From: Dictyostelium discoideum
Taxonomy: Eukaryota
NCBI GenBank assembly: GCA_000004695.1
Contig: CM000154.2
Coordinates: 256,001 to 320,000 of the forward strand
DNA: 64,000 bases
Reading direction: 5' to 3'
Part shown: piece after piece, positions 1-64,000 of the stretch
Position numbering within the stretch: the stretch's first letter is position 1
How the letters are laid out: the number at the start of each line of letters is the position of its first letter
Position numbers and translations under genes: made by a program
The notes under the pieces: model-generated
The model's input: only the letters and a program-made list of their open reading frames with translations
What the model was told of the DNA's origin: nothing
Database searches by the model: none

Positions 1-1151
1 GTTCAATTAATGGTTTTGAAAGTCTTGAAAAACCTGAATCAATTAATTGGAATGCATTTTCGAAATCAGTGATAGATGAACCAACACTTTGGAAACAAAG
101 TTTAGTATTTGATGCAACAGTTGAAACTAAACCTTCTGCCAAACCCAAAAGGAATTGACCAACATCGGTCCAACCATTTGGGTGAGAACTACTACCACCA
201 TGTGAACCACTACCACCACCACTACTACTGCTACTATATTCTGATGAACCAGTTAATGATGGATTACCTGAATAACTACCTGAACCAGTTGATGTACTAC
301 CACCACTATTTCCACCTGTAAATGATGATCCACTCATTGAATCTGATCCACTCATTGAATCTGATCCACTCATTGAATCTGAACCACTCATTGAATCTAA
401 ACGAGTTGATAATTATAATTATTATTATTATAGTGTTTCTTTTTTTTTTTTTTTTTTTTTTTTTGTTAAAAATTAAAAACTTACCTTGAGATGAACCACT
501 TCCTGAACCAGTTGTTGTAAATGATGAAGAATCAGATTGTGATGATCCTGATGATCCTGATGATCCTTGAGAACCGGTAGTAGTGAAAGATGAGGAATCA
601 GATTGTGAAGATCCTGAAGATGAAGTTGTTCCACTTGATGGACCAGATGAGGCACTACCAGATTGTGATGATTCAGATTGTGATGATTCAGATTGTGATG
701 ATCCTGAAGATGAAGTTGTTCCACTTGATGGACCAGATGAAGCATTACCAGATTGTGATGATTCAGATTGTGATGATCCTGAAGATGAAGTTGTTCCACT
801 TGATGGGCCTGATGAAGCATTACCAGATTGTGATGATCCACTTGATGATGATGATCCACTTGATGTACCTGATGATGCATTACCAGATTGTGAACCTGAT
901 GATCCTGATGATGATGATCCTGATGATGCATTACCAGATTGTGAGCCTGATGATGATCCACTTGATGATCCACTTGATGATCCACTTGATGACCCACTTG
1001 ATGATCCTGATGATGCATTACCAGATTGTGAACCTGAACTAGTATTATTTGAAGCTGATCCACTTGATGAAACAGTTCCTTTTTTTTTTTATCCAAATCA
1101 ATATTTCATTTTTAAAAATAATAATGTAAGAATTAAATAAATCCAATATTT

Positions 1152-1196
<45 letters not shown>

Positions 1197-1558
1197 AAGT
1201 GTGGTTGAACATTTCCCCAAAAACTTATTTTGTGTTTTAAAAAAAAATATAAAAATAAAAAAATGAAAATGAAAAAAAATAAAAATTCTTACCTGAAGAT
1301 TGACCAGTTCCTGACCCACTTGATGATGATCCACCACCGCTACCACTACCACTTCCACTTCCTTTTTTTTTTTTTATTAATAAAGAAATATTAATAAATA
1401 TTTCAAAATAAAAAATAAAAAAATAAAAATAAAAACTCACCTGAATTATTATTATCAAATGGATTTACTCCACCATCATTTTTAATAGAAATAGCATTTG
1501 ATAAAACTGCAAAAGCTAAAATCAAACCAACAAATAATAAAATAATATTAATTTTCAT
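1..1558 (-). CDS. Secreted Ser/Gly-rich repeat protein (3' end runs off window). Exons (minus): 1441..1558, 1293..1361, 485..1078, 1..396
   Basis: ATG at 1556-1558 followed by a hydrophobic signal peptide (MKINIILLLFVGLILAFAVLSNA). Three GTAAG/GTGAG donors lie on the minus strand (revcomp cttacc/ctcacc at 1291-1293, 1439-1440, 483-484) with AG acceptors. Codon phase is consistent across all junctions (phase 1). Exon 3 reads GSSS/GSQSGNASS repeats; exon 4 reads a (DSMSGS)x4 repeat then a non-repetitive C-terminal domain continuing past position 1. Confidence 0.6.
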
Positions 1559-1832
1559 TTTATTTTATTATATTTATAATGTGATGAAATTGTTTAAAAA
1601 AAGAAAAGAAAAAAAAAAAAAAAAAATTTAAAAAAAAAAATATTCAATCAAAAAACATAACTTTTCGAAAAGATATTTATTTTTATACTCACAAAAAATA
1701 TTTTGAAACGCCAAAGTACAATTTTATTTTTTTTTTATTTTTTTATTTTTTTATTTTTTTATTTTAAAAGCCCAGGACCAAAGTTTAAAAATATAAAAAT
1801 TATTGTAAAATAAAATATGGTTTAAAATAACT

Positions 1833-1867
<35 letters not shown>

Positions 1868-1908
1868 TGATTTTTACAATAAATATAATTTTATTTTTTT
1901 ATTTTATT

Positions 1909-3024
1909 TTATTTTGATTTATTTTTAAGTAAAAAAGTTGATCTAATTTTTGAGCCAATTAAAATTACTAAACGACCAATTCCTAATGCGAGTATGAATA
2001 AAATAAAAGCAATACCAACTCTATAGGATTCTTGAGTTAAATAAGAAAATTCGCCTAATGGTGGTGGGAATAACATATAGTTGATATTTGTACCACTTAT
2101 GAAACAAAAGATTTCAAATACAAAGAAATGTGAAATACCAAATAAACCTTGAGAAATTAATGCATATGGTAATTCAAATTCAATATTATATCTATAGGCT
2201 TGTAATAAAAATGGTGCAATTAATAATGCATAATGTTGAATGAAAAAATTATAACATTCAAATGGTAATGTTAAATCTGCTAAATCTGGTGCTACTAATG
2301 CTGCAATTCTTTTTTTTTTTTTTTTTCAATAATAAAATTAATAATTTATTTATTAATTAATTAATCTTTTTTTTTTTTTTCATCATTATTTATTTATGAT
2401 TTTAAAAATACTTACGTTACTAATATATAATAAATTGAAATTTTAAAAACTTTTCTACCAAATTGATAATTATTTGTAAGTAAACAATAACAATAGATTG
2501 TGCTAACAATATGACATGGTTGAAGCATAAAAAATACAACTCTCCAACCACGAAGACATTTATAAATAAGATTTAAAAAAACATTGATTGCTAAAATAAT
2601 TGCTACAATTTTATTTAATAAACTTGGATAATCTTTTTCTGGAATTGGTTTTGGTTTTCTTTGATTTTCATATTCTCTTTTTTTATTTAAATTAATTCCA
2701 ACTGTTTAGAAAAAAAAAAAAAAAAAAATTAATTTCAACACAAACACACCATTTAAATTTGGTTATTAATTTTATTTTTATTTTTATTTTTATTTTTATT
2801 TTATATTTATATTTTTTTATTTATATTTTTTATTTATATATTTTTTTTATTTTTTTTTTTTTTTTTTATTTTGATTACTTACTAAATATAACTACTAAAT
2901 AAAATAAATTCATAAATATAAATTCATATGCATGTTGTTCTTTTGAAAGGAACCAATGACGATGATCGATTGGGTCTGATATACTGAGAAAAGTTTCACC
3001 GATTACTTCAATTAAGTATTTCAT
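1909..3024 (-). CDS. Multi-pass membrane protein of unknown family. 3 exons: 2883..3024, 2416..2701, 1909..2308
   Basis: ATG at 3022-3024. GTAAGT donor after 2883 and GTAAG donor after 2416; AG acceptors at 2702-2703 and 2309-2310. Phases are consistent (1, 2) and there is a TAA stop at 1909-1911. The translation is dominated by hydrophobic segments (e.g. IAALVAPDLADLTLPFECYNFFIQHYALLIAPFLLQAY...GIAFILFILALGIGRLVILIG). Confidence 0.5.
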
Positions 3025-3199
3025 TTTTTATTACAATTGTATTATAAAAAAAAAGATTTTAAAAATAAAAAAAAATATAAAAAAATAAAAAAAAAAAAAA
3101 AAAAAAAATAAAAAAAATAAAAAAAAAAAAAAAAAAATTAAAAAAATTTTTTAGGAGAAAACGAATCCAAAAACGTTGGTATTCTTTGACATAAAATTG

Positions 3200-3230
<31 letters not shown>

Positions 3231-3376
3231 TAAATTCAATATCTAAATCTTTTTAATTTTTTATTTTTTTATTTTTTATTTTTTTTATTTTTATTTTTAT
3301 TTTATATTATTTTATTTTTAGATATTTGTTTTAAAATAAAAAAATAAAAAAAAAAATAACAATAATAAGAATATTT

Positions 3377-3921
3377 TTATAAAATTAAAAATGAAATTAA
3401 AATTGAAATTGCTAAAATTAAATATGAAAAAGTAAAAGAAGAAATGGCATTATTACAAATTACAAGAACTGTACAACTACCATCATTAAATTTGTGAAAT
3501 GAAGCATATGTACAATCTGGATTATCATAAGAATTATCTTGATCATTAATTGGGTATTGAATTGAATCTCCTTCAGTGAATGTACCAGATAATAAGAGCT
3601 CTTTTCCAGTTTCATTATATGACATATCAACTGTCCAAACTTGAATCTTTTCTGGATAATTTGGAATTGTATAATCATTGTAACTTGAACCAGATTTTCC
3701 ATAATCTTCAAAATATTTTGCACCACAATAACACTATAAATATAAATTAAAATAATTAATTTAAAAAAATCTTTTTTTATTTTTTCTACATCAATATTAA
3801 TTAATTTTAAAAAACTTACTTCATCACTGCAATAGCCAACCTTCAAATCAACTGATGCATTTACATTATATAAAAATACGGATAATATTAAAATAATTAC
3901 AAGTGAAAATGAATATTTCAT
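3377..3921 (-). CDS. Small secreted Cys-containing protein with a hydrophobic C-terminus (GPI-anchor-like). 2 exons: about 3818..3921 and 3377..3725
   Basis: ORF track 3460..3921 starts MKYSFSLVIILILSVFLYNVNAS (signal peptide). A GTAAG donor lies on the minus strand at about 3815 (revcomp cttacttc) and a ...tttatag acceptor at about 3726. Exon 2 ends ...SFTFSYLILAISILISFLIL*. Confidence 0.45.
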
Positions 3922-4566
3922 TTTTTTTTTTATTTTTTTTTATTTTATTTTTTTTTATTTGTTTTACAAGTTTTTATTTTTTATTTATTGTTTAAAATAA
4001 ATGAAATGAAAAATGGAAAAACGCCCCTTAAATAACAAAAAAATAAAAAAAAAAAGAAAACAAAATCAAAAACAAAAACAAAAAAAAAAAAAAAAAATTA
4101 TAATAAAAAAACAAAAGAAAAAAAACAAATTAAATATCTTCACCATTTTGTTTCTTTTTTTTTTTTTATTATAATAAAATAAAAAGATATTTTTTTTTTA
4201 TGACAGGTTAAAACAAGGTTTCATCAAAAATATCTTTTTTTATTTTTTTTTTAATTTTATTATTTTTTTTTTTTTTTGGATTCAAAAAAATATCCTAAAA
4301 AAAAAAAGTAATTTCAGAGAAAACTTAAAAGTAAATATTATTTGGCTTTAAATTTAACTAATGACACATAACATCAAATTACATCATCTGAGAATCATTT
4401 TTTCTGATACCAAAAAATTAATAATTTAAATTAAACACTTAAAAAAAAATAGTGAAAGTTTTTAAAAAAAAAAAAAACAAATTATATATTAATCTTTTAC
4501 AATTATTATAAAAAAAAAGTGTTTAAATTATTTATTTATTAATTTATTTTAAAAATTTTACTTCAA

Positions 4567-4598
<32 letters not shown>

Positions 4599-4618
4599 CC
4601 ATTATTATTTATTTATTT

Positions 4619-6436
4619 TTAAATCTCTTCTTCATCACTATCACCAGAATAACTTAAAGCAGCAGATGGTCTTCTTTTAAATATTGAAACAGCTAAACCT
4701 AAAATAAAAGTTGCAACAATTACCCAAGTACCATAATAAAATACAATACCAAAGAAAGAAATACCTAATTGAATACGTGAAGTTAAAAGACCAATTTCTG
4801 ACATAATACAAAGATCTGTTGGTGCATTAATTGTACATGGTATAACTGAAGTACCATTCAAATAGACTTGAGCACCATACATAACATATCTTGGTGCTAA
4901 ATTTACAATTTGCATATTTAAACATAAATTACTTAACATTAATAACACTGATGCAAGTAATAAACCTTGTGGGAAAGTTTTACGATATCCAAATTCAAAC
5001 ATCTTTAAATAAAATAAAGAGTTAATAAAGATTCCATTATTTTTAAAATTAAAACAAATAAATAAATAAACTTACATTAATCCATAAAAATCTAATACCA
5101 ATTCTAGTGATACCAGATAAAGTACAAGAATAAATGAAAAATATTAAACCACCAATAATGATATAATCCAATGGGAAATATGGGGCCAATTTGGTGAGAA
5201 TGATATCGAATGGATTTTTCAATTGTGGATAAGTTGAAAGGAAACCGCAAGCCGAACCACAGACACTACTTGAGATTTTATCGACCAACGATAAGACGAT
5301 GGAGATAATGATCAATAAAGAGACCAAGATAAAGATGAAACCAAAAATGAATGCAAATGGTCTAAAGATGACTAAAATCTTTCTAAATCCTTTGTTTGAA
5401 TTATCCAATCTTTCTGAACGTTTTGATAATGCTCTTTCCTTACCCCTCAACAATGAGAGGGTGCTTTGTTCTTTTTCTGATAATGATTTGCCCGATGCAT
5501 ACTTTGATGAATAGAAACTACTCTTTTCTTTAGCTTTCCAAAGATCCTTATTGATGTCGGATTTATCGTCATCGGTTCTCTTCTTACCTTTGATCAAACC
5601 AATTGGGAATGCTGATAACCCATAGGATGTGTAGACCGCAAACACCAAGAAACCCAATACTGTCAAACATGAAATAGCAAAAAGTACCGATGATTCAATA
5701 GCATTTTGATTGAGTACTTCATCATTGATCCAATCCTTTACATTTTGATCATCGATTGGTTTAGATCCTGGTCTAACAAATGCACCAACAACCAATAATA
5801 TAATTGTAAACAATATGAAAAATATTGTAAATTTACATCCTGCATAAACTCTTGAACATGTTGGAATATTTTCATCATATTCTTCATGATAAAAATATGC
5901 AAATGGTACTAAAATTAGTGAAACTCCTAAAATTGATCCATATAATACTATAAAAAAAATAAAAAATAAAAAAAAAAAAATTTATAAAAATAAATTAATA
6001 TTTTGTGTGTGGTGTATTTTTTTTTTTTTAATAACAATAAAACTTACTATAATATAACATTTTAACACCTTCAGTTCTTTGAGAGATTGAATATGGTGAA
6101 ATTTGTGTACCATCACTATGTGACATTGTTGAAACATTTAAAATATCAACTGGAATAAGCATAACACATAAAAGTGTTAATGTAAGTCCAATTACTGAAA
6201 TGATTGTTGTAATTTTTCCACTTTCATGTTTATCTGAGTAATATTTAACTATAAAATAATTTAATGCAATTAACGTCTTTTTTTTTTTTTTAATAAAAAA
6301 AAAAATTAATATATGTTATTATTGTTTTTTTTAATTTATATATTTTTATGGTAGCAGTATTTGTAAAGTGATGAATTAAAAAAAAAAGATATTTACGAGA
6401 AGAACACCTGCAAATGCTATCCACCCTACTGAAATG
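4619..6436 (-). CDS. lmbd1: LMBR1-domain protein, orthologue of LMBD1 (lysosomal cobalamin transporter escort). Exons about: 6395..6436, 6049..6282, 5806..5945, 5075..5805, 4619..5002
   Basis: I recognise strong similarity to human LMBD1 from memory: PYFPLDYIIIGGLIFFIYSCTLSGITRIGIRFLWI against PLLQTVFPLDYILITIIIMYFIFTSMAGIRNIGIWFFWI; APRYVMYGAQVYL against APQYVMYGSQNYL; and an acidic C-terminal tail YSGDSDEEEI. The N-terminal exon reads MFPISVGWIAFAGVLLV and exon 2 contains LLCVMLIPVDILNVS (compare LPVDIFLVS). Minus-strand GTAAG donors at about 5070-5074, 6044-6048 and 6395. The ORF-track pieces 5049..5813 and 4619..5002 are parts of this gene. Confidence 0.6.
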
Positions 6437-7391
6437 GGAAACATTCTTTTTTTTACTTTTGTTTTATTTATATATAAATAAGAATTTTATATAGAGTTTT
6501 TTTTATTTTTTATTTTTTCTGTTTTTCTTATCTCTTTTATTTTTGTGGTGTGTGTAATTTTGGGAAACAATTGCAATAAAAAAATAAAAATAAAAAAAAT
6601 AAAAAATAAAATAAAATTTTTAAAAATTTTTTTGTTTTTTTTTTTTTCTTTTTTTTTTTTTTTCTTTTTTTTTTAATTTATAATTTTTTTTTATTTTTTT
6701 AATTTTTTTTTTTGGTAAAAACATAACAAATTTCCCATTTGAGCTTCAGATCGGAAATAAAATTTTTTTTTTTTTTTTTTTTTTACTAGGTTTTAATTTT
6801 ACCAATTTTTTTTTTTTGTATTTTTATTTTTACCTTTTTTTATATTCCAAAAAAGATATTTGTAAATATGGTAGATTTTTTTTTTTTTTTTTTTTTTTTA
6901 TATTAAAATTATTCATAAATTAAAAAGAAAAATAATGTAAAAACAATACAAATTCATAATAATAATAATGTTTGTTCAATATTATTATTTTTTTGGTAAA
7001 TACTCTGAATAAACCAATAAAGTGTAAGTGTTTTTTAATTCATTGAATATTTCCCAAAATTGATTTGAAAAAAGATTTTTTTTTTTTAAATTTTTTTTTT
7101 TTTAATTTAAATTATTTTTTTTTTTGATTTGTTTTTTAATCAAAAAAAAAAAAAAAAAGATTTTTATTAATTTAAAAACCTTTTTTTTTTTTCACATTAC
7201 TCAAAAAAAAAAAATATATATATATTAATAAATATATAAAAAAAAAAAAATAAACAAATAAAAAAATAAAAAAAATAAAAAAAAAATAAAAATAAAAAAA
7301 AAAAAAAAAATAAAAAAAAAAAATAAAAAAAAAAAAAAATATAAAACTTGCATTACAAAATAAAATAATATATTAAAAAAAATAAATAAAA

Positions 7392-7556
7392 ATGAAAAAC
7401 ATTTTTAAAGATAAAAATATTTATATTTTATCAGTTGAGAATGATCAAAGAGATAAATGTAAATCTTATTTAATTTCAAAAAAAGCTTTGGTTGAAAAAA
7501 GATTTTCAAAAAAGGTAAATAAAAATATTTTAATATTTAAAAAAACAATACATTTC

Positions 7557-7594
<38 letters not shown>

Positions 7595-10500
7595 AACATA
7601 TTTCCATTTTTTTATTTTTATTTTTTTAAAGGTGAATATTATAATAACAAGTGAAAAAACTATTTTGGAAAATAAATTTCCAGTTAATACTGCAACCAAA
7701 TTGGGTATAGAGATAATTGATTATGAAACTTTATCAAGAGATATTGAAAGATTTATTAGAAAAACTCAACCAACATCATCAAATGGTTCAACATCAACAA
7801 CAACAACAACAACAACAACAACACAAAAAGGTCAAATTGTATCATTTAAACCAACTTCATCAACCTCAACAACAACAAATGTAATTAATACAACAACAAC
7901 ATCAACAACATCAACAACAACAATTGTTGATCCAATTATATCATTAATAGTACCACCATCAGGTAGTAATAATGGATCATTTCAAATTGCAATATTTGGA
8001 ATTGGATTTTTAGCAGGAGCAGGATTTAGAATTAAAATTGGTAATGATAATGGTGGTGGTGGTGTTTTTGCAAGTAATTATGAATTTCATTCAAGTACAT
8101 CAGTTTTATGTACCATACCAAACTTAAATATTAAATGTGGTCAACAACCAATTTATGCAAGTAATGATGGTGGTAAAACTTTTGGATTTCCAATTCAATT
8201 TTTATTCTTTGACACATCAATCCATAGAATACCAACAGCAAGAGAACAAGATGGTATGGTATTAAAGAGTCAATTGGATAATTTAAAGAGAGCCATTTCA
8301 AATATTCAAACTATGGAATCAATTCTAATGAGACGTATTTCATTATTGAATGGTAATCATGATGATAGTAAATCAATTGAACAGATTTTCATTCAACAAC
8401 AAAATTTCATTGAAAGTGGTGCATCACAATTATTACTTGGTAATGGTGGTACCACCGATCAATTGTTACAAAGTCTTGAGGGTTCAGAATATTCAAGTAC
8501 AAACGATGATGGTGAAAACGATCAATCAGACGACGATGACGACAATGAAGATGATGATGATTTCGTTGAAAAGAATTCAAATCAAGTTAAAGAAGAATTT
8601 TCAGAGAGAGAAATTAAAATATTTATTTCATCACCATTTAAAGATATGCAATTGGATCGTGACCAAATTGTAAAGGTCGTAATACCAAGAATTAGAAAAC
8701 TTTGTATTGAAAGGGACATTGTATTGAGTTATGTCGATCTTAGATGGGGTGTAACAAGTAATCAATCTGAACAATCCACTGGTTTAAGTATGTGTTTGAA
8801 AGAATTGGAGAAATGTAATATTTTAATTGGTTTATTTGGTGAACGTTATGGTTGGTCATCGCAAGAGAAACAAGATCCAAAATCACAACAATTACTTCAA
8901 TCAACATTAGATCGTGCAATTCAAGATTTCCCATGGGTAAAGAATTATCGTGATTCAAGTATCACTGAAATTGAATTTCGTATGCTTTTGAACCAAAGAC
9001 AACAACAAAGAAATGGTTTCTTTTATTTCCGTGATCCATACTATCTCGAGGAGGTTAGTCAAATGGATAAAAATAATTTCGTTTCAGAAGGTCAAAGATC
9101 AAAAGAGAAACTTGAGAAACTTAAACAAGAAATCATTAAATCACCCTTTAAATCATCGGAATATCGTCGTCCAACCAATTTATCAGATGTACTCTATGAG
9201 GATTTAGAGAAATATATTGATAAAAAATATCCATCTGGTAATTGTGAATTAAAAGGTTTTGAAAAAGAACGTTTCTTACATTCAGTTTTCATTAAAAATT
9301 TAACAAAAATTTATATTACAAATGAAAATTATTTTATGGAAATTGATACTTATTTATCAGGAAGTGCTACTAGTAGTGGTAGTGGTAATAAAAGTATTTC
9401 AATTGGTTCAAGTATTAATAGTGGACTATTATCATCTTTAAAAAATAAACCAGTATTTTTAATTCAAGGTGAAAGTGGTTCAGGTAAATCATCATTAATT
9501 AGTAATTGGTTAAAACAACATAAAGAACAACATCCAGAAGATTTAGTTGTATCACATTGGATTGGTGCATCACCAAGTTCAAATAAATTTACATCAATTT
9601 TAATTAGAATTATGAATGAAATTAAAAATCAAATTGAAATTGATCAAAAGATTGCCAATGGTGGATCAAATTCCTCATCGTCATCGTCATCATCAATGTT
9701 TTCAACCACTTCAACATCTTCTGTATCATGGTTACCAGAAATACCAGATGAAACATTTGAAAGTGAAAAAATTGTTTCAGAATTCCCACAATTTTTACAA
9801 TATGTAATGTCACATCCATCATTGAATGGTAAGAGATTAGTATTGTTAATTGATGGTTTAGATAAATTAGATCCAAGAGAGAATAGTCAAGAGTTAATAT
9901 GGTTCCCAAGAAATTTCCCTCATAATGTAAAGGTTATTGTTTCATCGATTCAAGGTAGTAGACAAAGTGAGGTTCTAAAGAAGAGAGGATCTCATATTCT
10001 TTCGATTTTACCATTCACTGAAGCTGAAAGAAAATCAATGGTACGTTTATACCTTCAAAAATATGCAAAGAAATTATCAGATCAACAAGAGATTGCAATC
10101 GCTATTTCAAAATCAACAACAAATCCAAGATTCCTTCAATTACTTCTCGATGATATTTTGGTATTTGGTGATTACGAACGTTTAAATGACCGTATTAAAA
10201 CTTTACTTCGTGCAAAGAATACAAGTGAACTCTATGAAATCATTTTAGACCGTATTGAAAAAGATTATGATCCAAAAGCAAAGGGTTTAGTAAGTGAATT
10301 CTTAAAATACATTTGGGCCGGTAGAAGAGGTGTTGAAATGTCTATGCTTTCAACATTACTCTTGAAAAAGAATATCGATCCAGCTGAATGGGGTTCATTA
10401 TTGGTATTGATGGAAGCTTATATCACTTCTTCATCGGGTGTTATCTCTTTCCTTAATGATGATATTTCAAAAGCTGTCGAAAAGAAGTATATTACAACTC

Positions 10501-12500
10501 CAAAGATTGGTATTGAAATTCATACCAATTTAGCAGAGGCTTTCGAACAATCTGGTGACTTAAATGAAAGAAAGGTTGAGGAATATCCTTATCAATTATT
10601 AAAGAGTGAAAATTGGGAATCATTAAAAAATACCTTAACCAATCTTTACGTATTCGATAAACTCTATACACCAAATCATAAGGTTGATCTCATCAATTAT
10701 TGGAATGTATTGGAGAAACAAACTAAACCACCAAAGAATGCTGCAGAAAGAGATGATCCAATACCATACAATTGTTCAAATGAATTTAAGGCAATCATTT
10801 CACGTTCATTCATTCAAGCATCTGGTTTGGTAATTTCCGATGTTTGGTTTAGAGTTGCATCGTTCCTTGAAGAGTTATCTCAATTTGATGGTGCCGAAGT
10901 ACTCTACAATAAATGTCGTGAACTTTATATTAACAATTCTCAAAATATTGAAGCTGCAAAAGTTGATCGTGCAATGGGTAGAATGTATCTAACAATGGGC
11001 CAAAATGATAAATCCGATAGTAAATTCAGATTGGCACTTTCAATCTACACAAAAGAAAGAGGTCAAGAAGATATTGAAGTTGCAATCACTCTTAATCTCT
11101 TGGGTACTCTTGCCACTAATAGATGTAAATTCGATGAAGCTAAACAAATTCTCAATCAAGCTATGAACATTTGTGAATCCAAATATGAAAGCAACGTTTT
11201 ACTCATTGCTGATATTGCCTATAGTTTGGGTTCAGTTTGTTTCGTTGAACCAAATCGTAAATTAGAGGTTGCTGAAGCTTACTTTGCAAGATCATTAGAA
11301 TTAACTGAATCAAAAGTTGGTGATATGGATGTTGCTTATGCTCGTATTTTAACTCGTTTAGGTTCATTGAATATTGAAAAGGATACCTATGCCGATGCAG
11401 AGGCATTCTTTAAAGCTGCCCTTAAAATCTATGAAGCTAGATTGGGTATTGATCATTCTAGAGTTTCTCAAATTCTTAGACATATGATTTCCCTCTATGA
11501 GGTTCAAGAAAACTATAAAATGGCTGAACAATGTTGTATCAGAGCTTTGGCAATCACAAAGAAAATCTATGGTAACTCTCATAATCTTGTATCGGCCACT
11601 CAAATCCGTCAAGCTTTATTATATAATTCAATGAATAGAAAACAAGATTGTCTCAATCTATTGAATGAAGTTAAAGTTACAAGAGAGAAAGAATTTGGTC
11701 CTGATCATAAACAAGTTAAACATATTATTGATTTAATTAAAGAAATTGATAAACCAATCGTACCAAAAGCTCCACCTCCACCACCTCCATCATCATCATC
11801 GCCATCTGCTTCATCACTTTTAATGAAATCAATTACTTCATTACCAATTGTAAATGGTCAAGCAGTTCTATCTGTTCCAAAACCACCAGTTTCCAGAGGA
11901 CCAAATGGTATCCCAATCCCACCACCACCTCCACCAACAATTAAATTGTACACAAACATGGTATCACTTCAAAGTGTTATGAAACAAAATGTTGGAAGAA
12001 TTCCAGTTGCTCAACCAACTTCATTCAATTCTCCAGTTCAACCACCTTCACCTCGTACTCAACAAGCTATTCAACAAGGTCAACAACAACGTCAACAAGT
12101 TCAACAACAACAACAACAAGTTCAACAACAAATGTCTCAAAAAGTTTCATCACTACAACAACAACCACAACAACAACAACAACAACAACCATCACAAGGT
12201 TATGGTAATCGTCAAAATACTCCATTATTCCAACAACCAATTTTCCAACAACAGTTCCAACAAAATCGTATACAACAACCACAACAACAACCACAACAAC
12301 AAGCTTATGTTGGTGATATGTTGGCTCAATTTGATCAACAAAAACTTAAACGTGTTCAAAATGCAAATGATCGTAGTGGTGCTTCTCAAATCGTTGAAAA
12401 TTTAATTGGTAAAAAGAAATGTAGTAAACCAGTTTCACTTGTAAATAAAGGTTATATGGAAGAATCAAATCAAATAGATATGGGTGCTCTATTTGATTAA
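7392..12500 (+). CDS. STAND-class NTPase: N-terminal BRCT-like segment, IPT/TIG domain, acidic linker, DUF4062, NACHT P-loop NTPase, kinesin-light-chain-type TPR array, poly-Pro, polyQ, C-terminal WH2-like motif. 2 exons: 7392..7514, 7632..12500
   Basis: Motifs read directly from the translation:
- IPT/TIG-like beta-sandwich: PIISLIVPPSGSNNGSFQIAIFGIGF...VLCTIPN...
- DUF4062 start motif: KIFISSPFKDMQLDRD
- Walker A: FLIQGESGSGKSSLISNWL
- NACHT-type Walker B: RLVLLIDGLDKLD, followed by KVIVSSIQGSR
- More than 8 TPR-like helices from about residue 1130 to 1420
- PPPPPPSSSSP and PPPPPPTIKLY
- (Q)n
- DMLAQFDQQKLKRVQNA
A candidate intron 7515..7631 (GTAAAT...AAAG, 117 nt) keeps the frame; the ORF track reads through it. 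Confidence 0.7.
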
Positions 12501-12579
12501 TAAAAAAAAAACCTTTTCTAATTATTGTAAAATAAAATTTAAACTTAATTTTAAATTCATATTAGAGTTATTATTATTA

Positions 12580-12631
<52 letters not shown>

Positions 12632-12782
12632 TTATATCATTTGATTTATTACTACTAGTTACGCCATTTGACAAAGCATTTTCATAGATTGAACTTTTTG
12701 ATAGTTCCATCAAGGCCTGAAATAAAAGTTTTGTTTCATAACTCTACTATCCATAAAATATATATATGTTTATTATTTCAAA

Positions 12783-12790
12783 TTTATTAC

Positions 12791-12884
<94 letters not shown>

Positions 12885-12886
12885 TT
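12783..12886. repeat. (TTA)n microsatellite, about 34 units; a shorter (TTA)n lies at 12574..12630
   Basis: Perfect trinucleotide repeats in the 3' flank of the STAND gene. They generate the spurious poly-L, poly-Y and poly-N ORFs in the track. Confidence 0.9.
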
Positions 12887-12910
12887 GTAATTTTGACCAT
12901 AGATGAACAA

Positions 12911-12920
12911 GATTCGAACC
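12911..12920 (-). promoter_or_regulatory. Extra B-box (exB, GGTTCGAATC) about 52 bp downstream of tRNA-Met
   Basis: The revcomp of gattcgaacc matches the pol III B-box consensus GGTTCGANTCC. External B boxes downstream of tRNA genes are a known Dictyostelium feature. Confidence 0.45.
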
Positions 12921-12971
12921 AATGACTCTGGATACGAAGTTCAGGAGTTTGAATTTCAGCAAAAAAAAAAT

Positions 12972-13043
12972 GTCAAGTCAGAGGATCGAACTCTGGACCT
13001 TAGGATTATGAGACCTACGCTCTACCAACTGAGCCAACCTGAC
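12972..13043 (-). tRNA. tRNA-Met (anticodon CAT), elongator type
   Basis: Minus-strand 72-nt cloverleaf: GTCAGGT T GGCTCAGTTGGTAGAGC G TAGGT CTCATAA TCCTA AGGTC CAGAG TTCGATC CTCTG ACTTGAC. The acceptor stem pairs 7/7 (one G-U), the anticodon loop is CTCATAA and the T-loop is TTCGATC. G1:C72 and the TTCG T-loop argue for elongator rather than initiator. Confidence 0.85.
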
Positions 13044-13071
13044 ATGTTGATGTTTTTGAAAAAAATTTGCA

Positions 13072-13156
13072 CGATAACATTTTACATCAGATCGAAAAAA
13101 ACAAACAACAACAACAATCTCTTTTTTTGATTATTTCATTTTTCATATAAAAAAGA

Positions 13157-13191
<35 letters not shown>

Positions 13192-14897
13192 GGAACCAAG
13201 TTAATTAGAAAATTTCCAGATTTTTAACTTTTTAAAGAAAAATAAAAAAGATAGAAAGAAAATAAAATGAAAATCACAAACAACACCACAAATATTAAGC
13301 AACACAAATGCCTACAAAAAATAAGCGAAATTGTGGATAAAACTCAATTAAAAAAAAAACAATTCAAATACGTCATAAACATCAATCACGAACCAGACGA
13401 TAAAATAAAAAAAGATTTAGAAAAAAGTTTGGACAAAAAAGATGTTTTAATCAAAAGTAATAATACATTCAAAATTCTCACAGACAGTATTAGTACAGTA
13501 ATCTATTTTGTAAATATGTTTGATGCAGAATTAAAAGGACAATTTATAACCACTATAAGACCAAAAAATATGTATACAGATTTTGATTGGTATAAATCAC
13601 TCACAGAAATAGAATGGGTAATAGAAAATGAAGGATGTAAACTAATTAAATCAGAAATTAAAGGCGAAACTCTAATTATCAAAACAGTGAAAAGAGTCGT
13701 AGAAGAATTTGACACTATCATTGAACTAGACAATCTAACATTAATTGGACACTCCAACAAAGGATGGAGAGATCAAACCTCATTACCAGAAAATCAAGAA
13801 GAAAACAAAAATAAAAAACAATCAGATGAACAACAACCACAATCTACATCAGAACAAATACCAAAACAAGGAAAAAGAACAATCATTATCCCACCAATCA
13901 CATCCTCATCTAATGATAAAACATTTATGGCCCTAGATGATACAGCTCAAAAGGTAATAGAAGCATCACTAGAAAACGTAGATGAACTAACAAGAATAGA
14001 GAATGAGATCAATACACAATCGATAAACAATCAAGAAATTAAAACAAAATCAGAAAAACCTATCGAACCACCATCTCCATACAATACACCAATAAAACAA
14101 CACGGCGAAACAAAGGGACTAACAACGGAAGAAAAACTTAGAGAGGCAAATGATATCTTCGACTTCACCAGCCCAAACACTGATGCAATAAGAAAAATAG
14201 AATTCCCACTTTCAATCCCTTCAAATCAATGGTTCTTCTCCTCTCCAATAAAACATATCATGAGTTTCAGCCCAACCTATGGTACACCATCGAAAATTAT
14301 CGATTCACCAAGTAAATTGTTAAACACACCAAAAAAGAAACAACAAGACAAAACAAACAAGACCAACAAAACACCAGTCAAACCAAAATTGGGTGAATAT
14401 GGACAAAAAAGCATAAAAACAAAAATGGATGAAGATATAGACAACTTCAACAAGGAAATTCTAAAACAAATCAATAAATCAAAAAACCCCACAAACACAC
14501 AAGACCAACAACACAACGAACAAAGTAAAGATCAGTTAGAAGACAAAATAAACCAGAAACTTCAAAAGGTAGATAAAAATCTACCCCAAATAAAACTATA
14601 AAGAAAAACACAATAAGAATAGGTGTTTGGAACGTCCAAGGATCCAACACCATCCAATCTGCCAGCATAATAAACACCGTTTTAGACAACAACAAGCTGG
14701 ACGCAGCACTTCTAACTGAAACAAATATAAAAACAAATAAAATTTACTCAATAAATCAACAATATAAAAACAAAATAACACACCACGCACCAATTGATAA
14801 AACAGGACAAGGGGTGTCACAAATCATCATCAACACCCGCAATAGAACTTCCTAAACATCTCAAAAAATACAATAATTCACTCAGTACTTTCTATAA

Positions 14898-14939
<42 letters not shown>

Positions 14940-15257
14940 CAAGTTAATCAGAAAAATAAAAAAGATAGAAAGAAAATAAAATGAAAATCACAAACAACAC
15001 CACAAATATTAAGCAACACAAATGCCTACAAAAAATAAGCGAAATTGTGGATAAAACTCAATTAAAAAAAAAACAATTCAAATACGTCATAAACATCAAT
15101 CACGAACCAGACGATAAAATAAAAAAAGATTTAGAAAAAAGTTTGGACAAAAAAGATGTTTTAATCAAAAAGACCCTGTAAAAAAAAAAAAAAAAATAAA
15201 ATGAGATCTAGCATCTCAAGGAGAAGCAAATAATAATTGCGTTATCCAATTCAAAAA
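13072..15257 (+). mobile_element. TRE5-A (DRE) non-LTR retrotransposon, internally deleted (TRE5-A.2-like): 5' region, ORF1, ORF2 start joined to ORF2 3' end, oligo(A), B-module, C-module, oligo(A)
   Basis: - Intact ORF1 at 13267..14601 (MKITNNTTNIKQHKCLQKISEIVDKTQLKKKQFKYV...).
- 14600..14760 encodes the start of the ORF2 endonuclease (IGVWNVQGSNTIQSASIINTV...).
- From about 14760 it jumps to the last ~130 nt of ORF2, identical to 23290..23390 (...IELPKHLKKYNNSLSTFYK*).
- An A-tract follows, then a repeat of the element's 5' region including the ORF1 start (14981..15181, the B-module).
- The C-module agaccctgtaaaa...gcgttatccaattc(A)n ends at 15257.
- The element sits head-to-head immediately upstream of tRNA-Met, the canonical TRE5 position. 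Confidence 0.75.
13267..14601 (+). CDS. TRE5-A ORF1 protein (444 aa)
   Basis: Continuous ORF. Its first 67 codons are repeated at 14981..15181 (3' B-module) and, degenerate, at about 23520..23700. Confidence 0.7.
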   Translation: MKITNNTTNIKQHKCLQKISEIVDKTQLKKKQFKYVININHEPDDKIKKDLEKSLDKKDVLIKSNNTFKILTDSISTVIYFVNMFDAELKGQFITTIRPKNMYTDFDWYKSLTEIEWVIENEGCKLIKSEIKGETLIIKTVKRVVEEFDTIIELDNLTLIGHSNKGWRDQTSLPENQEENKNKKQSDEQQPQSTSEQIPKQGKRTIIIPPITSSSNDKTFMALDDTAQKVIEASLENVDELTRIENEINTQSINNQEIKTKSEKPIEPPSPYNTPIKQHGETKGLTTEEKLREANDIFDFTSPNTDAIRKIEFPLSIPSNQWFFSSPIKHIMSFSPTYGTPSKIIDSPSKLLNTPKKKQQDKTNKTNKTPVKPKLGEYGQKSIKTKMDEDIDNFNKEILKQINKSKNPTNTQDQQHNEQSKDQLEDKINQKLQKVDKNLPQIKL

Positions 15258-15352
15258 AAAAAAAAAACATTTTACATTAATAGGGATTTTTAAATGTGTT
15301 TACAATTTGTAATTATAATAGAACATTTTCGTTATAACCCAGATTTTTTCAA

Positions 15353-15404
15353 AGTTGGACCTAATGATCTTGAGGCTACGCTCTAACAACTGAGCCAATC
15401 TGAC
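15353..15404 (-). pseudogene. Truncated, mutated tRNA-Met 5' half with the same 28-bp upstream flank as the intact tRNA-Met
   Basis: Minus strand gtcagattggctcagttgttagagcgtagcctcaagatcattaggtcca matches tRNA-Met positions 1 to about 48 with about 8 substitutions (anticodon loop destroyed) and no T-arm. The 5' flank atgttgatgtttttgaaagaaaatttgca (15405..15432) repeats 13044..13071. Confidence 0.55.
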
Positions 15405-15706
15405 ATGTTGATGTTTTTGAAAGAAAATTTGCAAAAAACCAGAGTCAAATAATCTTTTTTTTGGAAATGGATATTTATTTTTTATTATTATAAAAAATTT
15501 TCAAAAATTGACAGCTTTTTTTTATAAAAAGTCAAAATAAGGAAAAATAGTCATTTGTTTTTTTTTTTATTGAATTAAAAAAAGTTGATAATTTTAAATA
15601 AATGTTTAAAATATGTTTAAAATCATTTATGTGATATTATTAGAAAGGATTTTTAAAAATAAAAATGAAAAATTAAATTAATAGTTATTCGGTCAAATAA
15701 TCTTTT

Positions 15707-18055
15707 TTATTGTGTGGTTGAAATTTTTTTAAATAATTTTTTATCAACTATTGGAAAAATGTGGTAGGGGTAAATATCGTTTTCATAAATTTCAGTCCTT
15801 TTTAAATTATTATCTGAAAAAATTCTAATCATTTCTAAATAATTTGGGTGTTTTAAAAGGGTTTTTTCATTGTTTTCAAAAAATTGGTAATTTGTACTAT
15901 GAGTAAATATTAATAACTCTTTTTCTTTTTGTTCTTGTTGTTCTCCCTTTTCTTTTTCGTTTTCATTTTCATTTTCATTTTCATTTTGATTTTTATTTTC
16001 ATTTTCATTTTCATTTTCATTTTCATTTTCATTTTCATTTTCATTTTCATTTTCATTTTTATTTTTATTTTCATTTTCATTTTCATTTTCATTTTTATTT
16101 TTATTTTTATTTTTATTTTTATTTTTATTTTTATTTTCTTGTAATAATGGAGGATAATTCTTTTCAAAAGTTGGTAAACCACGAATAATTAAAAATTTAA
16201 TTGAATCTGGTAATGATTGAGAATATATTTTTTGAGTATATTTTCCACCCAACTCTAAAAGAGTTAAAGATTGTGGAAAGTAATCTTTTTTTAATATCTT
16301 ATTAAAAGAAACACCAAAATATAATGATTTTAAATTATTTGGTAAAATTATAATTGGTTTTCTATATAAAATACTTGATTTTCGAGGATATAAAGCTTGA
16401 ATATATTCTTTTTGTCTTTCAATTAATAAAGAACTATCGATTGAATTTGTTAAAGATGTTGAAAAATCACCACTAATATTATCAATTAATAAAATTTCAA
16501 CAGTTGATGGTAATAATAAATCATTTGAAAGCATTCCATTAAATTCAACTTTTTTTAATTTTTTACAACAATCATCATCAGTTATAATCAAAGGTTTTGA
16601 AAAATTTTTACCAAATGATAAATTTGTTAAATTTGGTGGTAATTGGTCTTGGTAAACTATATCATTGAAATGTTCAACAAATTTTAATTTTTCAACTGAT
16701 GATGGTAAATATTGTAATTGTTGAGTACTAAAACTATGAAATGATTTTAAACCAAATGAAATTGAACCTTCTTTAATAATAAATTTTGGTGAAAGTCTTA
16801 ATGTTTTTAAACTACTTGGTAGCACACCTGGTTCAATGATTTGTGTTGATTCTCTATTATAATTTGAATCCAAATGACCAACTACAAAATAAAGTTTAAC
16901 TAAATTTTTTGAAAATACACCAACTGATAATTTTTGGTTCCAAAGAAAATCAAATTTTAAAATTTTAACACTATCTGGAATCAATGGTTCACCAGTGTTG
17001 TCATCTAAAAGTTTTTGATTAAAAATATTTTTAAAAACTAATTTATTTAAAGATGATGGAATTGAACCAACTTTTAAAGGTAAATTAAAAGCTGGGTTCA
17101 TTCTTAGTAAAGTTAATGAATTTGGTAATACATTTGGTTCAATTGATTGTTTAAATGTATGCCATTCACATGACTTTGTAAATTTTAAAGATTTCAATGA
17201 AGATGGTAATTGTTTTAATCCAATTGGTTTTGAAAAACATTCAGGTAATGTTAATTCTGTAATACTCGATGGTAAATCGCCAACTTTAAATTCTTGATCG
17301 AAATACCCATCATCATGAAATGATAATTTCGTTAGAGATTTTGGTAAACAGCCATTGCCATCGGTATTGCTTAATGGCGAATTAAATTGTTTATTAATTA
17401 ATAATACCTCCAATGAGATTGTATTTGATAATAGAAATAAATCACCAGTTGGTTCTGAAATATTAACTCTACCACCACTACCTAAATAAAGTCTTTTCAA
17501 AGTTGATGGTAAACTACCAACTTTTAACTCTGAACATCCATTATGATGTAGTTCCTCCAATCCCATTGGTAATAAACCAATTGTAATCTCATTTAAATTT
17601 TTTTTACCCCAATCTAAAATTTTCAAACCATTTGGTAATTTATTGATTTTAAATTGAAATAAATTATCAAATTTTAAACTTGTTATTGAATTTGGTATTT
17701 TAATTAAACCATTTGTAAACATTGATTGTAACTCTAATTGATTATCGATATAAAATCTCTCACTATCATTTCTAATTAATAATTCATTAATATTATTTGG
17801 TAAATAATTAATTTGGTTAAATAATTTCATCATTTTTTCATAATCTTTTTCTTTTTTTTTAAATAAAATTTCAATTGATTTTTGATTTTTAAATCCATTA
17901 TTACTTTTATTTAATAATTTAATATTATTATTACATGTTATAGTTTTTGTAAAATAATGTATTTTAATTATTTGAATAAATTTAATAATTTTTTTTTTTA
18001 AAAAAATATTTCTCCAAATTAAAAAAAACAATTTACTATTATCATTTTCATTCAT
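15707..18055 (-). CDS. FNIP-repeat-containing protein (782 aa)
   Basis: Single long ORF with about 15 repeats of the LPxSLxxLxFGxxFNQ(P)L type, e.g. LPSSLKSLKFTKSCEWHTFKQSIEPNVLPNSLTLL and FGKNFSKPLIITDDD. This is the FNIP repeat family, which is greatly expanded in Dictyostelium. A C-terminal (NK)n(NE)n dipeptide microsatellite is encoded at 15960..16140. Confidence 0.75.
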   Translation of the reverse strand: MNENDNSKLFFLIWRNIFLKKKIIKFIQIIKIHYFTKTITCNNNIKLLNKSNNGFKNQKSIEILFKKKEKDYEKMMKLFNQINYLPNNINELLIRNDSERFYIDNQLELQSMFTNGLIKIPNSITSLKFDNLFQFKINKLPNGLKILDWGKKNLNEITIGLLPMGLEELHHNGCSELKVGSLPSTLKRLYLGSGGRVNISEPTGDLFLLSNTISLEVLLINKQFNSPLSNTDGNGCLPKSLTKLSFHDDGYFDQEFKVGDLPSSITELTLPECFSKPIGLKQLPSSLKSLKFTKSCEWHTFKQSIEPNVLPNSLTLLRMNPAFNLPLKVGSIPSSLNKLVFKNIFNQKLLDDNTGEPLIPDSVKILKFDFLWNQKLSVGVFSKNLVKLYFVVGHLDSNYNRESTQIIEPGVLPSSLKTLRLSPKFIIKEGSISFGLKSFHSFSTQQLQYLPSSVEKLKFVEHFNDIVYQDQLPPNLTNLSFGKNFSKPLIITDDDCCKKLKKVEFNGMLSNDLLLPSTVEILLIDNISGDFSTSLTNSIDSSLLIERQKEYIQALYPRKSSILYRKPIIILPNNLKSLYFGVSFNKILKKDYFPQSLTLLELGGKYTQKIYSQSLPDSIKFLIIRGLPTFEKNYPPLLQENKNKNKNKNKNKNKNENENENENKNKNENENENENENENENENENENKNQNENENENENEKEKGEQQEQKEKELLIFTHSTNYQFFENNEKTLLKHPNYLEMIRIFSDNNLKRTEIYENDIYPYHIFPIVDKKLFKKISTTQ

Positions 18056-18138
18056 TATTTCTATTTTTTAATTTTATTTTTATTTTAGTAGTGGGTGGTA
18101 TGTGGGTTAAAAAATAAATAATTAAAAATAATTTTTCG

Positions 18139-18173
<35 letters not shown>

Positions 18174-18269
18174 TATTTTACTTTCACAAAAAAAAAACAA
18201 AAAAATTTCACACATTTTTTCTTTTATTTTATTTTTCAACTTATTACCAAACAAATTAAAAAAAAAAAA

Positions 18270-18270
18270 A

Positions 18271-18352
<82 letters not shown>

Positions 18353-18935
18353 AGAAATTAAATTTAATTTAAATATAAATGAAGAAAAAGATGATGAGAT
18401 TAAAGATTTATATAAAGTTATTGAATCATTAAAAAAAGAATTATTTGAAAAATATAAAGAAAATTTATTATTAAAAGAGAATTTAGACCAGGAAATAGAA
18501 TTTAATAAAGTATTAAAATTTGGAATGTTTGAAAAAAATAAAGAATTTGAAATATTAGCTACTCAATTAGGAATTTTAAAATCTAAATATGGAAATAAAA
18601 AATGTGATATTGAAGTTATAATCATTAGTAGTGATGATGAAGATGATGATAATAAAAATAAAAACCAATTAAAAGATATAACCACTACCACTACCTCCTC
18701 CACCACCACCACCACTACTACTACCTCTACCACCACTACTAATAATAGCTCTTCTGAAAATAATTTCGATGATCAAAATAAAGAAGAAGTTGTTTTTTGT
18801 AAACCTTATAACCAAAGTGATAATGATGAAGATTCTAAAAATAATTCAAAAGATTTAGGTTATAATGAAAATAATATTGGTGGTGATGCAACAGTAGGAG
18901 AATATAACTCTTATGTTGTTAAAAAAGAAATGTAA
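18270..18935 (+). CDS. Low-complexity acidic protein with polyN, a candidate SUMO-interacting motif (VIIISSDDEDDD) and a Thr/Ser run
   Basis: 221-aa ORF beginning with a 26-residue (AAT)n-encoded polyN. The middle is coiled-coil-like and KE-rich (LYKVIESLKKELFEKYKENLLLKENLDQE). The coding status of this Dictyostelium-style low-complexity sequence is moderately supported only. Confidence 0.4.
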
Positions 18936-19302
18936 AAATAAAAGGGTTCTAAGGTTGTGTGATCAAAAATTTTAATAAAAACAATTGTTTTTTTTTTTTT
19001 TTATTTTTATTTTATTTTTATTTTTTTTTATGGTTTGCAAACTCCCAAATATTCGAATTTTTGATATTTTTTATTTTTTTTTATTTTTTTTTTATTTTTT
19101 ATTTTTTTTTGACCATACACATCAAACACCCCTACTGTTTTTTTTTTTTTTTTTTAATTTTTTAATTTTTACTTTTTTCTCTTTCTACCTTTCTCTTTTT
19201 AATTTTTTAATTTATTTATTAGTATTATAAATATATTTATATTTATATTGTATTTTTTTTTTTTTTTTAAAAATTTAATTTTTTTTTTTTTTTTAATTTA
19301 AA

Positions 19303-22300
19303 ATGGGTAATAATAATGAAGATGGTTTAAATAATAACAATAACAATAACAATAATATTGAAAATAGAAAAGTTAAATTAAATAATACAGGTGATGAAAT
19401 CCCATTTTCGATGGGTAATGCATCATCATCACCATCTGCACCTCCACCATACCAACCTTCAATACAACCACTATATCAACCACCAACACAAAATCAATTC
19501 TTACCACAATATCAACAACAACAACAACAACAGCAACAACATTACCAACCACAATATCAACCAATAAACAATATGAGTTATCAACCAATACAACAACAAC
19601 AGCAACAACAAAGTAATTTCCCACCAACACAATATCAACCAAATAATATGAATTATATGGCATCACCACAACCATTATTACAACCTCAAATTATGACTAT
19701 ACAACCAACAACATTTTCAAATTCTCAAACTACAACTACAACAACTTTATCAAATCAACCACTTCAAACTTTATATATTCCAATTGATTCAGAATTTTAT
19801 CCATCTTATACACCACAATTGTAAGTTTTTTATTATTTTTTTTTTAATTTTTTTTTTTTTAATTCTTTTTTTTTTATTTTTTTTTATTCCAAAATTATTT
19901 ATTAATTAATTAATTTTAAAATAGTTTATATAAAAAAGATGATGAAAGAACTTATGGTATTGGTACATCATTAAAAGATTCATCATTTAATGAAATGATA
20001 AATAATAAAATTACAAATATATTTATAAAAACAAGAATGATACCACAAGTTAATGATGATTTATTGAATACAATTGTTAATTGTAAAAATTTAGAACATT
20101 TAAATTTATCAGGATGTGTTCAATTTAGTTCAACATTATTCTCTAAACAAATTTCAAGATTGAATCAATTGAAATCATTGAATTTAAATGGTTGTCAACA
20201 AATTACCAATGATAATCTTTGCAAGATATCAAATTCGTGTAAACATTTAGAAGAGATTCATTTGAATGGTTGTAATAGAGTCGATGATCAGGGTATAGTA
20301 GATTTGGTTAGTAAATGTAAAAAGATTAAAATCCTATCAATGAGTGGTTTAAATCTTTTAACCGATAGATCAATGACAATGATTTGTCAAAAATTACAAG
20401 ATCTTCAATCACTTTGTATCAACCATATTCAATGGTTCACTGAGAAGTCTCTAATGTTGATTGGTAAAAAGTTTAAGAATTCCCTACGTTGTTTCTACGC
20501 TTATAATACATTGATCACTGATAGCGTACTCTCGGATATAGCAATCAATTGTTCATCACAATTATCGGTGATTAATGTCTCCAAATGTAAAAATATTACA
20601 AACACTTCAATAGCCACCATTGCGATCAATTGTGGTAAAATGCTAACTAAATTGTTTTTACAAAATATTGAATGTCTTTCAATTCATAGTATTTCATTGT
20701 TGGGTAAATACTGCACACAACTTACAACACTACGTTTGGATGGTTGCTTAAATCTAATGGATGATTCAATTCAATCATTACAACCATTGGAAAGGCTAAA
20801 GATTTTAAACCTTTCAAATCTACCAAAGATTAATGAAATCTCATTGATAAGAATTTTACCATCATTAAAAGACTTGGAGGAATTATATCTCTATGAGAAT
20901 CCACGTTTCTCTGATTTAACCATTAAACAATTATCAATTAGCAATCCAAGAATCACTTCATTACGTGTTGATAAAACAGTGTTCGTATCAGATGCTTCAA
21001 TTATACCATTTACCAATAGTGTCAGCTATTTAAGAGTTTTGAATCTATCTGGTTTACAATCGATTCATGACTCTAGTATTATGGCATTGGCTACCTCTCA
21101 AAAATTCATTCAAAAACTTTATCTATCAGGTTGTAAATCCATTGGCAATGATTCATTGTTTGCAATTACTGGTCATATGTCATCCTCTTTGGAAGTATTG
21201 AAAATTGATGATTCTCATCAATTCACAGAGGAGGCTCTATCATCAATTAGTCTATTAAAAGGTTTAAAAATTTTATCAATTTCTCATTGTGTCCATACAA
21301 CTAATAATACCATTGATTTGATTGGCTATAATTGTAGAGAGTTGGAACAATTGTACATGTGTAAATTACCAATGGTCAATGATGCAGTACTACCAGCATT
21401 ATTATCAAATCTTTGTAAATTAAAAATCCTTAGAATCGATGGTTGTGTAAATATGACCGATCGTTCATTGACTGGCATTCGTTTCCTCAATCGTTTATGT
21501 TTGGAAGTTTTCAATTGTTCCGATAGTAGAATTGGTTGTGGTGGTTTGTTAACAATTCTTCAACAATCTTCAATTCGTGAACTTTATGCATGGAATTGTG
21601 ATTATATTACTGATGATATCTTAAAAACCATTGCAAACGATGCTTCATCCATTCAAATCCTACGTTTGGATGGTTGTAAAAATATTAGTGACAAAGGTGT
21701 ACGTACATTAATTCAAAGATGTCCACTTTTACGTATTCTAAACATTTCCAATACAAAGAGTTCCGATGAAACCTTGCAAACCGTCGCTGGCTATTGCAAA
21801 CGTTTAAAGAAACTCTATGCAAATAATTGTACTAAAATCACCTCGTCCGGTATTTCAGCGATCGCCTATCAATGTAATGAATTGACCATTTTGAATGCTT
21901 CACGTTGTGCAAATATTACCGATAATGCAATCATTGATATCTCTTTGAAATGTAAACTTTTGAAACGTTTAATACTAAACTATTGTCCAAAGATTACCAG
22001 TCAAGCAATCATCAGAGTATCAGTCGGTTGTCAAATGTTAAAAGAGATCTCTTTGAAAGGTTGTACCAATTTGGATGAAATGGGTGTTCTCTCACTTTCT
22101 ACCTATTGCAAACGTTTACAATATATCGATTTCACTGATTGTCACTTGGTAACCGATCTATCGATACTTGGTATTGGTAGAGAATGTTTACTTTTGAAAT
22201 CAGTCATTCTCACTGGTACCGCTGCTCAAGATAATGGTGTCATTGAAATTTGTGTACGTTCAAATGTAAATATTTTAACTTTAGATCTGGAAAGAACTAG

Positions 22301-22445
22301 AATTTCTGATCGTGCTGTTCAAATCATTGCTCAAATGTGTCCTGCTATTAAAAATTTAAATCTTTTAAATACCCAAATTACTCCTCAATCAATTGATTCT
22401 GTAAAACATACTTGTTTCCTTTTAACAAATTTACAATCTAAATAA
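19303..22445 (+). CDS. Protein with an N-terminal Q/P/Y-rich low-complexity domain and a C-terminal array of cysteine-containing leucine-rich repeats (FBXL/AMN1-type LRR_cc). 2 exons: 19303..19820, 19925..22445
   Basis: ORF 19303..19824 ends in caattgTAA, but the TAA overlaps a GTAAGT donor at 19821. The acceptor aaaatag at 19922-19924 puts exon 2 at 19925. Exon 1 ends in phase 2 (tt) and the join tt+t gives F, then runs in frame into ORF 19995..22445 (LYKKDDERTYGIG...MINNKITN...). The LRR consensus LxxLxLxGCxxITDxxL recurs about 20 times. No F-box was seen upstream of the LRRs. Confidence 0.6.
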
Positions 22446-22468
22446 AATTAAATTATTATTTTTTGAAT

Positions 22469-22512
<44 letters not shown>

Positions 22513-22565
22513 AATATTTTGAGGTAATATCTTTCGCAACAAAAAATAAACATATTACCTGTCCT

Positions 22566-22576
22566 GGGATTCGAAC
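22566..22576 (-). promoter_or_regulatory. Extra B-box (exB) about 35 bp downstream of tRNA-Ile
   Basis: The revcomp of gggattcgaac is GTTCGAATCCC. It is followed by an acceptor-stem-like CAGGACAGGTA, which may be a tRNA 3'-remnant. Confidence 0.5.
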
Positions 22577-22610
22577 ATGCGATCATTAATATTTTTCTTT
22601 TAAAAAGACT

Positions 22611-22683
22611 TGCTCGATGCAGGGATCGAACCTGCGACCGTGGCGTTATTAGCACCACGCTCTGCCGACTGAGCTAATCGAGC
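22611..22683 (-). tRNA. tRNA-Ile (anticodon AAT)
   Basis: Minus strand GCTCGAT TA GCTCAGTCGGCAGAGC G TGGTG CTAATAA CGCCA CGGTC GCAGG TTCGATC CCTGC ATCGAGC A. The 7-bp acceptor stem is perfect and the anticodon loop is CTAATAA. I recognise it as nearly identical to metazoan tRNA-Ile-AAT. Confidence 0.9.
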
Positions 22684-22731
22684 CTTTTATATTTTTTGAT
22701 TAAAATTGGAAGATCAAGTTTTAAAAAAATA

Positions 22732-23389
22732 TACAAATTCATACCAACTCCTGGCCAAAAAGAAATAATGACCAAAATTAATAGCAAACACCTTCCATTT
22801 AAAGAAATCAAAAAAATAATAAACATGAAAGGTAGAGATCTATTATGGAGATACACACTGAAAGCACTACCAAAAATATACAACATGCCATGCCAACAGT
22901 GTGGGGAAGATGAGACTTCAGAACATATATTCTTCAACTGCAAAGCCCACATCAAAAACACACAAGAAATCTTCAACTACACCCTAACTAAGTGTGGACA
23001 CACCACTCACACCTGGAATGTGAAGATTTTAAACCATCTACAAATTGCACTAGTAGCCAATTTAATAGCTATTATATTCGAAAAAATCTGGCACAAAAGA
23101 AATAAACTCATTCACGATGAAAAAGAAATAATAATTCACAGACAACAAGTAATACGTGAACTAATTAAAACACAAATAGCTGCATGGGACAGGACACAAG
23201 CGGTTATAAACAAAACATTAAGAATCAAATCAAAGCAACGGCCAGAAGAACAAAATAAATTAGACTCACTAATCTCGCTAAAGCTATTACAATTTAGCAG
23301 ACAATGGAACTCACCTCTTCACGCAATAGAACTTCCTAAACATCTCAAAAAATACAATAATTCACTCAGTACTTTCTATAAATAAATAA

Positions 23390-23435
<46 letters not shown>

Positions 23436-23729
23436 GGAACCCAAGTTAATCAAAAAATTTCCAGATTTTTAACTTTTTAAAGAAAATTAAAAAAATTAGA
23501 AGGAAATTAAATTGAAATTCACAACCACCCCCACAAATATTAAGCACCACAAATGCCTACAAAAAATAAGCGAAATTGGGGATAAAACTCAATTAAAAAA
23601 AAAACAATTCAAATACGTCATAAACATCAATTCCGGACCCAGACGATAAAAAAAAAAAAAATTTTAAAAAAAGTTGGGACAAAAAAAATGTTTTTATCAA
23701 AAGGAAAAAACCCATTTAAAATTTGGCCC

Positions 23730-23784
<55 letters not shown>

Positions 23785-23870
23785 TTAACCAACCCCTCTT
23801 TTAGAGACCCTGTAAAAAAAAAAAAAAAAAACTCATTTAAGATTTTAATTTCAAAAAAAAAAAAATAAAA
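22732..23870 (+). mobile_element. 5'-truncated TRE5-A fragment: ORF2 C-terminal zinc-knuckle region, oligo(A), degenerate B-module, C-module, A-tracts
   Basis: ORF 22696..23385 carries CQQCGEDETSEHIFFNCKAH, a Cys/His motif typical of non-LTR ORF2 C-termini. It ends with the same ...AIELPKHLKKYNNSLSTFYK* as the element at 14.8 kb. Then comes (A)n-cctgggaacccaagttaat and a degenerate copy of the ORF1 start. The fragment is head-to-head about 48 bp upstream of tRNA-Ile. The 23.4-23.9 kb part has many homopolymer anomalies (cccc, gggg) suggesting low read quality. Confidence 0.6.
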
Positions 23871-23953
23871 AATAAAAAAATGAAGATCAAGGCAATGAAA
23901 AAGCGACAAAAAAAAAAAACGATAAAAAAAAAAACTACAAAAACATTTAGCAT

Positions 23954-24784
23954 CTATAAGTCATTTAAAAAAAAAAAAAAAAAAAACTCATTTAAGATTT
24001 TATTAAAATTTAATATCTGTTTCTTCCAACTCTGTGAAATTTTTTTTATCTTTAAATATTTTTCTATAATTAAAATATTTTTTCTGGAAAATTTTGGATT
24101 TTGAGCATCCTCCTTATTTTCACCATTAATATCATTGCCACTACTATTACTACTACTATTACTACTACTAATACTACCATTATTAATACACACGCTAACA
24201 CCATCTAAAGGTGTTGGATTATAAAATCCACTCCAATGAACATTGTTTTGAACAACTGATAATTCCAGATTATTATTATTATATTGGTCACAATAGATGT
24301 CTGATGGATAACATTCGACCATATAGTCAGAATCTGCAACAATGTCACATTCTATTTGATTTACTTTAATAGTTAGATCATTTCGAAAAATTTCACTACC
24401 AAACCAACCATTTAGTATAAATAGATTACCAAGAGCACCTCATTTAATTTCTTGTGAGGTAACCATAGTATTAGGTATCTTACAATTTGAAGCAGTCCAT
24501 TGAATAGTACAATTACATTGACCAAATAAATAATCACAAATTCCACCATTACTACAACCTAATCCTTCATTACATAGTCTACCACTACAATCATCGAATA
24601 TTCTATTTTCATTACATTCGCATTTACCATTAATATTATTACAAATACCACCATCATTATTACTACAATCTGATGAGCATTTCAATGGTTTTTGTTCACA
24701 TTGATAACCTCTCCTTTCATTTGAAAAACAACCACAAACTCCACTCTCTTTATTATATACACCTCCATTTTTTATATTACACAC
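23954..24784 (-). pseudogene. EGF-like Cys-rich protein gene remnant with an in-frame TGA
   Basis: Minus-strand ORFs 24440..24784 (CGCFSNERRGYQCEQKPLKCSSDCSNNDGGICNNINGKCECNENRIFDDCSGRLCNEGLGCSNGGICDYLFGQCNC, EGF-like spacing) and 23954..24322 are in the same frame, separated by a TGA at about 24437-24439. No signal peptide or start is found upstream. It is embedded in retroelement debris. Confidence 0.35.
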
Positions 24785-25084
24785 TGGAACTGGACAATTA
24801 AAATTTCATTCAATTTGAAATTAAAACTATTTGAATGGGATAGAACATTTAAGAAGAATGGAAATAAAAAATTCTCAAATAGATCTTACGTGGAAGATAA
24901 TGAATAAGTTGGAAAAGTTTATCCACGAATTCACAACTGATGAAAACTTATGTACTGAACATTTAACCCTTTATTGCTCTTTCAATACTAATTGTTTAAA
25001 TTCAAACAATACATATATATATAATACTTAAATAAAAATAAATGTAAATAGGACACATCTTAGCTTGGGATGAGTCATTAAAAA

Positions 25085-25160
25085 AAAAAAAAACTTTTAA
25101 AATACAAAAATCTCAAAGAGAAGCAACTAATAATTGCGTTATCCAATTCAAAAAAAAAAA
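25085..25160 (+). mobile_element. Isolated TRE5-A C-module 3'-terminal fragment with oligo(A)
   Basis: atctcaaagagaagcaactaataattgcgttatccaattc(A)20 matches the C-module end at 15200..15257. A second tail-like copy (gagttatccaattcg(A)9) lies at 25252..25275. Confidence 0.5.
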
Positions 25161-25959
25161 AAAAAAAAAGCATTTTAAAATACAAATTGAGATCCAATTC
25201 AAATAAAAAGGTTTTAAAATACTAAATGGATCAAGAGAAACAGATCAGCTGAGTTATCCAATTCGAAAAAAAAAGTTAAAAAATACTTTTTTTTTAATGA
25301 TTTTGTTAGGGCAATGTTTAATTCCAACAGGTAAAGTTAAAGCAGAAGCATTAAGAAGGTAAATCTAAAGGATCAAAAAATTTTTTTTTGGTATTTTTGG
25401 TGACAAAAGATTTAAACCATTGTGATAATATTGGTTGTGCATTTAGTTTTGGAATGATTGTTAAGATCGCAGCCATGAATCAAATTATCACCAAAATTCA
25501 CCTAACTATAGAACGTATTGATAACTTAAATGAAAATAATGGAGGTCTTTTAAAATGTATTTAGAGTTGAAACCATTGGTGAGAGGTCCTCTTGAAAATA
25601 TGACAACCACTCATGCAACATAAAGTTCCAAATGTTAAATAAGAAAAATCCGGTCATATTTAAATACAATCAAGTTATGGCTGTCCGCAATGCAAAAAAA
25701 TCAAAATATTGGAAAATAGTTTCCACTACCGGCGAAATAAGAGTTTGAGACTTACTTCGAGGTTTCATTCACCTTCTCAAGCCCGGTTGTGATGCTAAAA
25801 ATGCTTCTTTGTCCAACGCTGGTCATTTTGGATTAAAATTTTATTATGTACTTCAAAGGAAACACCGGAAAAAAGTATATTCTAATTGTAGATAAAATTT
25901 AAAAATAAATATGAATTCATTTTAATTAATTTTTTTTTTGAATGGATAAATAAAAATCT

Positions 25960-25995
25960 TTTTTTTTTTTTGAATTGGATAACGCAATAATTTTT
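25960..25995 (-). mobile_element. Inverted TRE5-A C-module tail fragment
   Basis: The plus strand reads (T)n-gaattggataacgcaataatt-(T)n, which is the revcomp of aattattgcgttatccaattc(A)n. Confidence 0.45.
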
Positions 25996-26087
25996 TTTTT
26001 TTTTTTTTTTTTTTGGTTTTTTTTTTTTTTTTTTTTGGTTACGTAAAATGATAAATAAAAATCTAGATTCCGTTATTTTTGAAAAAA

Positions 26088-26350
26088 TGTAATAAAGCTT
26101 GTTAGCTTTATAAATATATAATTAATAATTATATAATTGAATAATACTTTGTTATCTTTATTTAATATTAGTTTATATTTATAATATTCAATATTGTTTA
26201 TAAAATTATTCTTTAGTATTTATATTATTTATAATGAGTTGACAGTATTATTATTATTATTATTATATTATTTAAATGTGTGTCAACTATAATTAGTAAT
26301 GTAATATGCATATTTAATATCTATTAATTTTATAGAGTAACTTTATTACA
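26088..26350 (-). repeat. LTR (263 bp) of a Ty3/gypsy-type retrotransposon, with an adjacent polypurine tract
   Basis: On the minus strand it starts TGTAATAAAG and ends CTTTATTACA, a 10-bp terminal inverted repeat with TG...CA ends. The PPT AAAAGGGGGGG lies immediately 5' at 26351..26365 and the internal ORF ends inside the LTR start. Confidence 0.65.
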
Positions 26351-26947
26351 TATCCCCCCCTTTTAGTTGAAAAAAATTTTTCAATCTTTTAATATAAAAC
26401 ACATCATGATTTTTAATATTATCCAATACTAATTTGAATTTTAAATCGCTAACTCTCTCGTGTACTTTGAAAAGACCTTCCCAAGATTTATTGAGCTTTA
26501 CTGGACCAACAGTGGATTGTAAATAGACATAATCTCCTACTTGAATATTTGAACGAGAAACTTTTTTATTAATTTGTGATAATTGGTCTTTACCAAGATT
26601 ATCCTTAATGAGACAAGGACGTTTGAGGTTATTATTTACAATTTGGGCGAAATTATGAGCAAAATCTAATCTTGATAAATTTGTACATGGATTTCTTATT
26701 AATGGTTGAATTGAGGTTATTTGTGATTTAATTATTGAATTCTCTGTTTGATTTAATGATATTGATTTTAATGGTAAATTCGATGTTATTGGTGAATCTA
26801 TTGGTTCTTGGAATAAGAATTCTGGAATATCGTAATCTATTGGTAGTTGTTCTTCAATAGTTGGATACGATTTGATTGATAGTATATGATGAGAATTAAA
26901 ATTTTCAATTAAATGATCAGTATCTGTTAATAATTCTGATTTTGATG

Positions 26948-26978
<31 letters not shown>

Positions 26979-28010
26979 TGAATAATCAGATACTGTTTTA
27001 AATATAGTTTGTATACATGGTTGGGTTTCTTTAGATATTAATTTGGTACCAACATTGAATTCAAGATTCTTAATGATCATTTCTTTAAAATCAATGACTA
27101 AATTTAATCCAATTATTGTATCAATGCCAAATATACAATCAATTGATGTATCATTATCTTTAACAACATTAACTTTAACTCTAGCGAATGCTTTACCTAA
27201 TTTAATTGTTGTGTTACTTATTCCAATGATTTTGATTTGATTATTTGATGCTGATTTAACAGAATATTGTTCATTTTCAATCTTTAATTTTAACTTTTTA
27301 GCAATACTTTCCCAAACAATAGTAAGTGATGAACCAGTATCAATCAAACCTCTAACATTTTTATTATTTATTAATAAAGCTGCATTCATACTATCTATTC
27401 CAATTGAATTAATTGTACTATTATTGACCATTGTAATTGAATTAGTTCTATTATTGTAATTGTTATTATTATTTTTATCTTTTGACCAACACTCTTGAAT
27501 TACATGACCTTTCTTTTTGCAATATTTACAAAATTTTGTGATTGAATTTACTTGATTTTGTGGTGCTTTATAAGGGGATGATTGTGGTGACATTTGTGGT
27601 GATCGATTATAATATTGATTTTTAAAAATTGGTGTTGAAATTTCTTCAGATTCAATTGATTGTTGTTCGTTTTGAGATGTAACATATTGAGGGGATGTTG
27701 CAGAATAACCAGAACCCGAACCTAGATATCTTTGATTACCAAATTCTTGCAACGTCTTTGCAACTAATTGACCAGTGTACATTGATCTACCTTTGATACG
27801 AATTGAACCATCTTCACAAGACTTTGCAATATCTATTGCTCTTTTTAATGATTTTGGTGCACATTTTGTAATTTTAATACCCAATTCAGTACCAACAGCT
27901 GAATAAAACAATTGTATTTTAAACTTTTCTGAAATATCAACTGCTGAACATTTTGATAGAAATTTACCAATTAATATATCTAATGTATTGTATTTATATT
28001 CTCCCAACTT
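26346..28010 (-). mobile_element. Internally deleted LTR-retrotransposon coding region (gag with CCHC knuckle, aspartic protease, then integrase C-terminal domain), DGLT-A-like
   Basis: - Gag: CKYCKKKGHVIQEC.
- Protease: LIDTGSSLTIVW.
- No RT, RNase H or integrase core.
- The C-terminus IQVGDYVYLQSTVGPVKLNKSWEGLFKVHERVSDLKFKLVLDNIKNHDVFYIKRLK matches the GPY/F-type integrase C-terminal module of Ty3/gypsy elements.
- The upstream side runs into the assembly gap (28011..28111) directly abutting tRNA-Gly. tRNA-upstream targeting is the hallmark of DGLT-A.
- The ORF-track entry 26346..28238 is artefactually extended through the gap and the tRNA. Confidence 0.55.
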
Positions 28011-28111
28011 GNNNNNNNNNNNNNNNNNNNNNNNNNNNNNNNNNNNNNNNNNNNNNNNNNNNNNNNNNNNNNNNNNNNNNNNNNNNNNNNNNNNNNNNNN
28101 NNNNNNNNNNN
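28011..28111. other. Assembly gap (100 N); a single n also at 30552
   Basis: A run of N characters. The true size is unknown; it probably hides the 5' LTR of the adjacent element. Confidence 0.95.
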
Positions 28112-28120
28112 ATATAAAAA

Positions 28121-28191
28121 GCGTATGTGGTCTAGTGGTATGATGCATCCCTGCCACGGATGCGAACTGGGTTCGATTCCCAGCATACGCA
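28121..28191 (+). tRNA. tRNA-Gly (anticodon GCC)
   Basis: GCGTATG TG GTCTAGTGGTATGAT G CATCC CTGCCAC GGATG CGAA CTGGG TTCGATT CCCAG CATACGC A. The acceptor stem is perfect, the anticodon loop is CTGCCAC and the variable loop is 4 nt, as in Gly tRNAs. A candidate exB, GGTTCAATTCC, lies at 28232..28242. Confidence 0.85.
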
Positions 28192-28598
28192 TAATTTTCC
28201 ATTTGTTCAATTTGTTCGATTATAGAACGTAGGTTCAATTCCCTAAAAAATCATGAGTCTGTATTTATATACAGAGTTGCACATCTCTAGAAAAACAATT
28301 TTATTTTTAATAATATAAAAAAACCTCTCAAACAAAGTCAAACCAGTAAAAAAAAAACCAAAAACAATCAAACAACCCAAACACTATTCAAAAATCAATT
28401 AAAAAAACAAATAATCAACAAACCATAATAAATGGAAACAATGTGGGTAGTTCAAACATTCCACTACAAAAATCCAGCCAAATTCCAATTTAAAAAAAAA
28501 AAATTTAAGAAAAAAGATACAATCGAGTTTTTTTTTTTTTTTTTTTAGTAATAAATTAAATAATTTTATTTTATTTTTATTTTATTTTTTTTTATTTT

Positions 28599-31500
28599 TT
28601 ATCTTTTCATATGATTAATAAATCTTAAAGCTAAATAACCAAGAAAAGTGTAAGCGCAGAAATAACCACCAAGGATTATTAAATTATAAAATTGACGATC
28701 GTAAGCGTCGTTCATACCATATTGCAAAAGCATAGTATCACCACTTTGAATGGCACAATATTTTTTAGTGAAATTTGTTCCGGCAATAGGAATTATACTA
28801 TATTGATCTTCTTCACAAAAAAAAGGTTCACCTTTAAGTTCAGTGATACTTAGAGTTTCCAAGCCATATTTAGAAAAGACCAAATAATGCATCCAAATCC
28901 AACCTCTTGGAATATTGTTTACTGGAATGAAGAAACCACCGAAAAGACCCAAGAAATTCAAGCCAACACCAGAGACCAAAATCGCAATTGGAATGGTAGG
29001 TAGAGTGAGTGCGAATAAAGTTGCCAAACTATCGTAACACATGATAACCAAAAGATAAACACTGAGAGAGAAGAAAAACTTCCAACCATGATCGCCCAAT
29101 GTTAATCCAGTTAAAAAGAACATTGGTATCCAATAGGAGAAAGCAGTTAAAACCATCATTGGTAAATCAGTGATAACACTTGCCAAAATATAAAGATGGG
29201 CTGGATAAGTACCAGCTGATGATTCTCTGTAATAGACTGAACGATCTTCGACGATGGTTGGTACTTTACCAATGGAAGCCATACCACCAAAGAGGAAACC
29301 CAAGAAAACCAAAGCGATTCTATTACGTGCACCAGTTTGATCATTATCCAATCTAAGAAAGAGAGTACCAATTACAATTGCAGGAATGAATGAACGTAAG
29401 AATCTAAGTAGAATAGTTTGTGGACGACGAACATGATTTAACCAACCTCTTTTAACCAAACTATGAAGTTGAGCTGTTGCAGGAGCAGAGTATTTACCTT
29501 TATATTTTGGAACGTCAACACCCTCTGGTACGATAGTTTTTGATTCCAATCTTTGAATTGAATTTGAATAATGAATGGATGATTTAAAGTAATCACTTGC
29601 ACTTTGACCTGTTGATGGTGGATGTTCAGCGATTTCCAAAATGAAATCAGCTGGATTTCTACCATGTTCATATTGATAACCTGCACTTGTGAAATGTTGA
29701 ATAACGGTTGAACTATTGTCACCAGTATCACCAAAATAAATTACTTTACCCTTGTCCAAGAGTAAAAGTTGATCGAATTTCTCAAAGATTTCTTGTGATG
29801 GTTGATGAATTGTACAAACTACAGTTCTACCAGATTCTGCAATCTTTTTAACACAATTCATAACTTTTAAAGCGGCTGAAGAATCTAAACCAGAGGTAGG
29901 TTCATCAAGGAAAATCAAATGAGGATCTGAAGCCAACTCAATACCAATACTAACTTTTTTACGATTTGCCAATGAAATACCCAATGTTGGATTTGGACCA
30001 ATGGTTGTATTTTGCATTTTAGTTAGAGAGAGAACTGATAAAATCTCATCGATTAATTTAACTCTATCCTTTTGAAGATAAGATGATGGTAAACGACAAT
30101 TTGCACTAAATTCAATTGCTTCACGAACTGTTAAATTTGCAGAAAGAATATCTTGTTGTTCAACATAACCAGTGAAACGAGTGATATTCATATCCTTTAC
30201 CAACTGACCATTGATTCTAATGTCACCAGTGATTGTACCAACATTTTTTCTCTTTGCCAATACATCCATTAATGTTGATTTACCAGCACCTGAAGGACCC
30301 ATTAAAGCGCACATACCTGGAACAATGAAACCATTTACATCCTTTAGTAACTCTAAGGTTACTTTTTCCTTTTTACCAGTTTCTTTATTATCTTTAACAG
30401 AGGGTACAACATAATTTAAATTTTGAAAAGTCATATAACAACCATTCCATTTATGTTTAACCTCTTTATCCTTTTTATCTTTTTTCTCTTTCTTTTTCTT
30501 TAATTTAATTTGTCTTGGTGGTTTTTTATTTTCAAATCTAATATATTTAACNCCTAAAAAGAAGATGAAAAAGAATGTACAAACGAAACCTAAAATGATT
30601 ACAATATCAACCCAACGCATATAAGAATTATCAGAGAAACCAAATTGATTTAAAAAATCACTACCAGTACTATATTGACAAATTTGATTACCTTGATAAC
30701 CACCATCGGCATACGATACATTTAATAGAGGATAATTTGATGGTGGAATCTTTTCCATTGGTGAACAATGAAATTCCAAACCATACAATTCATTCGATGA
30801 TACCATATCGATTACATATCTCAATGGTGATAATGCATTTAACCAAATCCACCAACCTGGAATTTGTAAACGACTAATCATATAACCTGACATAATCATA
30901 AATAATACAACTATCGCTGGACAAATTAAACTTGCCAATAATTGAGCCGATGTGAAAGCTGATGTAACTTGAAAAATACCTTGAGCAATTAAATTGGTCA
31001 ATGCCATACCCAATATGAAAACTATGAAATTATCAACACGTGCTTGAAAACCTGCAATCCAATAACAACAACTTGAAAATAATATTGCCTCTATCAATGA
31101 GATTGGAATTTTAGTGATTACCAATGATAAAAAGTATGGGAAATTTCTATAATACTTTGAGTCCTTTTGGTCATCGAAAATGCCTCTTAATGTGAAAAAC
31201 TCTTCAACACTACCAATCGTTGTCCAAATATGTAATACCATTGCAAAGTAAACTAATCCAAATCTATTTCTAGCATCAGCTTGTGTGAACCCCATCTTAA
31301 CAAATAATGATCCGATTACACAACCCATAAAAATGGCTTGAAAGAAACGTACTGCATATTGCATTTTCATAATTTTCATAACTTTAATATGACGTGCCAA
31401 TAAATGTTTTAATTCATAACGTACTGATGATTTACCATTATCACCAGTTTCTAATTTCTTTATTAAATGATCTGAAACTTTAATATCACTTGGTATTAAT

Positions 31501-32788
31501 TGTTGCATTGATTGTATTGTTTTTTGATTTAATTCAGATTCTTTAAATAATTTAACCAAATCCATCTTTTCAACATTTCCACTATCTGCACCACCTAATA
31601 ATAAACTTTTGCTTTCGTCATCACCACCATCTTTTGATGATAATTCAATTTTATCAGTTATCATATATTTTGAAGGTTCAACTGAAACCTCTTGCATAAA
31701 TTCTGCCAATGGTTGGTTTGGTAATGGTGCTAATCCAATCGATGAGAAATAAGGTAATAAATTATTTAATTCTCCAAAGTAAATTAAATTACCACCTTCA
31801 CCTAAAATTAAAATGTCATCGAATAAATTGGTTAATTCAACCGATGGTTGTAATAATGATACCATAACCGATGCTTTTGCCTCTTTGGCAATGGTTTTAA
31901 CTTTTGATATTACATTATAGGATGTTGCTGAATCCAAGCCTGTCGAAGGTTCATCCATTAATATTAAATTTGGTGATCTTTTTGTAAATTCATTAGCAAT
32001 TGTAACTCTTCTCTTTTGACCACCTGAAATACCTCTAAAAAATTGATTACCAATGATAGTATTTGATGTATGTGAAAGTCCAAGTTGATCCAATACCAAA
32101 TCGACACGTTCACTTTGTTCCTCTTGTGATACATTCTCTCCCATATTACATTTTGCACTAAATTCCAATGTCTCTCTAACTGTCAACAATGCAATATGTC
32201 TATCATCTTGTGAAACGAAAATTGTATCACGTTGATGAGTCGTCTCATCAACTTCATGATTATTAAATTTTAATTCACCTTCAATTTTACCTTTACCTAA
32301 TCTATTACCTAAAACCTTTAATAATAAACTTTTACCTGCTCCTGGTATACCCATTAATAATATCATACGACCAGGCTTTTTTTTTATTTTAATAATAAAA
32401 AAATTAAAAAAAAAAAAAATAAAAAAAAAAAAAATAAAAAAAAATATTAGTATATTAATTTTGTTTAGAGAAAAAAAAAAATAATAATAAAAATAAAAAT
32501 AAAAAAAAATAAAAAAAACTTACTTTCATTGTAAATGAAATATTATTTAATAAATATAATTTACTAAGTTCTTCACTTTCACCTTTTTTAATACTTTTTG
32601 GAATATAATATGATATGTTGTTTGCAGAAACAAACATACCAGTTTTATTTTGAGTTACACGTTGTTTAATATGATTTGAAAGATCATAATTTATATCAAT
32701 TTCAATTGAATCTATATGACTACTAGATGCTGGTGTTGGGTTTTGATATATTATTTTATTATTATCGTCATCATTATTATTAATATCG

Positions 32789-32880
<92 letters not shown>

Positions 32881-32928
32881 ATTATCTGGTGCTTTTTCTT
32901 GGAGTTCAATATTATTTTTATCTTCCAT
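28599..32928 (-). CDS. Full-size ABCG (PDR/white-type) transporter, NBD-TMD-NBD-TMD, about 1394 aa. 2 exons: 32524..32928, 28599..32375
   Basis: Exon 1 (ORF 32455..32928, polyN-rich N-terminus) ends ...ISFTMK at a GTAAGT donor (revcomp aacttac at 32519-32523). An AG acceptor at 32376-32377 joins in phase 0 to PGRMILLMGIPGAGKS (Walker A of NBD1). The second Walker A is GMCALMGPSGAGKSTL, and ABC signature-like motifs ISGGQKRRV and LDEPTSGLDS are present. Two 6-TM hydrophobic blocks follow each NBD. Confidence 0.8.
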
Positions 32929-33208
32929 TTTTATTTTTATTTTTTAATTTAAAAAAAAAAAGAAAAAAATAATATCCTTTTTAAATTAAAAAAAAAAAAA
33001 AAAAGAAAGAAATAACACAAAAAATATTTTTTTTTTTTTTTTGTTTTTTTTTTTTTGTTTTTTTTTTTTAATTTATTTTTTTTTTTTTGAATTCCAGATT
33101 TTAGGAGAAGGAGAGATTAAAAAAATAAAATAAAAAAAATAAAATAAAATAAGATTAAGGAAGTTGGAAGTCTAATTAAGTTGGAGTAAAAAAATTATTT
33201 TATTTTAA

Positions 33209-33243
<35 letters not shown>

Positions 33244-33864
33244 GAGTTTGTCTTTGATTGTTCGTTATTTTTATTTTTATTTTTATTTTTTATTTTTTAT
33301 GGAACAATTGAAACAAAAAAACAAAAAAAAAAAAAAATTTTATAGTTTTTAGGAAATGGTTGAAAAAAAAAAAAATAAAATAAAAAATAAAAAAAAAAAT
33401 AAAAAAAAATTCTTTTTTTTTTTTATTTTTTTTTTGTAAAGGTTGTATGGTTCTCTTCCATTTGCTTTTTTACCAGTCTATTAATAATTTTTACAAGATT
33501 TCATAAGGTGTGAAAGAATTCCTCGCGATTGTCACACCACGAAATTTTGATTTTTTTTTTTTATTTTTAATTTTTATTTTTTTTGTTTTTTTGTTAAAGA
33601 TCAGATTTTTACATTTCTATTGCGAAAAAAAGAAAATGAAAAAAAAAATAAAAATTCAAAAAAAAAAAAAACGTACCCACGTGTTTATTAAAAAAAATTA
33701 ATGAGTCATGACAGAAGAAAAAAAAAAAAAAAAACGTTATTTATGATTTGAAAATAAACTTCTTTTTATAGAAAATACTTTTGGTATGTTCATTAGTATT
33801 TTTTTCTTTTTTTCTTTTATTTTTTTCATATATTATTATTTTTTATAAAAAAAAAAAAAAAATC

Positions 33865-33922
<58 letters not shown>

Positions 33923-34617
33923 GGGAAAAAACAAAAATGTTCCCCCCGCCTTTAAAAAAAAAAAAATTAAAAATTCCAGGTCCCAAAATTCTTTTTTAAG
34001 CCACCTAAAAAAAATCCAAACGGTTTTTTTATTTTTTTTTTAATAAAAAAAAAAAGGGGGCCCCCCGGGGTTTGTTACTTTAAAAAGGGAACGTTATTCC
34101 AAAAGGGTGTTTTTTTTTTTTTTCCCACCAACGTTTAAAATTTTTTTTAAAAAAAAAAAAAAAAGTAATAATAACGTTGCGGGAAAAATAAAAAAAAAAA
34201 AAAAAGTAATTATAACGTTGCGGAAAAAAAAAAAAAAAATTAAAACGTTGGTATTTATTTCTTTTAATCATTTTTAAACTCCAATACTAATTTATTATTC
34301 CCATCATTTCTAATTCCACAATTATCATATATTATTAGTAATACAGTTTTTTCATTTTAGTTACTTGCATGTATGTAAATTTTAATTCCACTTCAAAATT
34401 GGTAATTACCAATAAATTAAAAAAATAATAATAATAATAATTATTAAAAGATAAATAAAAAAAAAAAAAAAAAAAAAAAATGAATTATTATTATTATTTT
34501 AAATCAAATAATTGTTTTTATATTTTTAAATAAACGAGTTTATTTTTATTTATTTATATTTACAATATATTAATTTTTTCCCCAAAGTTAATTCCTTTTT
34601 TTTTTTTTTTCAATTTA

Positions 34618-35886
34618 TCAATATAATTGATAATCTTTATTAAAAGTATTACCAAATAATGATCTATCAATTGAATTATATAAATTTCTAACTTCAACAT
34701 TTGGAATTCCATAAATTGAATCGATTCTCCAAATGGCACAACCTAACAAACCAGTTTCAGCCAATTTATAATAAGTTGACTTTGCATTATCATATTGAAT
34801 TTGATAAATATCACCATTTTGATCTAATTGATAATTTAAATAGGGAGTTCTAGAATTTATATTCCAAAGTTCCATTGAAGTTTTATAACCACTACCCAAA
34901 CCATTCTTATATTGAATTATATCTTTATAATAAACTTTTCTTTTTGAATTTAAATCAATTTTACATGAACTTAAAAATATATTGTAAGGTTCATTATTAT
35001 TATTATTATTATTATTATTACATTTAAATTGATAACCATACCATGGTATTGATAATATCAATTTATTAGGATCAATTAATTTTTGAGTTATCCAATATTT
35101 ATAGATTTCATTTCTAACGACAACTCCATCTGAATTTGGTCTTGCCAAATCGAATGATGAGTCTAGGTCATAGGCATTCACCATAATGAAATCACAATTT
35201 GTTGAAATTGATTTAACATCATAGTTTCCAATTTTTAATGGTAATGAAACTGAGAAATGTGACGATACAATATTTCTTTTTAATGCTTGGCTAAATTTAA
35301 AAATTTTTAATTTATAATTTATATCAACTGGAAATTTAAAATATAATGATGCACCATCAGCTTCAACTTCTTTAATTTGATTAATTATTACATCTATTGA
35401 AGTTTCCATAACCTCTATTGATTTATAACCTTGAATTTCATTATAGGATACCATTAATGAAACCAAAACTTGATTTGAATGAGCTATTTTTATAATTTCT
35501 TTTAAATTTTTTAAATCTCTTGGAATTAATAATATATCAATTGATTCCCATATAATTGATCCAGCATATTTATCTTTATTATTAAAATCATTAAATCCAT
35601 TATAATTACTATTATTATAATAATTTAAATCATCACTTAAACTATAACCAATTATTAATTTTTTATTTTTATTATTATTTTTAAATAATTTATTTAAATT
35701 ATTATTATTATTATTATTATTATTTATATTGATATTATAGTTTAAAATTAAATTTGATGAAGAATTTATATCTGTATCAACCACATTGGAACTTTGAACT
35801 TTTATTTTTTTTTCATTTATAAAATTAATTATACAAATATATATTATAAATAAATTTATTATTTTTTTTTTAAAAATTGATTTCAT
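34618..35886 (-). CDS. Secreted GH18 (chitinase-like) family protein, catalytic motif degenerate (probably inactive)
   Basis: 422-aa ORF with a signal peptide. GH18 landmarks are present: MVNAYDL (MxYD), SIPWYGYQF and GCAIWRIDS. The DxxDxDxE catalytic motif is replaced by EADGASLYFKF (Lys in place of the catalytic Glu). Confidence 0.6.
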   Translation of the reverse strand: MKSIFKKKIINLFIIYICIINFINEKKIKVQSSNVVDTDINSSSNLILNYNININNNNNNNNNLNKLFKNNNKNKKLIIGYSLSDDLNYYNNSNYNGFNDFNNKDKYAGSIIWESIDILLIPRDLKNLKEIIKIAHSNQVLVSLMVSYNEIQGYKSIEVMETSIDVIINQIKEVEADGASLYFKFPVDINYKLKIFKFSQALKRNIVSSHFSVSLPLKIGNYDVKSISTNCDFIMVNAYDLDSSFDLARPNSDGVVVRNEIYKYWITQKLIDPNKLILSIPWYGYQFKCNNNNNNNNNEPYNIFLSSCKIDLNSKRKVYYKDIIQYKNGLGSGYKTSMELWNINSRTPYLNYQLDQNGDIYQIQYDNAKSTYYKLAETGLLGCAIWRIDSIYGIPNVEVRNLYNSIDRSLFGNTFNKDYQLY

Positions 35887-36796
35887 TATTTATATATTAT
35901 TTTATTTTATTTTTTTATTTTTATTTTTTTTTTTTTTTCCCAAAGAATAACAAGGAAAAAAAAAAAAAATAAATAAAGGAGTGTTGATTGTATAGTAAAA
36001 TTTGATAACAGTTGTTTTTTAATGATAGAAAATTAAGACTAAAGGATACCAAATAAAAAAAATAAACAAAAAAAAAAAAAAAAAAAAAAAGAAAAAAGTA
36101 GAAAAATTAAAAATAGAAAAGAAAAGAAAAAAAAAAAAAAAAAAAAAAAAATTGTATATTAATTATAAACCACACCAGTGTGTGTGAAAATTTTAAGTTG
36201 TTTTTTGTTGTTATTTTAAAGGAAAACATCTACTGTGTTAATTATAATAAAAAAATGTTTTAAAATAAATTTTTAAAATATAAATAAATTATCAGGTTAA
36301 AAAAAAAAAAAAAAAAAAACCCAACCAAACAAATATTGGTGGTTTGTTGCACCATCGACGTTCAAAATCATCGATAAGTTTCAAGTGCGATTGTCGCAAG
36401 ATTAGGTCTGAATTCCCACTTCAGATTTTTTGTTTTTACACTCGATAACTTTTTTTTATTTTTTTTTTTTTTTTTTAATATACTTTTTTTTTTTTAATAT
36501 TTTTTTAATTTTTTTAATTTTTGTTTAATTTTTTTTTTTTTTAAAAATATTTATTTATAACTTTTTTTGTTTTCACCCACACCCAAAATAACCTATTTCC
36601 GTAATTTAAAATTACAACATTCATTAATTTTTTTTTTTTTTTAATTATTTTTAATTTTAATTTTAATTTTTATTTTTTATCACTTCCAAAAAAAAAAAAA
36701 AAATAAACAAAAAAAATTTAAAAATTAATAAATTAATAAATATATATAAAAATAAATAAGCAAATAAAATTAAATAAAATAAAATAAAAAAAATAA

Positions 36797-38152
36797 ATGA
36801 TCAATAATATAATAAAAAAATTAAAAATAATAAAAATAATAATAATTTTAATATTTTTAATAAATTTTATAAAATGCGAAGATATAAATATTAATACTAA
36901 TAATACTAATACTAATAATACTAATAATAATAATACTAATAATAATAATACAATAATAATAAATGATGGACCATTATGTCCAAGTAAACCATTATGTCCA
37001 TGCATTTGTGAAGAATGTGGACCACCAATTGGTAGAAAAAATTCAAAACAAATTTTTATATATGTAGCAGGTAATAAACAATCAAATTATACATATTTTG
37101 AAAAGGATCCATCAGTTAAGTGGGAAGAAATCGATACATTGGCATTGTATTCTAATAAATTCGATAAGAGGATAACATGTCTAGCACATAGAAATAATGT
37201 GAAGGTTGTATTTACAATTGAAGAGGGTAGCGTTTTCGATGATTTTAAATATTTGAAAGTCAATGGCAACTATTGGGATGGCTATATAAACACAACTAGA
37301 TTGGTTAACACTCTTTTAGAAAACAATGTCGATGGCTATAGCCTAGATTTCGAATATGGTAATAGACACGGCAAAGATTTAGAATTTTCAAATACTTTGA
37401 AAACACTATACACAAAATTAAAATCCGTCAATGAAAACTACCAACTAACATCAGCATTCAGCGGCTACTATAGCGACGTATTGAAAAACCAAATTCAATT
37501 GGTTGCTGATAATTTAGATTATATAATTATTATGGGCTATGATTTTATAAATACTAAAATTGGTACCAATATAACTAATAGTGCCAATTCACCTATTGGG
37601 TTGAGGAAAATAGTTAAGAGTTGGTGGATGGACCCGTTAGAAAAAAAAGATAGTGCTAAGATTGTTCTGGCCGTTCCGTGGTATGGGCAGATTGCAAAAT
37701 GTGATTTGACGTATGAACAGAGGGCAAATGCGGCTACGATTTTCCAAGCAGATTGTATTATTGATAATCGTACGAGTGTTGTACAAAAACCAATTAGAGA
37801 AATACTTGCGTTGTTAAATAATGATTATTTAATATTTGATATTAATAATAATAATGAAAATATTATTAATAATAAAATAATAAATAATACAATTAAATAT
37901 TCATCTGGTATACTTTGGACTAGTAATACTCAAACTGTGTTTTCAAGATATCGTGATACAAATGGTGATATCTATCAATTCAATTATGATTCTCCATTTT
38001 CAATTTACTCAAAATTAAGATCACTTGGTATTGGTGGTGCTGGCGTTTGGAGTTTAGATAAAATTATTGGTTTACCAAAACCAATTATTGATGCATTTTA
38101 TTTCGCATTTAGTAGACAAGTTATTGGTGATACTTATATTGAAATTAATTAA
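36797..38152 (+). CDS. Secreted GH18 family protein (chitinase / di-N-acetylchitobiase-like), catalytic Glu retained
   Basis: 451-aa ORF with a signal peptide and a Thr/Asn-rich stretch. NVDGYSLDFEY fits the DGxxxDxE GH18 active-site motif, and IIMGYDF, AVPWYGQ and GAGVWSLD are further GH18 landmarks. It is divergently oriented to the paralogue at 34618..35886. Confidence 0.65.
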   Translation: MINNIIKKLKIIKIIIILIFLINFIKCEDININTNNTNTNNTNNNNTNNNNTIIINDGPLCPSKPLCPCICEECGPPIGRKNSKQIFIYVAGNKQSNYTYFEKDPSVKWEEIDTLALYSNKFDKRITCLAHRNNVKVVFTIEEGSVFDDFKYLKVNGNYWDGYINTTRLVNTLLENNVDGYSLDFEYGNRHGKDLEFSNTLKTLYTKLKSVNENYQLTSAFSGYYSDVLKNQIQLVADNLDYIIIMGYDFINTKIGTNITNSANSPIGLRKIVKSWWMDPLEKKDSAKIVLAVPWYGQIAKCDLTYEQRANAATIFQADCIIDNRTSVVQKPIREILALLNNDYLIFDINNNNENIINNKIINNTIKYSSGILWTSNTQTVFSRYRDTNGDIYQFNYDSPFSIYSKLRSLGIGGAGVWSLDKIIGLPKPIIDAFYFAFSRQVIGDTYIEIN

Positions 38153-38517
38153 AAATTAATAATAAAAAAAAAAAAAAAAATTTTGTACAAATAAAATTTA
38201 ATTTTTTTTTTTATTTTTTTTTTTCATATAAAAAAAACACAATCTATATATGAAAAATAAATTGATTTATTTTATATTAAATTATTAAAATTTGAAAATT
38301 TCTTATTTTATAATTGATTTAATCAATTTTTTATAATAGAGTGCAAAAAAAATATTAAAAAATAAGTAATTGCCTAATTAATATATAATAAAATTTAAAT
38401 ATTTTTTTTTTTTTTATTTAATATTTAAATTTGTTTCTTTTTCATTTAAATAATAAAAAATTAATTTTATTTTAATATTTTTTATTTAAATTTTAATATT
38501 TTAAATTATAAAATAAT

Positions 38518-38556
<39 letters not shown>

Positions 38557-38647
38557 GGAAATTAAAAAATAAAAAAATAAAAAATTGTTTATAGAAAAAA
38601 AAAAAAATGGTGGAAATTGATATTTTACAATTAATTTAAAATTATAA

Positions 38648-39029
38648 TTATTTTTTTATACTAAAATATATTATAAATATAAGTCCAACCAATGAAAACA
38701 CTCCTAAAACTAATGCCAATACTATCATAGTTGGTGATTTTAAAAATTTTGGATTTAATTCTACAAGTTCGAATTTCTTTTTTTTTTTATTTTAAAAAAT
38801 TAATAAAGAATTACCTTTTCGTTATTTTATTTTTTATTTTTTTTTTTTTAATTATTAAATAAATAAAATAATTAAAAAATTAATAAAGAATTACCTTTTC
38901 GTTTTGTATATTAATTATATGTTCATTTATATTGCCATTATTATTATTATTAATAATATTATTACTGTTATCGATTTCGTCAGTAATTATACTCTCTATT
39001 TCTTTTATATTTTTATTTTCTATTTCCAT
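38648..39029 (-). CDS. Small (88 aa) tail-anchored membrane protein. 2 exons: 38895..39029, 38648..38776
   Basis: ATG at 39027-39029 opens MEIENKNIKEIESIITDEIDNSNNIINNNNNGNINEHIINIQNEK. A GTAATT donor and an aaag acceptor at 38777-38778 join in phase 0 to KFELVELNPKFLKSPTMIVLALVLGVFSLVGLIFIIYFSIKK*. A single C-terminal TM helix is predicted. Confidence 0.35.
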
Positions 39030-39391
39030 CAAATTTACACCTTTTTTTTTATTAAAAAAAAATTTTATGATTATTAATTATTTTTTTTTTTTTTTTAATT
39101 TTTTAACATAAATATTAAAATTAAAAAATATTATAAAATATTAATCAGAAAAAAGAAATAAAAAAAATAATAAAGGATGTATAAAAAAGTCTAAAATTAG
39201 AATATTTTAAACCCTGGATTCATTTTTTTTTTTGTTAATTAAAAAAAAAAAAAAAAAATCTCTAATTAAGATTTGATCAAAAAAGAAATATGTTTTTTGA
39301 TTAAGATTTAATTAAAAAAAAAAAAGAAATATGTTTTTTTTTATTGTTTTTTTTTTTTTTTTTTTTAATTAATAAATTTAAATTATTTATT

Positions 39392-41778
39392 TTATTTCTT
39401 TGATTGTTTTTCTTGTTTTTTTGCAGTTGGTTTTGGATTGACTGGAGCAGCAACTTTTTCAACTTTTTTGAATGGATAAAGAGCAGCACCAGCTGGTTTA
39501 ATTGGACCAGATGGAATATAGATTAAAATGTATGGTTTAACACCATCACCAACTTGATCAACATTAAAGAAACCTCTTCTCTCAAATTGAATTTTATCGT
39601 TAAGTTTGAGAGTAAGGATATTTTCATCAGTGAAAGCTTCAATTTCAAATTTGGAGTTTTTATTGGTGAAAGTATCGAGATCATCACCATCTTCTAATTT
39701 TGGTTTAGTGATGATATAATCGTAATCTTGGAGGACAACTGTGACAGTGTCAGCACAATCAGATGATAACCAACTGAGTTTTTTATCGGTCTTCTTTACA
39801 TCACCTTCCAAGTGGAGTTTACCAGTCATGGATACAACATCACCATTTTCGTTACGTTGTAAAGTTTCAACGATGGCATTACCCCAATTCATGAGAGTAA
39901 CTTCTTCACCCTCTTTAATTTGATTACAATCATCACCTTCAAGGAGGAGATTATTACTGAATGTAACTTTTTTAGTACCCATTGATGGGTCCTTTGCATA
40001 TTTGAGACAATCCTTGACCTCTGGTAAGGTTGGACCATTGGAAAGAGTGAATTTAACGGCGGTTGCTTTAGCGATAGCGGTATAACGTGGACAAGTTGGT
40101 TCGAGTACAGCTTTGTTTCCAACGAATAATTTACCCAAATCTAAAGTGGTATTTGCTGCAGAAGCACCTTGTGAAAGGATGAATTCTTTCAAGGCTGCAA
40201 CGGTGAGACCACGACGAGTAATACCTTGAAGAGTTGGTAAACGTGGATCAGTCCAACCACTAACGAGACCAGTGTCTACAAAATGTTGAAGTTTTCTCTT
40301 TGACAATAAAACATTGAAGAAACTTAAACGACTGTAATCGGAAATGTATGGTTTATTTTCGAGATGTAAGATTTCGAGGTAATGATTGTAGAGGTTTCTC
40401 TTGTTATTGTATTCATTGGAACGAAGTGCATGGGTTATACCTTCGACTGAATCAACGATTGGACATGCAAAATCGTATAATGGATAAACCTTGTATTTAT
40501 CACCGGTACGATGATGTGGGGTTGAATTACAACGATAGATAGCTGGATCTCTGAATGCCTTATCAATATGAGCCATATCTAATTTAGCACGTAATACACA
40601 TTTTACACCTTGTTCAGTGGCTTTCTTCATTTCATCAAACATTTCCAAATTCTTTTCGACACTATTGTTACGATGAACACTTTCAATGGCATTATCACGT
40701 TCTTCAGACATTTTAACTTGTGGAGTATCATCACAATAGGCAATACCTTCTTTAATCATTTGAATTGCATAATCGTGAATTAAATCAAAGTAATCGGATG
40801 TATGTGTGATCTTTTCATATTTAATACCCAAGTTATTGATATCCTTGATGATGTTTTCGACGTATTCCTCCTTTTCTTTGGATGGATTGGTATCATCGAA
40901 ACGAATGATGATCTTACCATTGTATTTCTCTGCGTAGTAATTGTTGATGATTGCTGCTTTGCAATGACCAATATGCATATAACCTGATGGTTCTGGTGGG
41001 AAACGAGTTACAACTTTACCCTCAACTAATCCTGGTAAATTTAATGCTTCAAAATTACCAACCCATCCCATTGCTCCCTTTTGTGGTGCTACTTTTTCTG
41101 TGGTTGCTGCTGTACCTTCTGCACCTGCTTTACCACTTGCTTTGGTCTCTTTCTTACCATTGAAAGCATTATCGGCTTCAACAAATGATTCTAATTGACT
41201 TAAATATCCATACCATCTATTTAAATGTGGGATGGTTTTACCTAATTTGTTAATCTCCTCTTGAATTTCCTTTACCATCTTAATACGTGCAAATAAAACA
41301 ATATCTGCTAATGTTAAATTAAATCCAATTAAAAATGCTCTTAATGTTAAATATTCATTCATTTCTTTTAAAAATTCATTGAATTTCTCTGATTTTAAAT
41401 GAGCAAATTTATCAATAAATTCATCAATCTATAAACAAAAAAATTTATTAATATTTTAACAAAAAAAATAAAAGATTGATAGGTGTGGTAATAACAATAA
41501 AATTATTTATTATTATTTACCTTTGAAGCTGATAAAGCATTTTCACCATATAATGAAAGAGATGGTGTAGTTCTTGCTAAATATTTTGCAATGACATATG
41601 AACCTTTGAGTGAATCTTGAGTACCGACAATCGAGAATTCGGTGGAATCTAAACCTTTTCTACCAACGATTTTAACACCACCAACAACTTTTGATGTGAT
41701 AATAGCAACTAATGGAAATGTTGCTGCTAATGGTGTATCATCAAATCTTAAGATACCTGTATCTTTAGCTTTTGACAT
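39392..41778 (-). CDS. gluS: Glutamate--tRNA ligase, cytoplasmic (class I GluRS with an N-terminal GST-like domain). 2 exons: 41521..41778, 39392..41428
   Basis: HIGH motif RFPPEPSGYMHIGHCKAAIINNYYAEKYNGKIIIRFDDTNPSKE is almost identical to the eukaryotic GluRS core. KMSKS-like VLSKRKL is present. The N-terminus (exon 1 plus the start of exon 2) is GST-C-like. A GTAAAT donor lies after 41521 and a tttatag acceptor before 41428, in phase 0. The C-terminus is Lys-rich. Confidence 0.8.
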
Positions 41779-42637
41779 TTTTTTTATATTTATAAATTAT
41801 AACTTCAAAAAAATAAAAAAATGAAAAAGTAAAATAAAAAAAAAAAATGAAAAAAAAAGTGAAAAAAAAAAAAAAAAAAAAAAAAAAAATGAAAATATAT
41901 TTTTTATAAAAATAAAATAAAAATAAAATAAAATAAAGGAAATTGAGAAAATTATAATAAACTCTATTTAATCGGATTGTAAAAATTTCTTATATTTTAT
42001 TCCATTTTTATTTTATTTTTTTTAAAAAAAAAAATATCAAAATTTCTTATATTTTATTCCATTTTTATTTTATTTTATTTTTTTTTTTTAGAACTTGGTT
42101 GTTAATACCTAAAAAAAAAAAAATTGATTGGTAAAAAAAAAAAAAAAAAAAAAATTTCTTTTTTCTTTTTCTTTTTTTTTTTTTTATTTAAAATTATTTA
42201 ATAAATTTAATATTTTAAGAAAATATTAATAAATAAATAAAAAAAAAATTTAAAAAAAAAAAAAATAAAAAAAAAAAAAAAAAAAAATAAAAATGATAAT
42301 TAAATCTAAAATCGAATTAAACTAATATTTTTGCCAGCCTAAACTTTTTTTTTTTTTTTTTTATTTTTAAAAAAAAAAAATAAAATACTTATTTTTTTTT
42401 TTTTTTTTTTATAATTTTTAAATAAATATTACATCCAGTGTTAGTTATACTTACAAAAAAAAAATAAAAAAAAAATCGAAATTAAATAAAAAAAAAAAAT
42501 TAAATTTAAAATTTTAAATTTCTGATTTGTTCATTTTCTTATTGAAACCCACCTTTCCCAATTTTTTAAACGTCCTGGTGATATGTTGATATCATATTTT
42601 CGCTCACAATAAAAAAAAAAAAATTGAATTTTTTTTC

Positions 42638-42673
<36 letters not shown>

Positions 42674-42747
42674 TTCGACTGATTTTTTTTTTTTTTTTTT
42701 TTTTTAAATTTCATTTTTTTTATTTTGTATTATATATTTAAATAATA

Positions 42748-44499
42748 ATGCAATCACTTGCACGTTTATCTCGTACCTCTTTGGTTCAAAAGGGTCTTGT
42801 TCCACAAACCATTAAAAACTATTCATCAGTTTCACAGTATGTAATAATTTTTTAAAAATAAAATAAAATAAAAAAAAAAAAAAAAAAAAACTTAATTAAA
42901 AAATTTGATCATCAAATTATTTGATTAGTTTTTTTTTTTTTATTATTTTTATTTTTATGATATTTTCTTTTTTTTTTTTTTTTTTTTAAAAACTAAAAAA
43001 TAAAGAAAAAAAAAAAAAGAATATTTTTTACTAACTAAATATTATTATTATTATTATTTTTTTTATTTTATTAATATAGAGCTGAAATTGATAATGAACC
43101 AAGATTTTTAGAATGTTTCAAAACTTTCTTTGATAAAGCAGCTGGTTTAACCAATTTAAAACCAGGTGTTTTAAATAATATGAAAGAATGTAATGTTGCT
43201 CTCCGTGTTGAATTCCCAATCAAGAATGAACATGGTGATGTTGATATTATTGCAGGTTATCGTGCACAACATTCACACCATCGTTTACCATGCAAAGGTG
43301 GTATTCGTTTCAGTGAAGAAGTAGATCTCCAAGAAGTTATGGCCTTAGCTTCATTGATGACTTATAAATGTGCTGTCGTCGATGTTCCATTTGGTGGTGC
43401 TAAAGGTGGTGTCCGTATCGACCCAAAGAAATACACTGTCGCCCAACGTGAAAAGATCACTCGTGCCTACACTCTCCTCTTATGTCAAAAGAATTTCATC
43501 GGACCAGGTGTCGATGTACCAGCTCCAGATATGGGTACAGGTGAACAAGAAATGGCATGGATTCGTGATACCTATCAAGCTTTCAACACCAACGATGTTG
43601 ATTCAATGGCTTGTGTCACTGGTAAACCAATCTCATCAGGTGGTATTCGTGGTCGTACCGAAGCTACTGGTCTCGGTGTTTTCTATGGTATCCGTGAATT
43701 CCTTTCCTACGAAGAAGTCTTAAAGAAGACTGGTTTAACTCCAGGTATCAAAGGTAAATCCATTGTTATCCAAGGTTTTGGTAATGTAGGTTACTTTGCC
43801 GCCAAATTCTTTGAACAAGCTGGTGCTAAAGTTATTGCCGTCGCCGAACACAATGGTGCCGTCTACAACGCCGATGGTCTCAACATTGATGCCCTCAACA
43901 AATATAAACTCCAACACGGTACTTTCATTGATTTCCCAGGTGCCACCAACATTGTCGACTCTGTCAAAGCCTTAGAGATCCCATGTGATATCTTAATCCC
44001 AGCTGCCCTCGAAAAACAAATCCACATTGGTAACGTCGCCGATATTCAAGCTAAATTAATTGGTGAAGCTGCCAACGGTCCAATGACCCCACGTGCTGAC
44101 CAAATCCTCCTCAATAGAGGTCATGTCATCATTCCAGATCTCCTCTTAAATGCTGGTGGTGTCACTGTATCATACTTTGAATGGTTAAAGAATCTTTCTC
44201 ACGTTCGTTTCGGTCGTTTGAACAAGAAATGGGAAGAATCCTCAAAGAAATTATTATTAGAATTTGTTGAATCAACCGTCAACAAGAAATTATCAGAAGC
44301 TGAAAGAAGCTTAATCATCCATGGTGCTGATGAAATCGATATCGTTCGTTCAGGTCTCGAAGATACCATGCAAAATGCTTGTGCTGAAACCAGAAAGACT
44401 GCAAATGAAAAGAACACTGATTACCGTTCTGCCGCTTTATACAATGCTATCATGAAGATTAAAGCTGTCTATGAATCATCTGGTAATGTCTTCTCTTAA
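42748..44499 (+). CDS. glud1: Glutamate dehydrogenase, mitochondrial (GDH). 2 exons: 42748..42836, 43080..44499
   Basis: Exon 1 (MQSLARLSRTSLVQKGLVPQTIKNYSSVSQ) is a mitochondrial presequence ending at a GTATGT donor. The acceptor atatag at 43079 joins in phase 2+1. Exon 2 contains GYRAQHSHHRLPCKGGIRFSEEVDLQEVMALASLMTYKCAVVDVPFGGAKGGVRIDPKKYT, nearly identical to animal GDH1, and the NAD(P)-binding GFGNVG. Confidence 0.85.
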
Positions 44500-44792
44500 A
44501 TATTTTAAAAAAACCCTTTTAAGTTACGCAAAAAAAAAAAAAAAAAAAAATCCAATACAAGTTATATTAAAATAAAATGAAAATAATAGATTTAATATTG
44601 TAAAAAAAAAAAAAAAAAAATCATCAAAATCAAATAATTTTGTTTAATTTTAAATTTTCTTTTTATTATTCTTCCTTAATCTATTTTTAATTTTATTATT
44701 TTTATTTTTTTATTTTTTAATATCAGCTAATCATTTCTGATATTGATTAATTTAATTAAAAAAATTGTTTTTTTTTTATTTATTTCTTAAAA

Positions 44793-46173
44793 TTAAAAAG
44801 TAATTACAAAAACAAAAAATAAAATAATGAATAGATAACCAGTTATTGATTGAGTTATTTTAAATGATGAGTTACAAAATAAATTTCTTTCAAATGCAAA
44901 TTTCCCACAATCATCACTTTCTTTAATATTGTAATCATTAATATTTTCGCACATTATTTTTCTACAATTTTTTGAAAGACAGGATTGTGATGATAATTTA
45001 TTATCTACTAATGAGCACTTATTGTCGTATGCACAGATTTCCAATTCGTCCGAATATATCAATTTCATTGTTTTTAGTGGGGAAATTGATTGATAACATT
45101 CATTATCTGAACAACTACATCTTTCAAAGTCTAAACACTCGTTAAATGTGGCATTTGGATTACATGATCTTAGGCTTGGTTCTACGTATTCAATACAAAT
45201 ATCTTTTGAGCACTAAAATAATTATAATAATAATAATAATAATAATGATAATAATAGTAATAATAAAAAGTTAAATATATTTTCATAATAATATTTTTAC
45301 TTTTTTTACAGACTACCTACATATAGTCCTTTATTGTAATCACAAAAATTGTAAGTAGCAGAACAATCAGCACCTAATCCAAGAGGTTGTTTTTTAGTAC
45401 AAACACTATTGTTACAATCCAATCTACCTAAACAATCGTCTGGAGAAGTGCACGATTCACCCTCTAATTTTATATTTTCACAAGAACAGTTTGAATTTGT
45501 TGAACATAAACAAAATTCATTATATTTGCAATTTGCATTTATTTTATTCCATCCATCACAGTTTTCAGAAGGTTTCAATGTGCATACATCATTAATACAA
45601 GCAAGTTTATTAGTTGAACAATCAGAATCTAATTTACAATCTTCACCTAATGTTGCAAACCCATAGTCTAAACATCTGTAAACATTTTCTTTATCCAAAA
45701 GACATAAAGTACCTAAAAAAATTGGTTATATTAATTTAATTACCCTTTTTGAATCCATTTTAGGTAATTATTATTTGAAAAAACAATAACTTACCAGCAA
45801 TACATAATTTTTCACCAACTTTACATTCATCACCCTGTCTCAAGTATTTATTGCATTTCCCAGTTTGATTTGATGTGAGAGAAGAGTTATAAAGGCAAGT
45901 TGTATCATAGCTACATTTTCCTTTATTAGTTCCACACTTATATTTTAACAGTTATTATTATTATTATTATTTTTTATACAAAAATAAAATATTTAATATC
46001 TTTTTTTTCTATTTATTTTATTTATTCAATTATTTTATTTGTTTATTTTATTTTATTTTAAAATTATTTGATCCACTTACAATATCATTTTCTTTTAAAC
46101 AATTTGGACAACTACTATCTACAACACTGTAAAATAATACTAAAAAAAATAGCAGAACCAAGTTTATTTTCAT
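44793..46173 (-). CDS. Cys-rich secreted protein with a GPI-anchor-like tail, array member 1 (about 349 aa). 4 exons: 46081..46173, 45795..45936, 45321..45712, 44793..45212
   Basis: All junctions are phase-checked: signal-peptide exon (MKINLVLLFFLVLFYSVVDSSCPNCLKENDI, GTAAGT donor), a Cys-rich exon 2, exon 3 (ORF 45306..45698, about 24 Cys), and exon 4 (ORF 44793..45068 extended to the acceptor at 45213) ending in the hydrophobic tail GYLFIILFFVFVITF*. Confidence 0.6.
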
Positions 46174-46539
46174 TTTTTATGTTTTCTTTTTTTTTTTAAA
46201 AAAAAAAAAAAAAATATTGATCTATTTTTAAAATTTTTTTTTTTAACCACCTTTCCTCTTTTTTCAAAGAAACAACATATCTTACTTTTTCAAATTTTTT
46301 AAACGCCCCATAAAAATAAAAACAAAAAAAAATAATTTTATTGGTAGATATTTTTAATTATTTGAAAAAGGTTTTTAAGAAATCAAAAAAAAAAAAAAAA
46401 AAAAAATAAAAAAAAAAAAAAAAAAAAAATAAAATAAAATACAAAATATTATTATTTTAATTTATTCATTTTAATTTTTTTTACTAGTAATAAAAGTAAT
46501 CACAAAAACAAAAAATAAAATAAAGAATAAAGAAGTTAT

Positions 46540-46917
46540 TGGCTGGGTGAGTTTAAATGAAGAATTACAATATAAATTTCTATAAAATACATCCTTTCCA
46601 CAATCATCACTTTCTTGAATACCTTAACTATAAACTAACGTACTACACACTGTTCTTCTGCAATTTCTAACAACACAGGAATTTACACCTAAATTGTAAC
46701 CATCCAATGAGCACTTATTATCAAATGTACACTTATCCAAATCGTCAGAATAATAATATTTTCCCATTTTTGGTGGGGATAGTTCATAGAACATTTTCCA
46801 TTTGAAAAATTACAAGTTTGAAGGGATGGGCATTGATCAAAAGTAGAATTAGGATTACATGATTTTGTTCTTGGTCTACATATTCAATACAAATATCATC
46901 TGAGCACTAAAATAATA

Positions 46918-46962
<45 letters not shown>

Positions 46963-47975
46963 AGGTTAATAATATTTTAATTAAAAAAAGTGTCTTATTT
47001 TTGGTGACTCGAAAAATTAAAAAAAACAAAAAAAAGAAAAAATTTAGATATTTATTTTCTTAAAATAAATTATTCTTCAGAATGCGAGTGGTGTGCAGGC
47101 AACGTGGTTTTTTTTCCAATTATTTGATTAGTTTTTATTTTTTACCTTTTTTTTTTATTTATAACACTCGTTCTGATTTTATTATTATTAAAAAAAAAAA
47201 AATATAAAAGTTAATAATATTTTAATTTTTTTAATTTTATTATTATTACTTACATATAATCCTTTATTGTAATCACAATTATTAATAGAGCAATCAGCAC
47301 CTAATCCAACTAGTTTTGGTTTAAAGCAAAAACCATTTTTACATGACATTTGACCAAAACACTGGCCTAAGGAAGTGCACGATTCATCCTTAAATTTTAT
47401 TTTTTTACAAGAATCATCTACACGATATTCATCATAATTGCAATTGGAATTCCGTCCATCATAATTTTCAGAAGGTTTCAATCTACATACCTTTTTAATA
47501 CAATCAGGTTGATTAGTTGCACAATCTGTATCTAATTCGCAATATTACCCTAAAGTTGCGAATTTATAGTATAAACATCTGTAAACATCATTTCTATACA
47601 AAAGACATGAAGTGCCTGACAAAAATTGATATTTTATTAATATAATTATATGTATATATTTAATAATATTACTATTCTATATTTCTTTAATTTAACTTAA
47701 AAATGTTTATATTTAAAACTTACCTTCTACACATAAATCATCTAAATTACCAAATCCACATTCATAACATGTTTCAAGTATTTTCTACATTTCCTAATTT
47801 GATTTGATGGTAAAGAAGAGTTTATTAATTTTTTATTTTTTATTTTTTTAATAAATCTTGTTTTATTTTTATGATTTACATACAATATCATTTTCTTTCA
47901 AATTGGACAACTACTATTTACAACACTGTAAAAAAATAATATAAAAATAAATACCGGAATTAAGTTTCATTTCAT
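46540..47975 (-). pseudogene. Array member 2, degenerate copy
   Basis: Exon-4-like sequence at 46545..46900 has stops and frameshifts. The exon-3-like ORF 47188..47481 is truncated. The exon-1-like region at 47880..47975 reads MK* (stop at codon 3). Confidence 0.5.
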
Positions 47976-48507
47976 TTTAGGTTTTGAATAATAAAAAAAA
48001 AAAAAAAAAAATTCTTTTTTTTATACAAAACTTTCTTACTCTTTAAAATTTTTAAGCCATCGCTAAATTAATAAAAAATATAAAAATAGATAGCAATAAT
48101 AGTTTTTCTTACTTAAACTTTATTTTTTAGGAATATTATATCTTTTTTTTTTTTTAAAAATACAATCATTCACCTTTAAAAAAAAATAACTTATTCCCTA
48201 GAAAGCAAGAATAATATTATTCAATTTTTATATCAAAATTTTAAAAAACACAAACATTTACTTTCAAAAAAAGGGTTTGAATTTATTTTTTGATAAAGTA
48301 GTTAAAAAAAAAAAAAATTTAAACATTTTTCAATTAACTATTAATTACAACACAAAAAAAATAATTGCAAGCTAAAATTAGATTTTTTTTTTTTTAAATC
48401 TTATTTTTTATATTTTATTTTTTTCTGATTTTTAAAGGCCCCTTAAAAATTGAAAAAAAAAAAAATTGGTAGGTTTTTATAATTATTTTAAAGGGGTTTT
48501 AAGAATT

Positions 48508-48553
<46 letters not shown>

Positions 48554-48646
48554 AAAAAAGTTTTAGTCAATTTATTACTAGGAAAAATATTTATTTGTTT
48601 ATTTTATATATTGTTTGTTATTTTATTACTGGAAATAAAATTAAAT

Positions 48647-49960
48647 TTAAAAAGTAATAACAAAAACAAAAAATAATACTACAAATAAAGAGGTTATTGA
48701 TTGAGTGAGTTTAAATGAAGAATTACAGTATGAATCTCTAAAAAATGCATTCTTTCCACAATCATCACTTTCTTTAATATTATAACCACCTACTAAACCA
48801 CTACATATTTGTTTTTTACAATGTTTTGAAATACAGGATTTTGAGTTATATCTATAACCATCACCCATTGAGCACTTATTATCAAATGCACACTTATCCA
48901 AATCGTCTGAATAATAATATTTATCCATTTCTGGTGGAGTTGGATAAATTGTATAACATTCTTCATCTGAACAACTACATATTAGATCGGATGGACATTG
49001 GTTAGATGTAGCATTAGGATTACATGATTTTGTGCTTGGTTCAACGTATTCAATACAAATATCATATGAGCACTAAAATAATGATAATAAAAGAATTAAA
49101 TTAAAAAAAAAACAAGTTAATAATATTTTAAATTGTTTAATTTTAATTTTATTATTACTACTTACATATAATTCTTTATTGTAATCACAATTATTAATAG
49201 AGCAATCAGCACCTAATCCAACTAGTTTTGATTTAAAACAAACATTATTTTTACATGACATTTTACCAAAGCATTGGCTTGAGGAAGTGCACGATTCACC
49301 CTCAAATTTTATTTTTTTACAAGAATCATCTATACAATATTCATCATAATTACAATTTGAATCCGATCCATCACAATTTTTAGAAAGTTTCAATCTACAT
49401 TCCTTATTAGCACAAGAAAGTTGATCAGTTGCACAATCCGTATCTAATTCACAATACTCACCTAAAGTCGCGAAACTATGGTACAAACATCTTTTAACAT
49501 TATTTTTATCCAAAAGACATGAAGTGCCTGACAAAAATTGATATTAAATTAATATATAATAATATATTGCTATTATATTACAATATATTATTTTAATATA
49601 ATTTTTAAAAATTATAAAACGATAACTTACCACCAACACATAAATCTTTAAAATTACTAATTCCACATTCATCACCCTCTCCCAAGAATTTGGTACATTT
49701 TCTAATTTGACTTGATGGTAGAGAAGAGTTTTTAAAGCAAGTTGTACCATAGCTACAAGTTCCTATAGTCCCACACTTTTTTTTTTAATCAATTAAAATT
49801 ATTATTAATTATTTTTTTTTTTTTTTAATTAATTTTATTTTAATATTTTTAAAGATTTACATACAATATCATTTTCTTCCAAACAAATTGGACAACTACT
49901 ATTTACAACACTGTAAAAAAATAATATAAAAATAAATAATGGAAGTAAGTTTTTTTTCAT
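48647..49960 (-). CDS. Cys-rich secreted GPI-anchor-like protein, array member 3. Exons about: 49865..49960, 49630..49770, 49166..49527, 48647..49072
   Basis: Same architecture as member 1: signal exon MKKNLLPLFIFILFFYSVVNSSCPICLEENDI plus a GTATGT donor; ORFs 49073..49534 and 48647..48928 form exons 3 and 4; a GTAAGT donor lies at 49161-49165. Confidence 0.55.
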
Positions 49961-50317
49961 TTTTAGTTTTTGAATAATAAAAAAAAAAAAAAAAAAAATT
50001 CTTTTATTTATACAAAAATTCAAAGGCATTACTCTTAAAAATTTTTAATCAATCCTCTAATTTTTCAAATTTAAACTTTGCTTTCTTGGAAAATTTATAA
50101 TAATATCTTTTTTTCTCTTAAAAAAAAAAAAAATAACAAAAAAAGTGCTTGTCCTTTGTTCCAGGGAAAAATATCTTTTTTAAAAAAAATAAAAAATAAA
50201 TTTTTTTTTTTTTAGGGTTTGTTTATTTGAAAAAAGTTTTAAAAAAAAAAAAAAAATAAACTTTTTTTTCACACCAATCATTTTTTAACTAATAATTGTA
50301 ATTACCCATTTTTTTAT

Positions 50318-50348
<31 letters not shown>

Positions 50349-50748
50349 ACCCAAAAAAGAGTTGTTTTATTTACAAAGAGTAGTTTTATCAGTTCTGCTA
50401 CAATAAATTTTAATCACATTTTTTCTTGGTAAATTTTAAAAAAAAACAAAAAATAAAAAATAAAAAAAAAAAAACAATCAATTTTTAATTTAATTATTTA
50501 TATTTTATTTACTTATTTTTTTTATTGAAATTATATTTTATGTTTAAAATATATATCAACCATTAATGGGTAACAGAAAGAATTTCAATTTTTTTTAAAA
50601 AAAAATTACATTATGATCATTTATAAAAAACCATTTTAATATAATTATGATCATAAAAAACCATTTTAATATAATTAATTAAAATAAAAAATAAAAAATG
50701 ATTATTTAAATTTATTTTATTTTAATATTTTTATTACCAGAAATAAAA

Positions 50749-51902
50749 TTAAAAAGTAATTACAAAACCAAAAAATAAAATAATGAATAAAGAAGTTATT
50801 GATTGAGCGAGTTTAATTGAAGAATTACAGTATCTATCTCTAAAAAATGCATTCTTTCCACAATCGTCACTTTCTTTAGCACCAAAGGTATCTGAAAAAC
50901 CACATATTATTTCTTTACAATTTTTTGAAACACAGGATTTTGTATTATAAAAAAGTGATTCATCCAATGAGCATTTATTATCAAATGCACACTTATACAA
51001 ATCGTCTGAAGCTTTAAATCTTTCCATTGGGGTTGGTAAATATCTATAACATTTTTCATCTGAACAACTACATTTTTGAAGTTCTGAGCATTGACTATAA
51101 GTAGCATTAGGATTACATGATTTCTTTATTGGTTCAAAATATTCAATGCATATATCATCTGAGCACTTAATAATAATAATAATAATAATATTAAAAAAAA
51201 AAAAAAAAAAGTTAATAATATTTTAATTTATTTAATTTTATTTATTAACTACTTACATATAAATCTCTATTGTAATTACACACATCATATTTGCAATTAG
51301 CACCTAATCCAAGGAGTTGATTAGAGCAAACATTATTTTTACAAGACATTGGACCTAAACACTGGCTATTATAAATGCACGATTCACCCTCCAATTTTAT
51401 TTTTGCACAAGAATTTCCTAAACAATATTCATCATAATTACAATTGGAATTCAAACCATTACAATTTGCAGAAGGTTTCAATCTACATTCATTGTTATTA
51501 CAAACAAGTTCATCAGTTGCACAATCAGTATTTAATTCACAATATTCAGTTAAAGTTGCGAATTTATTTGAAAAACATCTGTAAATTTTATTTTTATCCA
51601 TAAGACATAAAGTACCTGACAAAAATTGATATTTTTTATTAATATATATGTATTAAAATTCTATATATTTTTTTAATATAATTTTTAAAAATTATAAAAC
51701 TATAACTTACCCTCAATACATAAATCTCTTAAATTACCAGCTCCACATTCATCACCCTCTCTCAAGTATTTGGTACATTTTAAATTTTGATTCGATGGTT
51801 CATAAGTATTATTAAAGCAAGTTGTATCATAGCTACACATTTCATGATTGTTAATTCCACACTTTATTTTTTATAATCAATTAATATAATTTCAATATTA
51901 AA

Positions 51903-51933
<31 letters not shown>

Positions 51934-52057
51934 ATTATTATTTTATTATTTTAAATTATTTACATACAATATCATTTTCTTTCAAACAAATTTGACAACT
52001 ATTTACAACACTAAATAAAAATATAAAAATAAATAATGGAATTAAGTTTCTTTTCAT
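50749..52057 (-). CDS. Cys-rich secreted GPI-anchor-like protein, array member 4
   Basis: Signal exon (MKRNLIPLFIFIFLFSVVNSCQICLKENDI) at about 51963..52057. Exon 3 is ORF 51245..51622 and exon 4 is ORF 50749..51027 extended to about 51168. All are in frame. Confidence 0.55.
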
Positions 52058-52655
52058 TTTTAGTTTTTGGATAATAAAAAAAAAAATTTATAAAAAAAAT
52101 TATTTACTTTTTTTCCTCTCCCAGTTTTTCTTTTGGGAAAAAAAAAAAAAAAAAAATAGAAAAAAAAAAATTACTTATTCTTCTTTATTTTCTAGGGAAA
52201 AATATCTTTATAAAAAATAAAATTAAAAAATTAAAAAAAAAGAAAAAAAAAAAAGAAAAAAAAAAAGAAAAAAAAAAATTACTTATTCTTTATTTTATAG
52301 GAAAAATATATTTTTAAAAAATAAAATAAAAAAATAAAAAAATTAAAAATAAAAAAAAAAAAAAAAAAATTTTAGGAGTAAGAATTCTTTGATTACTGAA
52401 AAAAAAAAATCTACAGGTTGGTCATTTCTTTTAGAATAATTTTAAAATCATATTTTCTTGATAAATAAATAAAAAAATAAAAAAAAAAAAAAAAACTAAA
52501 ATAAAATAAAATAATTTTAAAAACACACAACCAATACATATGAAATTTATATTAAAAATGGTACACACATCTAACAATTGTAACTAAGTGATATTTATTT
52601 TAAAAAATTAATAATAAAAAATAATTGAATTCAAAAGATATTGTTTTAATAGTTT

Positions 52656-53111
52656 TTAAAAAATAATTTGAAAAACAATAAATAAAACAATAAGTAAATA
52701 GGTTAATGACTGAGAGATTTTAGATGAAGAGTTACTACTGCAAAATAATAAATCTGCTCTAAGTTCTTCCTTTCCACAATCATCTTCTTCTTTAACCTTG
52801 TAATCACCAACATAACGTTGACAAATTTCTTTTCTACAATGTTTTGAAAGACAGGACTCTGATGAATATAAATTAACATTAAGTGAGCACTTGTTATCAT
52901 ATGCGCACTTTTCCAATTGGGATGATGCAATCATTTTGAGACTTTCTGGTGGATATATACCAGACTGATAACATTCATGATCTGAACAACTACAAGTTTG
53001 ATATGCTGAGCATTCGCTAACTGTAGCATTTGGACTACATGATTTTGGACTTGGTTGTACAAATTCTTGACAAATATTATCTGAACACTATAATAATAAT
53101 AATAATAAAAT

Positions 53112-53181
<70 letters not shown>

Positions 53182-53654
53182 CAGTTTAAAAAACTTACAT
53201 ATAATCCTTTATTGTAATCACAAAAACCATTATAATAACAATAATCATTATTGTTGTCACAATTATAAGTACCCAAACAACTACCACCTAATTCAATGAG
53301 TTGTGGATTGCCACAAACTCCGCTATTACATGTCAATCCACCTAAACAATCTCGTGAATAATTGCATGGTGAACCTTGTGTATTAATTTTTTGACATACA
53401 CAATTTGAACTTGCTGTACAATAACAATATTCATCATAATTGCAACTTTCATCAATATCATGACAGTGTGTATATTTAGTAGGGTCATGTGAACATACAT
53501 TATTAATACAATCAAGTTGATCAACACAATCAGATTGTAATTGACACTGTTCACCAAGAGATCTAAAACCGTAATCCAAACATCTATAAACATTACTTTT
53601 ATCCAAAATACAACTAGTACCTGTTAAGAGGAAATTTGATTTATATTTAAATTA

Positions 53655-53689
<35 letters not shown>

Positions 53690-53876
53690 TTGTGACATAC
53701 CAAGAATACATAAATAAACACCTGGATCACATTTATCACCACTTTTCAAGTATTTGGTACATCTTGGGGAAGAAGAGTTATTGCTCAAGCATTTTGTATC
53801 ATCACTACATGTTCCTCCTGAGTCACACTATTTCATTTTTATTTTTATTTTTATTTTTTATATTAATAATATTAAT

Positions 53877-53924
<48 letters not shown>

Positions 53925-54036
53925 CAATTTATTTACATACAATGTCATTTTCTTTCAAACAATTTGGACAACTACTATTTACAACATTGTAAAATAAAAT
54001 TAATAGAATAATAAATAAAATTGAGTTAATTTTCAT
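52656..54036 (-). CDS. Cys-rich secreted GPI-anchor-like protein, array member 5
   Basis: Signal exon MKINSILFIILLILFYNVVNSSCPNCLKENDI at about 53943..54036. Exon 3 is ORF 53181..53606 and exon 4 is ORF 52656..52934 extended to about 53090. Confidence 0.55.
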
Positions 54037-54647
54037 TTAAGTTTTTTTTTTTTTTTTTATAACTTTATGATAATAAAAATAAAATAATATTGGAGATAAT
54101 AAAGAATATCGATAAAAAAAAAAATTAAAAAAAAAAAAAAAAGAAAAAAAAAAAGAAAAAAAAAAAAAATTAAAAACCAAAAAAACCAATTTTTATACCC
54201 CCTTAACACATCAATTAATAATTATATTTTTCAATATTATTTGAAAAGCCACGTGTTTTAATATCGTCTTCATTTCCTAAAAAAACAATATCTTTTTTTT
54301 TTTTTTTTTTAATTCAACCAAACAATTTTCAATTTACAATTTCTTTCAAACAAAAAAAAAAAAAAAAAAAAGCTATTACCAAAAGAAATTAATGAAAATC
54401 AAAACTAAAATTAAATTAGATTTTTTTTTTTTAAATTTTTTTTTGTTAATTTTAATTTTGATTTTCATGTATTTTTTTTAAAAAATATCTTATTTTTTTT
54501 TTTTCGCACTAAATATCAAATTATTAATAAAAAAAAAAAAAAAACAAATTTGGCCCGAACTATGAAGTAAATTGTTATTTAATTTTTAAATAATCAAATA
54601 ATTGTTTAAAATAAGTTTAAATTGTTTTTGTTATATAAATTATTTTT

Positions 54648-54707
<60 letters not shown>

Positions 54708-54839
54708 GTATTTTAACACCAGTTATACATAGTGTATTTTAGTTGTCCCATGCCAAAATTTAGTGTGAAAACTCACTGCCTTTTAGATAGAAAAATTTTC
54801 AAAAAAAAATACAAAAATAAGAGATAAAATAATGAATAT

Positions 54840-55500
54840 ACACACCAGGTATCAAATCATTTGAATAATATTTAGCATTTTCTATTGGATTTGATCGTGC
54901 ATTATAACATTTGCTATCAGAACAGCCACAAGTTAGATAGCCGGGACATGTATTATTTGTATCATTTGGATTGCATGAACTTAAGCTTGGTTCGACATAT
55001 TCTATGCAAATATCATTTGAGCACTAAATAATAATAATAATTATATTAATATTAATAATAATAATAATAATAATAAATGTTAATTATTATTGTACCATTT
55101 TATTTGAATTAAACTCCATTTCAAAACATACATTAATCCTTTATTATAATCACAAACACCGTTTCCTGAACAATCTCCACCTACTTCAAAGAGTGACCTT
55201 TGAACACAACTATTTCTTTTCCCACATATCAAACTACCTAAGCAATTATTTGTTTTAGTACAATTTTCACCCTACAACTTGATTAATTTGCAAGAACTAC
55301 TGTAACCTACATTAGGGGTATATCCAGTTGTTTCACAATACTCGTTATAATTGCAATTGGCGTCATTACTGGCACAATCTTTTGAATACAATTTACATTT
55401 TAAACAAACAAATTCATCAGTAGCACAATTTAAATTTAATTCACAGTTTTCACCAAGAGTTGAAAACTCAAAATCCAAACATTGGTAAACTTTTTTTTTT
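54840..55500 (-). pseudogene. Array member 6, truncated and degenerate (exon 3/4-like only)
   Basis: Exon-4-like sequence at 54840..55020 and exon-3-like sequence with frameshifts (only ORF 55272..55478). No signal-peptide or exon-2 equivalents lie upstream. Confidence 0.45.
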
Positions 55501-56970
55501 ATCCAAAAGACATTTCATTTTATTTTTTTTTTTTTTTCTTTATTTATTAAATCCAAAATAAAAATTTTTTGAAAAAAAAAACTAACAACCAATCCACGGT
55601 CAATCTAAATTTTAAAATTTTTTTTTTTATTTTTTTAATCTTTTCCTAGATTCCCAAAAAAAAATACGTTTCCAAAGCATAATTCCCCTAAAAAATTTTT
55701 AAAAAAAATATTTTAGAAACACAAAAGATATTTAAATTTTTTCCCTAGGTTTCTAAAAAAAAAAGAAAAAAATAAAAACATAATTCTTTTTTTTTTTTAT
55801 TTTTTTTTTTTGATCTTATCATCTTTTGGTGATCAAACCAATAATTTCTTAAATCTTTTTTTTTTTTTTTTTAATGCTTTTTTTTAATTATTTTATACTC
55901 TTAACAATTAATAAAAAGAAAAAAAAATAAAAAAAATTTCTAACTTTTGATTTTAATCATTTTCTTGTAAATGACAGAATAATTCTCTTTATTTAAAATA
56001 ATCCAGTAGAATATCAATTTTTTTTTTTAAAAAAAAAAAAAAAACATTTTTAAAATATTATTAGTCCTTTTCGTTTTATATTTTTTTAAAATATTATTAG
56101 TACTTTTCATTTAATATTTTTTTATATTGAACTGGTATAAAAAAAGTTTTTGGGTTGAAAAAAAAAAATTGGTGAGGAAAAAAAAAAAAAAAAATTAAAA
56201 ATAAATTAAATTAGGTAAAATTAAAATCAAATTAATAAACCTGTTCATTATTTAGTTTTCATTGAAAAAATTTTAATACAAATAAAAAAAAACAAATAAT
56301 GAATGAGTATAAAAAAAAAAATTTATGAGGAAAAAAAAAATTAGTGGGAAAATAAAGATTTTAAAAAGCAAAAAAAGAAAAAAAAAAAAAAGGTGGAAAA
56401 TTCCACAATAAAATTTTAACTCAATATAATAAAAATGCCTCAATTAATAATAATGTTTTAAAATTTCAGATGTATCATTCATCCATATGATGTTTCTGAA
56501 ACCAATAAATTCCCTTCACATGGACTTCTGATGATCCTCTTGATATAGCCATCAACCTTCAAGATTGTTATGAATATAGTATACAAGTTTGAATGATAAT
56601 TTTTTGATCACTTTAAACCTACCAAAAAACACAACACCATAAACAAATATATTTTTAAAATAATTAAACCAAATTAATATATGTATTATTATTTTTTTTT
56701 TTTCCACACATATTTTTTTTTAATAGGAATTTTTTTTTTTATTCCAGTTCATTTCCTATTTTTTTTTTTTACAAAATGGTTATAAAAACTTTATATTAAA
56801 ATTTAATATTATTATTATTAGAGTTTTCCAATTATTTTTTCCAGTATACTATTATTTATATTTTTAATATTAAGATGATAGAAATGAATTTATATTTTTT
56901 ATTTATTTATTTATACAACTTTTTATTAAATTTTATAAAAAATTAATTTTTATTTTTTTTAATTCAATTA

Positions 56971-57780
56971 TTAAAATAAATCTTTTAATCTTGATAATAA
57001 TAATGATCTACTATAGAGTGTATCACTTGATAATAAAATTTGTTTAATTAAAATATTCATATGACTCATATAAAGGGCATCAGTTAAAATGAATTGGGAA
57101 TAAAGGTTAACTTCATTAATAAAATTTGGCATTAAATTTGCAATTTCATTGAGAGGAGTTTTCAAATTATTTAAATGTGAAGAAACTGATAATACTGATT
57201 TAATGACCAATTCATAATTACTGATTACAACTTGATAGGTGGCAACATTTGGTGAATTTGGTGATAAGGAATTTTTTGTATTATTCATTAAAGTTGCTAA
57301 TGTTATAGCTGATTGTTTAACTGAATCAATATTTGTAATTAAATTATTAATTGATGATGAAATTGTATTAAATCTACTTGTATCCATATTTGTAAATTTT
57401 GTAAGAGTATTTAAATAACCAACTGTATTATTTAAACTAACAATTCCCAAATTATTTGCATTATTATATAAGGAAATTAAATTTTGATAATGTGATGATG
57501 CTCCAAATAAATCATTATTTGATAATGCAATTATATTATTTAAAAAATATTTACTAAATGTAATATTAAACACATCCGATGGGTTTTCAACTTGAATTGA
57601 ACTTGCCAAAATTAAAATACTTGTTTGATCATCATTAAGAAGTAACGAAGCACGTGAAAAATCAGCCGGTGTCATAATACTGGAGCCTGTAATTGGGACA
57701 TAATTTGAAATTAGTGAATTGGAAAAACTGAAAAGAGAAACTAAATAAATTAAAAAGAAAATTGAATAAAATTTAAACAT
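56971..57780 (-). CDS. Secreted Asn/Ser-rich protein (269 aa), unknown function
   Basis: ORF with an N-terminal signal peptide (MFKFYSIFFLIYLVSLFSFSNS) and many N-x-S/T sequons. Confidence 0.5.
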   Translation of the reverse strand: MFKFYSIFFLIYLVSLFSFSNSLISNYVPITGSSIMTPADFSRASLLLNDDQTSILILASSIQVENPSDVFNITFSKYFLNNIIALSNNDLFGASSHYQNLISLYNNANNLGIVSLNNTVGYLNTLTKFTNMDTSRFNTISSSINNLITNIDSVKQSAITLATLMNNTKNSLSPNSPNVATYQVVISNYELVIKSVLSVSSHLNNLKTPLNEIANLMPNFINEVNLYSQFILTDALYMSHMNILIKQILLSSDTLYSRSLLLSRLKDLF

Positions 57781-58012
57781 TGTGTGTTTTTAATAATAAA
57801 AATAATTAAAGTATATTGAAATATAATTTTGATGAATAAAATAAATAAAGTAAATAATTATTTATAAAAAAATATTGTAATTTTGATTTAATAAAAAAAA
57901 AAAAAAAACTCTGTTTAAATAAGAAAAAAAAAAAATGTAAACTTTACAAGAATTATTTTTTTTTTTTTTTTTTTTATAAACTAAGAATCATACTCAAAAC
58001 TTGAGATTTGGT

Positions 58013-58043
<31 letters not shown>

Positions 58044-58531
58044 GTAAAGCTCAAAAACACACTTCATTTTAACTTATTTTTAAAGTCATGACAAAAATAT
58101 CACAAAGTTTTACAAAAAAAAAAAAAATTAATGGTATTATTTTATTTATTTTTATTTTTTTTAATTATTTATTTCTGGTTCTTTTGCCACATATGCGAAT
58201 TTTTCTTTTTATTTAAGGAATTATTATTGTGGTGGGTTGAATGATTCTTTATTTTTTTGGAAAAAAAGGAAAAAGCCTTGTGAATAAAGAAAAAAAAACT
58301 TGAAAAAAAGGAAATACTGAGAATTTCTCTATTTTTTTTTTTTTTCATGAATTTTTACATGTAAAAAAAAAAAAGTGAACAAGAAATGATTGAAAACTGT
58401 TTTTTTTTTTTTTTTTTTTTTCAGTTCGACCACCACCATATGGTGGTATTATTCTTGAAATCAAAAAGGAACACTAAAATCTTAGGAACCTAAATTATTT
58501 GAAATTAATATAAAAAAGAGAAATCTTTTTC

Positions 58532-58843
58532 TTATGATTTATCTAGTTCTGCACTATCTTCATATTGATGTTCATATGCTATTGTTGATAAATTAATATC
58601 AGGAGAAACTGCTTTTTCATCTTCTTCTGCAACTGCATTTAAATTATCATCAAAACTACTCTTATCATTAAATGAAAATGTATCTACTAAATATTTCTTT
58701 GTCATATATCTTTTATAAACCAATGAAATTATAACTAGTGATAAAATTGATGCTGTTCCTAAAATAGTTAAAATAATAACAATATTCCTTGTTCTATAAT
58801 TTTTTTGTGGTTTTCTTGTATGAATTGGAATTTCTGATGTTCC

Positions 58844-58885
<42 letters not shown>

Positions 58886-59396
58886 AGTTGTTGTTGTTGT
58901 TGTTGTTGTTGTTGTTGATATTCCTGTAGTTGTTGATACTCCTGTTGTTGTTGGTATATTAGTTGGTGCTTCTGTTGGTGAACTGCATGGATAATAATCA
59001 GTATTAATTTTAGTATCATCTTGATAGAAATTGCATTCTTTGCAACCACAAATAGTATTATTTGATATTGTCATAAGTTTAAGGTATACGGTAGAGTTAT
59101 TACCAATGATTGGAGATTGACTAAAAGATAGATTTAAATTGGTTAAAGTTAAAAAACTATTGATAGAGTTGAATAAACGATTTGAAGAGATTAAAGGAAA
59201 AAACAGTTTAAACTCAAATTCCAGTGTACTATTTTCTATATAGACTAAATCATTTTCAATTGTATTTGATGGTGAATACTTTAAATAATCCTTTAAAAAT
59301 AAATTTGATTCTTTTAGTACTGTAAATGCTGATTCAAATTTATATTGACCATATGTTGAATTTTGGTTAATTGCAATACTACTACTACTACTTCTA

Positions 59397-59429
<33 letters not shown>

Positions 59430-60475
59430 GTAGTAATATTTGAGAATTTAATATTTTCTAATCTTGTTAAAACTGATGATGAAAAAGGAGAGAAACATTT
59501 ATAAAAATATATAAATGTGGATAATTGATTATTAAAGAAATTAAAATCTAGTAATCTAACAGTTGAGTTGATTGATAATATGAATGGACTTGAAAAATAA
59601 CTATTTGATATTGACTCCAACCCTGAATTTGACACATCACCAGACCTTATGAATATAAAAGGCGTTGACAAGAACTCACTATTCTCCACATCTAAAATAT
59701 AAACAATACTGCCACCCACTATATAAATTGGTGAAATAAAATCACCATTGGATACCAATGCATTTGTTGATGGTGATGGTGATGGTGGTGACCTTAAGTT
59801 ATAACCAGTTGTTGAAATAAAGTAAACCAATATTGAGTCTTTTTTATAAACAATTTCATCAGCATCACTGTCATTTATCGGATAAATATTAATTATACTA
59901 CTTGAAGAAATTATATTTACAAATCTAAAAAATATTGCAACATATTTTGAACTATCTTGTGGAGTTGGGTTTGTTTCTTGATTGATGTTAATTTTCACAA
60001 TTGTTTGATCCCAATTTGTAAAATTAATACCTGCAAAAAGGAACCGTCTCTGTGTTGCACACGGGTAGGTTGAATTTGGTTGAACTGCTTCTTGAATGCT
60101 AAGAAATGGCTGTGTTGTCGAGCTGCCACCTCCATCAATGTTTACATTGGTCGTGTCACTACTTGATTTAATCCATAAAATACCACAATAATTATATAAA
60201 TTTCCTAATGTAACCGCTGTTGTAATTGATGATTGGTTGATATCGCCACTAATGATAATGCTATTTGGATTATTTTGATTTTCAATTTTTGATAATAAAA
60301 TCGCTCTATTCCCAGCATCCTCTAATGATGTACATACTGGTTCATCTGCTAAACCACACTCTTCAAATGAATTATAATTTCTTTCAACATTATAATTAAC
60401 TGCAATATCAAAAGAAATCACAAAAGTATTATAATATAAAATAATTAATATATAAAAATAAATTTTTTTAATCAT
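58532..60475 (-). CDS. Type I membrane glycoprotein: signal peptide, large N-glycan-rich ectodomain, poly-Thr mucin-like stalk, one TM helix, acidic cytoplasmic tail
   Basis: The ORF track entry 58532..60613 most plausibly starts at the internal MIKKIYFYILIILYYNTFVISF (ATG at about 60475). A (ACA/ACT)n-encoded T26 stalk precedes the TM helix IVIILTILGTASILSLVIISLV and the tail KRYMTKKY...EDEKAVSPD. Confidence 0.6.
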
Positions 60476-62003
60476 ATATGATAATTTTATAATTCTTTTT
60501 TTTTTTTTTTCAGTATTGGTTTGAATTAAAAAAAAAAAAAGTTTTATCAAAAAAAAAAAACTTTTTTTTTTGATTTTTTTTTTTTCAAATAAAATCTCTT
60601 TGGTAATTACCAAAAAATTTTAAAAAAAAAAAATAAAAAATTAATGGTGGGTTTTTTTTTTTTTTTTTTAATTCAAACCAATTGTTTGATCCCAATTTGT
60701 AAAATTAATACCTGCAAAAAGGTTGAACACAATCTTTTACTTAAAATGAACATTGTATATACAAGTATTTACTTTAAAAATTTATATTTATGGTTTTGAT
60801 TATTTTAATAATAAAATAAAATAAAATAAAATAAAATAAAATAAAAAATTATTTAAGTAACAAAATAAATCAATGACATTTGAAGAGGTTTTTTTTTTAT
60901 TTTTTTTTTTTATTTACCCATGGTCATATTAAAGTAATTAAAATTCTCTTTTTTGTTTATTATTATTTTTTTTTTTTTTTTTTCAAAAAAATTTTGTTTT
61001 TAAGATTTTTTTTTTTTTTTTATAGTTATAAAAATAAACTGATAAATAATGAAGTGTTGTGGATGAGAAAAAAAAAACTAAAAAAAAAAAAAAAAAAAAT
61101 ACAAGTTATTTTTTTTTTTTTTTCACAAAATTATTTTTTATAACGAATATTTGACAAAACATATTAGGTTCTTGAACTTTTTTTTTTTTTTTGGGTGGCA
61201 GGAGATTTTTGCAGAAAAAAAATTGGTAAAAATAGACAACAACCTCATACTGATGTCCAAGATATTTTTTTTTTTTTTCTTTTACAAAAAATTAATTTTT
61301 ATTTTTAATTTTTTTTTTTGATAACTTATAATTAAATAAAGATTTTCAATTTTTTACATTATTCAAAATTATCTTGTTGCACTTATAAAAGTGGGGAAAA
61401 AAAATAAAAAAAAATTGAAATTTTAACCCTTATGAAAAATAAAAAAATCTAATACAAAAAATGTTGTAAAAAAAAAAAAATAATAAAAAGAAAACAACAA
61501 AAATATTATGAACTGATTAAAGTTAAAATAAAAGTTAAAAAAGTAACAAACATTGCTCATTTGAGATCGAATTCAACAATTGTTTAATCTTTCTTCCCAA
61601 ATCTATTTAAACTTTTGCTCTGAGCCATTCTAATTGTGATTTAGACCAAATTATTTTTCTTAAAACTCAGTTATCTGGTTTGGATGTCCCATGCCAAAAT
61701 TACTATGGTAATTCACCAGCCATATTAATTTCAGCATATAACACCTGTTTTTAGGCTGAAATTAATATGTTAAAATTGTCCTGCTGAAATTAATATGTCT
61801 AAATGAAATTAATATATAAATACAAAAAAAAATAAATGAATAAAAATCACCAAAAAAAAAAAAATCTTTTTGTTCATTCCCACAATTACAAAAAATGAAA
61901 ACTAATTATTTTTTAATTTATTTAATTTTATTTAGTTATTTATAAATATTAATTATTACAATATATAATATAAAAACAATACAAACTTTGTTTTGTTGAT
62001 TTG

Positions 62004-62027
<24 letters not shown>

Positions 62028-62034
<7 letters not shown>

Positions 62035-64000
62035 AATGCAGAAGTTTGTTGTTGAACTGGAGAAGAAGTTGAAGAAAAAGTTACAGGTTTACTACCACTT
62101 GAATTTAATACACTACCACTATTTGGAGGACTACCAACAGAAGTGACATTATTTGAGGCGGTTGAAGTTGTGGTGGTGGTGGTTGAAGGTGGTGGACCAG
62201 AGATTGTTTGTTTTCTATTTTGAATTGGTTTTGTAGAAACTTTACCACGACCTCTAATGGTTTCAGCTTTTCTTTTTAAGAGTTGTTCAAAGTTTGGATT
62301 ACTATGAATGTTTGATTTAATTGATTGAACCCAACTATCCATTTCGGCCATATTTGCAGCGGCGATAAAATAAGCGGCATGATTTGCTTGAACCAAAGTA
62401 CCATCGGAATTCAATTTACAAGCTTTCATTTGCTCCTGTGAGGAATGAAGCATAAAACAAAACTTTTTCTGTGGGTCGATGGTGACGACAACATTCTCCA
62501 ATGGAATGATACCACAAGGTTCATGATCTTGAGGGGTCTTATAGTAGAGTAAACAATTGGCGGTCAATATGAACCAACGCTTCTTCCAAGTCTTAATTCT
62601 ACCACCTTGCTTTGTTAACCAACCTTTCTTTTCAACATGTTGATTTGCTTGATTACCATCACGCTCCATCTTAATTTCGTTGGTAACGATTTTATCATAA
62701 AGATTCTCCATGAAATCGGGTGGTAAATCATCACCACTATTGATACCACTATTATTACGAAGGAATTCAGCTTTGGTCATTTTCTTCTTTATGTTTGGAT
62801 TATGAGCATCAGTGTTTAACATAATCACAGAGAAAGCCAATACATAGACAGCATCTTGATTTACAAATACCTTATTCTCTGGATTATGTTGATAGAATTG
62901 TGATGCAAATTTCTCCATCATACGATCGATCTTTTGAGCTTCACCAGGCAATCTAAAAGTGAGTAGATATTTACGTAATGCCACATCGAAATCCAATCCA
63001 AAAAAGTTTAATTCATCTACAAATGCATGGAGTACTTGAAGGTTGAAATCATCACCTTCACCAATATACTCACCAATGGATTGTTTTGAAAGTTCACTAT
63101 GAGTCAAAAGGAAATGTGCAACCTCTTTTGGATTCTTTTCACTAATTACACCATTGGCAACAATGAATTCAATACCTTTCTTTGGATGGCTATTAAATTG
63201 AGCGATTGCAGCTTTAATCAATAACAATTTTTGTTTCTCTGCGGCCAATTGTTCCATATCTTCTTTGGCCTGTTGTTCCAAAGCCAATTGAAGTTCATCG
63301 ACTTCATGATTGGATGATTCACGTTTATTGACGATTTGATAGATTTCATCATGATTCTCGGTACCAAAGGTTTTTGTGAAATCAACTGATGAACGTAGAC
63401 TAACTTGATCTAAATCTGCACCCGCTCTAATTAAAACACGAGCCACATCGGAATGATTCTTTTTGATGGCATAAACCAATGGAGTTTTACCTGCAAAGTT
63501 TTTAGCATCAATACGTGCCTTAAATTGAATTAACACATCCACTGTATCACGAGCACCAGCTGCACTTGCCAAATGTAATGGTGTACTTGAATGGGTGTCG
63601 ACGGCATTAACATTTGCACCCTTTTTCAAGAGGATTCTACAACAATCCGAATGACCATTGTAGGCTGCATTATGTAGGGGCGTACCACCTTGACTATCTT
63701 TAACCTCCAATTCAGCACCACTTCTGATCAATGTTGCCAAACATTTACTTCTACCATTGAATGCTGCTTTATGTAATGGTGTTGCGCCTTGACTATCAAC
63801 GATGCAAATGGGTGCTCCTTTATCGACCAATAGCTTGGCACAAGATGAATGGCCATTGAATGATGCTTTGTGTAGTGGTGTTGCCCCCTCTTCATCCTTG
63901 ATATTGATTTGTGCTTTATAACGAATGAGTAGATCTACCATATCAAGTAAACCATTGAATGCTGCCAAATGAAGTGAAGTTGATTGACGACTATCTCTGC
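62028..64000 (-). CDS. secG: Cytohesin-like Arf-GEF with N-terminal ankyrin repeats, Sec7 domain and PH domain (5' end beyond window)
   Basis: At least six ankyrin repeats (GATPLHKAAFNGH...). Sec7 signature FRLPGEAQKIDRMMEKFASQFY...NTDAHNPNIKKKMT. PH domain KKGWLTKQGGRIKTWKKRWFILTANCLLYYK. This ANK-Sec7-PH architecture matches the Dictyostelium cytohesin homologue SecG, as I recall it. Confidence 0.65.

Follow-up and report, generated by a model that had tools for sequence, protein, structure and literature searches.

Gene Structure and Identity

The window, a stretch of 64,000 nucleotides of Dictyostelium discoideum DNA, carries on its forward strand, at 7392-12500, a genuine open reading frame, which would give 1702 aa if read through unspliced and gives 1663 aa once 7515-7631 are removed. 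The spliced product is identical over its whole length (100% identity, 100% length) to XP_637293.1 of D. discoideum AX4 (UniProt Q54KD0), entered in the database as 'TPR repeat-containing protein DDB_G0287407'. The observation made in the first-pass annotation, namely one multi-module STAND NTPase of about 1.66 thousand residues, is confirmed, and its interpretation as a whole is partly supported. It had also called amoebozoan NACHT-TPR proteins essentially uncharacterised, and our literature search found no experimental study of DDB_G0287407. The gene consists of the following parts:

7392-7514, + strand: exon 1, codons 1-41, first half of the BRCT domain; ATG at 7392, GT donor at 7515
7515-7631, + strand: intron of 117 nt, GT..AG (GTAAAT...TTAAAG), in frame and stop-free
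7632-12500, + strand: exon 2, codons 42-1663 and the stop codon, one uninterrupted ORF

The D. purpureum gene is interrupted at the same codon, behind residue 41, by an intron that must be spliced, since its 148 nt are not a multiple of three. The comparison confirms the D. discoideum intron, which had been proposed to lie between 7514 and 7632; the Pfam BRCT match also runs unbroken over the exon junction. It is very improbable that the modules are separate genes joined by an erroneous gene model. Some models of relatives are clearly fused to their neighbors (an N-terminal small GTPase in P0007, an N-terminal WD40 region in P0008); however, the stretch from 7632 to 12500 is a single unbroken ORF, the sole intron is kept in D. 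purpureum, and the same architecture is found in full-length transcript ORFs of Cavostelium, Rhizamoeba, Pyxidicula, and Diphylleia.

The family, as sampled here by 22 relatives, comprises Amoebozoa and Diphylleia, and the whole architecture is conserved across the former and in the latter. Read from the N-terminus, a BRCT and a TIG domain come first, then a coiled coil, the TIR-like DUF4062, NACHT, the helical arm, and the TPRs, and the protein ends in a disordered tail that contains poly-Pro tracts and a WH2-like motif.

The N-terminal Head

7398-7772 (DNA span including the intron), + strand: BRCT domain, residues 3-88 (Pfam, AlphaFold2, Foldseek)
7929-8216, + strand: IPT/TIG Ig-like domain, residues 141-236 (Pfam, AlphaFold2, Foldseek)
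8238-8414, + strand: long helix or coiled coil, residues 244-302 (AlphaFold2 helices 244-280 and 287-302)

The N-terminus had been read as the second half of a BRCT fold, which proved incorrect, as the Pfam match (residues 3-73, E 1.7e-6, 28.6 bits with the cut-off at 21.3) takes in the whole domain, from profile position 4 to 72 of 78. AlphaFold2 predicts a BRCT fold at residues 9-86 (beta-alpha-beta-beta-alpha-beta-alpha, pLDDT 78-90), the BRCT domain of Dbf4 is among the best Foldseek matches of this model, and Pfam recognizes BRCT in 15 of the 22 relatives, with a best E of 4e-10.

The TIG domain passes the Pfam cut-off only if its segment is scanned by itself (E 1.3e-4, 22.3 bits, cut-off 20.9); it is matched in 17/22 relatives and is predicted by AlphaFold2 as an Ig-like fold at residues 143-234 (pLDDT 80-89). 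While the domain stands as annotated, its description as extracellular in type does not, since the nearest folds are intracellular dimerisation domains: the IPT/TIG domain of EBF1 (TM 0.80) and the IPT domains of NFAT and NF-kB lead the Foldseek matches, and the DBB domain of BCAP is close as well. In EBF a TIG domain and helix form a dimeriser, and the DBB of BCAP is an intracellular dimerising TIG-like domain adjoining TIR; however, the likeness to either is one of fold, without sequence homology, and dimerisation of DDB_G0287407 is putative. The order also differs from that in BCAP/BANK1, where TIR precedes DBB, whereas here TIG and helix precede the TIR-like domain. The long-helix region is kept in relatives and leads into an acidic linker rich in D/E (residues 303-366, acidic runs at 341-351).

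The DUF4062-NACHT-TPR Core

8607-9143, + strand: DUF4062 (TeTIR), predicted TIR-like NADase domain, residues 367-545 (Pfam, phmmer)
8973-8975, + strand: predicted catalytic Glu E489, aligned with TEP1 E1008
9429-10088, + strand: NACHT P-loop NTPase, residues 641-860 (Pfam NACHT, AAA_16, and NPHP3_N above cut-offs)
9468-9491, + strand: Walker A GESGSGKS, within NACHT
9843-9872, + strand: Walker B LLIDGLDKLD, within NACHT
10089-10778, + strand: helical/winged-helix STAND arm, residues 861-1090 (family conservation)
10779-11753, + strand: TPR solenoid, residues 1091-1415, 15 helices, about 7.5 repeats of the KLC/NPHP3 type

The succession of DUF4062, NACHT, and KLC-type TPRs was recognized correctly from the beginning: Pfam matches all three, and the five profiles proposed for searching (NACHT, DUF4062, TIG, TPR_12, BRCT) each gave a match, just as the suggested structure prediction returned the BRCT fold, the Ig-like TIG, and the TPR solenoid. 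DUF4062 itself (Pfam E 3e-14) was rightly identified but taken for a mere heading motif, while three 2026 preprints demonstrate that it, named 'TeTIR' there, is a TIR-like NADase effector domain. According to these preprints, NAD+ is hydrolysed by the DUF4062 domains of human TEP1 and of a D. discoideum 'ddTEP1' (a protein that the text does not identify further), this hydrolysis requires Glu, and bacterial proteins with DUF4062 deplete NAD+ once activated. Among all solved structures, the best sequence match of our domain is the crystallised TIR-like domain of human TEP1 (PDB 11gz; phmmer against 11gz_A, E 6e-23, residues 367-542). The TEP1 residues F902, R914, R942, C959, R976, and E1008, mutation of any of which abolishes NADase according to the preprints, correspond to F372, R384, R412, C429, R446, and E489, and TEP1 W943 and S905, likewise probed by mutagenesis, to W413 and S375; all eight are invariant in the alignment of the 22 relatives. 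The two proteins differ at R908, dispensable in TEP1 and replaced by Lys, and at R954 of the BB loop, replaced by Thr. DUF4062 is also the best-conserved domain of DDB_G0287407 (47-54% identity to non-dictyostelids).

The Pfam NACHT match scores 35.8-39.6 bits (cut-off 26.7), and G654, G657, G659, K660, S661, and D782, which include the Walker A Lys and the Walker B Asp, are invariant in the family. Judged by alignment, the residues predicted to serve catalysis in the TIR-like NADase are fully intact, and so are those of the P-loop. An intact DUF4062 active site is no guarantee of measurable activity, since full-length human NWD1, NWD2, and NPHP3, as well as three isolated prokaryotic TeTIR domains, were inactive in vitro (preprint).

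The STAND arm is 32-44% identical outside Dictyostelia; NPHP3_hel matches it in 8 of the 22 relatives, with DDB_G0287407 itself under the cut-off. The other NPHP3-named models match the family too (TPR_NPHP3 in all 22 members, NPHP3_N in 19, PF25022 in 10). In DDB_G0287407 the TPR solenoid gives 108.7 bits with TPR_NPHP3 (cut-off 100) and E 6e-27 with TPR_12, is modeled at pLDDT 85-98, and resembles in Foldseek the peptide-binding TPRs of LGN, KLC1/2, and APPBP2.

The C-terminal Tail and Actin

11754-11948, + strand: proline-rich segment with two P6 tracts, APPPPPP 1421-1427 and IPPPPPP 1470-1476 (direct reading of the sequence)
12009-12299, + strand: Q-rich low-complexity spacer, residues 1501-1597, predicted disordered
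12300-12416, + strand: WH2-like motif GDMLAQFDQQKLKRVQNANDRSGASQIVENLIG, residues 1598-1636 (hhalign and conservation)
12417-12497, + strand: C-terminal end with the motif Y-M-E-E-S-x-x-I-D-M-G-A-L-F-D, kept in dictyostelids (alignment)

Both poly-Pro tracts (residues 1422-1427 and 1471-1476), noted already at the first reading, are kept in relatives and may act as profilin-type ligands. As to the WH2-like tail, the similarity was upheld while the Pfam threshold was not reached: the Pfam WH2 scan of DDB_G0287407 gave no match, and two relatives gave sub-threshold ones (E 0.018 and 0.0056), but the profile of the conserved tail motif aligned in hhalign with the PDB-verified WH2 of WIP, MIM, N-WASP, and Spire (P 4.2e-5; none of 300 column shuffles reached the score). 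DMLAQF-DQQKLKRVQNANDRSG aligns with ALLSDISKGKKLKKTV-TNDRSA of the WIP, MIM, and N-WASP WH2 (2a41_C, 2d1k_C, 3m3n_W), and the LKK-x3-NDRS extension typical of WIP and MIM is present; the Gly that is conserved in the I-x-x-G turn is missing from the motif. It is kept in Dictyostelia, Diphylleia, and Pelomyxa. Its position near the C-terminus, beyond the poly-Pro tracts, recalls the WASP family, whose acidic Arp2/3-binding end with Trp is missing here. A second tail motif, also conserved, has no WH2 similarity. AlphaFold2 gave the tail no confident structure and did not predict docking of the C-terminal end onto the TPRs.

In Balamuthia and Diphylleia a divergent actin domain is fused after the TPRs, replacing or following the tail. 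These fusions, standing at the tail position, support a link to actin; that of Balamuthia rests on one predicted intron.

Predicted Function and Alternatives

We consider it probable that DDB_G0287407, as a member of the DUF4062/TeTIR-NACHT-TPR class, works in the cytosol as a STAND (NACHT) switch ATPase in which oligomerisation would activate NAD+ hydrolysis. TEP1, Apaf-1, plant TNLs, and the DUF4062 defence proteins of bacteria serve as models for the proposed mechanism. In it, the TPR solenoid would keep the protein off until a conserved ligand, probably a peptide, is bound; nucleotide exchange in NACHT would then drive oligomerisation, which most likely would switch on NAD+ hydrolysis by the TIR-like domain, and the tail may link the complex to profilin and G-actin, either localising it or providing a second output.

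The protein could instead be a non-enzymatic scaffold similar to NPHP3, with the TIR-like domain as an interaction surface and the BRCT, TIG, TPR, and proline-rich parts organising a signalling or cytoskeletal complex. The many interaction modules, the matches of all four NPHP3-named models, and the inactivity of full-length NPHP3, NWD1, and NWD2 are in keeping with it, but NPHP3 lacks the catalytic Glu, while the Glu and all the other residues needed for TEP1 activity are invariant in the family. Their invariance, together with DUF4062 being the most conserved domain, is the pattern expected of purifying selection on an enzyme, and we regard the scaffold as rather unlikely. Somewhat less likely still is the pathogen-sensing immune receptor suggested initially, whose TPRs would bind a product of a microbe or virus, upon which NAD+ would be depleted or the infected amoeba would die. 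Such a role is brought to mind by the abortive-infection defences Swarozyc and Evangelion, which are bacterial DUF4062 systems, by the TIR-STAND-repeat layout parallel to plant TNLs, and by the immune role proposed for TEP1 by the authors of its preprint. However, one orthologue was recovered per dictyostelid species, with no lineage-specific expansion, and the TPR region, the putative sensor, is 65-69% identical across Dictyostelia, which suggests a conserved, probably endogenous, ligand; for both reasons innate surveillance fits poorly. Moreover, defence-system profiles (PADLOC) gave no significant match to DDB_G0287407, and its genomic neighborhood shows no defence context.

We attach a still lower probability to a ligand-gated actin nucleator, in which oligomerisation would cluster the poly-Pro/WH2 tails or the fused actin domains into a seed, NAD+ hydrolysis being secondary. 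The tail does have the layout of actin assembly factors, with poly-Pro first and a WH2-like motif right at the C-terminal end, and the hhalign similarity to WIP and MIM, the sub-threshold Pfam matches of relatives, and the actin fusions in two distant lineages point the same way. Against this, the WH2 call is sub-threshold and concerns a single motif, a second tail motif is unlike WH2, one of the fusions hinges on a predicted intron, a search of 1.84 billion representative proteins turned up no more actin fusions in its top 150, and P0015 and P0022 have no tail.

Comparison with Known Systems

Our comparisons support a common core, DUF4062 upstream of a NACHT STAND NTPase, shared by DDB_G0287407 with human NPHP3, TTC41, TEP1, and NWD1/2. 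In TEP1 the TIR-like domain also lies immediately upstream of NACHT, and the two proteins agree in the catalytic Glu, in the RWG loop, in the Cys, and in the two essential Arg. TEP1, however, has N-terminal TROVE and vWA domains and C-terminal WD40 repeats and resides in vaults, whereas DDB_G0287407 begins with BRCT, TIG, and a coiled coil and ends with TPRs and a predicted actin-type tail; the TEP1 orthologue of D. discoideum is another protein, Q54CB5.

With NPHP3 and TTC41 the protein shares the full core order of TIR-like domain, NACHT, helical arm, and KLC-type TPRs; TPR_NPHP3 exceeds its curated cut-off in DDB_G0287407, and the other NPHP3-named models match many relatives. NPHP3 belongs to the inversin compartment of cilia, organelles that D. 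discoideum is not known to have. TTC41 retains the catalytic Glu, as does DDB_G0287407, while NPHP3 lacks it and is inactive (preprint). The BRCT/TIG head and the WH2-like tail are described for neither.

Bacterial and metagenomic proteins contain the whole DUF4062-NACHT-TPR core (E 1e-116 to 1e-93, identity about 27%, covering about 62% of the query) without the eukaryotic head and tail. Swarozyc and Evangelion have the same effector domain, and activation of bacterial systems results in NAD+ depletion, but in these two DUF4062 is paired with auxiliary regions other than NACHT-TPR. Plant TNLs and Apaf-1 are functional analogues, their effectors being likewise switched on by oligomerisation; they differ in having NB-ARC instead of NACHT, LRR or WD40 sensors, and a canonical TIR. 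TNLs, furthermore, form large diversifying families, whereas the present family, apparently single-copy and conserved across Amoebozoa and Diphylleia, for these reasons does not have the look of an expanding NLR repertoire. The BRCT, the TIG, and the actin-binding-like tail are additions that have not been described for the DUF4062-NACHT-TPR class and are conserved across amoebae.

Gene Model and Genomic Surroundings

By its domain content, DDB_G0287407 can be placed in the TeTIR/DUF4062-NACHT class of STAND proteins, TeTIR being the name given by Hornebeck et al. (10.64898/2026.09.21.753143) to DUF4062, a TIR-like NADase domain. The gene lies in DNA of Dictyostelium-like base composition (GC mostly 15-35%) as a + strand ORF at window positions 7392-12500, which gives 1702 aa when read through. 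Removal of a stop-free, in-frame intron of 117 nt (7515-7631, + strand, GTAAAT...TTAAAG) leaves a product of 1663 aa, which matches XP_637293.1 of D. discoideum AX4 (UniProt Q54KD0) from end to end with 100% identity and is already annotated as 'TPR repeat-containing protein DDB_G0287407'; the coordinates, intron and protein length proposed in the first-pass annotation were thus correct. The DUF4062 domain, the NACHT NTPase and the sensor-type TPR repeats after it, which that annotation had also proposed, were all recovered by profile searches.

Domains of Q54KD0 (residues of the spliced protein)
3-88, +, BRCT (Pfam match 3-73, covering profile 4-72 of 78; E 1.7e-6; 28.6 bits, cut-off 21.3)
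141-236, +, TIG (22.3 bits, cut-off 20.9, only when the segment is scanned alone)
367-545, +, DUF4062 (PF13271, Pfam match 370-455, E 3e-14)
641-860, +, NACHT / AAA_16 (Pfam match 647-851; 35.8-39.6 bits, NACHT cut-off 26.7)
861-1090, +, helical arm between NACHT and TPR
within 1091-1415, +, TPR_NPHP3 (108.7 bits, cut-off 100)
five stretches, +, TPR_12 (E 6e-27)

As to the intron, the D. purpureum gene is also interrupted after codon 41, by an intron of 148 nt that must be spliced, since this length is not a multiple of three. Moreover, neither the BRCT profile match (Pfam) nor the orthologues derived from transcripts of other amoebae show a break at the exon junction, so that the intron can be regarded as confirmed by comparison of sequences rather than by cDNA. 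Its in-frame length is not conserved, as the D. purpureum intron shows, and is probably due to chance. Only 28 of 5000 base shuffles of the 117 nt are stop-free; the other two frames hold 4 and 2 stops, and retention would add a K/F-rich stretch of 39 aa inside the BRCT. In natural isolates of D. discoideum (the P0001 cluster) the protein ranges from 1649 to 1664 aa, the differences presumably residing in homopolymers or low-complexity linkers. Two dictyostelid models start with additional domains, a Rab-like GTPase in the EukProt model P0007 and a Cdc20-like WD40 region in P0008; most likely these are adjacent genes merged by the gene predictor and not true fusions. That the modules of DDB_G0287407 itself belong to separate genes and were brought together by an artefact of the gene model is excluded for practical purposes.

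Features around DDB_G0287407 (window positions, unless stated otherwise)
5049-5813, -, LMBR1-like ORF, upstream of the gene and on the opposite strand
12970-13044, -, tRNA-Met-CAT, ~470 bp downstream of the stop codon of DDB_G0287407
15707-18055, -, FNIP-repeat protein
19995-22445, +, LRR protein
22611-22683, -, tRNA-Ile-AAT
26346-28238, -, protein with a retroviral-type or DDI1-like aspartyl protease domain
28121-28191, +, tRNA-Gly-GCC, within the mechanical ORF 26346-28238 (-)
28599-32366, -, ABCG-type transporter
D. purpureum locus L002, 6951-7919, +, LMBR1-like ORF, downstream of the orthologue and on the same strand

The LMBR1-like neighborhood is conserved yet rearranged between D. discoideum and D. 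purpureum. The LMBR1-like, FNIP-repeat, LRR, aspartyl protease and ABCG genes do not point to a functional cluster, and for the last four no functional link to DDB_G0287407 is evident. The 5' part of the ORF 26346-28238 is unlikely to be coding, because it contains the tRNA-Gly-GCC gene. Just 3' of DDB_G0287407 (12522-12962) lie long trinucleotide microsatellites, which on either strand can be read as ORFs of poly-N, poly-Y, poly-L or poly-I and are typical of the low-complexity intergenic DNA of Dictyostelium.

Relatives and Distribution

A single match was found in each of the dictyostelids D. citrinum, D. firmibasis, D. purpureum, Tieghemostelium, Polysphondylium, Synstelium and Cavenderia. 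The other members of the family come from Pelomyxa (two copies), Balamuthia, Cavostelium, Rhizamoeba, Pyxidicula, Flabellula and environmental contigs, and one, from Diphylleia rotans, lies outside Amoebozoa. The DUF4062-NACHT-TPR core occurs in all 22 members of the family alignment, and the spread of the TIG and BRCT matches over them indicates that the BRCT-TIG-helix head is ancestral to the clade.

Pfam matches in the 22 members of the family alignment
DUF4062, 22 of 22
NACHT, 22 of 22
TPR_NPHP3, 22 of 22
NPHP3_N, 19 of 22 (Q54KD0: 27.5 bits, cut-off 24.8, isolated segment)
TIG, 17 of 22 (best E 9.5e-9)
BRCT, 15 of 22
PF25022, NPHP3-type TIR-like domain, 10 of 22
NPHP3_hel, 8 of 22

Next in score come bacterial and metagenomic proteins that carry the DUF4062-NACHT-TPR core alone, WOR-3 and Bacteroidales MAG proteins among them (E 1e-116 to 1e-93, ~27% identity over ~62% of the query); animal TEP1 scores worse than these (~1e-42). 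When 1.84 billion representatives were searched exhaustively by phmmer with the helical arm and TPR as the query, 1071 proteins were obtained at E <= 1e-30, just one of them a dictyostelid representative; no named animal protein was found among the 10 matches looked up. Profile searches with NACHT plus the helical arm and with the TeTIR domain alone gave six matches each, all of them fragments, and recovered no animal NPHP3 or TTC41. Searches with defense-system and NCBIfam profiles gave nothing meaningful. Of the literature searched, a single paper, on an unrelated topic, names DDB_G0287407, and none names Q54KD0.

The putative sensor, the TPR region, is 65-69% identical across Dictyostelia. 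Judged from these sequences, a family that is strongly conserved, has apparently one copy per species and shows no expansion is unlike the usual arms-race NLR repertoire.

The N-Terminal Head

The first-pass annotation had seen in the extreme N-terminus the second half of a BRCT fold. The BRCT is indeed present, but as a whole domain: the profile is matched almost from end to end above its cut-off, and an AlphaFold2 model of residues 1-367, built from 11 orthologues, has the beta-alpha-beta-beta-alpha-beta-alpha topology at 9-86 (pLDDT 78-90), with the BRCT of Dbf4 as its Foldseek neighbor. The dictyostelid BRCT is divergent (12-23% identity with non-dictyostelids), and the GG...VTH motifs of the domain are kept in the non-dictyostelid relatives. 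That it might recognize a phosphoprotein or ADP-ribose is pure speculation. A word search of the two TeTIR/DUF4062 papers found no mention of BRCT.

In the same model, residues 143-234 form an Ig-like beta-sandwich (pLDDT 80-89) and are followed by a long helix (244-280, extending to ~302); disordered S/T-rich and acidic linkers lie between the BRCT, the sandwich and the helix. Together with the TIG profile, which passes its cut-off on the isolated segment only, the sandwich bears out the IPT/TIG domain proposed earlier. Its description as an extracellular-type fold used intracellularly proved not apt, since the closest structures, namely IPT/TIG of EBF1 (TM 0.80, rmsd 2.1), the dimerization domains of NFAT and NF-kB and the DBB of BCAP, are intracellular dimerization modules. 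Units like this TIG-helix dimerize in other proteins.

The TIR-Like Domain

The NADase nature of the TIR-like DUF4062/TeTIR domain was recognized only in preprints of 2026. Osinski et al. (2026) described the domain at work both in human TEP1, where E1008 is the catalytic residue, and in a bacterial system of abortive infection, and Ibarra-Chavez et al. (2026) reported a second bacterial DUF4062 defense family. Among human proteins, TeTIR-NACHT is combined with WD40 or TPR repeats in TEP1, NWD1, NWD2, TTC41 and NPHP3, the last of which lacks the catalytic Glu and is inactive (10.64898/2026.09.21.753143).

The best match of Q54KD0 to any solved structure falls in its DUF4062 region and is with TEP1 (11gz_A, 'Telomerase protein component 1', E 6e-23, 176 residues). 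This alignment was used to map the residues studied by mutagenesis, the TEP1 number being the chain index + 893, by which all nine named residues fit the expected letters.

TEP1 residues with their mutagenesis results (10.64898/2026.09.21.753143) and their equivalents in Q54KD0
F902 (essential), F372
S905 (activity lost in S905E, a bulky substitution), S375
R908 (considerable activity kept in R908A), K378
R914 (essential), R384
R942-W943 (R942 essential; modest reduction only in W943A), R412-W413
C959 (essential), C429
R976 (essential), R446
E1008 (essential), E489

All these residues save the dispensable R908 are identical in Q54KD0, and the identical positions are invariant in the 22-member alignment. 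No other domain of the protein is as conserved as DUF4062, at 68-79% identity among Dictyostelia and 47-54% with other Amoebozoa and Diphylleia. Such a pattern marks out a conserved enzyme, in contrast to NPHP3, and with its catalytic set complete the TIR-like domain is predicted to be an NADase. A TeTIR domain of D. discoideum, 'ddTEP1', is active (preprint 10.64898/2026.09.21.753143); this is probably not DDB_G0287407 but the TEP1 orthologue Q54CB5, which was identified in a vault proximity proteome.

The NACHT Module, Helical Arm and TPR Repeats

The layout of Q54KD0 is that of a tripartite STAND protein, with DUF4062 (367-545) as the effector, NACHT and the helical arm (641-1090) in the middle and repeats at 1091-1415. 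The NACHT domain carries Walker A GESGSGKS at 654-661 and Walker B LLIDGLD at 779-785, whose K660 and D782 are invariant in the 22 relatives; the NB-ARC profile scores just 14.4 against 35.8-39.6 bits for NACHT. Between the two motifs dictyostelids have an S/T-rich insertion (SSSSSSSS, STTSTSS; window 9630-9760, residues ~708-750), absent from the non-dictyostelid relatives. In an AlphaFold2 model of residues 1100-1663, 15 helices make up ~7.5 TPRs at 1109-1414 (pLDDT 85-98), and this solenoid resembles the peptide-binding TPRs of LGN/Pins, KLC1/2 and APPBP2 (Foldseek). No TM-like segment was found in Q54KD0.

The Tail and the Actin Fusions

Beyond the TPRs the tail consists of two P6 tracts (APPPPPP and IPPPPPP), a Q-rich spacer, the motif GDMLAQFDQQKLKRVQNANDRSGASQIVENLIG and a conserved C-terminal end, so that the poly-Pro part of the earlier description can be read directly from the sequence. 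The WH2-like part finds tentative support in a profile comparison and falls short of the Pfam WH2 cut-off (23.1 bits), with no match in Q54KD0; the 14 tails scanned gave two sub-threshold matches, in D. purpureum (15.1 bits, E 0.018) and in the environmental relative P0016 (16.8 bits, E 0.0056). For the comparison, a family alignment of eight tails was aligned by hhalign with WH2 sequences checked against PDB chains (WIP 2a41_C, MIM 2d1k_C, N-WASP 3m3n_W, Spire 3mn7_S). The match (P 4.2e-5, probability 70%) pairs DMLAQF-DQQKLKRVQNANDRSG with ALLSDISKGKKLKKTV-TNDRSA and takes in the LKK...NDRS extension, a typical feature of WIP and MIM. Its score of 21.3 was reached by none of 300 column shuffles (null 7.5 +/- 1.8, maximum 16.6), and the reversed tail profile scored 10.1. 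AlphaFold2 predicts short helices, with pLDDT below 50, for the amphipathic helix before LKK[VT]. PDB searches with the tail profile and with the D. purpureum motif alone returned nothing at E <= 10.

Dictyostelid tails have a second conserved motif, [RN]PSLQxxM[KR]xN, after the second poly-Pro tract (window 11937-12010, residues 1477-1501); as a WH2 candidate its RPSLQxxM[KR] part was rejected (P 0.41, with 69 of 150 shuffles scoring as well). A WASP-like VCA tail was dropped as a candidate, since Trp is missing and acidic residues are scarce at the C-terminal end when this is compared by eye with the verified N-WASP VCA. Autoinhibition by an acidic/aromatic C-terminal motif lying in a KLC-like TPR groove found no support: the whole tail is modeled at pLDDT <50, and no docking is seen. 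In the environmental relatives P0013, P0014, P0016, P0019 (truncated at the motif), P0020 and P0021, the C-termini are composed of poly-Pro, a WH2-like helix, of which TRNALLDQIRH and RGDLLEAIKNFGK are examples, and a GWW[KG]QNY motif that is conserved and absent from dictyostelids.

In two relatives the TPRs are followed by a complete actin domain. The full-length Trinity ORF of Diphylleia rotans contains poly-Pro, the WH2-like ILSELQDGIRLNKQVNIADRS, poly-Pro again and then actin (P0017, residues ~1330-1863), and in Balamuthia mandrillaris actin comes directly after the TPRs (locus L001, JAVKOQ020000593.1, 8700-9052). In Balamuthia the fusion requires the splicing of one intron, which is predicted and has good signals (GTACGT...polyY-TAG); were it retained, the TPR ORF would end after 13 further codons. 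Identity to Acanthamoeba actin is 69% and 84% for the two fused actins, which share 64% with each other; being divergent paralogues, they are not chimeras with a housekeeping actin gene. In both, the DSGDG phosphate-binding loop has Ile or Val in place of Ser, and MFPG has Glu in place of Pro. As they share just nine derived sites, one ancient fusion and two independent fusions are indistinguishable. No further actin fusions occur among the best 150 representatives. The two fusions lend independent, if indirect, support to the predicted actin-binding role of the WH2-like tail.

Possible Mechanism and Alternative Readings

Guided by established knowledge of Apaf-1, plant TNLs, SARM1 and TEP1 and by the bacterial DUF4062 systems of the cited preprints, we infer the following sequence of events. 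The TPR region would hold NACHT closed in the absence of a conserved ligand; once this is bound, nucleotide exchange would bring about oligomerization, the clustered TIR-like domains would hydrolyze NAD+, and the tail would anchor the complex to profilin-actin or add an actin-assembly output. A bolder version, a ligand-gated STAND protein with two coupled outputs, in which oligomerization both switches the NADase on and clusters C-terminal tails that would bind profilin and G-actin (or the covalently attached actins of Balamuthia and Diphylleia) so that they seed actin filaments, seems to us a long shot. If true, it would tie NAD+/ADP-ribose signaling to local cytoskeletal remodeling, for example at phagosomes or damage sites; two coupled outputs of this kind are undescribed for any NLR-like protein.

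A non-catalytic scaffold, as in NPHP3, is disfavored by the invariant active site. Actin nucleation, to which the WH2-like tail and the fused actins would be relevant, is possible as the primary function, with thin support. A pathogen sensor is unlikely: the conservation pattern argues for an endogenous ligand. The predicted ligand-gated NADase is the most likely reading. Taken together with the actin fusions in two distant lineages, the poly-Pro/WH2-like tail points to a STAND NADase connected with the actin cytoskeleton, a link of which the searchable literature contains no mention.

Significance

The activating signal and physiological output are unknown for human TEP1, NWD1/2 and NPHP3. 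DDB_G0287407 offers a version of TeTIR-NACHT in a haploid, genetically tractable amoeba. Since there is apparently a single copy of the gene and its catalytic site is intact, the way in which TeTIR-NACHT proteins are activated could be tested there directly; the gene may serve as a model both for this activation and for a possible link of NAD+ signaling with actin. Three features appear to be new: the conserved BRCT-TIG-coiled-coil head, the poly-Pro/WH2-like tail with actin fusions in relatives, and the single-copy-looking distribution across Amoebozoa. The spread over Amoebozoa and Diphylleia, together with the close bacterial homologues of the core, bears on the entry of TIR-STAND immunity-type modules into eukaryotes.

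Comparison with Known Systems

DDB_G0287407 is not an animal-type NLR (NACHT-LRR), as no LRR, CARD, PYD or BIR match was found and its repeats are TPRs. It is closest to TEP1 in the effector domain, but it is not the TEP1 orthologue, since Q54KD0 has no TROVE, vWA or WD40 match and D. discoideum has Q54CB5 in this role; the N-terminal extension is TROVE/vWA in TEP1 and BRCT-TIG-helix in Q54KD0. In repeat type and helical arm the closest proteins are NPHP3 and TTC41, and the NPHP3-type architecture (TIR-like domain, NACHT, helical arm and NPHP3-type TPR) is present in Q54KD0. One defining trait of NPHP3, however, is the loss of the catalytic Glu, whereas in Q54KD0 the corresponding E489 is present and invariant.

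Follow-up and report, generated by a model that had tools for sequence, protein, structure and literature searches.

STAND/NLR-type switches signal via death-fold, TIR, nuclease or protease modules, and it is the C-terminal repeat arm of STAND proteins that usually senses. In the animal proteins NPHP3, NWD1, NWD2 and TEP1, the core of the molecule is formed by a DUF4062 TIR-like domain, a NACHT domain and an NPHP3-type TPR array. DUF4062 has recently been shown to represent a TIR-like NADase family occupying a CARD-equivalent position, and the same work reports that NADase activity is absent from human NPHP3 in vitro (bioRxiv 10.64898/2026.05.01.722283). A physical tie between a STAND/NLR protein and actin, as is proposed below for Dictyostelium discoideum, has been described in the sea cucumber, where the intracellular NACHT region of AjNLRC4 binds beta-actin and acts through Arp2/3; unlike the D. 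discoideum protein, AjNLRC4 uses no WH2 motif (PMC8699970). A search of the accessible literature found no direct, hard-wired link between a STAND/NLR protein and actin via a WH2 motif or a fused actin domain, and no study of DDB_G0287407, the D. discoideum gene considered here.

Among the factors that assemble actin, Ena/VASP proteins are ordered as poly-Pro, a WH2-like G-actin-binding motif, an F-actin-binding helix and a tetramerisation domain. The helix part of WASP-family WH2 domains follows the pattern [VILM]-[LM]-x-x-[IL] (PMC3298513). WIP/verprolin and MIM/MTSS1 have WH2 domains of the 'long' type (actin complexes 2A41, 2D1K), in which an amphipathic helix of the form Φ-Φ-x-x-Φ, LLSDI in the case of WIP, precedes L-K-[KR]-[TV] and an extension that runs along actin subdomain 1 and ends N-D-R-S-[AG], with proline-rich sequence upstream, and R54 of WIP makes a salt bridge with actin E93 while S55 has a small side chain that permits cleft penetration (PMC7407642). 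A single WH2-like domain is found in Legionella MavH, which assembles actin in a clustering-dependent manner (PMC10381072). The analysis described here indicates a probable connection of the DDB_G0287407 family with actin, which may serve as its input and not as its output.

Gene structure and domain layout

The window, which is the whole 64,000-nucleotide stretch of D. discoideum DNA that was analysed, contains the gene and its recognisable domains at the following positions:

7392..12500, + strand: whole gene for the DDB_G0287407-type protein (ORF of 1702 codons; mature protein of 1663 aa)
8607..9056, + strand: DUF4062 TIR-like domain (ORF aa 406-555; Pfam PF13271, 53.2 bits against a cutoff of 24.7)
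9447..10061, + strand: NACHT/AAA_16 P-loop NTPase module (Pfam NACHT 35.6 bits, cutoff 26.7; AAA_16 36.4 bits)
9468-9491, + strand: Walker A motif, GESGSGKS
9837-9863, + strand: Walker B motif, LVLLIDGLD
10839..11750, + strand: NPHP3-type TPR array (Pfam TPR_NPHP3 108.7 bits, cutoff 100; TPR_12 93.9 bits)

The ORF at 7392-12500 has 98% identity with the AX4 'TPR repeat-containing protein' P0001, the sole difference being an in-frame 117-nt intron at approximately 7515-7637, near the 5' end of the ORF. The modules are arranged in the order BRCT (weak)-IPT/TIG-coiled coil-DUF4062-NACHT-TPR-disordered tail, and both of the tests applied place the protein among the NPHP3-like STAND NTPases (DUF4062-NACHT-TPR). 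While it shares its core with animal NPHP3, NWD1, NWD2 and TEP1, the D. discoideum family differs in the addition of BRCT and IPT/TIG at the N terminus and of either a poly-Pro/WH2-like tail or an actin domain at the C terminus; no C-terminal WH2 or actin module features in the descriptions of the four animal proteins, through which the comparison was made.

The DUF4062 domain is homologous to the TIR-like structure of TEP1 (11gz_A; phmmer E = 2.4e-20), with SITEIEF aligned to SVTEMEV. The putative catalytic Glu is the second in SITEIE (aa 528, nt 8973-8975), and the motif containing it is present in 20 of the 20 homologues. As human NPHP3 shows no NADase activity in vitro, the premise that DUF4062 acts as the output is a tentative one for the DDB_G0287407 subfamily. 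In the AF2 model, the TPR array consists of 15 helices, with pLDDT >90 up to local residue 314.

The gene exists as a single, highly conserved copy, next to which lie genes for a FNIP-repeat protein, an LRR protein, an aspartyl protease, an ABCG transporter, two GH18 proteins, Glu-tRNA synthetase and glutamate dehydrogenase, and no functional context could be found from these neighbouring genes.

The C-terminal tail and its likeness to WH2 domains

The last 250 residues of the protein are encoded by positions 11748-12500 (+), and Q accounts for 57 and P for 34 of them. Several short conserved elements, and one variable linker, are distributed along this tail:

11766..11804, + strand: poly-Pro tract 1, KAPPPPPPSSSSP, in which PPPPP is invariant across Dictyostelia
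11907..11939, + strand: poly-Pro tract 2, GIPIPPPPPPT(IK), in which G-x-(I)P-PPPPPP is kept in Dictyostelia and metagenomic relatives
11961..11999, + strand: conserved short helix VSLQSVMKQNVGR (SLQSVMKQN), with the consensus [SN]-[LI]-x-x-[VIL]-[ML]-[KR]-x-N
12051..12302, + strand: Q-rich variable linker, indel-rich and poorly conserved
12306..12386, + strand: WH2-like motif YVGDMLAQFDQQKLKRVQNANDRSGAS, in which an amphipathic helix (M-L-x-x-F) leads through a 4-residue linker to LKRV and then to an extension that closes with D-R-S
12384..12419, + strand: conserved helix after the motif, SQIVENLIGKKK, which contains a basic cluster and an invariant Gly (modelled by AF2 as helical at local residues 525-532)
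12453..12497, + strand: conserved C-terminal motif YMEESNQIDMGALFD, of the form M-x-E-[AS]...D-[ILM]-x-x-Φ-F-x-COOH

Translation of this segment yields exactly the two proline stretches and the WH2-like string quoted in the preliminary description of the locus. The linker, there called polyQ, is indeed a long Q-rich stretch, but is not pure polyQ; similarly, the motif said to lie at the C terminus is within the tail, but 37 further residues follow it, including the SQIVENLIGKKK helix and the terminal motif. When the TPR array and tail were modelled together using AF2, the tail was disordered, its short helices coinciding exactly with the conserved islands; with an alignment of 20 sequences, all tail motifs had a pLDDT <50.

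The poly-Pro tracts lie upstream of the motif, as they do in WASP, WIP and VASP. The D. discoideum motif agrees with the published WASP-family WH2 pattern at 8/10 positions (PMC3298513). Its helix, M-L-A-Q-F, which AF2 models as a short helix of low confidence, agrees at 4/5 of the pattern positions, with Phe in place of the Ile/Leu found in WIP and MIM, and is followed by Asp where [KRQ] is canonical. After the four-residue linker DQQK comes LKRV (nt 12345-12356), which conforms to the WH2 form L-[KR]-[KR]-[VTA]. The extension is that of a 'long' WH2 domain, as the family D-R-S aligns with the N-D-R-S of WIP, and by this alignment the invariant residues occupy the positions of WIP D53/R54/S55. 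The DRS is found at L+8 relative to the Leu of LKRV in D. discoideum, and at L+7 in D. purpureum, P. violaceum and WIP; the corresponding D. purpureum sequence, LKKVAVNDRSGA, is nearly identical to LKKTVTNDRSAP of WIP. The D. discoideum motif differs from that of WIP in having a helix-to-LKRV linker one residue shorter and an LKRV-to-DRS distance one residue longer. It further differs from the WIP and MIM domains in scoring under the Pfam threshold and in having as its host a STAND NTPase, which is neither a partner of WASP nor an I-BAR protein; the likeness to them is one of sequence. The spacing from helix to LKK in the D. discoideum motif is thymosin-like.

The preliminary description had suggested a search with the Pfam WH2 profile (PF02205) as a check on its assignment, and this search returned no match at E<=10 for the full D. 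discoideum protein, its tail or the bare peptide. A single sub-threshold WH2 match was obtained when nine tails of orthologues and homologues were scanned against Pfam in 10 queries, with one tail entered a second time as a shortened peptide; the best orthologue, that of D. purpureum, reached 14.0 bits (E = 0.041) against a gathering score of 23.1. The Beta-thymosin profile (PF01290) scored 12.6 bits (E = 0.12) against a cutoff of 24.8, covering only LAQFDQQKLKRVQ, and assignment to the beta-thymosin family was rejected on account of this sub-threshold score. A WH2 reference profile, validated on PDB actin-WH2 complexes, likewise gave approximately 0 bits at the motif when applied to full-length homologues with HMMER.

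Comparison of alignments with this reference profile using hhalign gave a probability of 81% (P = 1.2e-5) for a 9-sequence alignment and 59% (P = 9e-5) for a 12-sequence alignment. None of 300 column shuffles reached the observed scores, and the reversed control gave 7; for the dictyostelid sequences alone, the probability was 12-16%. When 313 sliding windows over the protein were compared with the WH2 profile, the best six all covered the WH2-like motif. A family profile applied to 177,635 PDB sequences matched only the WH2 peptides of WIP (2a41_C; E = 0.38) and MIM (2d1k_C; E = 0.84), both of which aligned in register across the helix, LKK and DRS; as the reversed-profile control produced an unrelated match at E = 0.0018, these E-values carry no weight. 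No match was found in PDB searches with two other family profiles, one of them the 12-sequence profile, nor in phmmer searches of the PDB with the tail or the Diphylleia motif. An exhaustive phmmer search of 1.8 billion representatives with the 67-aa tail had as its sole match P0026, a repetitive ankyrin protein of bacteria that is spurious here, and a motif-profile search of a 5.8-billion-protein set (136 candidates scored) identified one further family fragment, P0147. The WH2-like identity put forward in the preliminary description is partly supported and fares better than guesses from short motifs generally do: it is favoured by conservation, hhalign, the ranking of the 313 windows, the restriction of PDB matches to WIP and MIM, and the actin fusions described below, but not by Pfam WH2.

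Other families were also considered. A villin-headpiece reading (KQQNLKKEKGLF-like) was dropped, since the motif lies short of the terminus and the Pfam scans turned up no headpiece family. A WASP-type VCA was rejected, given that the last 250 aa contain no Trp and that only four acidic residues are found among the terminal 15. In the order of its elements, the tail resembles Ena/VASP, with its proline tracts, its WH2-like LK[KR]V motif, its second short amphipathic helix with a basic cluster, and its association with an oligomerisation device, which in the D. discoideum protein is the NACHT module; it differs in that oligomerisation would be nucleotide-regulated. No EVH1/WH1 family, such as Ena/VASP has at the N terminus, was detected in the Pfam scan of the full D. 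discoideum protein, and a short motif closes the tail where Ena/VASP has its tetramerisation coiled coil.

Conservation of the motif block and actin-domain fusions

The motif block can be aligned in 9/9 dictyostelid orthologues, whereas the Q-rich linker cannot, and the WH2-like motif is recognisable also in Pelomyxa, metagenomic relatives and Diphylleia. Invariant positions of the block are L, D-R-S, A and G, with both D-R-S and the Leu of LKRV being found in 12/12 aligned family tails. The LKRV position is occupied by LK[KR]V or LRRA in Dictyostelia, and the helix follows the pattern [MIQ]-[LIV]-x-x-[FY] in most orthologues. In three relatives (P0012, P0013 and P0018), the DRS part is replaced by a GWWKQNY motif. 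Across 62 internal codons at the tail end of the D. discoideum, D. citrinum and D. firmibasis genes, there are no non-synonymous and 3-8 synonymous differences, with the whole proteins being 85-87% identical.

A full actin domain is found C-terminal to the TPRs in three homologues: P0011 from Balamuthia, the metagenomic P0014 and P0019 from Diphylleia (Pfam E ~1e-130). P0014 is encoded by one uninterrupted 5.5-kb ORF, while P0019, a Diphylleia transcript, carries the WH2-like motif and the actin domain together; the AF2 model of this combined segment has a mean pLDDT of 48. Pairwise identities alone are ambiguous as to whether actin domains were fused once or several times. By analogy with the integrated decoys of plant NLRs, in which a STAND/NLR protein is joined to a host target protein, the C-terminal actin domain may resemble an integrated bait, with the difference that the D. 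discoideum family is single-copy and conserved, rather than expanded and variable.

Possible placement of actin in the STAND architecture

The interpretation preferred here, to which we assign slightly less than an even chance, is that the last 250 residues constitute a disordered, conserved, actin-engaging tail, with actin more probably serving the sensor arm, as its ligand, bait or anchor, than being the effector output. The tail would comprise two profilin-type poly-Pro tracts and one 'long' (WIP/MIM-type) WH2 motif, and relatives would have arrived at the same end state through a whole actin domain fused at the tail position. We infer that the tail binds both actin and profilin, and likewise the direction of signalling: the usual STAND layout, together with an N-terminal DUF4062, places the TPR array and tail on the sensor side, and the occupation of the effector position by DUF4062, catalytic Glu included, argues for actin as a sensor-arm ligand. 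The DUF4062 NADase-type domain, N-terminal to NACHT, would be the probable enzymatic effector, and the state of actin, or an attack on it, would gate NACHT oligomerisation.

Three alternatives differ in how much of this they retain. That the motif is a functionless WH2-like string arising by chance in low-complexity, K/Q-rich Dictyostelium sequence, a concern raised in the preliminary description, is very improbable. Q/N/P runs are abundant in Dictyostelium proteins, and a loose WH2 regex is matched approximately once per 10,000 residues of unrelated sequence, so the pattern alone is unremarkable genome-wide. However, when the last 250 aa are shuffled, the loose pattern arises in only 0.16% of cases, and demanding the DRS extension as well leaves none; the motif stands above chance because it is conserved, across Dictyostelia and beyond, where the adjoining Q-rich linker is not, and the substitution pattern over the 62 codons argues in the same direction. 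This conservation effectively refutes a chance origin. In the second alternative, the conserved helix-LKRV-DRS block would serve, along with the terminal motif, as a short linear motif for a non-actin partner, such as the protein's own KLC/NPHP3-type TPR groove, in an autoinhibitory, intramolecular interaction, or another adaptor, with the resemblance to WH2 being convergent or superficial. In its favour, matches to the curated WH2 and thymosin profiles remain sub-threshold, short C-terminal peptides are common ligands of TPR domains, the most conserved residues (DRS, A and G) lie outside the classical helix/LKKV core, and P0012, P0013 and P0018 have GWWKQNY in exchange for the DRS part. Nevertheless, this explanation seems unlikely, since AF2 with the 20-sequence alignment predicts no confident docking of the tail on the TPR array, the only PDB matches of the family profile are actin-bound WH2 peptides, DRS contacts actin in 'long' WH2 domains, and the actin domains at the same position in three homologues would be difficult to account for if the family had no connection to actin.

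The remaining alternative accepts the link to actin and reverses its direction. Under this hypothesis, which is a strong rival but not favoured, and which we regard as rather doubtful, the Pro-rich/WH2 tail would be the output: NACHT oligomers, formed under the drive of nucleotide, would cluster tails that recruit profilin-actin and G-actin, such that filaments are nucleated or elongated locally, as may be compared with Ena/VASP tetramers, dimeric WH2 nucleators and surface-clustered single-WH2 proteins. In the relatives, it is the fused actin domains, once clustered, that would constitute the nucleus. The order of poly-Pro then WH2 is the canonical layout of an actin assembly factor (PMC3298513). 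MavH is similar in having one WH2-like helix and an activity proposed to arise from clustering, not from tandem repeats, but is a non-homologous bacterial effector that clusters on PI(3)P membranes and has a capping-protein-interaction motif (PMC10381072). The evidence for actin binding counts equally for this hypothesis, and a ring of fused actin domains would be an intuitive seed. Against it, the effector position is already taken by a TIR-like DUF4062 with a conserved catalytic Glu, the C-terminal repeat arm of STAND proteins being usually the part that senses. Furthermore, the action of a lone WH2 in solution is to sequester or cap, not to nucleate, and the tail, with 0 Trp in its last 250 aa, has no WASP-type acidic/Trp segment. 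Of the arrangement envisaged in the preliminary description, a link to actin is likely, but its reading as a new effector is weaker.

Returning to actin as a ligand of the sensor arm, a more specific version, itself unlikely, is that an ancient TIR-like(DUF4062)-NACHT-TPR family of Amoebozoa and Diphylleia holds an actin monomer at the sensor tip as bait or guardee, its mirror image being an oligomer that acts as a new actin nucleator. The actin would be held by the WH2/poly-Pro tail or be fused in cis, and its modification, sequestration or polymerisation, for instance by bacterial toxins or effectors, would lead to oligomerisation and NAD+ hydrolysis. A single-copy, highly conserved gene is not typical of an immune sensor, which counts against the sensor-arm reading in general as well as against this version. 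Legionella and other pathogens of amoebae have actin as a prime target; this version, if true, would mean that protists possess an innate-immune or cell-death switch that guards actin. More generally, if the tail binds actin, DDB_G0287407 would provide a tractable Dictyostelium model both for the regulation of NPHP3/TEP1-like DUF4062 NADase-type STAND proteins and for whether protists monitor the actin cytoskeleton with NLR-like machinery, as well as a handle on what the unexplained fused actin domains of Balamuthia, Diphylleia and environmental protists do.

The third conserved island of the tail, SLQSVMKQN, lies downstream of poly-Pro tract 2 and coincides with a helix in the AF2 model (local residues 387-394). 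In a 19-sequence scan, it was the top window against the WH2 profile, although weakly so (score 14.8), and it is a possible helix-only WH2-like element.

Layout of the gene and its tail

The open reading frame shares 98% identity with a 1663-aa AX4 protein, P0001 ('TPR repeat-containing protein'). Close to its 5' end it reads through an in-frame intron of 117 nt, which is the sole difference between the two; as K-V-N is encoded at either end of the intron, the splice boundary is uncertain by 6 nt. Databases hold the gene only as an uncharacterised TPR protein, and no study of DDB_G0287407 was found in the full-text literature. Translation of the last 250 residues (11748-12500) reproduces exactly the tail strings quoted in the preliminary description. 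The features are as follows.

Features of the gene (window nucleotides or ORF residues)
7392-12500, +, open reading frame
~7515-7637, +, AT-rich in-frame intron of 117 nt; the ORF reads through it as a K-run and F/I-rich junk
N-terminal part of the ORF, +, weak BRCT (Pfam)
aa 409-494, +, DUF4062 (Pfam)
8607-9056 (aa 406-555), +, DUF4062 TIR-like domain by match to the TEP1 structure; Glu at 8973-8975
aa 686-890, +, NACHT/AAA_16 P-loop (Pfam)
aa 1150-1409, +, NPHP3-type TPR array (Pfam)
11766-11804, +, poly-Pro tract 1, KAPPPPPPSSSSP (translation)
11907-11939, +, poly-Pro tract 2, GIPIPPPPPPT (translation)
11961-11999, +, third conserved island, VSLQSVMKQNVGR, after poly-Pro tract 2
12051-12302, +, Q-rich linker (translation)
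12306-12386, +, WH2-like motif, YVGDMLAQFDQQKLKRVQNANDRSGAS (translation)
12453-12497, +, C-terminal motif M-x-E-[AS]...D-[ILM]-x-x-Φ-F-x-COOH, kept across Dictyostelia

Both Walker motifs, A (GESGSGKS) and B (LVLLIDGLD), are intact, and IPT/TIG and a clear BRCT are seen in homologs as well. A further 37 residues lie C-terminal to the WH2-like motif. When the TPR array and tail were modelled with AF2 from a 20-sequence alignment, the TPR solenoid was predicted with pLDDT above 90 and the tail with pLDDT below 50, short helices appearing exactly at LQSVMKQN, VGDMLA, ASQIVENL and the C-terminus. This model gave no support for docking of the tail on its own TPRs, and fits motifs that are disordered until binding to a partner in trans lets them fold.

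Conservation and identity of the WH2-like motif

The preliminary description allowed that so short a match might arise by chance. As a bare pattern this holds, a loose WH2 regular expression matching unrelated sequence roughly once in every 10,000 residues, but as a conserved element the motif is beyond chance. Five tail islands are kept in all nine dictyostelid orthologs compared (D. discoideum, D. citrinum, D. firmibasis, D. purpureum, Tieghemostelium, Polysphondylium, Synstelium, Cavenderia and one EukProt species): both poly-Pro tracts, the short helix SLQxVMKxN, the WH2-like block together with the next helix (consensus GDMLAQ[FY]...LK[KR]V...DRS[GN]AS.AV.NLIG.K) and the terminal motif. 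The intervening Q-rich linker is unalignable. When D. discoideum, D. citrinum and D. firmibasis are compared over 62 codons inside the tail end, there are 3-8 synonymous and no non-synonymous changes, where about eight replacements would be expected at the average divergence of the whole protein, which is only 85-87% identical among them. Beyond Dictyostelia, the block recurs in Pelomyxa (P0010), three metagenomic/Logan proteins (YLEQLQNFSANKLNRAANATRDRSDANKQAKAMLG) and Diphylleia rotans (NILSELQDGIRLNKQVNIADRSSADSLARKMLG), with its L, D-R-S, A and G invariant in 12 of 12 aligned sequences.

The curated profiles give no match above cutoff: Pfam WH2 finds nothing in the D. discoideum full protein, tail or peptide, the best ortholog, that of D. 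purpureum, scores 14.0 bits (cutoff 23.1), and the thymosin profile reaches 12.6 bits (cutoff 24.8). A WH2 reference was then assembled from seven sequences (WASP, WAVE2, WIP, two N-WASP motifs, MIM and thymosin beta-4); against the PDB it recovered 29 WH2/thymosin chains (the actin complexes 2a3z, 2a40, 2a41 and 2d1k among them) and, at E<1, one apparent false positive. The D. discoideum motif scores about 0 bits against it in plain HMMER. Profile-profile comparison of the family with this reference appears clearly positive: hhalign gave 81% probability (P=1.2e-5, score 23.9) with a 9-sequence alignment and 59% (P=9e-5, score 20.6) with 12 sequences, scores attained by none of 300 column-shuffled controls (mean 7.5 +/- 1.9); the reversed control scored 7. 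Among 313 forty-column windows of the whole dictyostelid alignment, the six scoring highest against the WH2 profile all span the motif (15.4-16.1; next 12.6; mean 7.6, sd 2.1), at an absolute probability of only 12-16%.

Searched against 177,635 PDB sequences, the family profile matched exactly two chains, WIP (2a41_C, E=0.38) and MIM (2d1k_C, E=0.84), values that are meaningless alone because the reversed 38-column profile gave two unrelated matches, one (tau) at E=0.0018, and the 12-sequence profile gave none. The tau match implies that E-values from short, compositionally skewed profiles are unreliable and unfit as significance; the signal lies instead in the identity of the proteins matched. 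Each of the two is a WH2 peptide from a crystal structure with actin, and the register is kept across the helix, LKK and DRS. The invariant D-R-S corresponds to WIP D53/R54/S55, the extension of the 'long WH2': there R54 and actin E93 make a salt bridge, and the small side chain of S55 permits entry toward the nucleotide cleft (PMC7407642); the D. purpureum sequence LKKVAVNDRSGA is almost identical to LKKTVTNDRSAP of WIP. Curated Pfam membership fails, but conservation, hhalign and the WIP and MIM matches make this a probable divergent 'long' WH2-type motif so far as sequence and conservation go, with actin binding a prediction.

The VSLQSVMKQNVGR island resembles the helix half of WH2 (L-x-x-x-[MI]-[KR]-Q-[NG]), lacking LKKV; it is a short helix in AF2, and ranked first among the windows compared with the WH2 profile in one of two scans. 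The mildly acidic, aromatic C-terminal motif, which has no Trp, could be a TPR ligand or other SLiM ligand. In a subgroup comprising P0012 (Cavostelium), P0013 and P0018, the last ~80 residues carry poly-Pro and then a very WH2-like helix (RSQLLDDIRRRG, GRGDLLEAIKNFG), with a shared GWWKQNY motif in place of the DRS extension.

Actin domains in relatives and the placing of the tail

The 20 closest homologs have a common BRCT-TIG-DUF4062-NACHT-TPR core. C-terminal to the TPRs, 17 carry poly-Pro and then a WH2-like helix, one (P0017) stops, and three possess an entire actin domain (Pfam Actin, E-values near 1e-130).

Actin domains C-terminal to the TPRs (Pfam Actin)
aa 1440-1809, P0011 (Balamuthia)
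aa 1450-1823, P0014 (metagenomic)
aa 1493-1862, P0019 (Diphylleia)

P0019 combines the two modules, running poly-Pro, WH2-like motif, poly-Pro, actin. A gene-model artefact is ruled out by P0014, a single uninterrupted ORF on a 5.5-kb contig, and P0019, a complete ORF on a transcript. Each fused domain (~370 aa) is more like conventional actins (67-83% identity) than like the other two (64-75%), which leaves single and repeated fusion undecided; there may have been more than one fusion event, or fast evolution of these domains. An AF2 model of the Diphylleia WH2 and actin segment (mean pLDDT 48) was too poor for a docking test.

Fusion is a classic sign of a functional link (the 'Rosetta stone' argument). 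As family members end either in a motif of actin-monomer-binding type or in actin itself, a link to actin is indicated. It is likely that the tail engages actin in some way. In the full-text literature no WH2 or actin module was found described on any NACHT/STAND protein; the nearest functional precedent found is a sea-cucumber NLR, the intracellular region of which binds beta-actin (PMC8699970). Motif type and STAND core are each known, and their combination is undescribed.

The preliminary description put the tail forward as an output module, which would be a new effector arrangement; this is questionable. DUF4062 matches the TEP1 TIR-like NADase crystal structure (11gz_A, E=2.4e-20), SITEIEF aligning with TEP1 SVTEMEV, the stretch that by numbering holds catalytic E1008, and all 20 homologs carry S-x-[ST]-E-[ILM]-E. 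Hence the protein may be an NAD+-cleaving STAND enzyme, with a plausible enzymatic effector already on the side of the NACHT where one is usual, while the TPR array and tail are placed on the usual sensing side. Activation of the DUF4062 family via oligomerisation has been proposed (bioRxiv 10.64898/2026.05.01.722283); as a caveat, human NPHP3 is NADase-inactive in vitro. Clustered tails driving actin assembly are a strong rival, for which the Legionella effector MavH, with its single WH2-like motif and clustering-dependent assembly (PMC10381072), is a good precedent, yet with the effector position filled this seems rather unlikely. Somewhat likelier, if tentatively, the sensor arm would be offered an actin monomer, as its ligand, bait or anchor, by the tail or, in relatives, by the fused actin. 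A caveat on this sensor or anchor role is that, unlike typical immune receptors, the family is single-copy and conserved.

Gene models and surroundings

The dictyostelid EukProt models P0007 and P0008 have extra N-termini, a Rab-like GTPase and a WD40 CDC20-like protein respectively, which look like adjoining genes fused by gene prediction, not true architectures. The window is AT-rich, and the intergenic DNA 3' of the gene (12500-13260) is mostly long trinucleotide-type A/T repeats, translating to Y, N or L runs depending on frame, as is typical of Dictyostelium. Two GH18 (chitinase-like) genes lie head-to-head within 34618-38152 (34618-35886, -; 36797-38152, +), and the remaining genes are ordinary housekeeping and transporter genes.

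Follow-up and report, generated by a model that had tools for sequence, protein, structure and literature searches.

In Dictyostelium discoideum, the closest described counterparts of the locus presented here are a family of tRNA-associated retrotransposons and a heterogeneous group of short tRNA-derived sequences. TRE5-A.2 (formerly DRE), a non-autonomous non-LTR retrotransposon, is defined by two deletions, one of ORF2 and one of ~72 bp in the B/C-module region, after which ~87 bp of the C-module are left (PMC3159450), and the element is reported to be still active (PMC4559204, PMC3159450). Integration takes place upstream of tRNA genes, within a window of 47+/-3 bp (PMC5391098), and generates target-site duplications of 10-16 bp (PMC9012585). 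An external B box (exB), for which a consensus has been published, is typically located ~41 bp downstream of tRNA genes (PMC3159450). With regard to tRNA debris, tRNAscan-type annotation lists three pseudogenes (PMC13063481), and our literature searches turned up no account of tRNA half-fragments in Dictyostelium.

The 64-kb window (i.e., the whole stretch of D. discoideum DNA analysed here) contains a locus that resembles several of these systems at once (Table 1). Its retrotransposon shares with TRE5-A.2 the AB-ORF1-BC layout, the ORF2 deletion and a ~70-nt deletion in the B/C region (PMC3159450), as well as the head-to-head site at -45, a target-site duplication of 11-12 bp and an oligo(A) tail (PMC5391098, PMC9012585). 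Unlike TRE5-A.2 copies at three other loci (L001-L003), which carry from one to eight or more tandem A-modules, the window copy has lost all of the ~199-bp A-module except its last 73 bp. Beyond the element lies a half-tRNA that resembles truncated tRNA pseudogenes derived from local segmental duplication, in that it is a DNA-level copy that includes flanking sequence, has a sharp intragenic breakpoint, lacks a B box and decays neutrally; it differs from them in being a 5' fragment in tandem orientation, only 122 bp upstream of its intact parent. A 5' fragment of this kind would be expected to be missed by tRNAscan-type annotation. Like the exB and 3'-half tRNA copies of Dictyostelium, it is a short tRNA-derived sequence beside its parent gene; however, exB and 3' fragments carry a B box and can bind TFIIIC and attract TRE elements, whereas the present fragment is a 5' part without a B box. 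The half-tRNA fragment shows no sign of being a TRE target. In our reading, two unrelated events, i.e., an old partial duplication and a very recent TRE5-A.2 insertion, are very probably superimposed at this one tRNA-Met locus.

Table 1. Features of the tRNA-Met locus, with positions as counted in the window.
Feature	Position	Strand	Basis or remark
External B box (exB), GTTCGAATC	12911-12919	-	Matches motif GTTCRAnYC; 51 nt downstream of tRNA-Met
Elongator tRNA-Met(CAU), intact	12971-13043	-	ARAGORN; Rfam RF00005 tRNA, 64.8 bits
Internal B box of tRNA-Met	12983-12991	-	Within intact gene
5' flank of tRNA-Met (flank part of repeat copy 1; full copy 1, 12994-13071)	13044-13071	-	Alignment and repeat search
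Target-site duplication, left copy, (A)ACATTTTACAT	13076/7-13087	.	Single copy in L012
TRE5-A.2 non-autonomous non-LTR retrotransposon	13088-15266	+	99.2-99.4% to L001-L003 copies
A-module remnant, 73 bp	13088-13160	+	Last 73 bp of 199-bp unit in L001
5' B-module	13161-13456	+	Part of TRE5-A.2
ORF1, 444 aa, intact	13267-14601	+	Starts inside 5' B-module
ORF2-deletion junction	~14838	+	Comparison with full-length copies
3' B-module	~14899-15170	+	Part of TRE5-A.2
Shortened C-module and oligo(A)	15171-15266	+	Part of TRE5-A.2
Target-site duplication, right copy, ACATTTTACAT	15266/7-15277	.	Single copy in L012
Unique spacer	15278-15355	.	Empty-site sequence of L012; orthologous in L015, L017, L018
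Truncated decayed copy of tRNA-Met positions 1-50	15356-15404	-	Alignment
Copy of tRNA-Met 5' flank (flank part of repeat copy 2)	15405-15433	-	One C more than copy 1

The window was compared with a near-identical D. discoideum assembly (L012), with four further D. discoideum-group assemblies (L015, L016, L017 and L018, of which L016 is the most distant "cf. discoideum" strain in the comparison) and with D. citrinum; the loci of the other strains were reached through a homologue search with the TPR protein and its cluster list. Coding identity to the window was 100% for L012, 97.9% for L015 and L017, 96.4% for L018, 95.6% for L016 and 90.3% for D. citrinum, and the tree order used below is taken from this identity to one reference in one gene, which is not a proper phylogeny. 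The neighbouring gene at the tRNA-Met locus is DDB_G0287407. Exact-protein look-ups with the neighbouring ORFs at 15707-18055 (-) and 18270-18935 (+) returned no match, which points to differing gene models, the FNIP gene being called as a 740-aa product in L012; a homologue search with the FNIP protein returned D. citrinum and D. firmibasis only, the D. discoideum orthologue not being among the results. D. firmibasis is uninformative for dating because its locus is rearranged, with no tRNA-Met beside either neighbouring gene.

The element is assigned to TRE5-A.2 because its module layout and its two deletions fit the published description (PMC3159450). Over ~2.19 kb, its identity to the copies at L001, L002 and L003, which are located at other tRNA genes, is 99.2-99.4%, and its ORF1 protein is identical at at least nine places in GCA_054883475.1 among the matches listed (11 contig matches). 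The match to full-length copies runs to 14838, which corresponds to position 9190 of L002, upstream of the called ORF2, and restarts after the deletion 63 nt before the ORF2 stop (L003 3897); in addition, 70 nt (L003 4273-4342) are missing between 15170 and 15171. The two B-modules contain a perfect 221-nt direct repeat (13236-13456 and 14950-15170). The full ~200-bp A-module promoter is absent, so that this copy is probably without most of its promoter; the absence represents a 5' truncation and gives no ground to exclude the copy from the TRE5-A.2 family. An internally deleted TRE5-A with an intact ORF1, in the canonical head-to-head position upstream of an intact tRNA-Met with an exB downstream, is what the original prediction had described, and each of these elements was borne out.

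With +1 of the tRNA-Met gene at 13043 and the first base of TRE5-A.2 at 13088, the element stands at position -45 on the opposite strand, inside the reported integration window, and its target-site duplication likewise falls inside the published range. At the orthologous site in L012, the duplicated sequence is present as a single (A)ACATTTTACAT at 15679-15690, with two BLAST alignments that overlap by 12 bp, and the 600-nt stretches up to 13087 on one side and from 15278 on the other are exactly adjacent, meeting between 15690 and 15691. Over ~8-18 kb, the window and L012 differ nowhere except for the insertion. The element was found at this site in none of L012, L015, L016, L017 and L018, and the intergenic regions of the last four, at 0.8-0.95 kb, are without it. 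The insertion is recent and canonical, and among the strains compared it was seen in the window's strain alone. The 5' junction, with a truncation inside the A-module, shows a 2-nt microhomology (AT). By analogy with the TRE5-A literature, this non-autonomous element would have been mobilised in trans by TRE5-A.1 proteins, directed to the -45 site by the TFIIIC/TFIIIB complex, and inserted there, 45 bp upstream of the intact tRNA-Met, by target-primed reverse transcription.

A gapped alignment confirmed a direct repeat, in which 15356-15433 matches 12994-13071 at 70 of 79 columns; the repeat comprises the 28/29-nt 5' flank and tRNA-Met positions 1-50, with an ungapped core of 54 nt at 93% identity (repeat search, family D5). 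When both strands of the entire window were scanned, the half-tRNA copy scored 109, compared with a median tile of 21 and a best unrelated match, a cross-match to tRNA-Ile, of 55, while the flank alone scored 49 against a background maximum of 31; the distal copy is the sole copy of its kind within the 64 kb. Chance similarity is excluded because the copy scores far above the rest of the scan. The mutated tRNA-Met copy with its 28-bp 5' flank that the original prediction had placed beyond the element is thus real, and the prediction was also right that this is more than chance AT-rich matching and far too big for a target-site duplication, the actual duplication being 11-12 bp. Two of its figures need correction: the copy exists but extends to tRNA position 50 rather than to about 48, and it does lie beyond the oligo(A) but at 89 nt, made up of 11 nt of target-site duplication and 78 nt of spacer, rather than about 95 bp. 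Before the insertion, the two repeat copies were separated by a spacer of 94 nt (13072-13087 plus 15278-15355).

The half-tRNA carries 7 substitutions and 1 deletion, and its anticodon loop is destroyed (CTCATAA to CTCAAGA); it keeps the A-box region and has no B box. ARAGORN did not call the distal copy as a tRNA, nor did Rfam even at E<=10, and the GTTCRAnYC motif was absent near it. A metagenome scan for the junction between flank and tRNA, CAAAAACATCAACATGTCAG, returned one unrelated chance match without a tRNA.

Comparison of the strains indicates that the half-tRNA is much older than the element. In L012, which has no element, it is already truncated and is base-for-base the same as in the window, and with its orthologous spacer it is also found in L015, L017 and L018; the four diverged lineages that carry it are 2-4% apart in the adjacent coding sequence. 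L016 and D. citrinum, by contrast, have one tRNA-Met gene each and no half-tRNA, although the half copy may have been lost in L016. Because presence and absence follow the ranking by coding identity, a single origin on one branch fits. AX4, L015 and L017 have four changes in the half-tRNA in common, and each lineage has further changes of its own; in L018 positions 42-50 are gone and the CAT anticodon is still there, and in L015 the distal flank is shorter by 11 nt. Orthologous half-tRNAs are 17-24% apart between lineages, and the AX4-L017 spacer divergence is ~17% by hand count. By comparison, positions 1-50 of the intact tRNA-Met gene, as far as compared, are identical across all D. discoideum-group assemblies, and the sole difference in the D. 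citrinum gene is a compensatory G4:C69 for A4:U69.

The arrangement is best explained by duplication of a segment of ~80-86 bp (about -30/-36 to +50) to a place roughly 100-200 bp upstream of tRNA-Met. The duplication would date from an ancestor shared by the AX4-like, ACTFIR/ACTFIW and ACTFIY lineages, the ACTFIZ lineage and D. citrinum having diverged earlier; judged from L018, the original repeat may have extended to about -33 to -36. The duplication could have arisen as a ~170-bp tandem duplication in which one breakpoint fell within the gene, or as a templated patch made in the course of repair. When the spacer was aligned in register with the sequence upstream of the distal copy, similarity in AX4 was weak (global score 12.5-13.5 versus a null of 2.5-2.9, sd 5.2-6.1; p 0.02-0.05), and in L018 it was not significant (p 0.22-0.26). 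Because it has no B box, the half copy is very probably a dead fragment; each lineage has since accumulated its own changes in it, at roughly the neutral rate. A foreign tRNA source for the clustered anticodon-arm changes of AX4 was considered and rejected, as the Met anticodon loop is still present in L018 and the changes build up step by step from lineage to lineage. An origin by 5' or 3' transduction or as a tRNA retro-copy was rejected as well, as the copy contains flank that is assumed to be untranscribed and predates the element.

The original prediction had offered two scenarios, the first of which was an ancestral tRNA-Met gene pair with the element inserted between the genes and one copy decaying later. 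Insertion between pre-existing copies holds, as L012 demonstrates; later decay does not, as the half-tRNA was truncated before the insertion and is also found in L015, L017 and L018, which never received the element. Spelled out in full, this scenario, in which a complete tandem pair once existed, the distal gene lost its 3' half and decayed, and TRE5-A inserted between the two, has the order of events right, both copies predating the insertion, and has parallels in this genome, where local tRNA duplicates with common flanks are frequent (e.g., at L005 a pair of tRNA-Val(AAC) genes that lie 2.1 kb from each other and have the same flanks, and at L004 three identical tRNA-Ser(GCU) genes within 6 kb). 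We nevertheless regard a complete pair as distinctly unlikely: homology in the window ends abruptly at +50, and what follows the distal copy resembles neither tRNA positions 51-73 nor the trailer (anchored p=0.56 and local p=0.96 in AX4), the +50 boundary is common to AX4, L015 and L017, a 3' half or B box is kept in none of AX4, L015, L017 and L018, and decay is already complete in the element-free allele. A full gene that suffered an early deletion is conceivable in a formal sense. Still less can be said for the view that the repeats were made by the element, whether through TRE5-A-linked recombination or rearrangement between flank copies, which was the second scenario predicted, or as a by-product of integration (an oversized target duplication or a transduction). 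Its appeal is one of geometry, i.e., direct repeats on either side of the element, and its probability is negligible, as the empty-site allele has both repeats in the same arrangement, strains that never held the element also carry the repeat, and between the repeats TRE5-A.2 is framed by a perfect target-site duplication of 11-12 bp, the two copies of which are identical, whereas the repeats are mismatched at 9 of 79 columns. The intact termini, the perfect target-site duplication and the precise empty site refute recombination between flank copies. An RNA-mediated origin from the tRNA transcript is also unlikely, given the 28 nt of flank, most of it assumed to lie upstream of the Pol III start.

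Retention of the distal flank and A-box half-tRNA by gene conversion or selection, as a cis element such as an upstream Pol III/TFIIIB-related site or a boundary element, is a different proposal, and one that we consider very improbable. The fragment has persisted in four lineages, and flank positions -1 to -22 are near-identical in all 8 copies from these lineages (paralogue distance 1/22), while the adjoining tRNA part of the half copy shows 16% changes and the half-tRNAs diverge as described above; moreover, a T at -10 that is private to L018 is present in both paralogues. Against a function, the tRNA part, with its A-box region, changes about as fast as the spacer, the deletions in L015 and L018 removed parts of the distal flank and half-tRNA, respectively, L016 and D. 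citrinum manage without the fragment, and the roughly twofold slower change of the flank (4-5 events versus 9 expected by our own tally; Poisson p ~0.05-0.1) is not significant. Occasional gene conversion or some constraint may nonetheless have acted on the flank. With an old partial duplication and a recent insertion, the bracketing of TRE5-A.2 by repeats is a coincidence of two ordinary events, the element having landed between the repeats because the old half copy lies only 122 bp upstream of the gene.

Beyond annotation, the importance of the locus is small. It offers a clean natural insertion polymorphism, with an empty allele, a filled allele and a target-site duplication, which agrees with the reported activity of the element, and it cautions that a mobile element need not have made the repeats that flank it. 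The half-tRNA series across five genomes also records the pace at which tRNA debris decays, along with exB turnover between strains, and could be used in a genome-wide study of the origins of tRNA-flanking Pol III elements in dictyostelids.

With regard to exB, the box is present in L012, L015 and L017; L018 and D. citrinum lack it, and L016 has another box in its place. The exB region and the T-arm of tRNA-Met have an 8-mer, TCCAGAGT, in common, which is not significant (p=0.06). A broader idea, which we put forward tentatively and think unlikely to be correct, is that recurrent local partial duplication of tRNA gene segments in Dictyostelium also seeds the exB downstream of most tRNA genes, with the half-tRNA as one visible product. 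The presence, absence or replacement of exB among close strains would fit this idea, as would a proximal flank that may have been homogenised with its parent by short-tract gene conversion. It would also fit an observation at L005, where, 54 nt downstream of the tRNA-Val(AAC) gene and beside exB-like boxes, positions 42-75 of this tRNA and 3 nt of its trailer recur as a perfect 37-nt copy.

The tRNA-Met gene considered here neighbors a TPR protein of 1663 aa that is 100% identical to DDB_G0287407 of D. discoideum strain AX4, and its 5' flank runs in the rightward direction in window coordinates. The original prediction that this flank, with half a tRNA attached, is repeated beyond the TRE5-A element upstream of the gene was confirmed by alignment, in which 70 of 79 columns are identical, far above background; the copy extends, however, to tRNA position 50 rather than about 48, and lies 89 nt, not about 95 bp, beyond the oligo(A) tail. 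In a whole-window scan this half copy was unique, scoring 109 where the median was 21; the flank by itself reached 49, and the background no more than 31. No B box was found in the half copy by motif search, the model-based tRNA searches run here missed it, and no mention of tRNA fragments of this type in Dictyostelium was found in the literature searched.

Features of the tRNA-Met locus and of older TRE5-A remnants (window coordinates)
Feature	Position	Strand	Remark
exB (external B box) of tRNA-Met	12911-12919		
tRNA-Met(CAU), elongator	12971-13043	minus	
Internal B box of tRNA-Met	12983-12991		
(A)ACATTTTACAT, first copy	13076/7-13087		beside element
TRE5-A element	13088-15266	plus	head-to-head with tRNA-Met
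(A)ACATTTTACAT, second copy	15266/7-15277		beside element
Half copy	15356-15433	minus	28-nt 5' flank + tRNA-Met positions 1-50
tRNA-Ile(AAU)	22611-22683		
Older diverged TRE5-A remnant	23322-23748		ORF2 end + B-module, 79-89% identity
Older diverged TRE5-A remnant	25080-25163		C-module-like piece, 84%

Comparison of the orthologous locus in other strains, as had been proposed, identified an empty site in L012 (GCA_054883475.1), a near-identical D. discoideum assembly whose locus was reached through the TPR protein. The intergenic region measures 1.0 kb in L012 versus 3.2 kb in the window; the 600 nt up to window position 13087 and the 600 nt from 15278 match exactly and abut directly (15690|15691), ACATTTTACAT is single, and the half-tRNA and its flank are already there, identical to the window. 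The repeats are thus older than the retrotransposon and not due to it. As no difference between the window and L012 was found over ~8-18 kb, apart from repeat-length differences elsewhere, the insertion must be very recent. No TRE5-A element is present at this site in L015, L016, L017 or L018, further D. discoideum-group assemblies from the TPR protein's cluster, and three of these (L015, L017, and L018) carry the half copy. With TRE5-A integration at about -47 and the half copy 122 bp upstream of tRNA-Met, an element inserting at this gene could only fall between the repeats.

These data bear on both scenarios offered previously. Recombination between flank copies is refuted by the presence of both repeats in L012 without the element. 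For an ancestral tRNA-Met gene pair with an insertion between its members and later decay of one, the order of events held up insofar as the copies pre-date the insertion, but decay after insertion is wrong, as the half copy is already identical in the empty L012 site, and a former full gene is unsupported: homology ends abruptly at +50, nothing like tRNA positions 51-73 or the trailer was found beyond the half copy (local p=0.96, anchored p=0.56), and the +50 boundary is common to three lineages. We thus favor a duplication that would have been partial from the outset over decay of a full gene.

Two routes to such a partial duplication appear equally possible. If a tandem duplication of ~170 bp had one of its breakpoints inside the gene, the spacer should be homologous to what lies upstream of the distal copy; weak in-register similarity was found there in AX4 (the window lineage; p 0.02-0.05), while the L018 spacer showed no similarity past about -36. 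Alternatively, a ~85-bp templated patch may have been copied during repair. An RNA-mediated origin is unlikely, as the copy carries 28-36 nt of flank assumed to lie upstream of the transcription start. The half-tRNA is, judged from sequence, a truncated tRNA pseudogene derived from local DNA duplication. Truncated tRNA pseudogenes formed in this way are a known kind of debris; the value of this case lies in its clean pair of filled and empty alleles and in a small, dated series that follows the decay of a tRNA fragment.

For this series, genomes were ranked by TPR-gene coding identity to the window: L012, 100%; L015 and L017, 97.9%; L018, 96.4%; L016 (the most distant "cf. discoideum" strain), 95.6%; D. 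citrinum, 90.3%; and D. firmibasis, 86.2%. The half copy and an orthologous spacer are present in L012, L015, L017, and L018; L016 and D. citrinum lack the half copy and have a single tRNA-Met in the same position and orientation, and in D. firmibasis no tRNA-Met was found beside either neighboring gene. On the simplest reading, a single duplication would have taken place once the L016 lineage had diverged but before L018 branched off. Four half-copy changes are common to AX4, L015, and L017 (T36A, A37G, C41A, A43T) and further changes are private to each lineage; L018 reads CTCATAG, with the anticodon CAT intact and positions 42-50 lost, and in L015 a deletion has removed 11 nt from the distal flank. 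Orthologous half copies differ by 17-24%, and AX4-L017 spacer divergence is ~17% (hand count); the half copy looks as if it decays as a neutral relic would. TRE5-A targeting needs a B box (PMC3159450), and the lack of one in the half copy agrees with the absence of an element upstream of it in any genome compared. This 0.4-kb stretch of intergenic DNA shows high indel turnover: compared with AX4 and L018, L015 and L017 have ~90 extra nt in the spacer between half copy and tRNA-Met and are missing ~125 nt on the upstream side of the distal flank, with TCAA(N)TTTTTTT microhomology at the deletion junction.

The eight copies hardly differ in the proximal 22 nt of the flank, and in L018 a private T at -10 is shared by the two paralogues, a possible sign of short-tract gene conversion or of constraint; the deficit of flank changes is not significant (4-5 events versus about 9 expected, own tally). 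The intact tRNA-Met gene shows no variation across the D. discoideum group. At acceptor-stem positions 4/69 (window 13040, 12975), all of these genomes have A4:U69 and D. citrinum (L010 12385-12459) has G4:C69, a compensatory change between species; the half copies have A4. The exB of this gene is not conserved between close relatives: AX4-like genomes, L015, and L017 carry GTTCGAATC 48-51 nt downstream of the gene, none was found within 130 nt downstream in L018 or D. citrinum, and L016 has a different exB, GTTCGACCC, at 29 nt, inside T-arm-like sequence (GTGGGTTCGACCCCGGGAC).

The element itself is, by sequence comparison, a standard TRE5-A.2 and not the product of a locus-specific deletion. 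Copies of this 2.19-kb sequence that are 99.2-99.4% identical lie beside other tRNA genes (L001-L003, loci in another assembly), and the 444-aa ORF1 protein is identical at nine places among the matches listed. Compared with full-length copies, the element lacks the ORF2 region, in a gap that begins ~54 nt ahead of the called ORF2 start and ends 63 nt short of the ORF2 stop (junction 14838), and it also lacks 70 nt between the 3' B-module and C-module; deletions of the ORF2 and B/C-module regions define TRE5-A.2 (PMC3159450), and the window copy has both. Only the last 73 bp of the A-module, a 199-bp unit found in eight or more tandem units in some other copies, are retained, and the copy is therefore 5'-truncated; its 5' junction shows 2-nt microhomology (AT). 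The first base of the element lies at -45 from tRNA-Met, inside the 47+/-3 bp window of natural and tagged integrations (PMC5391098), and the flanking duplication falls inside the published 10-16 bp (PMC9012585). The element is thus an ordinary TRE5-A.2 member whose behavior here fits every published hallmark. In the long-read assembly, A-module arrays of eight or more units (L001 3226-4882) or one to three units (L002 4440-4815 and 7030-7428, L003 4473-4812) each finish in the same 73-bp partial unit, followed by oligo(A) and the B-module, whereas the window copy has solely that 73-bp piece; no description of such tandem arrays in TRE5-A was found in the literature searched.

At another locus, L005, the tRNA-Val(AAC) gene at 2390-2464 has, 54 nt downstream, a perfect copy of its positions 42-75 plus 3 trailer nt (2303-2336, minus), flanked by two other exB-like boxes (GTTCGATTCC); a paralogous tRNA-Val (4495-4569) has the same two flanks without the fragment. 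Partial tRNA-gene duplication therefore occurs elsewhere too and can make B-box-bearing fragments. In L004, three tRNA-Ser(GCU) genes of identical sequence and orientation lie within 6 kb (2941-3023, 4476-4558, 8693-8775), and a TRE5-A.2 sits between the last two, another element bracketed by tRNA copies. Both older TRE5-A remnants in the window lie upstream of tRNA-Ile(AAU) and are common to the window and L012.

Follow-up and report, generated by a model that had tools for sequence, protein, structure and literature searches.

The window analysed here, a stretch of 64,000 nucleotides from chromosome 5 of Dictyostelium discoideum AX4 (GCA_000004695.1, contig CM000154.2, positions 256,001 to 320,000), contains near the GH18 gene DDB_G0287463 a long terminal repeat (LTR), a polypurine tract and a long reverse-strand reading frame that runs into an assembly gap; beyond the gap lies a gene for tRNA-Gly(GCC). 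The coordinates are collected in Table 1. The LTR is the sole copy inside the window, its termini form a 10-bp inverted repeat (TGTAATAAAG/CTTTATTACA), and it is 95–98% identical to the LTRs of the paralogues. The polypurine tract has the same sequence in all AX4-lineage copies. The original prediction of one complete 263-bp LTR and a G-rich polypurine tract describes the window correctly.

Table 1. Features of the retroelement locus, in coordinates of the window
Feature	Position	Strand	Remark
Target site duplication (TSD) copy adjoining the 3' LTR, TTTT in element orientation	26084..26087	-	Low-complexity, weak alone
DGLT-A 3' LTR, 263 bp, TGTAATAAAG...CTTTATTACA	26088..26350	-	
Single ORF, Gag-protease-[unconstrained linker]-integrase C-terminus, DDB_G0287455 (partial)	26346..28011	-	
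Polypurine tract CTAAAAGGGGGGGATA, G7, immediately 5' of the 3' LTR	26351..26366	-	Given as reverse complement
Integrase C-terminal SH3/GPY-F module, degenerate	26373..26498	-	WEGLFKV at 26463-26483
Linker holding the deletion junction	26694..27017	-	
Retropepsin-type aspartic protease	27120..27374	-	DTGS at 27330-27341
Gag nucleocapsid zinc knuckle CX2CX4HX4C, CKYCKKKGHVIQEC	27489..27530	-	
Assembly gap, exactly 100 N	28012..28111	.	
Final 9 bp of the 18-bp spacer between DGLT-A 5' LTR and tRNA gene	28112..28120	+	Alignment with L004
tRNA-Gly(GCC), integration target, 5' end facing the element	28121..28191	+	ARAGORN

The window ORF (26349-28010, minus strand) is identical to the partial gene model DDB_G0287455. 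The open frame comprises 554 codons from the gap edge at 28010 to a TAA at 26346-26348, so that the stop lies within the LTR, and its N-terminus is cut by the gap. At the orthologous locus of a second assembly the complete ORF encodes 636 aa (P0008, L003 8001-9911). The Gag zinc knuckle and the DTGS protease announced by the original prediction are both retained, the protease matching the Pfam families Asp_protease_2 (E = 9e-11) and gag-asp_proteas (E = 8.7e-10). The predicted loss of reverse transcriptase (RT), RNase H and the integrase core also stands, since the Pfam search of the window ORF returned no RVT, RNase H or rve match. The predicted C-terminal GPY/F module turned out to be only partly right: an integrase tail is present, but its motif is degenerate and it scores 19.1 bits against Pfam SH3_Tf2-1, below the cut-off of 30. 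The tail of the paralogue P0011 passes the cut-off of Integrase_p58_C (27.5 vs. 27 bits).

Between the protease and the integrase tail there is a linker of about 90–120 residues (window aa 332-439), which includes a poly-Asn run and for which the searches gave no significant match. A MAFFT alignment of the linker with the RT N-terminus of the longer protein P0004 displays a hint of similarity (SPI, LN, PLI). When the short form is compared with the longer copy L006, which encodes P0004, nucleotide homology ends near codon 420 of the 636-aa form and protein similarity fades near codon 451, equivalent to window aa 369. With BLASTP, the RT N-terminus of P0004 and the linker gave no significant match (E = 30). 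The linker possibly includes a degenerate remnant of that N-terminus, but we make no claim to that effect.

Content of the assembly gap

The content of the gap was read from GCA_054883475.1, a gap-free assembly of the same strain lineage, and not from AX4 reads. The GH18 neighbour served as the anchor for the orthologous locus on CM142511.1; the C-terminal half of the neighbouring ABC transporter, used as a query, returned no D. discoideum protein. Window positions 18301-28010 align with the segment L003 and 28112-46387 with the segment L004, both on CM142511.1, the second alignment starting from exactly 28112. The window and the orthologous locus differ only in low-complexity patches, with one mismatch within the element.

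In GCA_054883475.1 the 100-N gap stands for about 18.3 kb, annotated here except for 7.4 kb (CM142511.1:312179-319590). From the DGLT-A body outwards, the interval holds 246 bp of gag, the 5' leader with the primer-binding site (PBS), nt 20-263 of the LTR, a non-LTR element together with a Skipper-like fragment, nt 1-31 of the LTR and a 9-bp spacer. The 5' LTR is therefore split after nt 31. Its two parts (L003 7583-7826 and L004 18224-18254) are each 100% identical to the window 3' LTR and overlap by 12 bp, which is typical of the duplication made by a non-LTR insertion. The full spacer between the tRNA gene and LTR nt 1-31 occupies L004 18206-18223. The flanks of the element at this locus end with ...ATTTTTT on the 5' side (in L004) and start with TTTTTTCAAAA on the 3' side.

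Past LTR nt 1-31 there follow 198-bp repeats (x3.4), an ORF1 and an endonuclease domain; a poly(A) tail precedes LTR nt 20-263, where the DGLT-A sequence takes up again. The splitting element is inserted 49 bp upstream of tRNA-Gly, with both ORF1 and ORF2 directed away from the tRNA. TRE5 elements are known to insert 47 ± 3 bp upstream, with their 5' end facing the tRNA (PMC5391098). By distance and orientation the splitting element is of the TRE5 type.

The original prediction had presumed the second LTR to lie within a 100-N gap directly touching the tRNA gene. The gap is indeed exactly 100 N and the 5' LTR is found in the corresponding interval; however, 9 bp separate gap and tRNA gene, and the interval holds far more than one LTR, namely some 18.3 kb with the TRE5-type insertion and the Skipper-like fragment. 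In GCA_054883475.1 about 18 kb now separate the DGLT-A body from the tRNA gene. The gap of the AX4 reference likely exists because of this repeat stack at tRNA-Gly.

A gap of 100 N is an arbitrary placeholder and the other assembly puts about 18 kb between its flanks, so one could suppose that the DGLT-A body and tRNA-Gly were wrongly joined during scaffolding of AX4. Such an artefact seems very improbable: in the independent assembly one chromosome carries both flanks, with order and orientation unchanged, the split LTR halves fit each other with their 12-bp overlap, and the resulting 18-bp distance between LTR and tRNA gene agrees with the preference of DGLT-A.

Assignment to DGLT-A

The assignment of the element to the DGLT-A family, as put forward by the original prediction, is supported by several traits read from the sequence. 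The published DGLT-A primer-binding site is TGGCGACATCGTCTTTC (PMC5006619). That of the window copy falls in the gap and was read instead from the orthologous locus, where TTTGGCGACATCGTCTTTC stands 2 bp past the 5' LTR (L003, 7827-7845), and from the four paralogues L001, L002, L009 and L010. The LTR, with TG...CA termini, measures 263 bp vs. 265 bp published for DGLT-A, and the polypurine tract is placed directly upstream of the right LTR, as in Dd_DGLT-A. The CX2CX4HX4C signature of the knuckle is the one described for DGLT-A (PMC5006619). [quoted passage not shown] Dd_DGLT-A also has a GPY/F tail without a chromodomain; its sequence, given as text in the supplement of PMC5006619, is carried by the paralogue P0011 as IQTGDFVYLHTPYSQTSIGPK(K)FYKPWRGPFKVQEK, where the PDF text of the published row has one K fewer. 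The window copy differs from Dd_DGLT-A in its degenerate GPY/F motif and, like its relatives, in being 2.6 kb rather than 5.05 kb long, without RT, RNase H and the integrase core.

The position of the element points in the same direction. At the orthologous locus L004 the 5' LTR begins 18 bp upstream of tRNA-Gly (the window itself shows only 9 of these 18 bp, and the distance is taken from L004), within the 13–33 bp range at which Dd_DGLT-A integrates upstream of tRNA genes in either orientation. The predicted location upstream of a tRNA gene is thereby confirmed in the gap-free assembly. The paralogues lie 14, 14 and 28 bp from their tRNA genes; altogether tRNA genes are found 12–28 bp from DGLT-A copies, in either orientation.

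Skipper is the other Ty3/gypsy family of the D. discoideum genome, and a Skipper-like fragment lies in the same gap interval, so a fragment of a Skipper or Skipper-2 chromovirus, or of some other LTR family, has to be considered. This is the least probable of all the alternatives weighed here. Skipper LTRs are 390 or 208 bp long and a polypyrimidine tract replaces the PBS in Skipper, whereas the LTR here is 263 bp long and the element has a canonical TGG PBS equal to that published for DGLT-A. Gag and pol share a single ORF, and the element lies upstream and not downstream of the tRNA gene. Skipper-1 and Skipper-2 possess a chromodomain in a long C-terminal extension of the integrase; here the ORF stops within the LTR about 38 aa past the GPY/F motif, and Pfam Chromo gave no match in the window ORF or in the paralogue P0011, while it did give a weak match in the Skipper-like fragment of L003, which served as the positive control. 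Comparison with the Skipper-like pol revealed no significant similarity.

The Ty3 element of Saccharomyces cerevisiae likewise belongs to the Ty3/gypsy group, with integration sites about 15 bp upstream of mature tRNA coding sequences. It differs in having two frames joined by a +1 frameshift. The target duplication of Ty3 is 5 bp, and that of the DGLT-A copies is 4 bp. The integrase of Ty3 binds TFIIIB, whereas in DGLT-A the RNase H and the integrase N-terminal domain are reported to bind Tfc4 (PMC6101501).

The 2.6-kb form and its proposed mobilisation

The short elements retain every cis-acting part, namely two LTRs, a tRNA-type PBS and the polypurine tract, as well as a frame of CCHC Gag, protease and integrase tail, and lack RT, RNase H and the zinc-finger and catalytic core of the integrase. 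They measure 2594–2628 bp, or 2667–2671 bp in a divergent lineage, vs. 5054 bp for the consensus. The Gag-protease region is common to nine proteins, eight of which have the same junction; the ninth, P0004, is longer and RT-retaining. The junction is defined by comparison among the short copies and with the longer L006 (P0004), rather than by breakpoints on the 5054-bp consensus. At least five AX4 gene models, in two clusters at 90% identity, carry the common junction. The 4-bp TSDs differ among the copies (TTTC, CTAA, ACGG, TTTT, TCCG and CATA, with TTTT belonging to the window copy), and the LTR pairs are identical in four AX4-lineage copies (L001, L002, L009 and the window locus). The short architecture is also found at two loci in GCA_054859385.1, at 75% nucleotide identity, and copies occupy different loci in different lineages. 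Several loci have intact ORFs of 589–642 aa; P0009 is frameshifted and L010 is truncated. L002 turned out to be a mosaic, with the protease and linker nearly identical to those of the window copy and the gag linker and integrase tail divergent.

The literature describes all nine non-solo AX4 copies of DGLT-A as incomplete, and AX4 is reported to have no competent DGLT-A (PMC6101501). Two candidates for a full-length element were considered and rejected: L005, with a polyprotein of 1247 aa from D. cf. discoideum, belongs to a different, divergent family and runs off its locus, and the contig of L006 (P0004) ends just past the RT N-terminus.

Nine incomplete copies would be compatible with independent decay, in which case a full-length DGLT-A integrated at tRNA-Gly and recombination in situ afterwards removed its RT, RNase H and integrase core. 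A one-off local deletion of this kind is nevertheless unlikely by a wide margin, since the same junction and architecture recur at other loci, in copies that each have a separate 4-bp TSD and two LTRs without differences, and since the 75%-identical lineage shows the architecture as well. The common junction, the identical LTR pairs and the divergent lineage indicate that the deletion is not local and looks like the mark of one non-autonomous subfamily of 2.6 kb, which it defines and which has transposed several times. The internal deletion that the original prediction had recognised is thus real, and is not an accident of this locus but a property of the subfamily.

Another view would treat the frame as a domesticated host gene, that is, a Gag-protease protein kept for a cellular function, in keeping with the annotation "Peptidase A2 domain-containing protein". 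The intact ORFs at several loci, the purifying selection on gag and protease, and a frame that stays open across an AT-rich, unconstrained linker would agree with it. Domestication is nonetheless very unlikely, about as much so as a scaffolding artefact. The element is multi-copy, every copy is surrounded by LTRs, PBS, polypurine tract and TSD and lies at a tRNA gene, the loci differ between lineages, as expected of a mobile element and not of a fixed host gene, and the frameshift in P0009 and the truncation of L010 also speak against it.

The feature is most probably (roughly 87%) a copy of a non-autonomous derivative, shortened by deletion to 2.6 kb, of the tRNA-gene-targeting Ty3/gypsy element DGLT-A. 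An internal deletion common to the copies, each with a TSD of its own, appears to mark the short form as a trans-mobilised non-autonomous element. To judge from this structure, a full-length DGLT-A, now gone from AX4, would have provided RT, RNase H and integrase in trans for the copying and integration of the short element. The targeting machinery of DGLT-A is described as the RNase H and the integrase N-terminal domain binding the TFIIIC subunit Tfc4 (PMC6101501). The machinery of the helper would have put the short copy 18 bp in front of tRNA-Gly(GCC), its 5' LTR towards the tRNA and its target site duplicated over 4 bp. The gap-free assembly shows that a TRE5-type element integrated later at its own preferred site, 49 bp upstream of the same tRNA gene and inside the DGLT-A 5' LTR.

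Dictyostelium offers a parallel in TRE5-A.2, an internally deleted derivative of TRE5-A.1 in which the first ORF and the cis-acting ends are preserved; the full-length element is believed to mobilise it in trans to the same tRNA-linked sites (PMC5391098). TRE5-A.2 differs in belonging to the non-LTR class, which uses target-primed reverse transcription, and its mobilisation is experimentally shown, whereas that of the short DGLT-A is inferred from structure. Plant TR-GAG elements and barley BARE2 are non-autonomous elements with LTRs, PBS, polypurine tract and a gag frame and with no polymerase, and they need an autonomous partner. The short DGLT-A, in distinction from these, also keeps the protease and the integrase tail in frame and is targeted to tRNA genes.

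Possible selective maintenance, and significance

A further question is whether the Gag-protease-integrase tail form is decay debris or a long-lived, selectively maintained non-autonomous lineage of DGLT-A. The latter is a tentative reading, to which we give somewhat less than even odds. A frame of 630 aa is kept open, with Gag and protease under purifying selection, across lineages 25% apart in DNA. Between the two short lineages dN/dS is 0.20 in gag, 0.25 in the protease and 0.49 in the integrase tail, and in the linker it is about 1.1, a value at which no constraint is detectable. The low values in gag and protease could also have accrued in autonomous relatives and then passed to the short form by recombination. 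The short form makes up the majority of the non-solo AX4 copies, and it was the last DGLT-A to move in AX4, because its LTR pairs are identical.

The element is of an ordinary, already catalogued kind of Dictyostelium retrotransposon with known biology, and the importance of the locus lies mainly in annotation. In the NCBI and UniRef records examined, the names given to DDB_G0287455, DDB_G0279931, DDB_G0271456, DDB_G0276009 and DDB_G0277283 go no further than "hypothetical protein" or "Peptidase A2 domain-containing protein"; these AX4 genes, at least five in number, are transposon ORFs. The structure of the subfamily is also a starting point for the reconstruction of a mobile DGLT-A system. 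Should the reading of a maintained lineage be true, the element that is lacking for retrotransposition assays in Dictyostelium could be reconstructed from a marked short copy together with a helper, and the short form would be a rare protist case of a gag-retaining parasite of an LTR retrotransposon. The chromosome 5 gap of the AX4 reference matches about 18 kb of retroelements that are nested and piled up at one tRNA gene. The locus provides a clear example of two unrelated retrotransposons at the same tRNA gene, each at its own distance (18 and 49 bp), the second inside the first.

The short element and its family assignment

On the minus strand of the AT-rich window (G+C 18–37%), the LTR, polypurine tract, Gag zinc knuckle and DTGS protease named in the original prediction were all found (Table). 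The LTR is present in a single copy within the window, and the minus-strand frame is identical to P0007, "DDB_G0287455, partial", of Dictyostelium discoideum AX4. With the GH18 gene DDB_G0287463 (Table), this places the window on AX4 chromosome 5. A Pfam search of this frame gave no match to reverse transcriptase, RNase H or integrase core, in line with their predicted loss. The C-terminal integrase module was recovered in part: the tail is kept, but its GPY/F-type motif is degenerate (WEGLFKV) and its match to SH3_Tf2-1 reaches 19.1 bits, under the cut-off of 30. Nine bases lie between the assembly gap and tRNA-Gly, which had been described as touching.

L001 (DDB_G0279931, chromosome 3) and L002 are complete elements with two LTRs, in which the left LTR is followed by TT and then TGGCGACATCGTCTTTC, the published DGLT-A primer-binding site (PMC5006619). 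Published DGLT-A has an LTR of 265 bp, a consensus of 5054 bp, one frame for gag and pol that contains CX2CX4HX4C, a polypurine tract adjoining the right LTR and no chromodomain; its insertions lie 13–33 bp upstream of tRNA genes, with either orientation. The short element agrees in LTR, frame, polypurine tract, absence of a chromodomain and tRNA spacing, the last being 18 bp for the 5' LTR of the window locus. The published Dd_DGLT-A GPY/F row, as read from the PDF, is IQTGDFVYLHTPYSQTSIGPKFYKPWRGPFKVQEK; the C-termini of two paralogues, P0002 and P0011, agree with it, IGPKKFYKP having one extra K, and P0011 passes the Pfam Integrase_p58_C threshold. Tests of family and tRNA-upstream position thus support the predicted interpretation. 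Skipper does not fit the element in the length of the LTR, the primer-binding site, the lack of a chromodomain or the position; similarity between short DGLT-A and a Skipper-like pol fragment was not significant. A protein search with the element's frame found no relatives outside Dictyostelium. The biology of the locus is known: copies of DGLT-A that are incomplete and lie upstream of tRNA genes have already been documented (PMC5006619, PMC5633606).

A transposing short subfamily

The protein cluster look-up returned five AX4 gene models with this architecture (DDB_G0279931, DDB_G0271456, DDB_G0287455, DDB_G0276009 and DDB_G0277283) and their counterparts in a newer assembly; in all of them the alignment runs through one common junction. 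Against P0004/L006, a longer copy retaining the start of reverse transcriptase, nucleotide homology stops near codon 420 of the 636-aa frame and protein similarity near codon 451 (residue 369 of the gap-truncated window frame). The next 70–90 residues match nothing significantly, and the integrase tail restarts around NPCTNLSRLDF (26661–26693). The size difference from the 5054-bp consensus is about 2.45 kb, the breakpoints being approximate since they are set against a partial copy.

One internal structure recurs at several loci, each with its own target duplication (TSD), so the short form itself moved. The internal deletion is thus no accident of the window locus but the mark of a non-autonomous subfamily that transposes. 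In a further copy, L010, the 3' end of a non-LTR element cuts off part of the 3' LTR. Because the short form has neither polymerase nor integrase core, we infer that a full-length element supplied the enzymes that mobilised it; no full-length DGLT-A is reported from AX4 in the literature.

The short architecture also occupies two loci in the more distant D. discoideum-group assembly GCA_054859385.1, at about 75% nucleotide identity to the AX4 form. The two copies there have nearly identical LTR pairs (3–4 differences) and TSDs of TCCG and CATA; they sit 12 and 14 bp from tRNA-Leu genes, and the 635-codon frame is still open. Between these two short lineages, Nei-Gojobori dN/dS is 0.20 in gag (dS 0.74), 0.25 in protease, about 1.1 in the linker and 0.49 in the integrase tail. 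These values fit selection for the function of Gag and protease within the short lineage but fall short of proof, since L002 is mosaic: in protease and linker it is nearly identical to the window copy, and in gag linker and integrase tail it is divergent and close to the consensus. Recombination could thus have imported constraint from autonomous relatives.

Features of the window locus and of short DGLT-A copies
Feature	Sequence	Position	Strand	Details
LTR	Window	26088–26350	-	263 bp; 10-bp inverted termini TGTAATAAAG/CTTTATTACA
Polypurine tract	Window	directly adjoining LTR	-	CTAAAAGGGGGGGATA
Open frame	Window	26349–28010	-	554 codons, gap edge to TAA within LTR
Gag zinc knuckle	Window	27489–27530	-	CKYCKKKGHVIQEC
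Retropepsin DTGS	Window	27330–27341	-	Asp_protease_2, E=9e-11
Assembly gap	Window	28012–28111		exactly 100 N
tRNA-Gly(GCC)	Window	28121–28191	+	
B-box-like sequence	Window	28231–28241		GGTTCAATTCC
tRNA-Ile(AAU)	Window	22611–22683	-	
B-box-like sequence	Window	22566–22580	reverse	GGATTCGAAC
Non-LTR remnant	Window	22731–23790	+	5'-truncated
TTATTGCGTTATCCAATTC, then poly(A)	Window	25128–25170, 25250–25275	+	
TTATTGCGTTATCCAATTC, then poly(A)	Window	25957–25992	-	
ABC-G transporter gene	Window	28599–32928	-	two exons; N at 30552
GH18 gene DDB_G0287463	Window	34621–35886		
tRNA-Gly	L004	18135–18205	-	first outward from tRNA
Spacer	L004			second; 18 bp
LTR nt 1–31	L004			third
198-bp unit	L004			fourth; repeated 3.4x
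ORF1	L004			fifth; 454 aa
Endonuclease-domain ORF	L004			sixth
Skipper-like RT-RNase H-integrase-chromo fragment	L003	1518–4283		first toward DGLT-A body
Non-LTR RT ORF	L003	4922–7351		second
Poly(A) tail	L003			third
LTR nt 20–263, primer-binding site, leader, first 82 gag codons	L003			fourth, at DGLT-A body
Window copy	L003 + L004			about 2606 bp; LTRs identical; TSD TTTT; Gly-GCC, 18 bp from 5' LTR
Short copy	L001			2594 bp; LTRs identical; TSD TTTC; Ile-AAU, 14 bp from 5' LTR
Short copy	L002			2618 bp; LTRs identical; TSD CTAA; Leu-UAA, 14 bp from 3' LTR
Short copy	L009			2628 bp; LTRs identical; TSD ACGG; Val-AAC, 28 bp from 3' LTR

Content of the assembly gap

Both gap flanks lie on a single 5.29-Mb record of GCA_054883475.1, window 18301–28010 aligning to L003 and 28112–46387 to L004. 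The two assemblies differ only in a few patches of low complexity and, within the element, by one mismatch, so GCA_054883475.1 represents the same strain lineage as AX4. Nearly all differences fall in intergenic patches at 23450–23790, 33925–34130 and 38399–38516, which suggests local sequence-quality problems in one assembly rather than strain divergence.

By record coordinates the gap interval is ~18.3 kb, of which all but 7.4 kb is described from sequence. The second LTR was predicted to lie inside the gap; it is present there but split, and a nest of other retroelements separates it from its tRNA-proximal stub. The two LTR pieces overlap by 12 bp (nt 20–31), as expected for the target duplication of a non-LTR insertion; up to 4 of the 12 bases could come from the poly(A) tail. 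The non-LTR element in L004 has its 5' end 49 bp from tRNA-Gly and faces it, conforming to the TRE5 rule of insertion 47±3 bp upstream with the 5' end toward the tRNA 5' end (PMC5391098).

The Skipper-like chromovirus fragment of this nest lies about 0.3 Mb from the end of the chromosome 5 record. Skipper-1 is reportedly confined to centromeric clusters, so the locus may stand at the edge of the chromosome 5 pericentromeric repeats.

Neighbouring features

In D. cf. discoideum (GCA_054859205.1), at L005 20155–21290, the orthologous ABC transporter is accompanied by a tRNA-Gly(GCC) in opposite orientation. A Gag-PR-RT-RNase H-integrase gene model of 1247 aa in the vicinity belongs to another LTR family, which is divergent; it has in-frame stops among the 378 codons read and must therefore be spliced. 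Close relatives thus differ here in tRNA-linked transposon content.

In the window, tRNA-Gly is followed directly downstream by the full-size ABC-G (PDR-type) transporter gene, whose coding region includes one ambiguous base; when the C-terminal half of its protein was used as query, no D. discoideum entry came back. The non-LTR remnant keeps an ORF2 zinc-finger end, with poly(A) and low-complexity DNA after it. Its start lies about 47 bp upstream of tRNA-Ile and its 5' side is turned toward the tRNA, the TRE5 pattern. Megablast gave no match between it and the L003 non-LTR ORF, so the two are different families. The B-box-like sequences, each about 40 bp downstream of its tRNA gene, resemble the external B boxes reported for tRNA genes in Dictyostelium. 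Just past the DGLT-A 3' LTR, the short TTATTGCGTTATCCAATTC and poly(A) fragments look like a non-LTR retrotransposon 3' end; in L010 it is this motif, from 4646 on, that cuts the 3' LTR short.

Follow-up and report, generated by a model that had tools for sequence, protein, structure and literature searches.

Six paralogous units lie head-to-tail on the minus strand of Dictyostelium discoideum AX4 chromosome 5, at positions 44793–55516 of the window (the whole 64,000-nucleotide stretch that was analysed). They form a tandem array, and we consider it rather likely that it encodes fast-evolving surface binding proteins: ~350-aa dictyostelid glycoproteins of the secretory pathway that are GPI-tethered and whose genes turn over by birth-and-death. 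The units are spaced 1.8–2.1 kb apart, with ATG-to-ATG distances of 1979, 2097, 1985 and 1802 bp. tblastn with the spliced array proteins across the whole window gave matches confined to positions 44793–55499, and the intact copies matched each other with summed E-values of ~1e-52 to 1e-82. GT...AG splicing of 4/6 copies led to uninterrupted four-exon ORFs of 338–358 aa, with exon lengths modulo 3 (0, 1, 2 and 0 for exons 1 to 4) common to all four. The first-pass annotation had described six tandem copies with one four-exon layout, and tblastn and the clean spliced ORFs bear this out; its claim that introns and phases are conserved between copies agrees with the identical exon phases in 4/4 intact genes. 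The motifs that it quoted were found in subsets of the copies: SCPNCLKENDI in B and F, CNYDEYC in B, C and D, and both GESCTS with GLGADCS and a tail ending FFVFVITF in D and F. The GTAAGT donor that it gave for exon 1 was present in F only, the donor in B, C and D being GTATGT. Exon 3, said to contain about 24 Cys, contains 16–20, and exon 1, said to be notably diverged in its signal peptide, is instead the exon best conserved between copies, with 81–93% nucleotide identity as compared to 64–81% for the other exons.

Four copies, all on the minus strand, are intact. Gene F (member 1; 44793–46173; exons 46173–46081, 45936–45795, 45712–45321 and 45212–44793) encodes 348 aa identical to XP_637205/Q54KB6 (exact match, P0004), and gene B (member 5; 52656–54036; exons 54036–53941, 53827–53701, 53620–53199 and 53087–52656) encodes 358 aa identical to XP_637208/Q54KB3 (exact database match, P0010). 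The spliced ORF of gene D (member 3; 48647–49960; exons 49960–49865, 49775–49631, 49527–49166 and 49072–48647; consensus GTAAGT...CAG) encodes 342 aa and differs at the intron-2 splice from the 333-aa AX4 model XP_637206 (comparison with P0015); the segment that the AX4 model omits contains Cys82, a residue shared by at least 90% of relatives. The 338-aa spliced ORF of gene C (member 4; 50749–52057; exons 52057–51968, 51861–51711, 51615–51257 and 51165–50749) likewise differs at the intron-2 splice from the AX4 model XP_637207 (DDB_G0287483, 327 aa), and a more recent automated annotation, made on an AX4-like assembly (P0016), includes the GTLCLMDKNKIYRC segment of our model as well. All four genes are thus already in the AX4 reference annotation (XP_637205–637208), under the automatic name "paramecium surface antigen repeat-containing protein", which appears to be an automated label. 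We found no mention of the array genes in the literature that we searched.

At least two of the four intact genes, B and F, are transcribed. An RNA-derived contig (L005, from SRR24091724) aligned to gene B in four blocks that reproduce all three predicted junctions, and a second (L006, from SRR24091726) aligned to gene F across the exon 3/4 junction (45321|45212), its translation (P0017) being identical to the four-exon model and reading through all three intron positions. Both contigs run into Illumina adapter at the end. Splicing as proposed at the first pass is therefore reproduced for 3/3 junctions of B and, for F, by the exon 3/4 junction and the four-exon translation. The search for RNA-derived sequences found no transcript contigs for C or D.

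The remaining two copies, A and E, carry disabling lesions, in agreement with the earlier count of four intact genes and two pseudogenes. Pseudogene E (member 2; ~46492–47975, minus strand), delimited by three-frame translations and tblastn fragments, has a stop at codon 3 and a frameshifting deletion in exon 1, a deletion of the 5' part of exon 2, one stop and the loss of 2/16 Cys (C to Y and C to R) in exon 3, and several frameshifts in exon 4, which has also lost its stop codon. Intron 3 contains an extra duplicated stretch of ~245 bp, with a direct repeat at 46945–47002 and 47190–47247. Pseudogene A (member 6; ~54853–55516, minus strand; tblastn matches at 55499–55134 and 55023–54853) has a frameshift in an A-run and an in-frame stop in exon 3, and exon 4 is truncated to its first ~57 codons; tblastn, translations and reading of the sequence found no trace of exons 1–2. 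An A-type copy in a syntenic locus (L001, 6192–7055) is apparently intact, with no stops in exons 3–4.

The intact copies contain 38–42 Cys, distributed as 2, 6, 16–20 and 14 over the four exons. By inspection, all start with M-K-x-N, followed by 14–16 hydrophobic residues and then V-V-N/D-S before the first Cys, with a leader cleavage context of the VVNS|S type. The predicted signal peptide of F, in exon 1 (46081–46173, minus strand), reads MKINLVLLFFLVLFYSVVDS|SCPNCLKENDI and has a hydrophobic N-terminus with small residues at −3/−1; its counterparts on the same strand are at 54036–53941 (B), 52057–51968 (C) and 49960–49865 (D), and most relatives also have a hydrophobic N-terminus. Potential N-glycosylation sequons include N48-x-S50, both residues of which are invariant in the nine proteins of alignment A2, N229-A-T, and N-S-S at the tail. 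The leader in all intact copies and the conserved N-x-S/T sequons are consistent with the first-pass view that the proteins are secreted.

A GPI anchor-like tail had also been proposed, and the sequence layout supports it. The C-terminus of F (44793–44868, minus strand) consists of C322-N-S-S, a candidate attachment site, an 8-residue spacer (FKITQSIT) and a 15-residue hydrophobic stretch (GYLFIILFFVFVITF) directly before the stop; C322, S324, S325, K327 and S331 are invariant in the alignment. As judged by inspection, the array tails have the layout of a GPI signal, with small residues from omega to omega+2, a polar spacer (~6–10 residues) and a hydrophobic stretch (~12–20 residues) that reaches the C-terminus, leaving no cytosolic tail. 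The same order of small residues, spacer and 15–17 terminal hydrophobic residues is found in most of 73 relatives of 300–460 aa; a few deviate, with a transmembrane segment and basic tail or a long polar tail (P0031, P0027). We conclude that the array proteins are probably GPI-anchored.

At E ≤ 1e-3, a search with the family profile returned 118 representatives of clusters, and many of these aligned over profile positions 1–343. Dictyostelid genomes contain at least 50 relatives of similar length. All named relatives that we checked are dictyostelid (Dictyostelium, Polysphondylium, Acytostelium, Cavenderia and Synstelium). The Cys skeleton, a search for which in other dictyostelids had been suggested at the first pass, was found there with full-length profile matches and shared termini, and in a 53-sequence alignment 38 Cys columns reach at least 90% conservation. 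AX4 itself has paralogues elsewhere (DDB_G0291492, DDB_G0291572, DDB_G0287063 and DDB_G0290443; profile E-values of 1e-24 to 1e-43), most of which share the length class, Cys skeleton and termini of the array proteins; unlike the array genes, they are dispersed single genes at other chromosomal sites, ~25–30% identical to array members, and some have different C-termini, that of DDB_G0287063 being a long Asn-rich tail. They are as uncharacterised as the array genes. The first pass had assigned the array proteins to no named family; on their sequences, they can be placed in an unnamed dictyostelid family of ~350-aa proteins with 36–42 Cys and Dickkopf/colipase-like modules.

The AlphaFold2 model obtained with the 53-sequence alignment (pLDDT 83.6, pTM 0.74) is a series of beta-hairpins, and internal repeats were detected with hhalign probabilities of 92–97%. 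Each protein is predicted to start with a signal peptide that is cleaved off and a small N-terminal cap with 6 Cys; three 8-Cys modules of ~60 aa each would follow in tandem, then a Cys-containing helical membrane-proximal domain and a C-terminal signal most likely replaced by a GPI anchor. Each module would consist of two homologous 4-Cys beta-hairpin halves, with a nearest solved fold of the Dickkopf/colipase type. The nearest solved folds are DKK1 CRD2, Dkk4 CRD1, prokineticin Bv8 and MIT1, and structural neighbours also include double-knot and colipase-like toxins and colipase itself; Foldseek against the PDB gave no significant match (best E-value 0.1). Against PDB sequences, the module profile matched Dkk4 CRD1 over its full length as joint-best hit (E = 0.011), a rank that it shares with a Dumpy fragment of 24 residues. 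The Pfam model Dickkopf_N (PF04706) scored 19.1, 14.4, 15.4 and 14.8 bits on the four array proteins, all below its gathering score of 25 bits, which argues against membership of the Dkk family by CRD1; EB and DUF7107 scored similarly on the same stretch, and Dickkopf_N reached 25–28 bits in 2/10 relatives tested.

The cysteine-rich domains of Dickkopf proteins have 10 Cys. By contrast with metazoan Dkk1–4, the array proteins have 8 conserved Cys per module, and their three tandem modules, N-terminal cap and helical domain replace the CRD1-linker-CRD2 order of Dkk; this architecture, together with the hydrophobic C-terminal signal, rules against a two-domain soluble Dkk design. Dkk are soluble, whereas the array proteins carry a GPI-type signal, evolve fast with copy turnover, and belong to an organism that, to our knowledge, has no Wnt/LRP6 system. 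Colipase, the prokineticins (Bv8, MIT1) and colipase-like toxins are soluble and consist of one domain, ~80 aa long and with 10 Cys; the likeness to them is weak and not significant by Foldseek. The array modules are instead concatenated and, by prediction, membrane-tethered.

We compared the array with syntenic loci in two sister isolates. In D. cf. discoideum isolate ACTFIZ, the locus next to GDH has one copy each of the A, B, C/D/E and F types, in the same order, while the ACTFIY locus consists of B, a 120-bp relic and F alone. These loci show an ancestral order A-B-(C/D/E)-F, with a triplication specific to AX4 and losses elsewhere. The birth-and-death evolution suggested at the first pass is thus seen directly as copy gain and loss. 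Alignment of the copies, as proposed there, gave dN/dS values of 0.41–0.90 for the array genes as compared to 0.02 for the adjacent GDH: 0.41–0.44 for B and 0.49–0.88 for F, which have 1:1 counterparts in both sister-isolate loci, and 0.80–0.90 for C, near the 0.59–0.95 of pseudogene E. Since dN/dS significantly above 1 was never found in the array comparisons, relaxed constraint accounts for the rate no less well than diversifying selection. Exon divergence was similar to intron divergence. All Cys are nevertheless kept while identity at non-Cys positions is 42–62% (Fisher p 1e-7 to 1e-12); C and D keep 38/38 Cys although ~38% of the other residues differ (Fisher p 6e-8). The Cys skeleton is held by selection, and the loops between Cys change almost as fast as introns.

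Taken together, the signal peptide, Cys modules, sequons and anchor signal would make the mature protein a disulfide-locked, N-glycosylated stalk on the outer face of the plasma membrane, encoded by genes that differ between close isolates through duplication and loss of copies. By analogy, we infer that the modules serve as binding 'fingers', which may act in binding, adhesion or recognition at the cell surface, with partners (other cells, prey bacteria or matrix) that would themselves change quickly. The nearest solved folds are secreted ligands or antagonists, and reviews list a 'putative dkk' or 'DKK' for Dictyostelium (PMC5797367, PMC4963804), so the proteins might instead be soluble signalling factors or antagonists, Dickkopf- or prokineticin-like, which bind a receptor and control development after the C-terminus is removed or the protein is shed. 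Shedding of GPI proteins is possible; however, the anchor signal is conserved across the family and points to membrane tethering, and neither the architecture nor the sub-threshold Dickkopf_N scores fit. Moreover, a developmental ligand whose receptor is fixed would not usually show dN/dS values of 0.4–0.9 together with copy turnover. We know of no Wnt or LRP5/6 reported in Dictyostelium. The Wnt and DKK rows for non-metazoans in PMC2959043, which scores Frizzled, beta-catenin, CK1 and GSK-3 as present in Dictyostelium and DKK as absent outside animals, are consistent with this, and we regard a soluble factor as distinctly unlikely. The toxins and colipase among the structural neighbours suggest another role, in which fingers of knottin or colipase type would attach to membrane lipids, or to targets of bacteria or competitors, and inactivate them; an arms race would account for the high evolutionary rates and variable copy number, and we consider such defence or attack molecules quite improbable.

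No more probable is a structural role in the slime sheath, stalk tube or spore coat, with the proteins cross-linked into wall or matrix. The high Cys content, repeated modules and secretory signal would suit such a role, and Dictyostelium matrix and coat proteins are likewise Cys-rich repeat proteins. However, Pfam searches of the four array proteins gave no match at E ≤ 1 to the repeat families known from Dictyostelium coats or matrix, and the conserved tail of GPI type suggests a location at the plasma membrane. The even Cys count (38–42) and fixed skeleton also suggest that all disulfides are intramolecular. It is also conceivable, though very improbable in our judgement, that the cluster is largely decaying, with only some copies functional and the rest, such as C, drifting neutrally, the high dN/dS then reflecting loss of function rather than an adaptive surface role. 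Pseudogenes already make up 2/6 copies, copy C has a dN/dS similar to that of pseudogene E, and C and D are the genes for which transcript contigs were not found. Against this, C and D retain intact reading frames, splice sites that fit the consensus and 38/38 Cys; E has lost Cys from exon 3. B and F are transcribed, with counterparts in both sister-isolate loci and dN/dS below 1.

As probable tethered surface proteins, the array products resemble the surface antigens of Paramecium and Tetrahymena, which have GPI-type C-termini and Cys-rich repeats and form rapidly diverging multigene families; the signal peptide and the periodic spacing of the repeats are also shared. Nevertheless, Paramecium_SA (PF01508) gave no Pfam match at E ≤ 1 in the four array proteins, which are ~350 aa long rather than >2000 aa, and the array shows no sign of mutually exclusive expression. 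Polysphondylium pallidum gp64 is a Cys-rich, GPI-anchored protein of ~340 aa, with 36 Cys all in disulfides, that is implicated in cell-cell adhesion. As described, its design is like that of the array family, which makes it a candidate lead; if gp64 is homologous, the family would gain an experimentally studied member. A bolder proposal, which we consider unlikely, is that the array and the wider family are a rapidly diversifying surface recognition system of Dickkopf/colipase-type fingers that might discriminate between kin, between species or between prey bacteria. In that case, the Dkk/colipase module would have served Amoebozoa for binding, in membrane-tethered form, before its use by animals in Wnt regulation, and the Dkk that has long been ascribed to Dictyostelium would in truth be this family of surface proteins.

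We assembled the exons of the array from anchor strings, in a minus-strand reading of 56000–44500 in a window that is strongly AT-rich (GC mostly 15–30%). Four copies on this strand have an uninterrupted coding sequence with GT...AG introns: B (54036–52656; 358 aa), C (52057–50749; 338 aa), D (49960–48647; 342 aa) and F (46173–44793; 348 aa), which correspond to members 5, 4, 3 and 1, respectively, of the first-pass annotation. A tblastn search of the whole window with these four proteins matched six copies, all within 44793–55499, and no further family copy elsewhere in the window. The six-copy tandem array described in the first-pass annotation is real, with four cleanly spliced genes and two dead copies, and the earlier interpretation was right in essentials. 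Intron phases are the same in all four intact copies and introns are 80–144 nt long, with exon lengths varying between 90–96 nt (exon 1), 127–151 nt (exon 2), 359–422 nt (exon 3) and 417–432 nt (exon 4). Some details needed correction: exon 3 encodes 16–20 cysteines rather than about 24, the signal-peptide exon, described as diverged, is the best conserved exon among the copies, and the GTAAGT donor reported after exon 1 is present in F and absent from B, C and D. A search of 44000–57000 against Rfam found no RNA family.

Genes B and F are transcribed and spliced. Three database members come from sequencing-run assemblies with contigs of ~1 kb, into which the introns would not fit. One of these contigs (L005, from SRR24091724) aligned to gene B in four blocks with edges at exactly 53941, 53827/53701, 53620/53199 and 53087, followed by Illumina adapter. 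Another (L006, from SRR24091726) spans the exon 3/4 junction of gene F, and its product (P0017) is identical to the four-exon F model through residue 289, after which a homopolymer indel shifts the frame. The splicing proposed at first pass, which cDNA had been named as able to refute, was upheld by these contigs for B and F; there were no transcript contigs for C or D among the database members from sequencing-run assemblies.

An exact-sequence look-up identified gene B as XP_637208 (Q54KB3) and gene F as XP_637205 (Q54KB6), both with the product name "paramecium surface antigen repeat-containing protein". Pfam gave no Paramecium_SA match at E ≤ 1 in the four array proteins, and the automatic name is probably misleading. 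The counterparts of genes C and D, XP_637207 (DDB_G0287483; 327 aa) and XP_637206 (333 aa), are spliced differently at intron 2, using a non-consensus donor and a later acceptor, with the loss of 11–12 residues (GT[LS]CL.DKN..[YK]R) that include one cysteine. Both models are probably mis-spliced at this intron. We prefer the revised models because they use a consensus GTAAGT donor, place intron 2 at the RNA-proven position in gene B, restore Cys82, which is at least 90% conserved in 53 relatives, and make the cysteine count even (38), and because P0016, from a more recent automatic annotation of an AX4-like assembly, includes the dropped segment. Searches of the literature with gene and UniProt identifiers, "Paramecium surface antigen" and run numbers yielded nothing relevant on the array genes. 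We also observed an element, AGATATTTTTCCCT[G/A]GAA, at 50159–50176 and 52190–52207, ~150–200 bp upstream of the start codons of D and C, with a looser second copy further upstream of gene C. At least two matches to this element occurred in 7 of 100 shuffles; it could be a remnant of the duplicated promoter.

The two pseudogenes, now mapped, are decayed in different ways. Pseudogene E (member 2; ~47975–46492, minus strand) has a stop at codon 3 and a frameshifting deletion in exon 1, has lost the 5′ part of exon 2, and carries a stop and two cysteine replacements in exon 3; its intron 3 is enlarged, exon 4 is frameshifted at several points and the stop codon is gone. Pseudogene A (member 6; ~55516–54853, minus strand) retains only exon 3, disrupted by an A-run frameshift and by an in-frame stop, and the first ~57 codons of exon 4. 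Intron 3 of pseudogene E (46945–47247) is ~245 bp larger, and in it a 58-nt direct repeat, 83% identical, flanks a unique core that is less AT-rich, for example at 47075–47107 (CCACGTTGCCTGCACACCACTCGCATTCTGAAG, a single occurrence in the window). Between pseudogene A and gene B, just past the point at which exon 4 of pseudogene A breaks off, lies an imperfect inverted repeat (54356–54504) whose 59-nt arms are 78% complementary and enclose a loop of 31 nt; its core is a near-perfect arm of ~18–23 nt (…ATGAAAATCAAAA[C/T]TAAAATTAA…). Newer automatic annotations join adjacent array members, pseudogenes included, into single long "proteins": P0016 (1147 aa) fuses C, D, E and F, P0011 (492 aa) fuses A and B, and P0154 (675 aa) is a fusion from the "D. 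cf. discoideum" isolate ACTFIZ.

The intact copies share a hydrophobic leader followed by VVN/DS|S, and contain 38–42 cysteines. N-x-S/T sequons are common to them: N48 and S50 are invariant in an alignment of nine proteins, with the sequon of copy C shifted one residue earlier, and all four intact copies carry N229-A-T. The C-terminus reads C-N-S-S, then a spacer of 8 residues and a hydrophobic stretch of 15 that runs up to the stop codon. In a GPI-attachment signal, small residues mark the site of attachment and a spacer leads to a hydrophobic end that lacks a cytosolic tail, and by inspection, which is how both the leader and the C-terminal signal were judged, the array proteins appear to have this textbook layout. 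From these features we infer that they would enter the secretory pathway, be N-glycosylated and be GPI-anchored at the cell surface.

The array proteins belong to a dictyostelid family. Searching 1.84 billion representative proteins with a profile of nine close homologues retrieved 118 representatives at E ≤ 1e-3, many of them 320–390 aa long and aligned end to end, and all nameable relatives among them are dictyostelid. They include the D. discoideum paralogues DDB_G0291492, DDB_G0291572, DDB_G0287063 and DDB_G0290443, and proteins from D. purpureum, D. firmibasis, D. citrinum, Polysphondylium violaceum, Acytostelium subglobosum, Cavenderia fasciculata and Synstelium polycarpum. Among their automatic names are "Dickkopf N-terminal cysteine-rich domain-containing", "EB domain-containing" and "paramecium surface antigen repeat-containing". 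Most of the 73 relatives of 300–460 aa have a hydrophobic N-terminus, 36–42 cysteines and a Ser-rich site, spacer and hydrophobic C-terminus of 15–17 residues; a few differ, with a transmembrane segment and basic tail or with a tail that is long and polar. Across 53 aligned sequences, 38 cysteine columns are at least 90% conserved at a mean column identity of 21%. Two profile searches of a word-indexed database for a named relative such as gp64 yielded few distant members, and no protein with a name was among them.

The proteins are built from repeated modules. AlphaFold2 gave an unusable model from nine close homologues (pLDDT 54.8), and with the 53-sequence alignment a model of pLDDT 83.6 and pTM 0.74, in which a chain of beta-hairpins extends to about residue 250 and is followed by helices and a terminal hydrophobic helix, with residues 302–330 at low confidence. 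In profile–profile comparison of slices, the four-cysteine hairpin units at residues 63–96, 97–126, 160–187 and 188–219 are homologous with 95–97% probability, and the three double units of ~60 aa (63–126, 127–187 and 188–252) are related with 92–96% probability.

In Pfam, Dickkopf_N scored 14.4–19.1 bits in the four array proteins over residues ~130–184, against a cut-off of 25 bits, and EB and DUF7107 gave similar sub-threshold scores on the same residues. The full-length family profile had no match to PDB sequences even at E ≤ 10. With the profile of module 127–187, the joint-best matches, at E 0.011, were Dkk4 CRD1, over the full module, and a 24-residue fragment of Dumpy DPY; a second Dkk4 entry followed at E 0.03 and CRD2 of DKK1/2 at E ~0.4, and the matches after the joint-best pair also included scytovirin, LITX, draxin and more toxins, MIT1 among them. 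Foldseek found no significant match in the PDB, with the proteins of the other fold searches heading its list. Because this signal, weak but consistent, recurs across three methods, we place the modules in the Dickkopf/colipase class of small disulfide-rich folds. We rejected the identification of the array proteins as Dickkopf (Dkk) proteins: they fall below the Pfam threshold, their modules have 8 cysteines whereas those of Dkk have 10, their architecture differs and they carry a membrane-anchor signal. Reviews credit Dictyostelium with a "putative dkk" or "DKK" (PMC5797367; PMC4963804), and DKK has been scored absent outside animals (PMC2959043). If the reviews' "putative dkk" belongs to the array family, it would share a small disulfide-rich module with Dkk without being an orthologue, in what are otherwise multi-module, probably GPI-anchored surface proteins, and "Dickkopf in Dictyostelium", repeated in reviews of Wnt-pathway evolution, may need qualifying.

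The array has gained and lost copies. On its low-coordinate side lie a glutamate dehydrogenase gene (GDH; 43180–44499, plus strand), a class-I tRNA synthetase gene (39392–41362, minus strand) and a GH18-like gene (36797–38152, plus strand). On the high-coordinate side are two minus-strand ORFs, both predicted to be secreted or membrane proteins, one of 269 aa with a hydrophobic N-terminus (56971–57780) and one of 693 aa (58532–60613) that contains a poly-Thr run and has a transmembrane-like segment at its C-terminal end. Two "D. cf. discoideum" assemblies have the array's neighbours on either side of their family copies as well; in the assembly of isolate ACTFIY (L004), genes at 3442–4248 and 924–2750 match the two high-coordinate ORFs in size and order. 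A neighbour-joining tree of exons 3 and 4 from 16 copies resolved four copy types. Towards GDH, their order is A, B, C, D, E, F in AX4, represented by this window, where A and E are dead; it is A-type, B-type, C/D/E-type, F-type in ACTFIZ (L001), and B-type, a 120-bp exon-4 relic, F-type in ACTFIY; D. citrinum has three copies ~5 kb apart. A dispersed C/D/E-type member (P0003), 72% identical to D and ~70% to AX4 copies C and D, lies at 10001–11329 of a D. discoideum isolate ACTFIR locus (L003), between MeaB-like GTPase and Mon2-like genes. We considered and rejected P0003 as a highly polymorphic allele of D, since it occupies a different locus; it is a dispersed paralogue. Together, the copy-number differences between syntenic loci, the D. 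citrinum copies and the dispersed copy are direct evidence of the birth-and-death turnover suggested at first pass.

The proteins evolve fast on a fixed cysteine skeleton. Pairwise Nei–Gojobori dN/dS was 0.54–0.84 among AX4 paralogues, and 0.41–0.90 among counterpart copies of AX4 and the sister isolates (0.49–1.12 without Cys codons), with bootstrap intervals touching 1 only in pairs involving C, E or the sister isolates' two F-type copies. For the adjacent GDH, AX4 and the sister isolates differ with dS of 0.053–0.056, dN of 0.001 and dN/dS of 0.02. The GDH protein is 99.8% identical between AX4 and the two isolates. For the array genes, a few hundred bp from it, identity is only 73–86%, a sharp local contrast in rate. 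Elevated mutation or ancient alleles could account for an array dS of 0.15–0.30 against ~0.05 in GDH; however, introns and flanks are diverged like the array, making codon-usage constraint on GDH the simpler reading. Exon divergence is about equal to intron divergence between AX4 and the sister isolates, and divergence is greatest in exon 2, the source of most of the N-terminal cap (79–86% identity, versus 87–93% for its flanking introns in F). All aligned cysteines are kept between intact copies, in which other residues match at 42–62% (Fisher p 6e-8 to 2.5e-12); in pseudogene E, 2 of 16 exon-3 cysteines are already gone. The disulfide scaffold is thus frozen and its loops are nearly free, as would be expected either from diversifying selection on the loops or from weak constraint, and the rate pattern does not prove positive selection.

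Tandem, fast-evolving, Cys-rich families of GPI-anchored surface proteins are common in protists, so that this array is unsurprising in kind, and the reference annotation already lists its intact genes. Our analysis corrects the models for C and D, maps the two pseudogenes, backs B and F with transcripts, describes the domains and fold, traces the family across several dictyostelid genera and documents its birth-and-death history. A mislabelled or "hypothetical" D. discoideum multigene family thereby gains an architecture, probable membrane anchoring, a taxonomic range and an evolutionary mode. By analogy with colipase-fold proteins, the hairpin "fingers" may bind partners, and the array proteins may serve in adhesion or recognition. 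The finding would gain in significance if the family were shown to act in recognition or adhesion, or to have given rise to the Dkk/colipase module. The adhesion protein gp64 of Polysphondylium pallidum is Cys-rich, has a GPI anchor and is similar in size to the array proteins; if the family includes gp64, the array would supply candidate adhesion or recognition molecules for social-amoeba biology.
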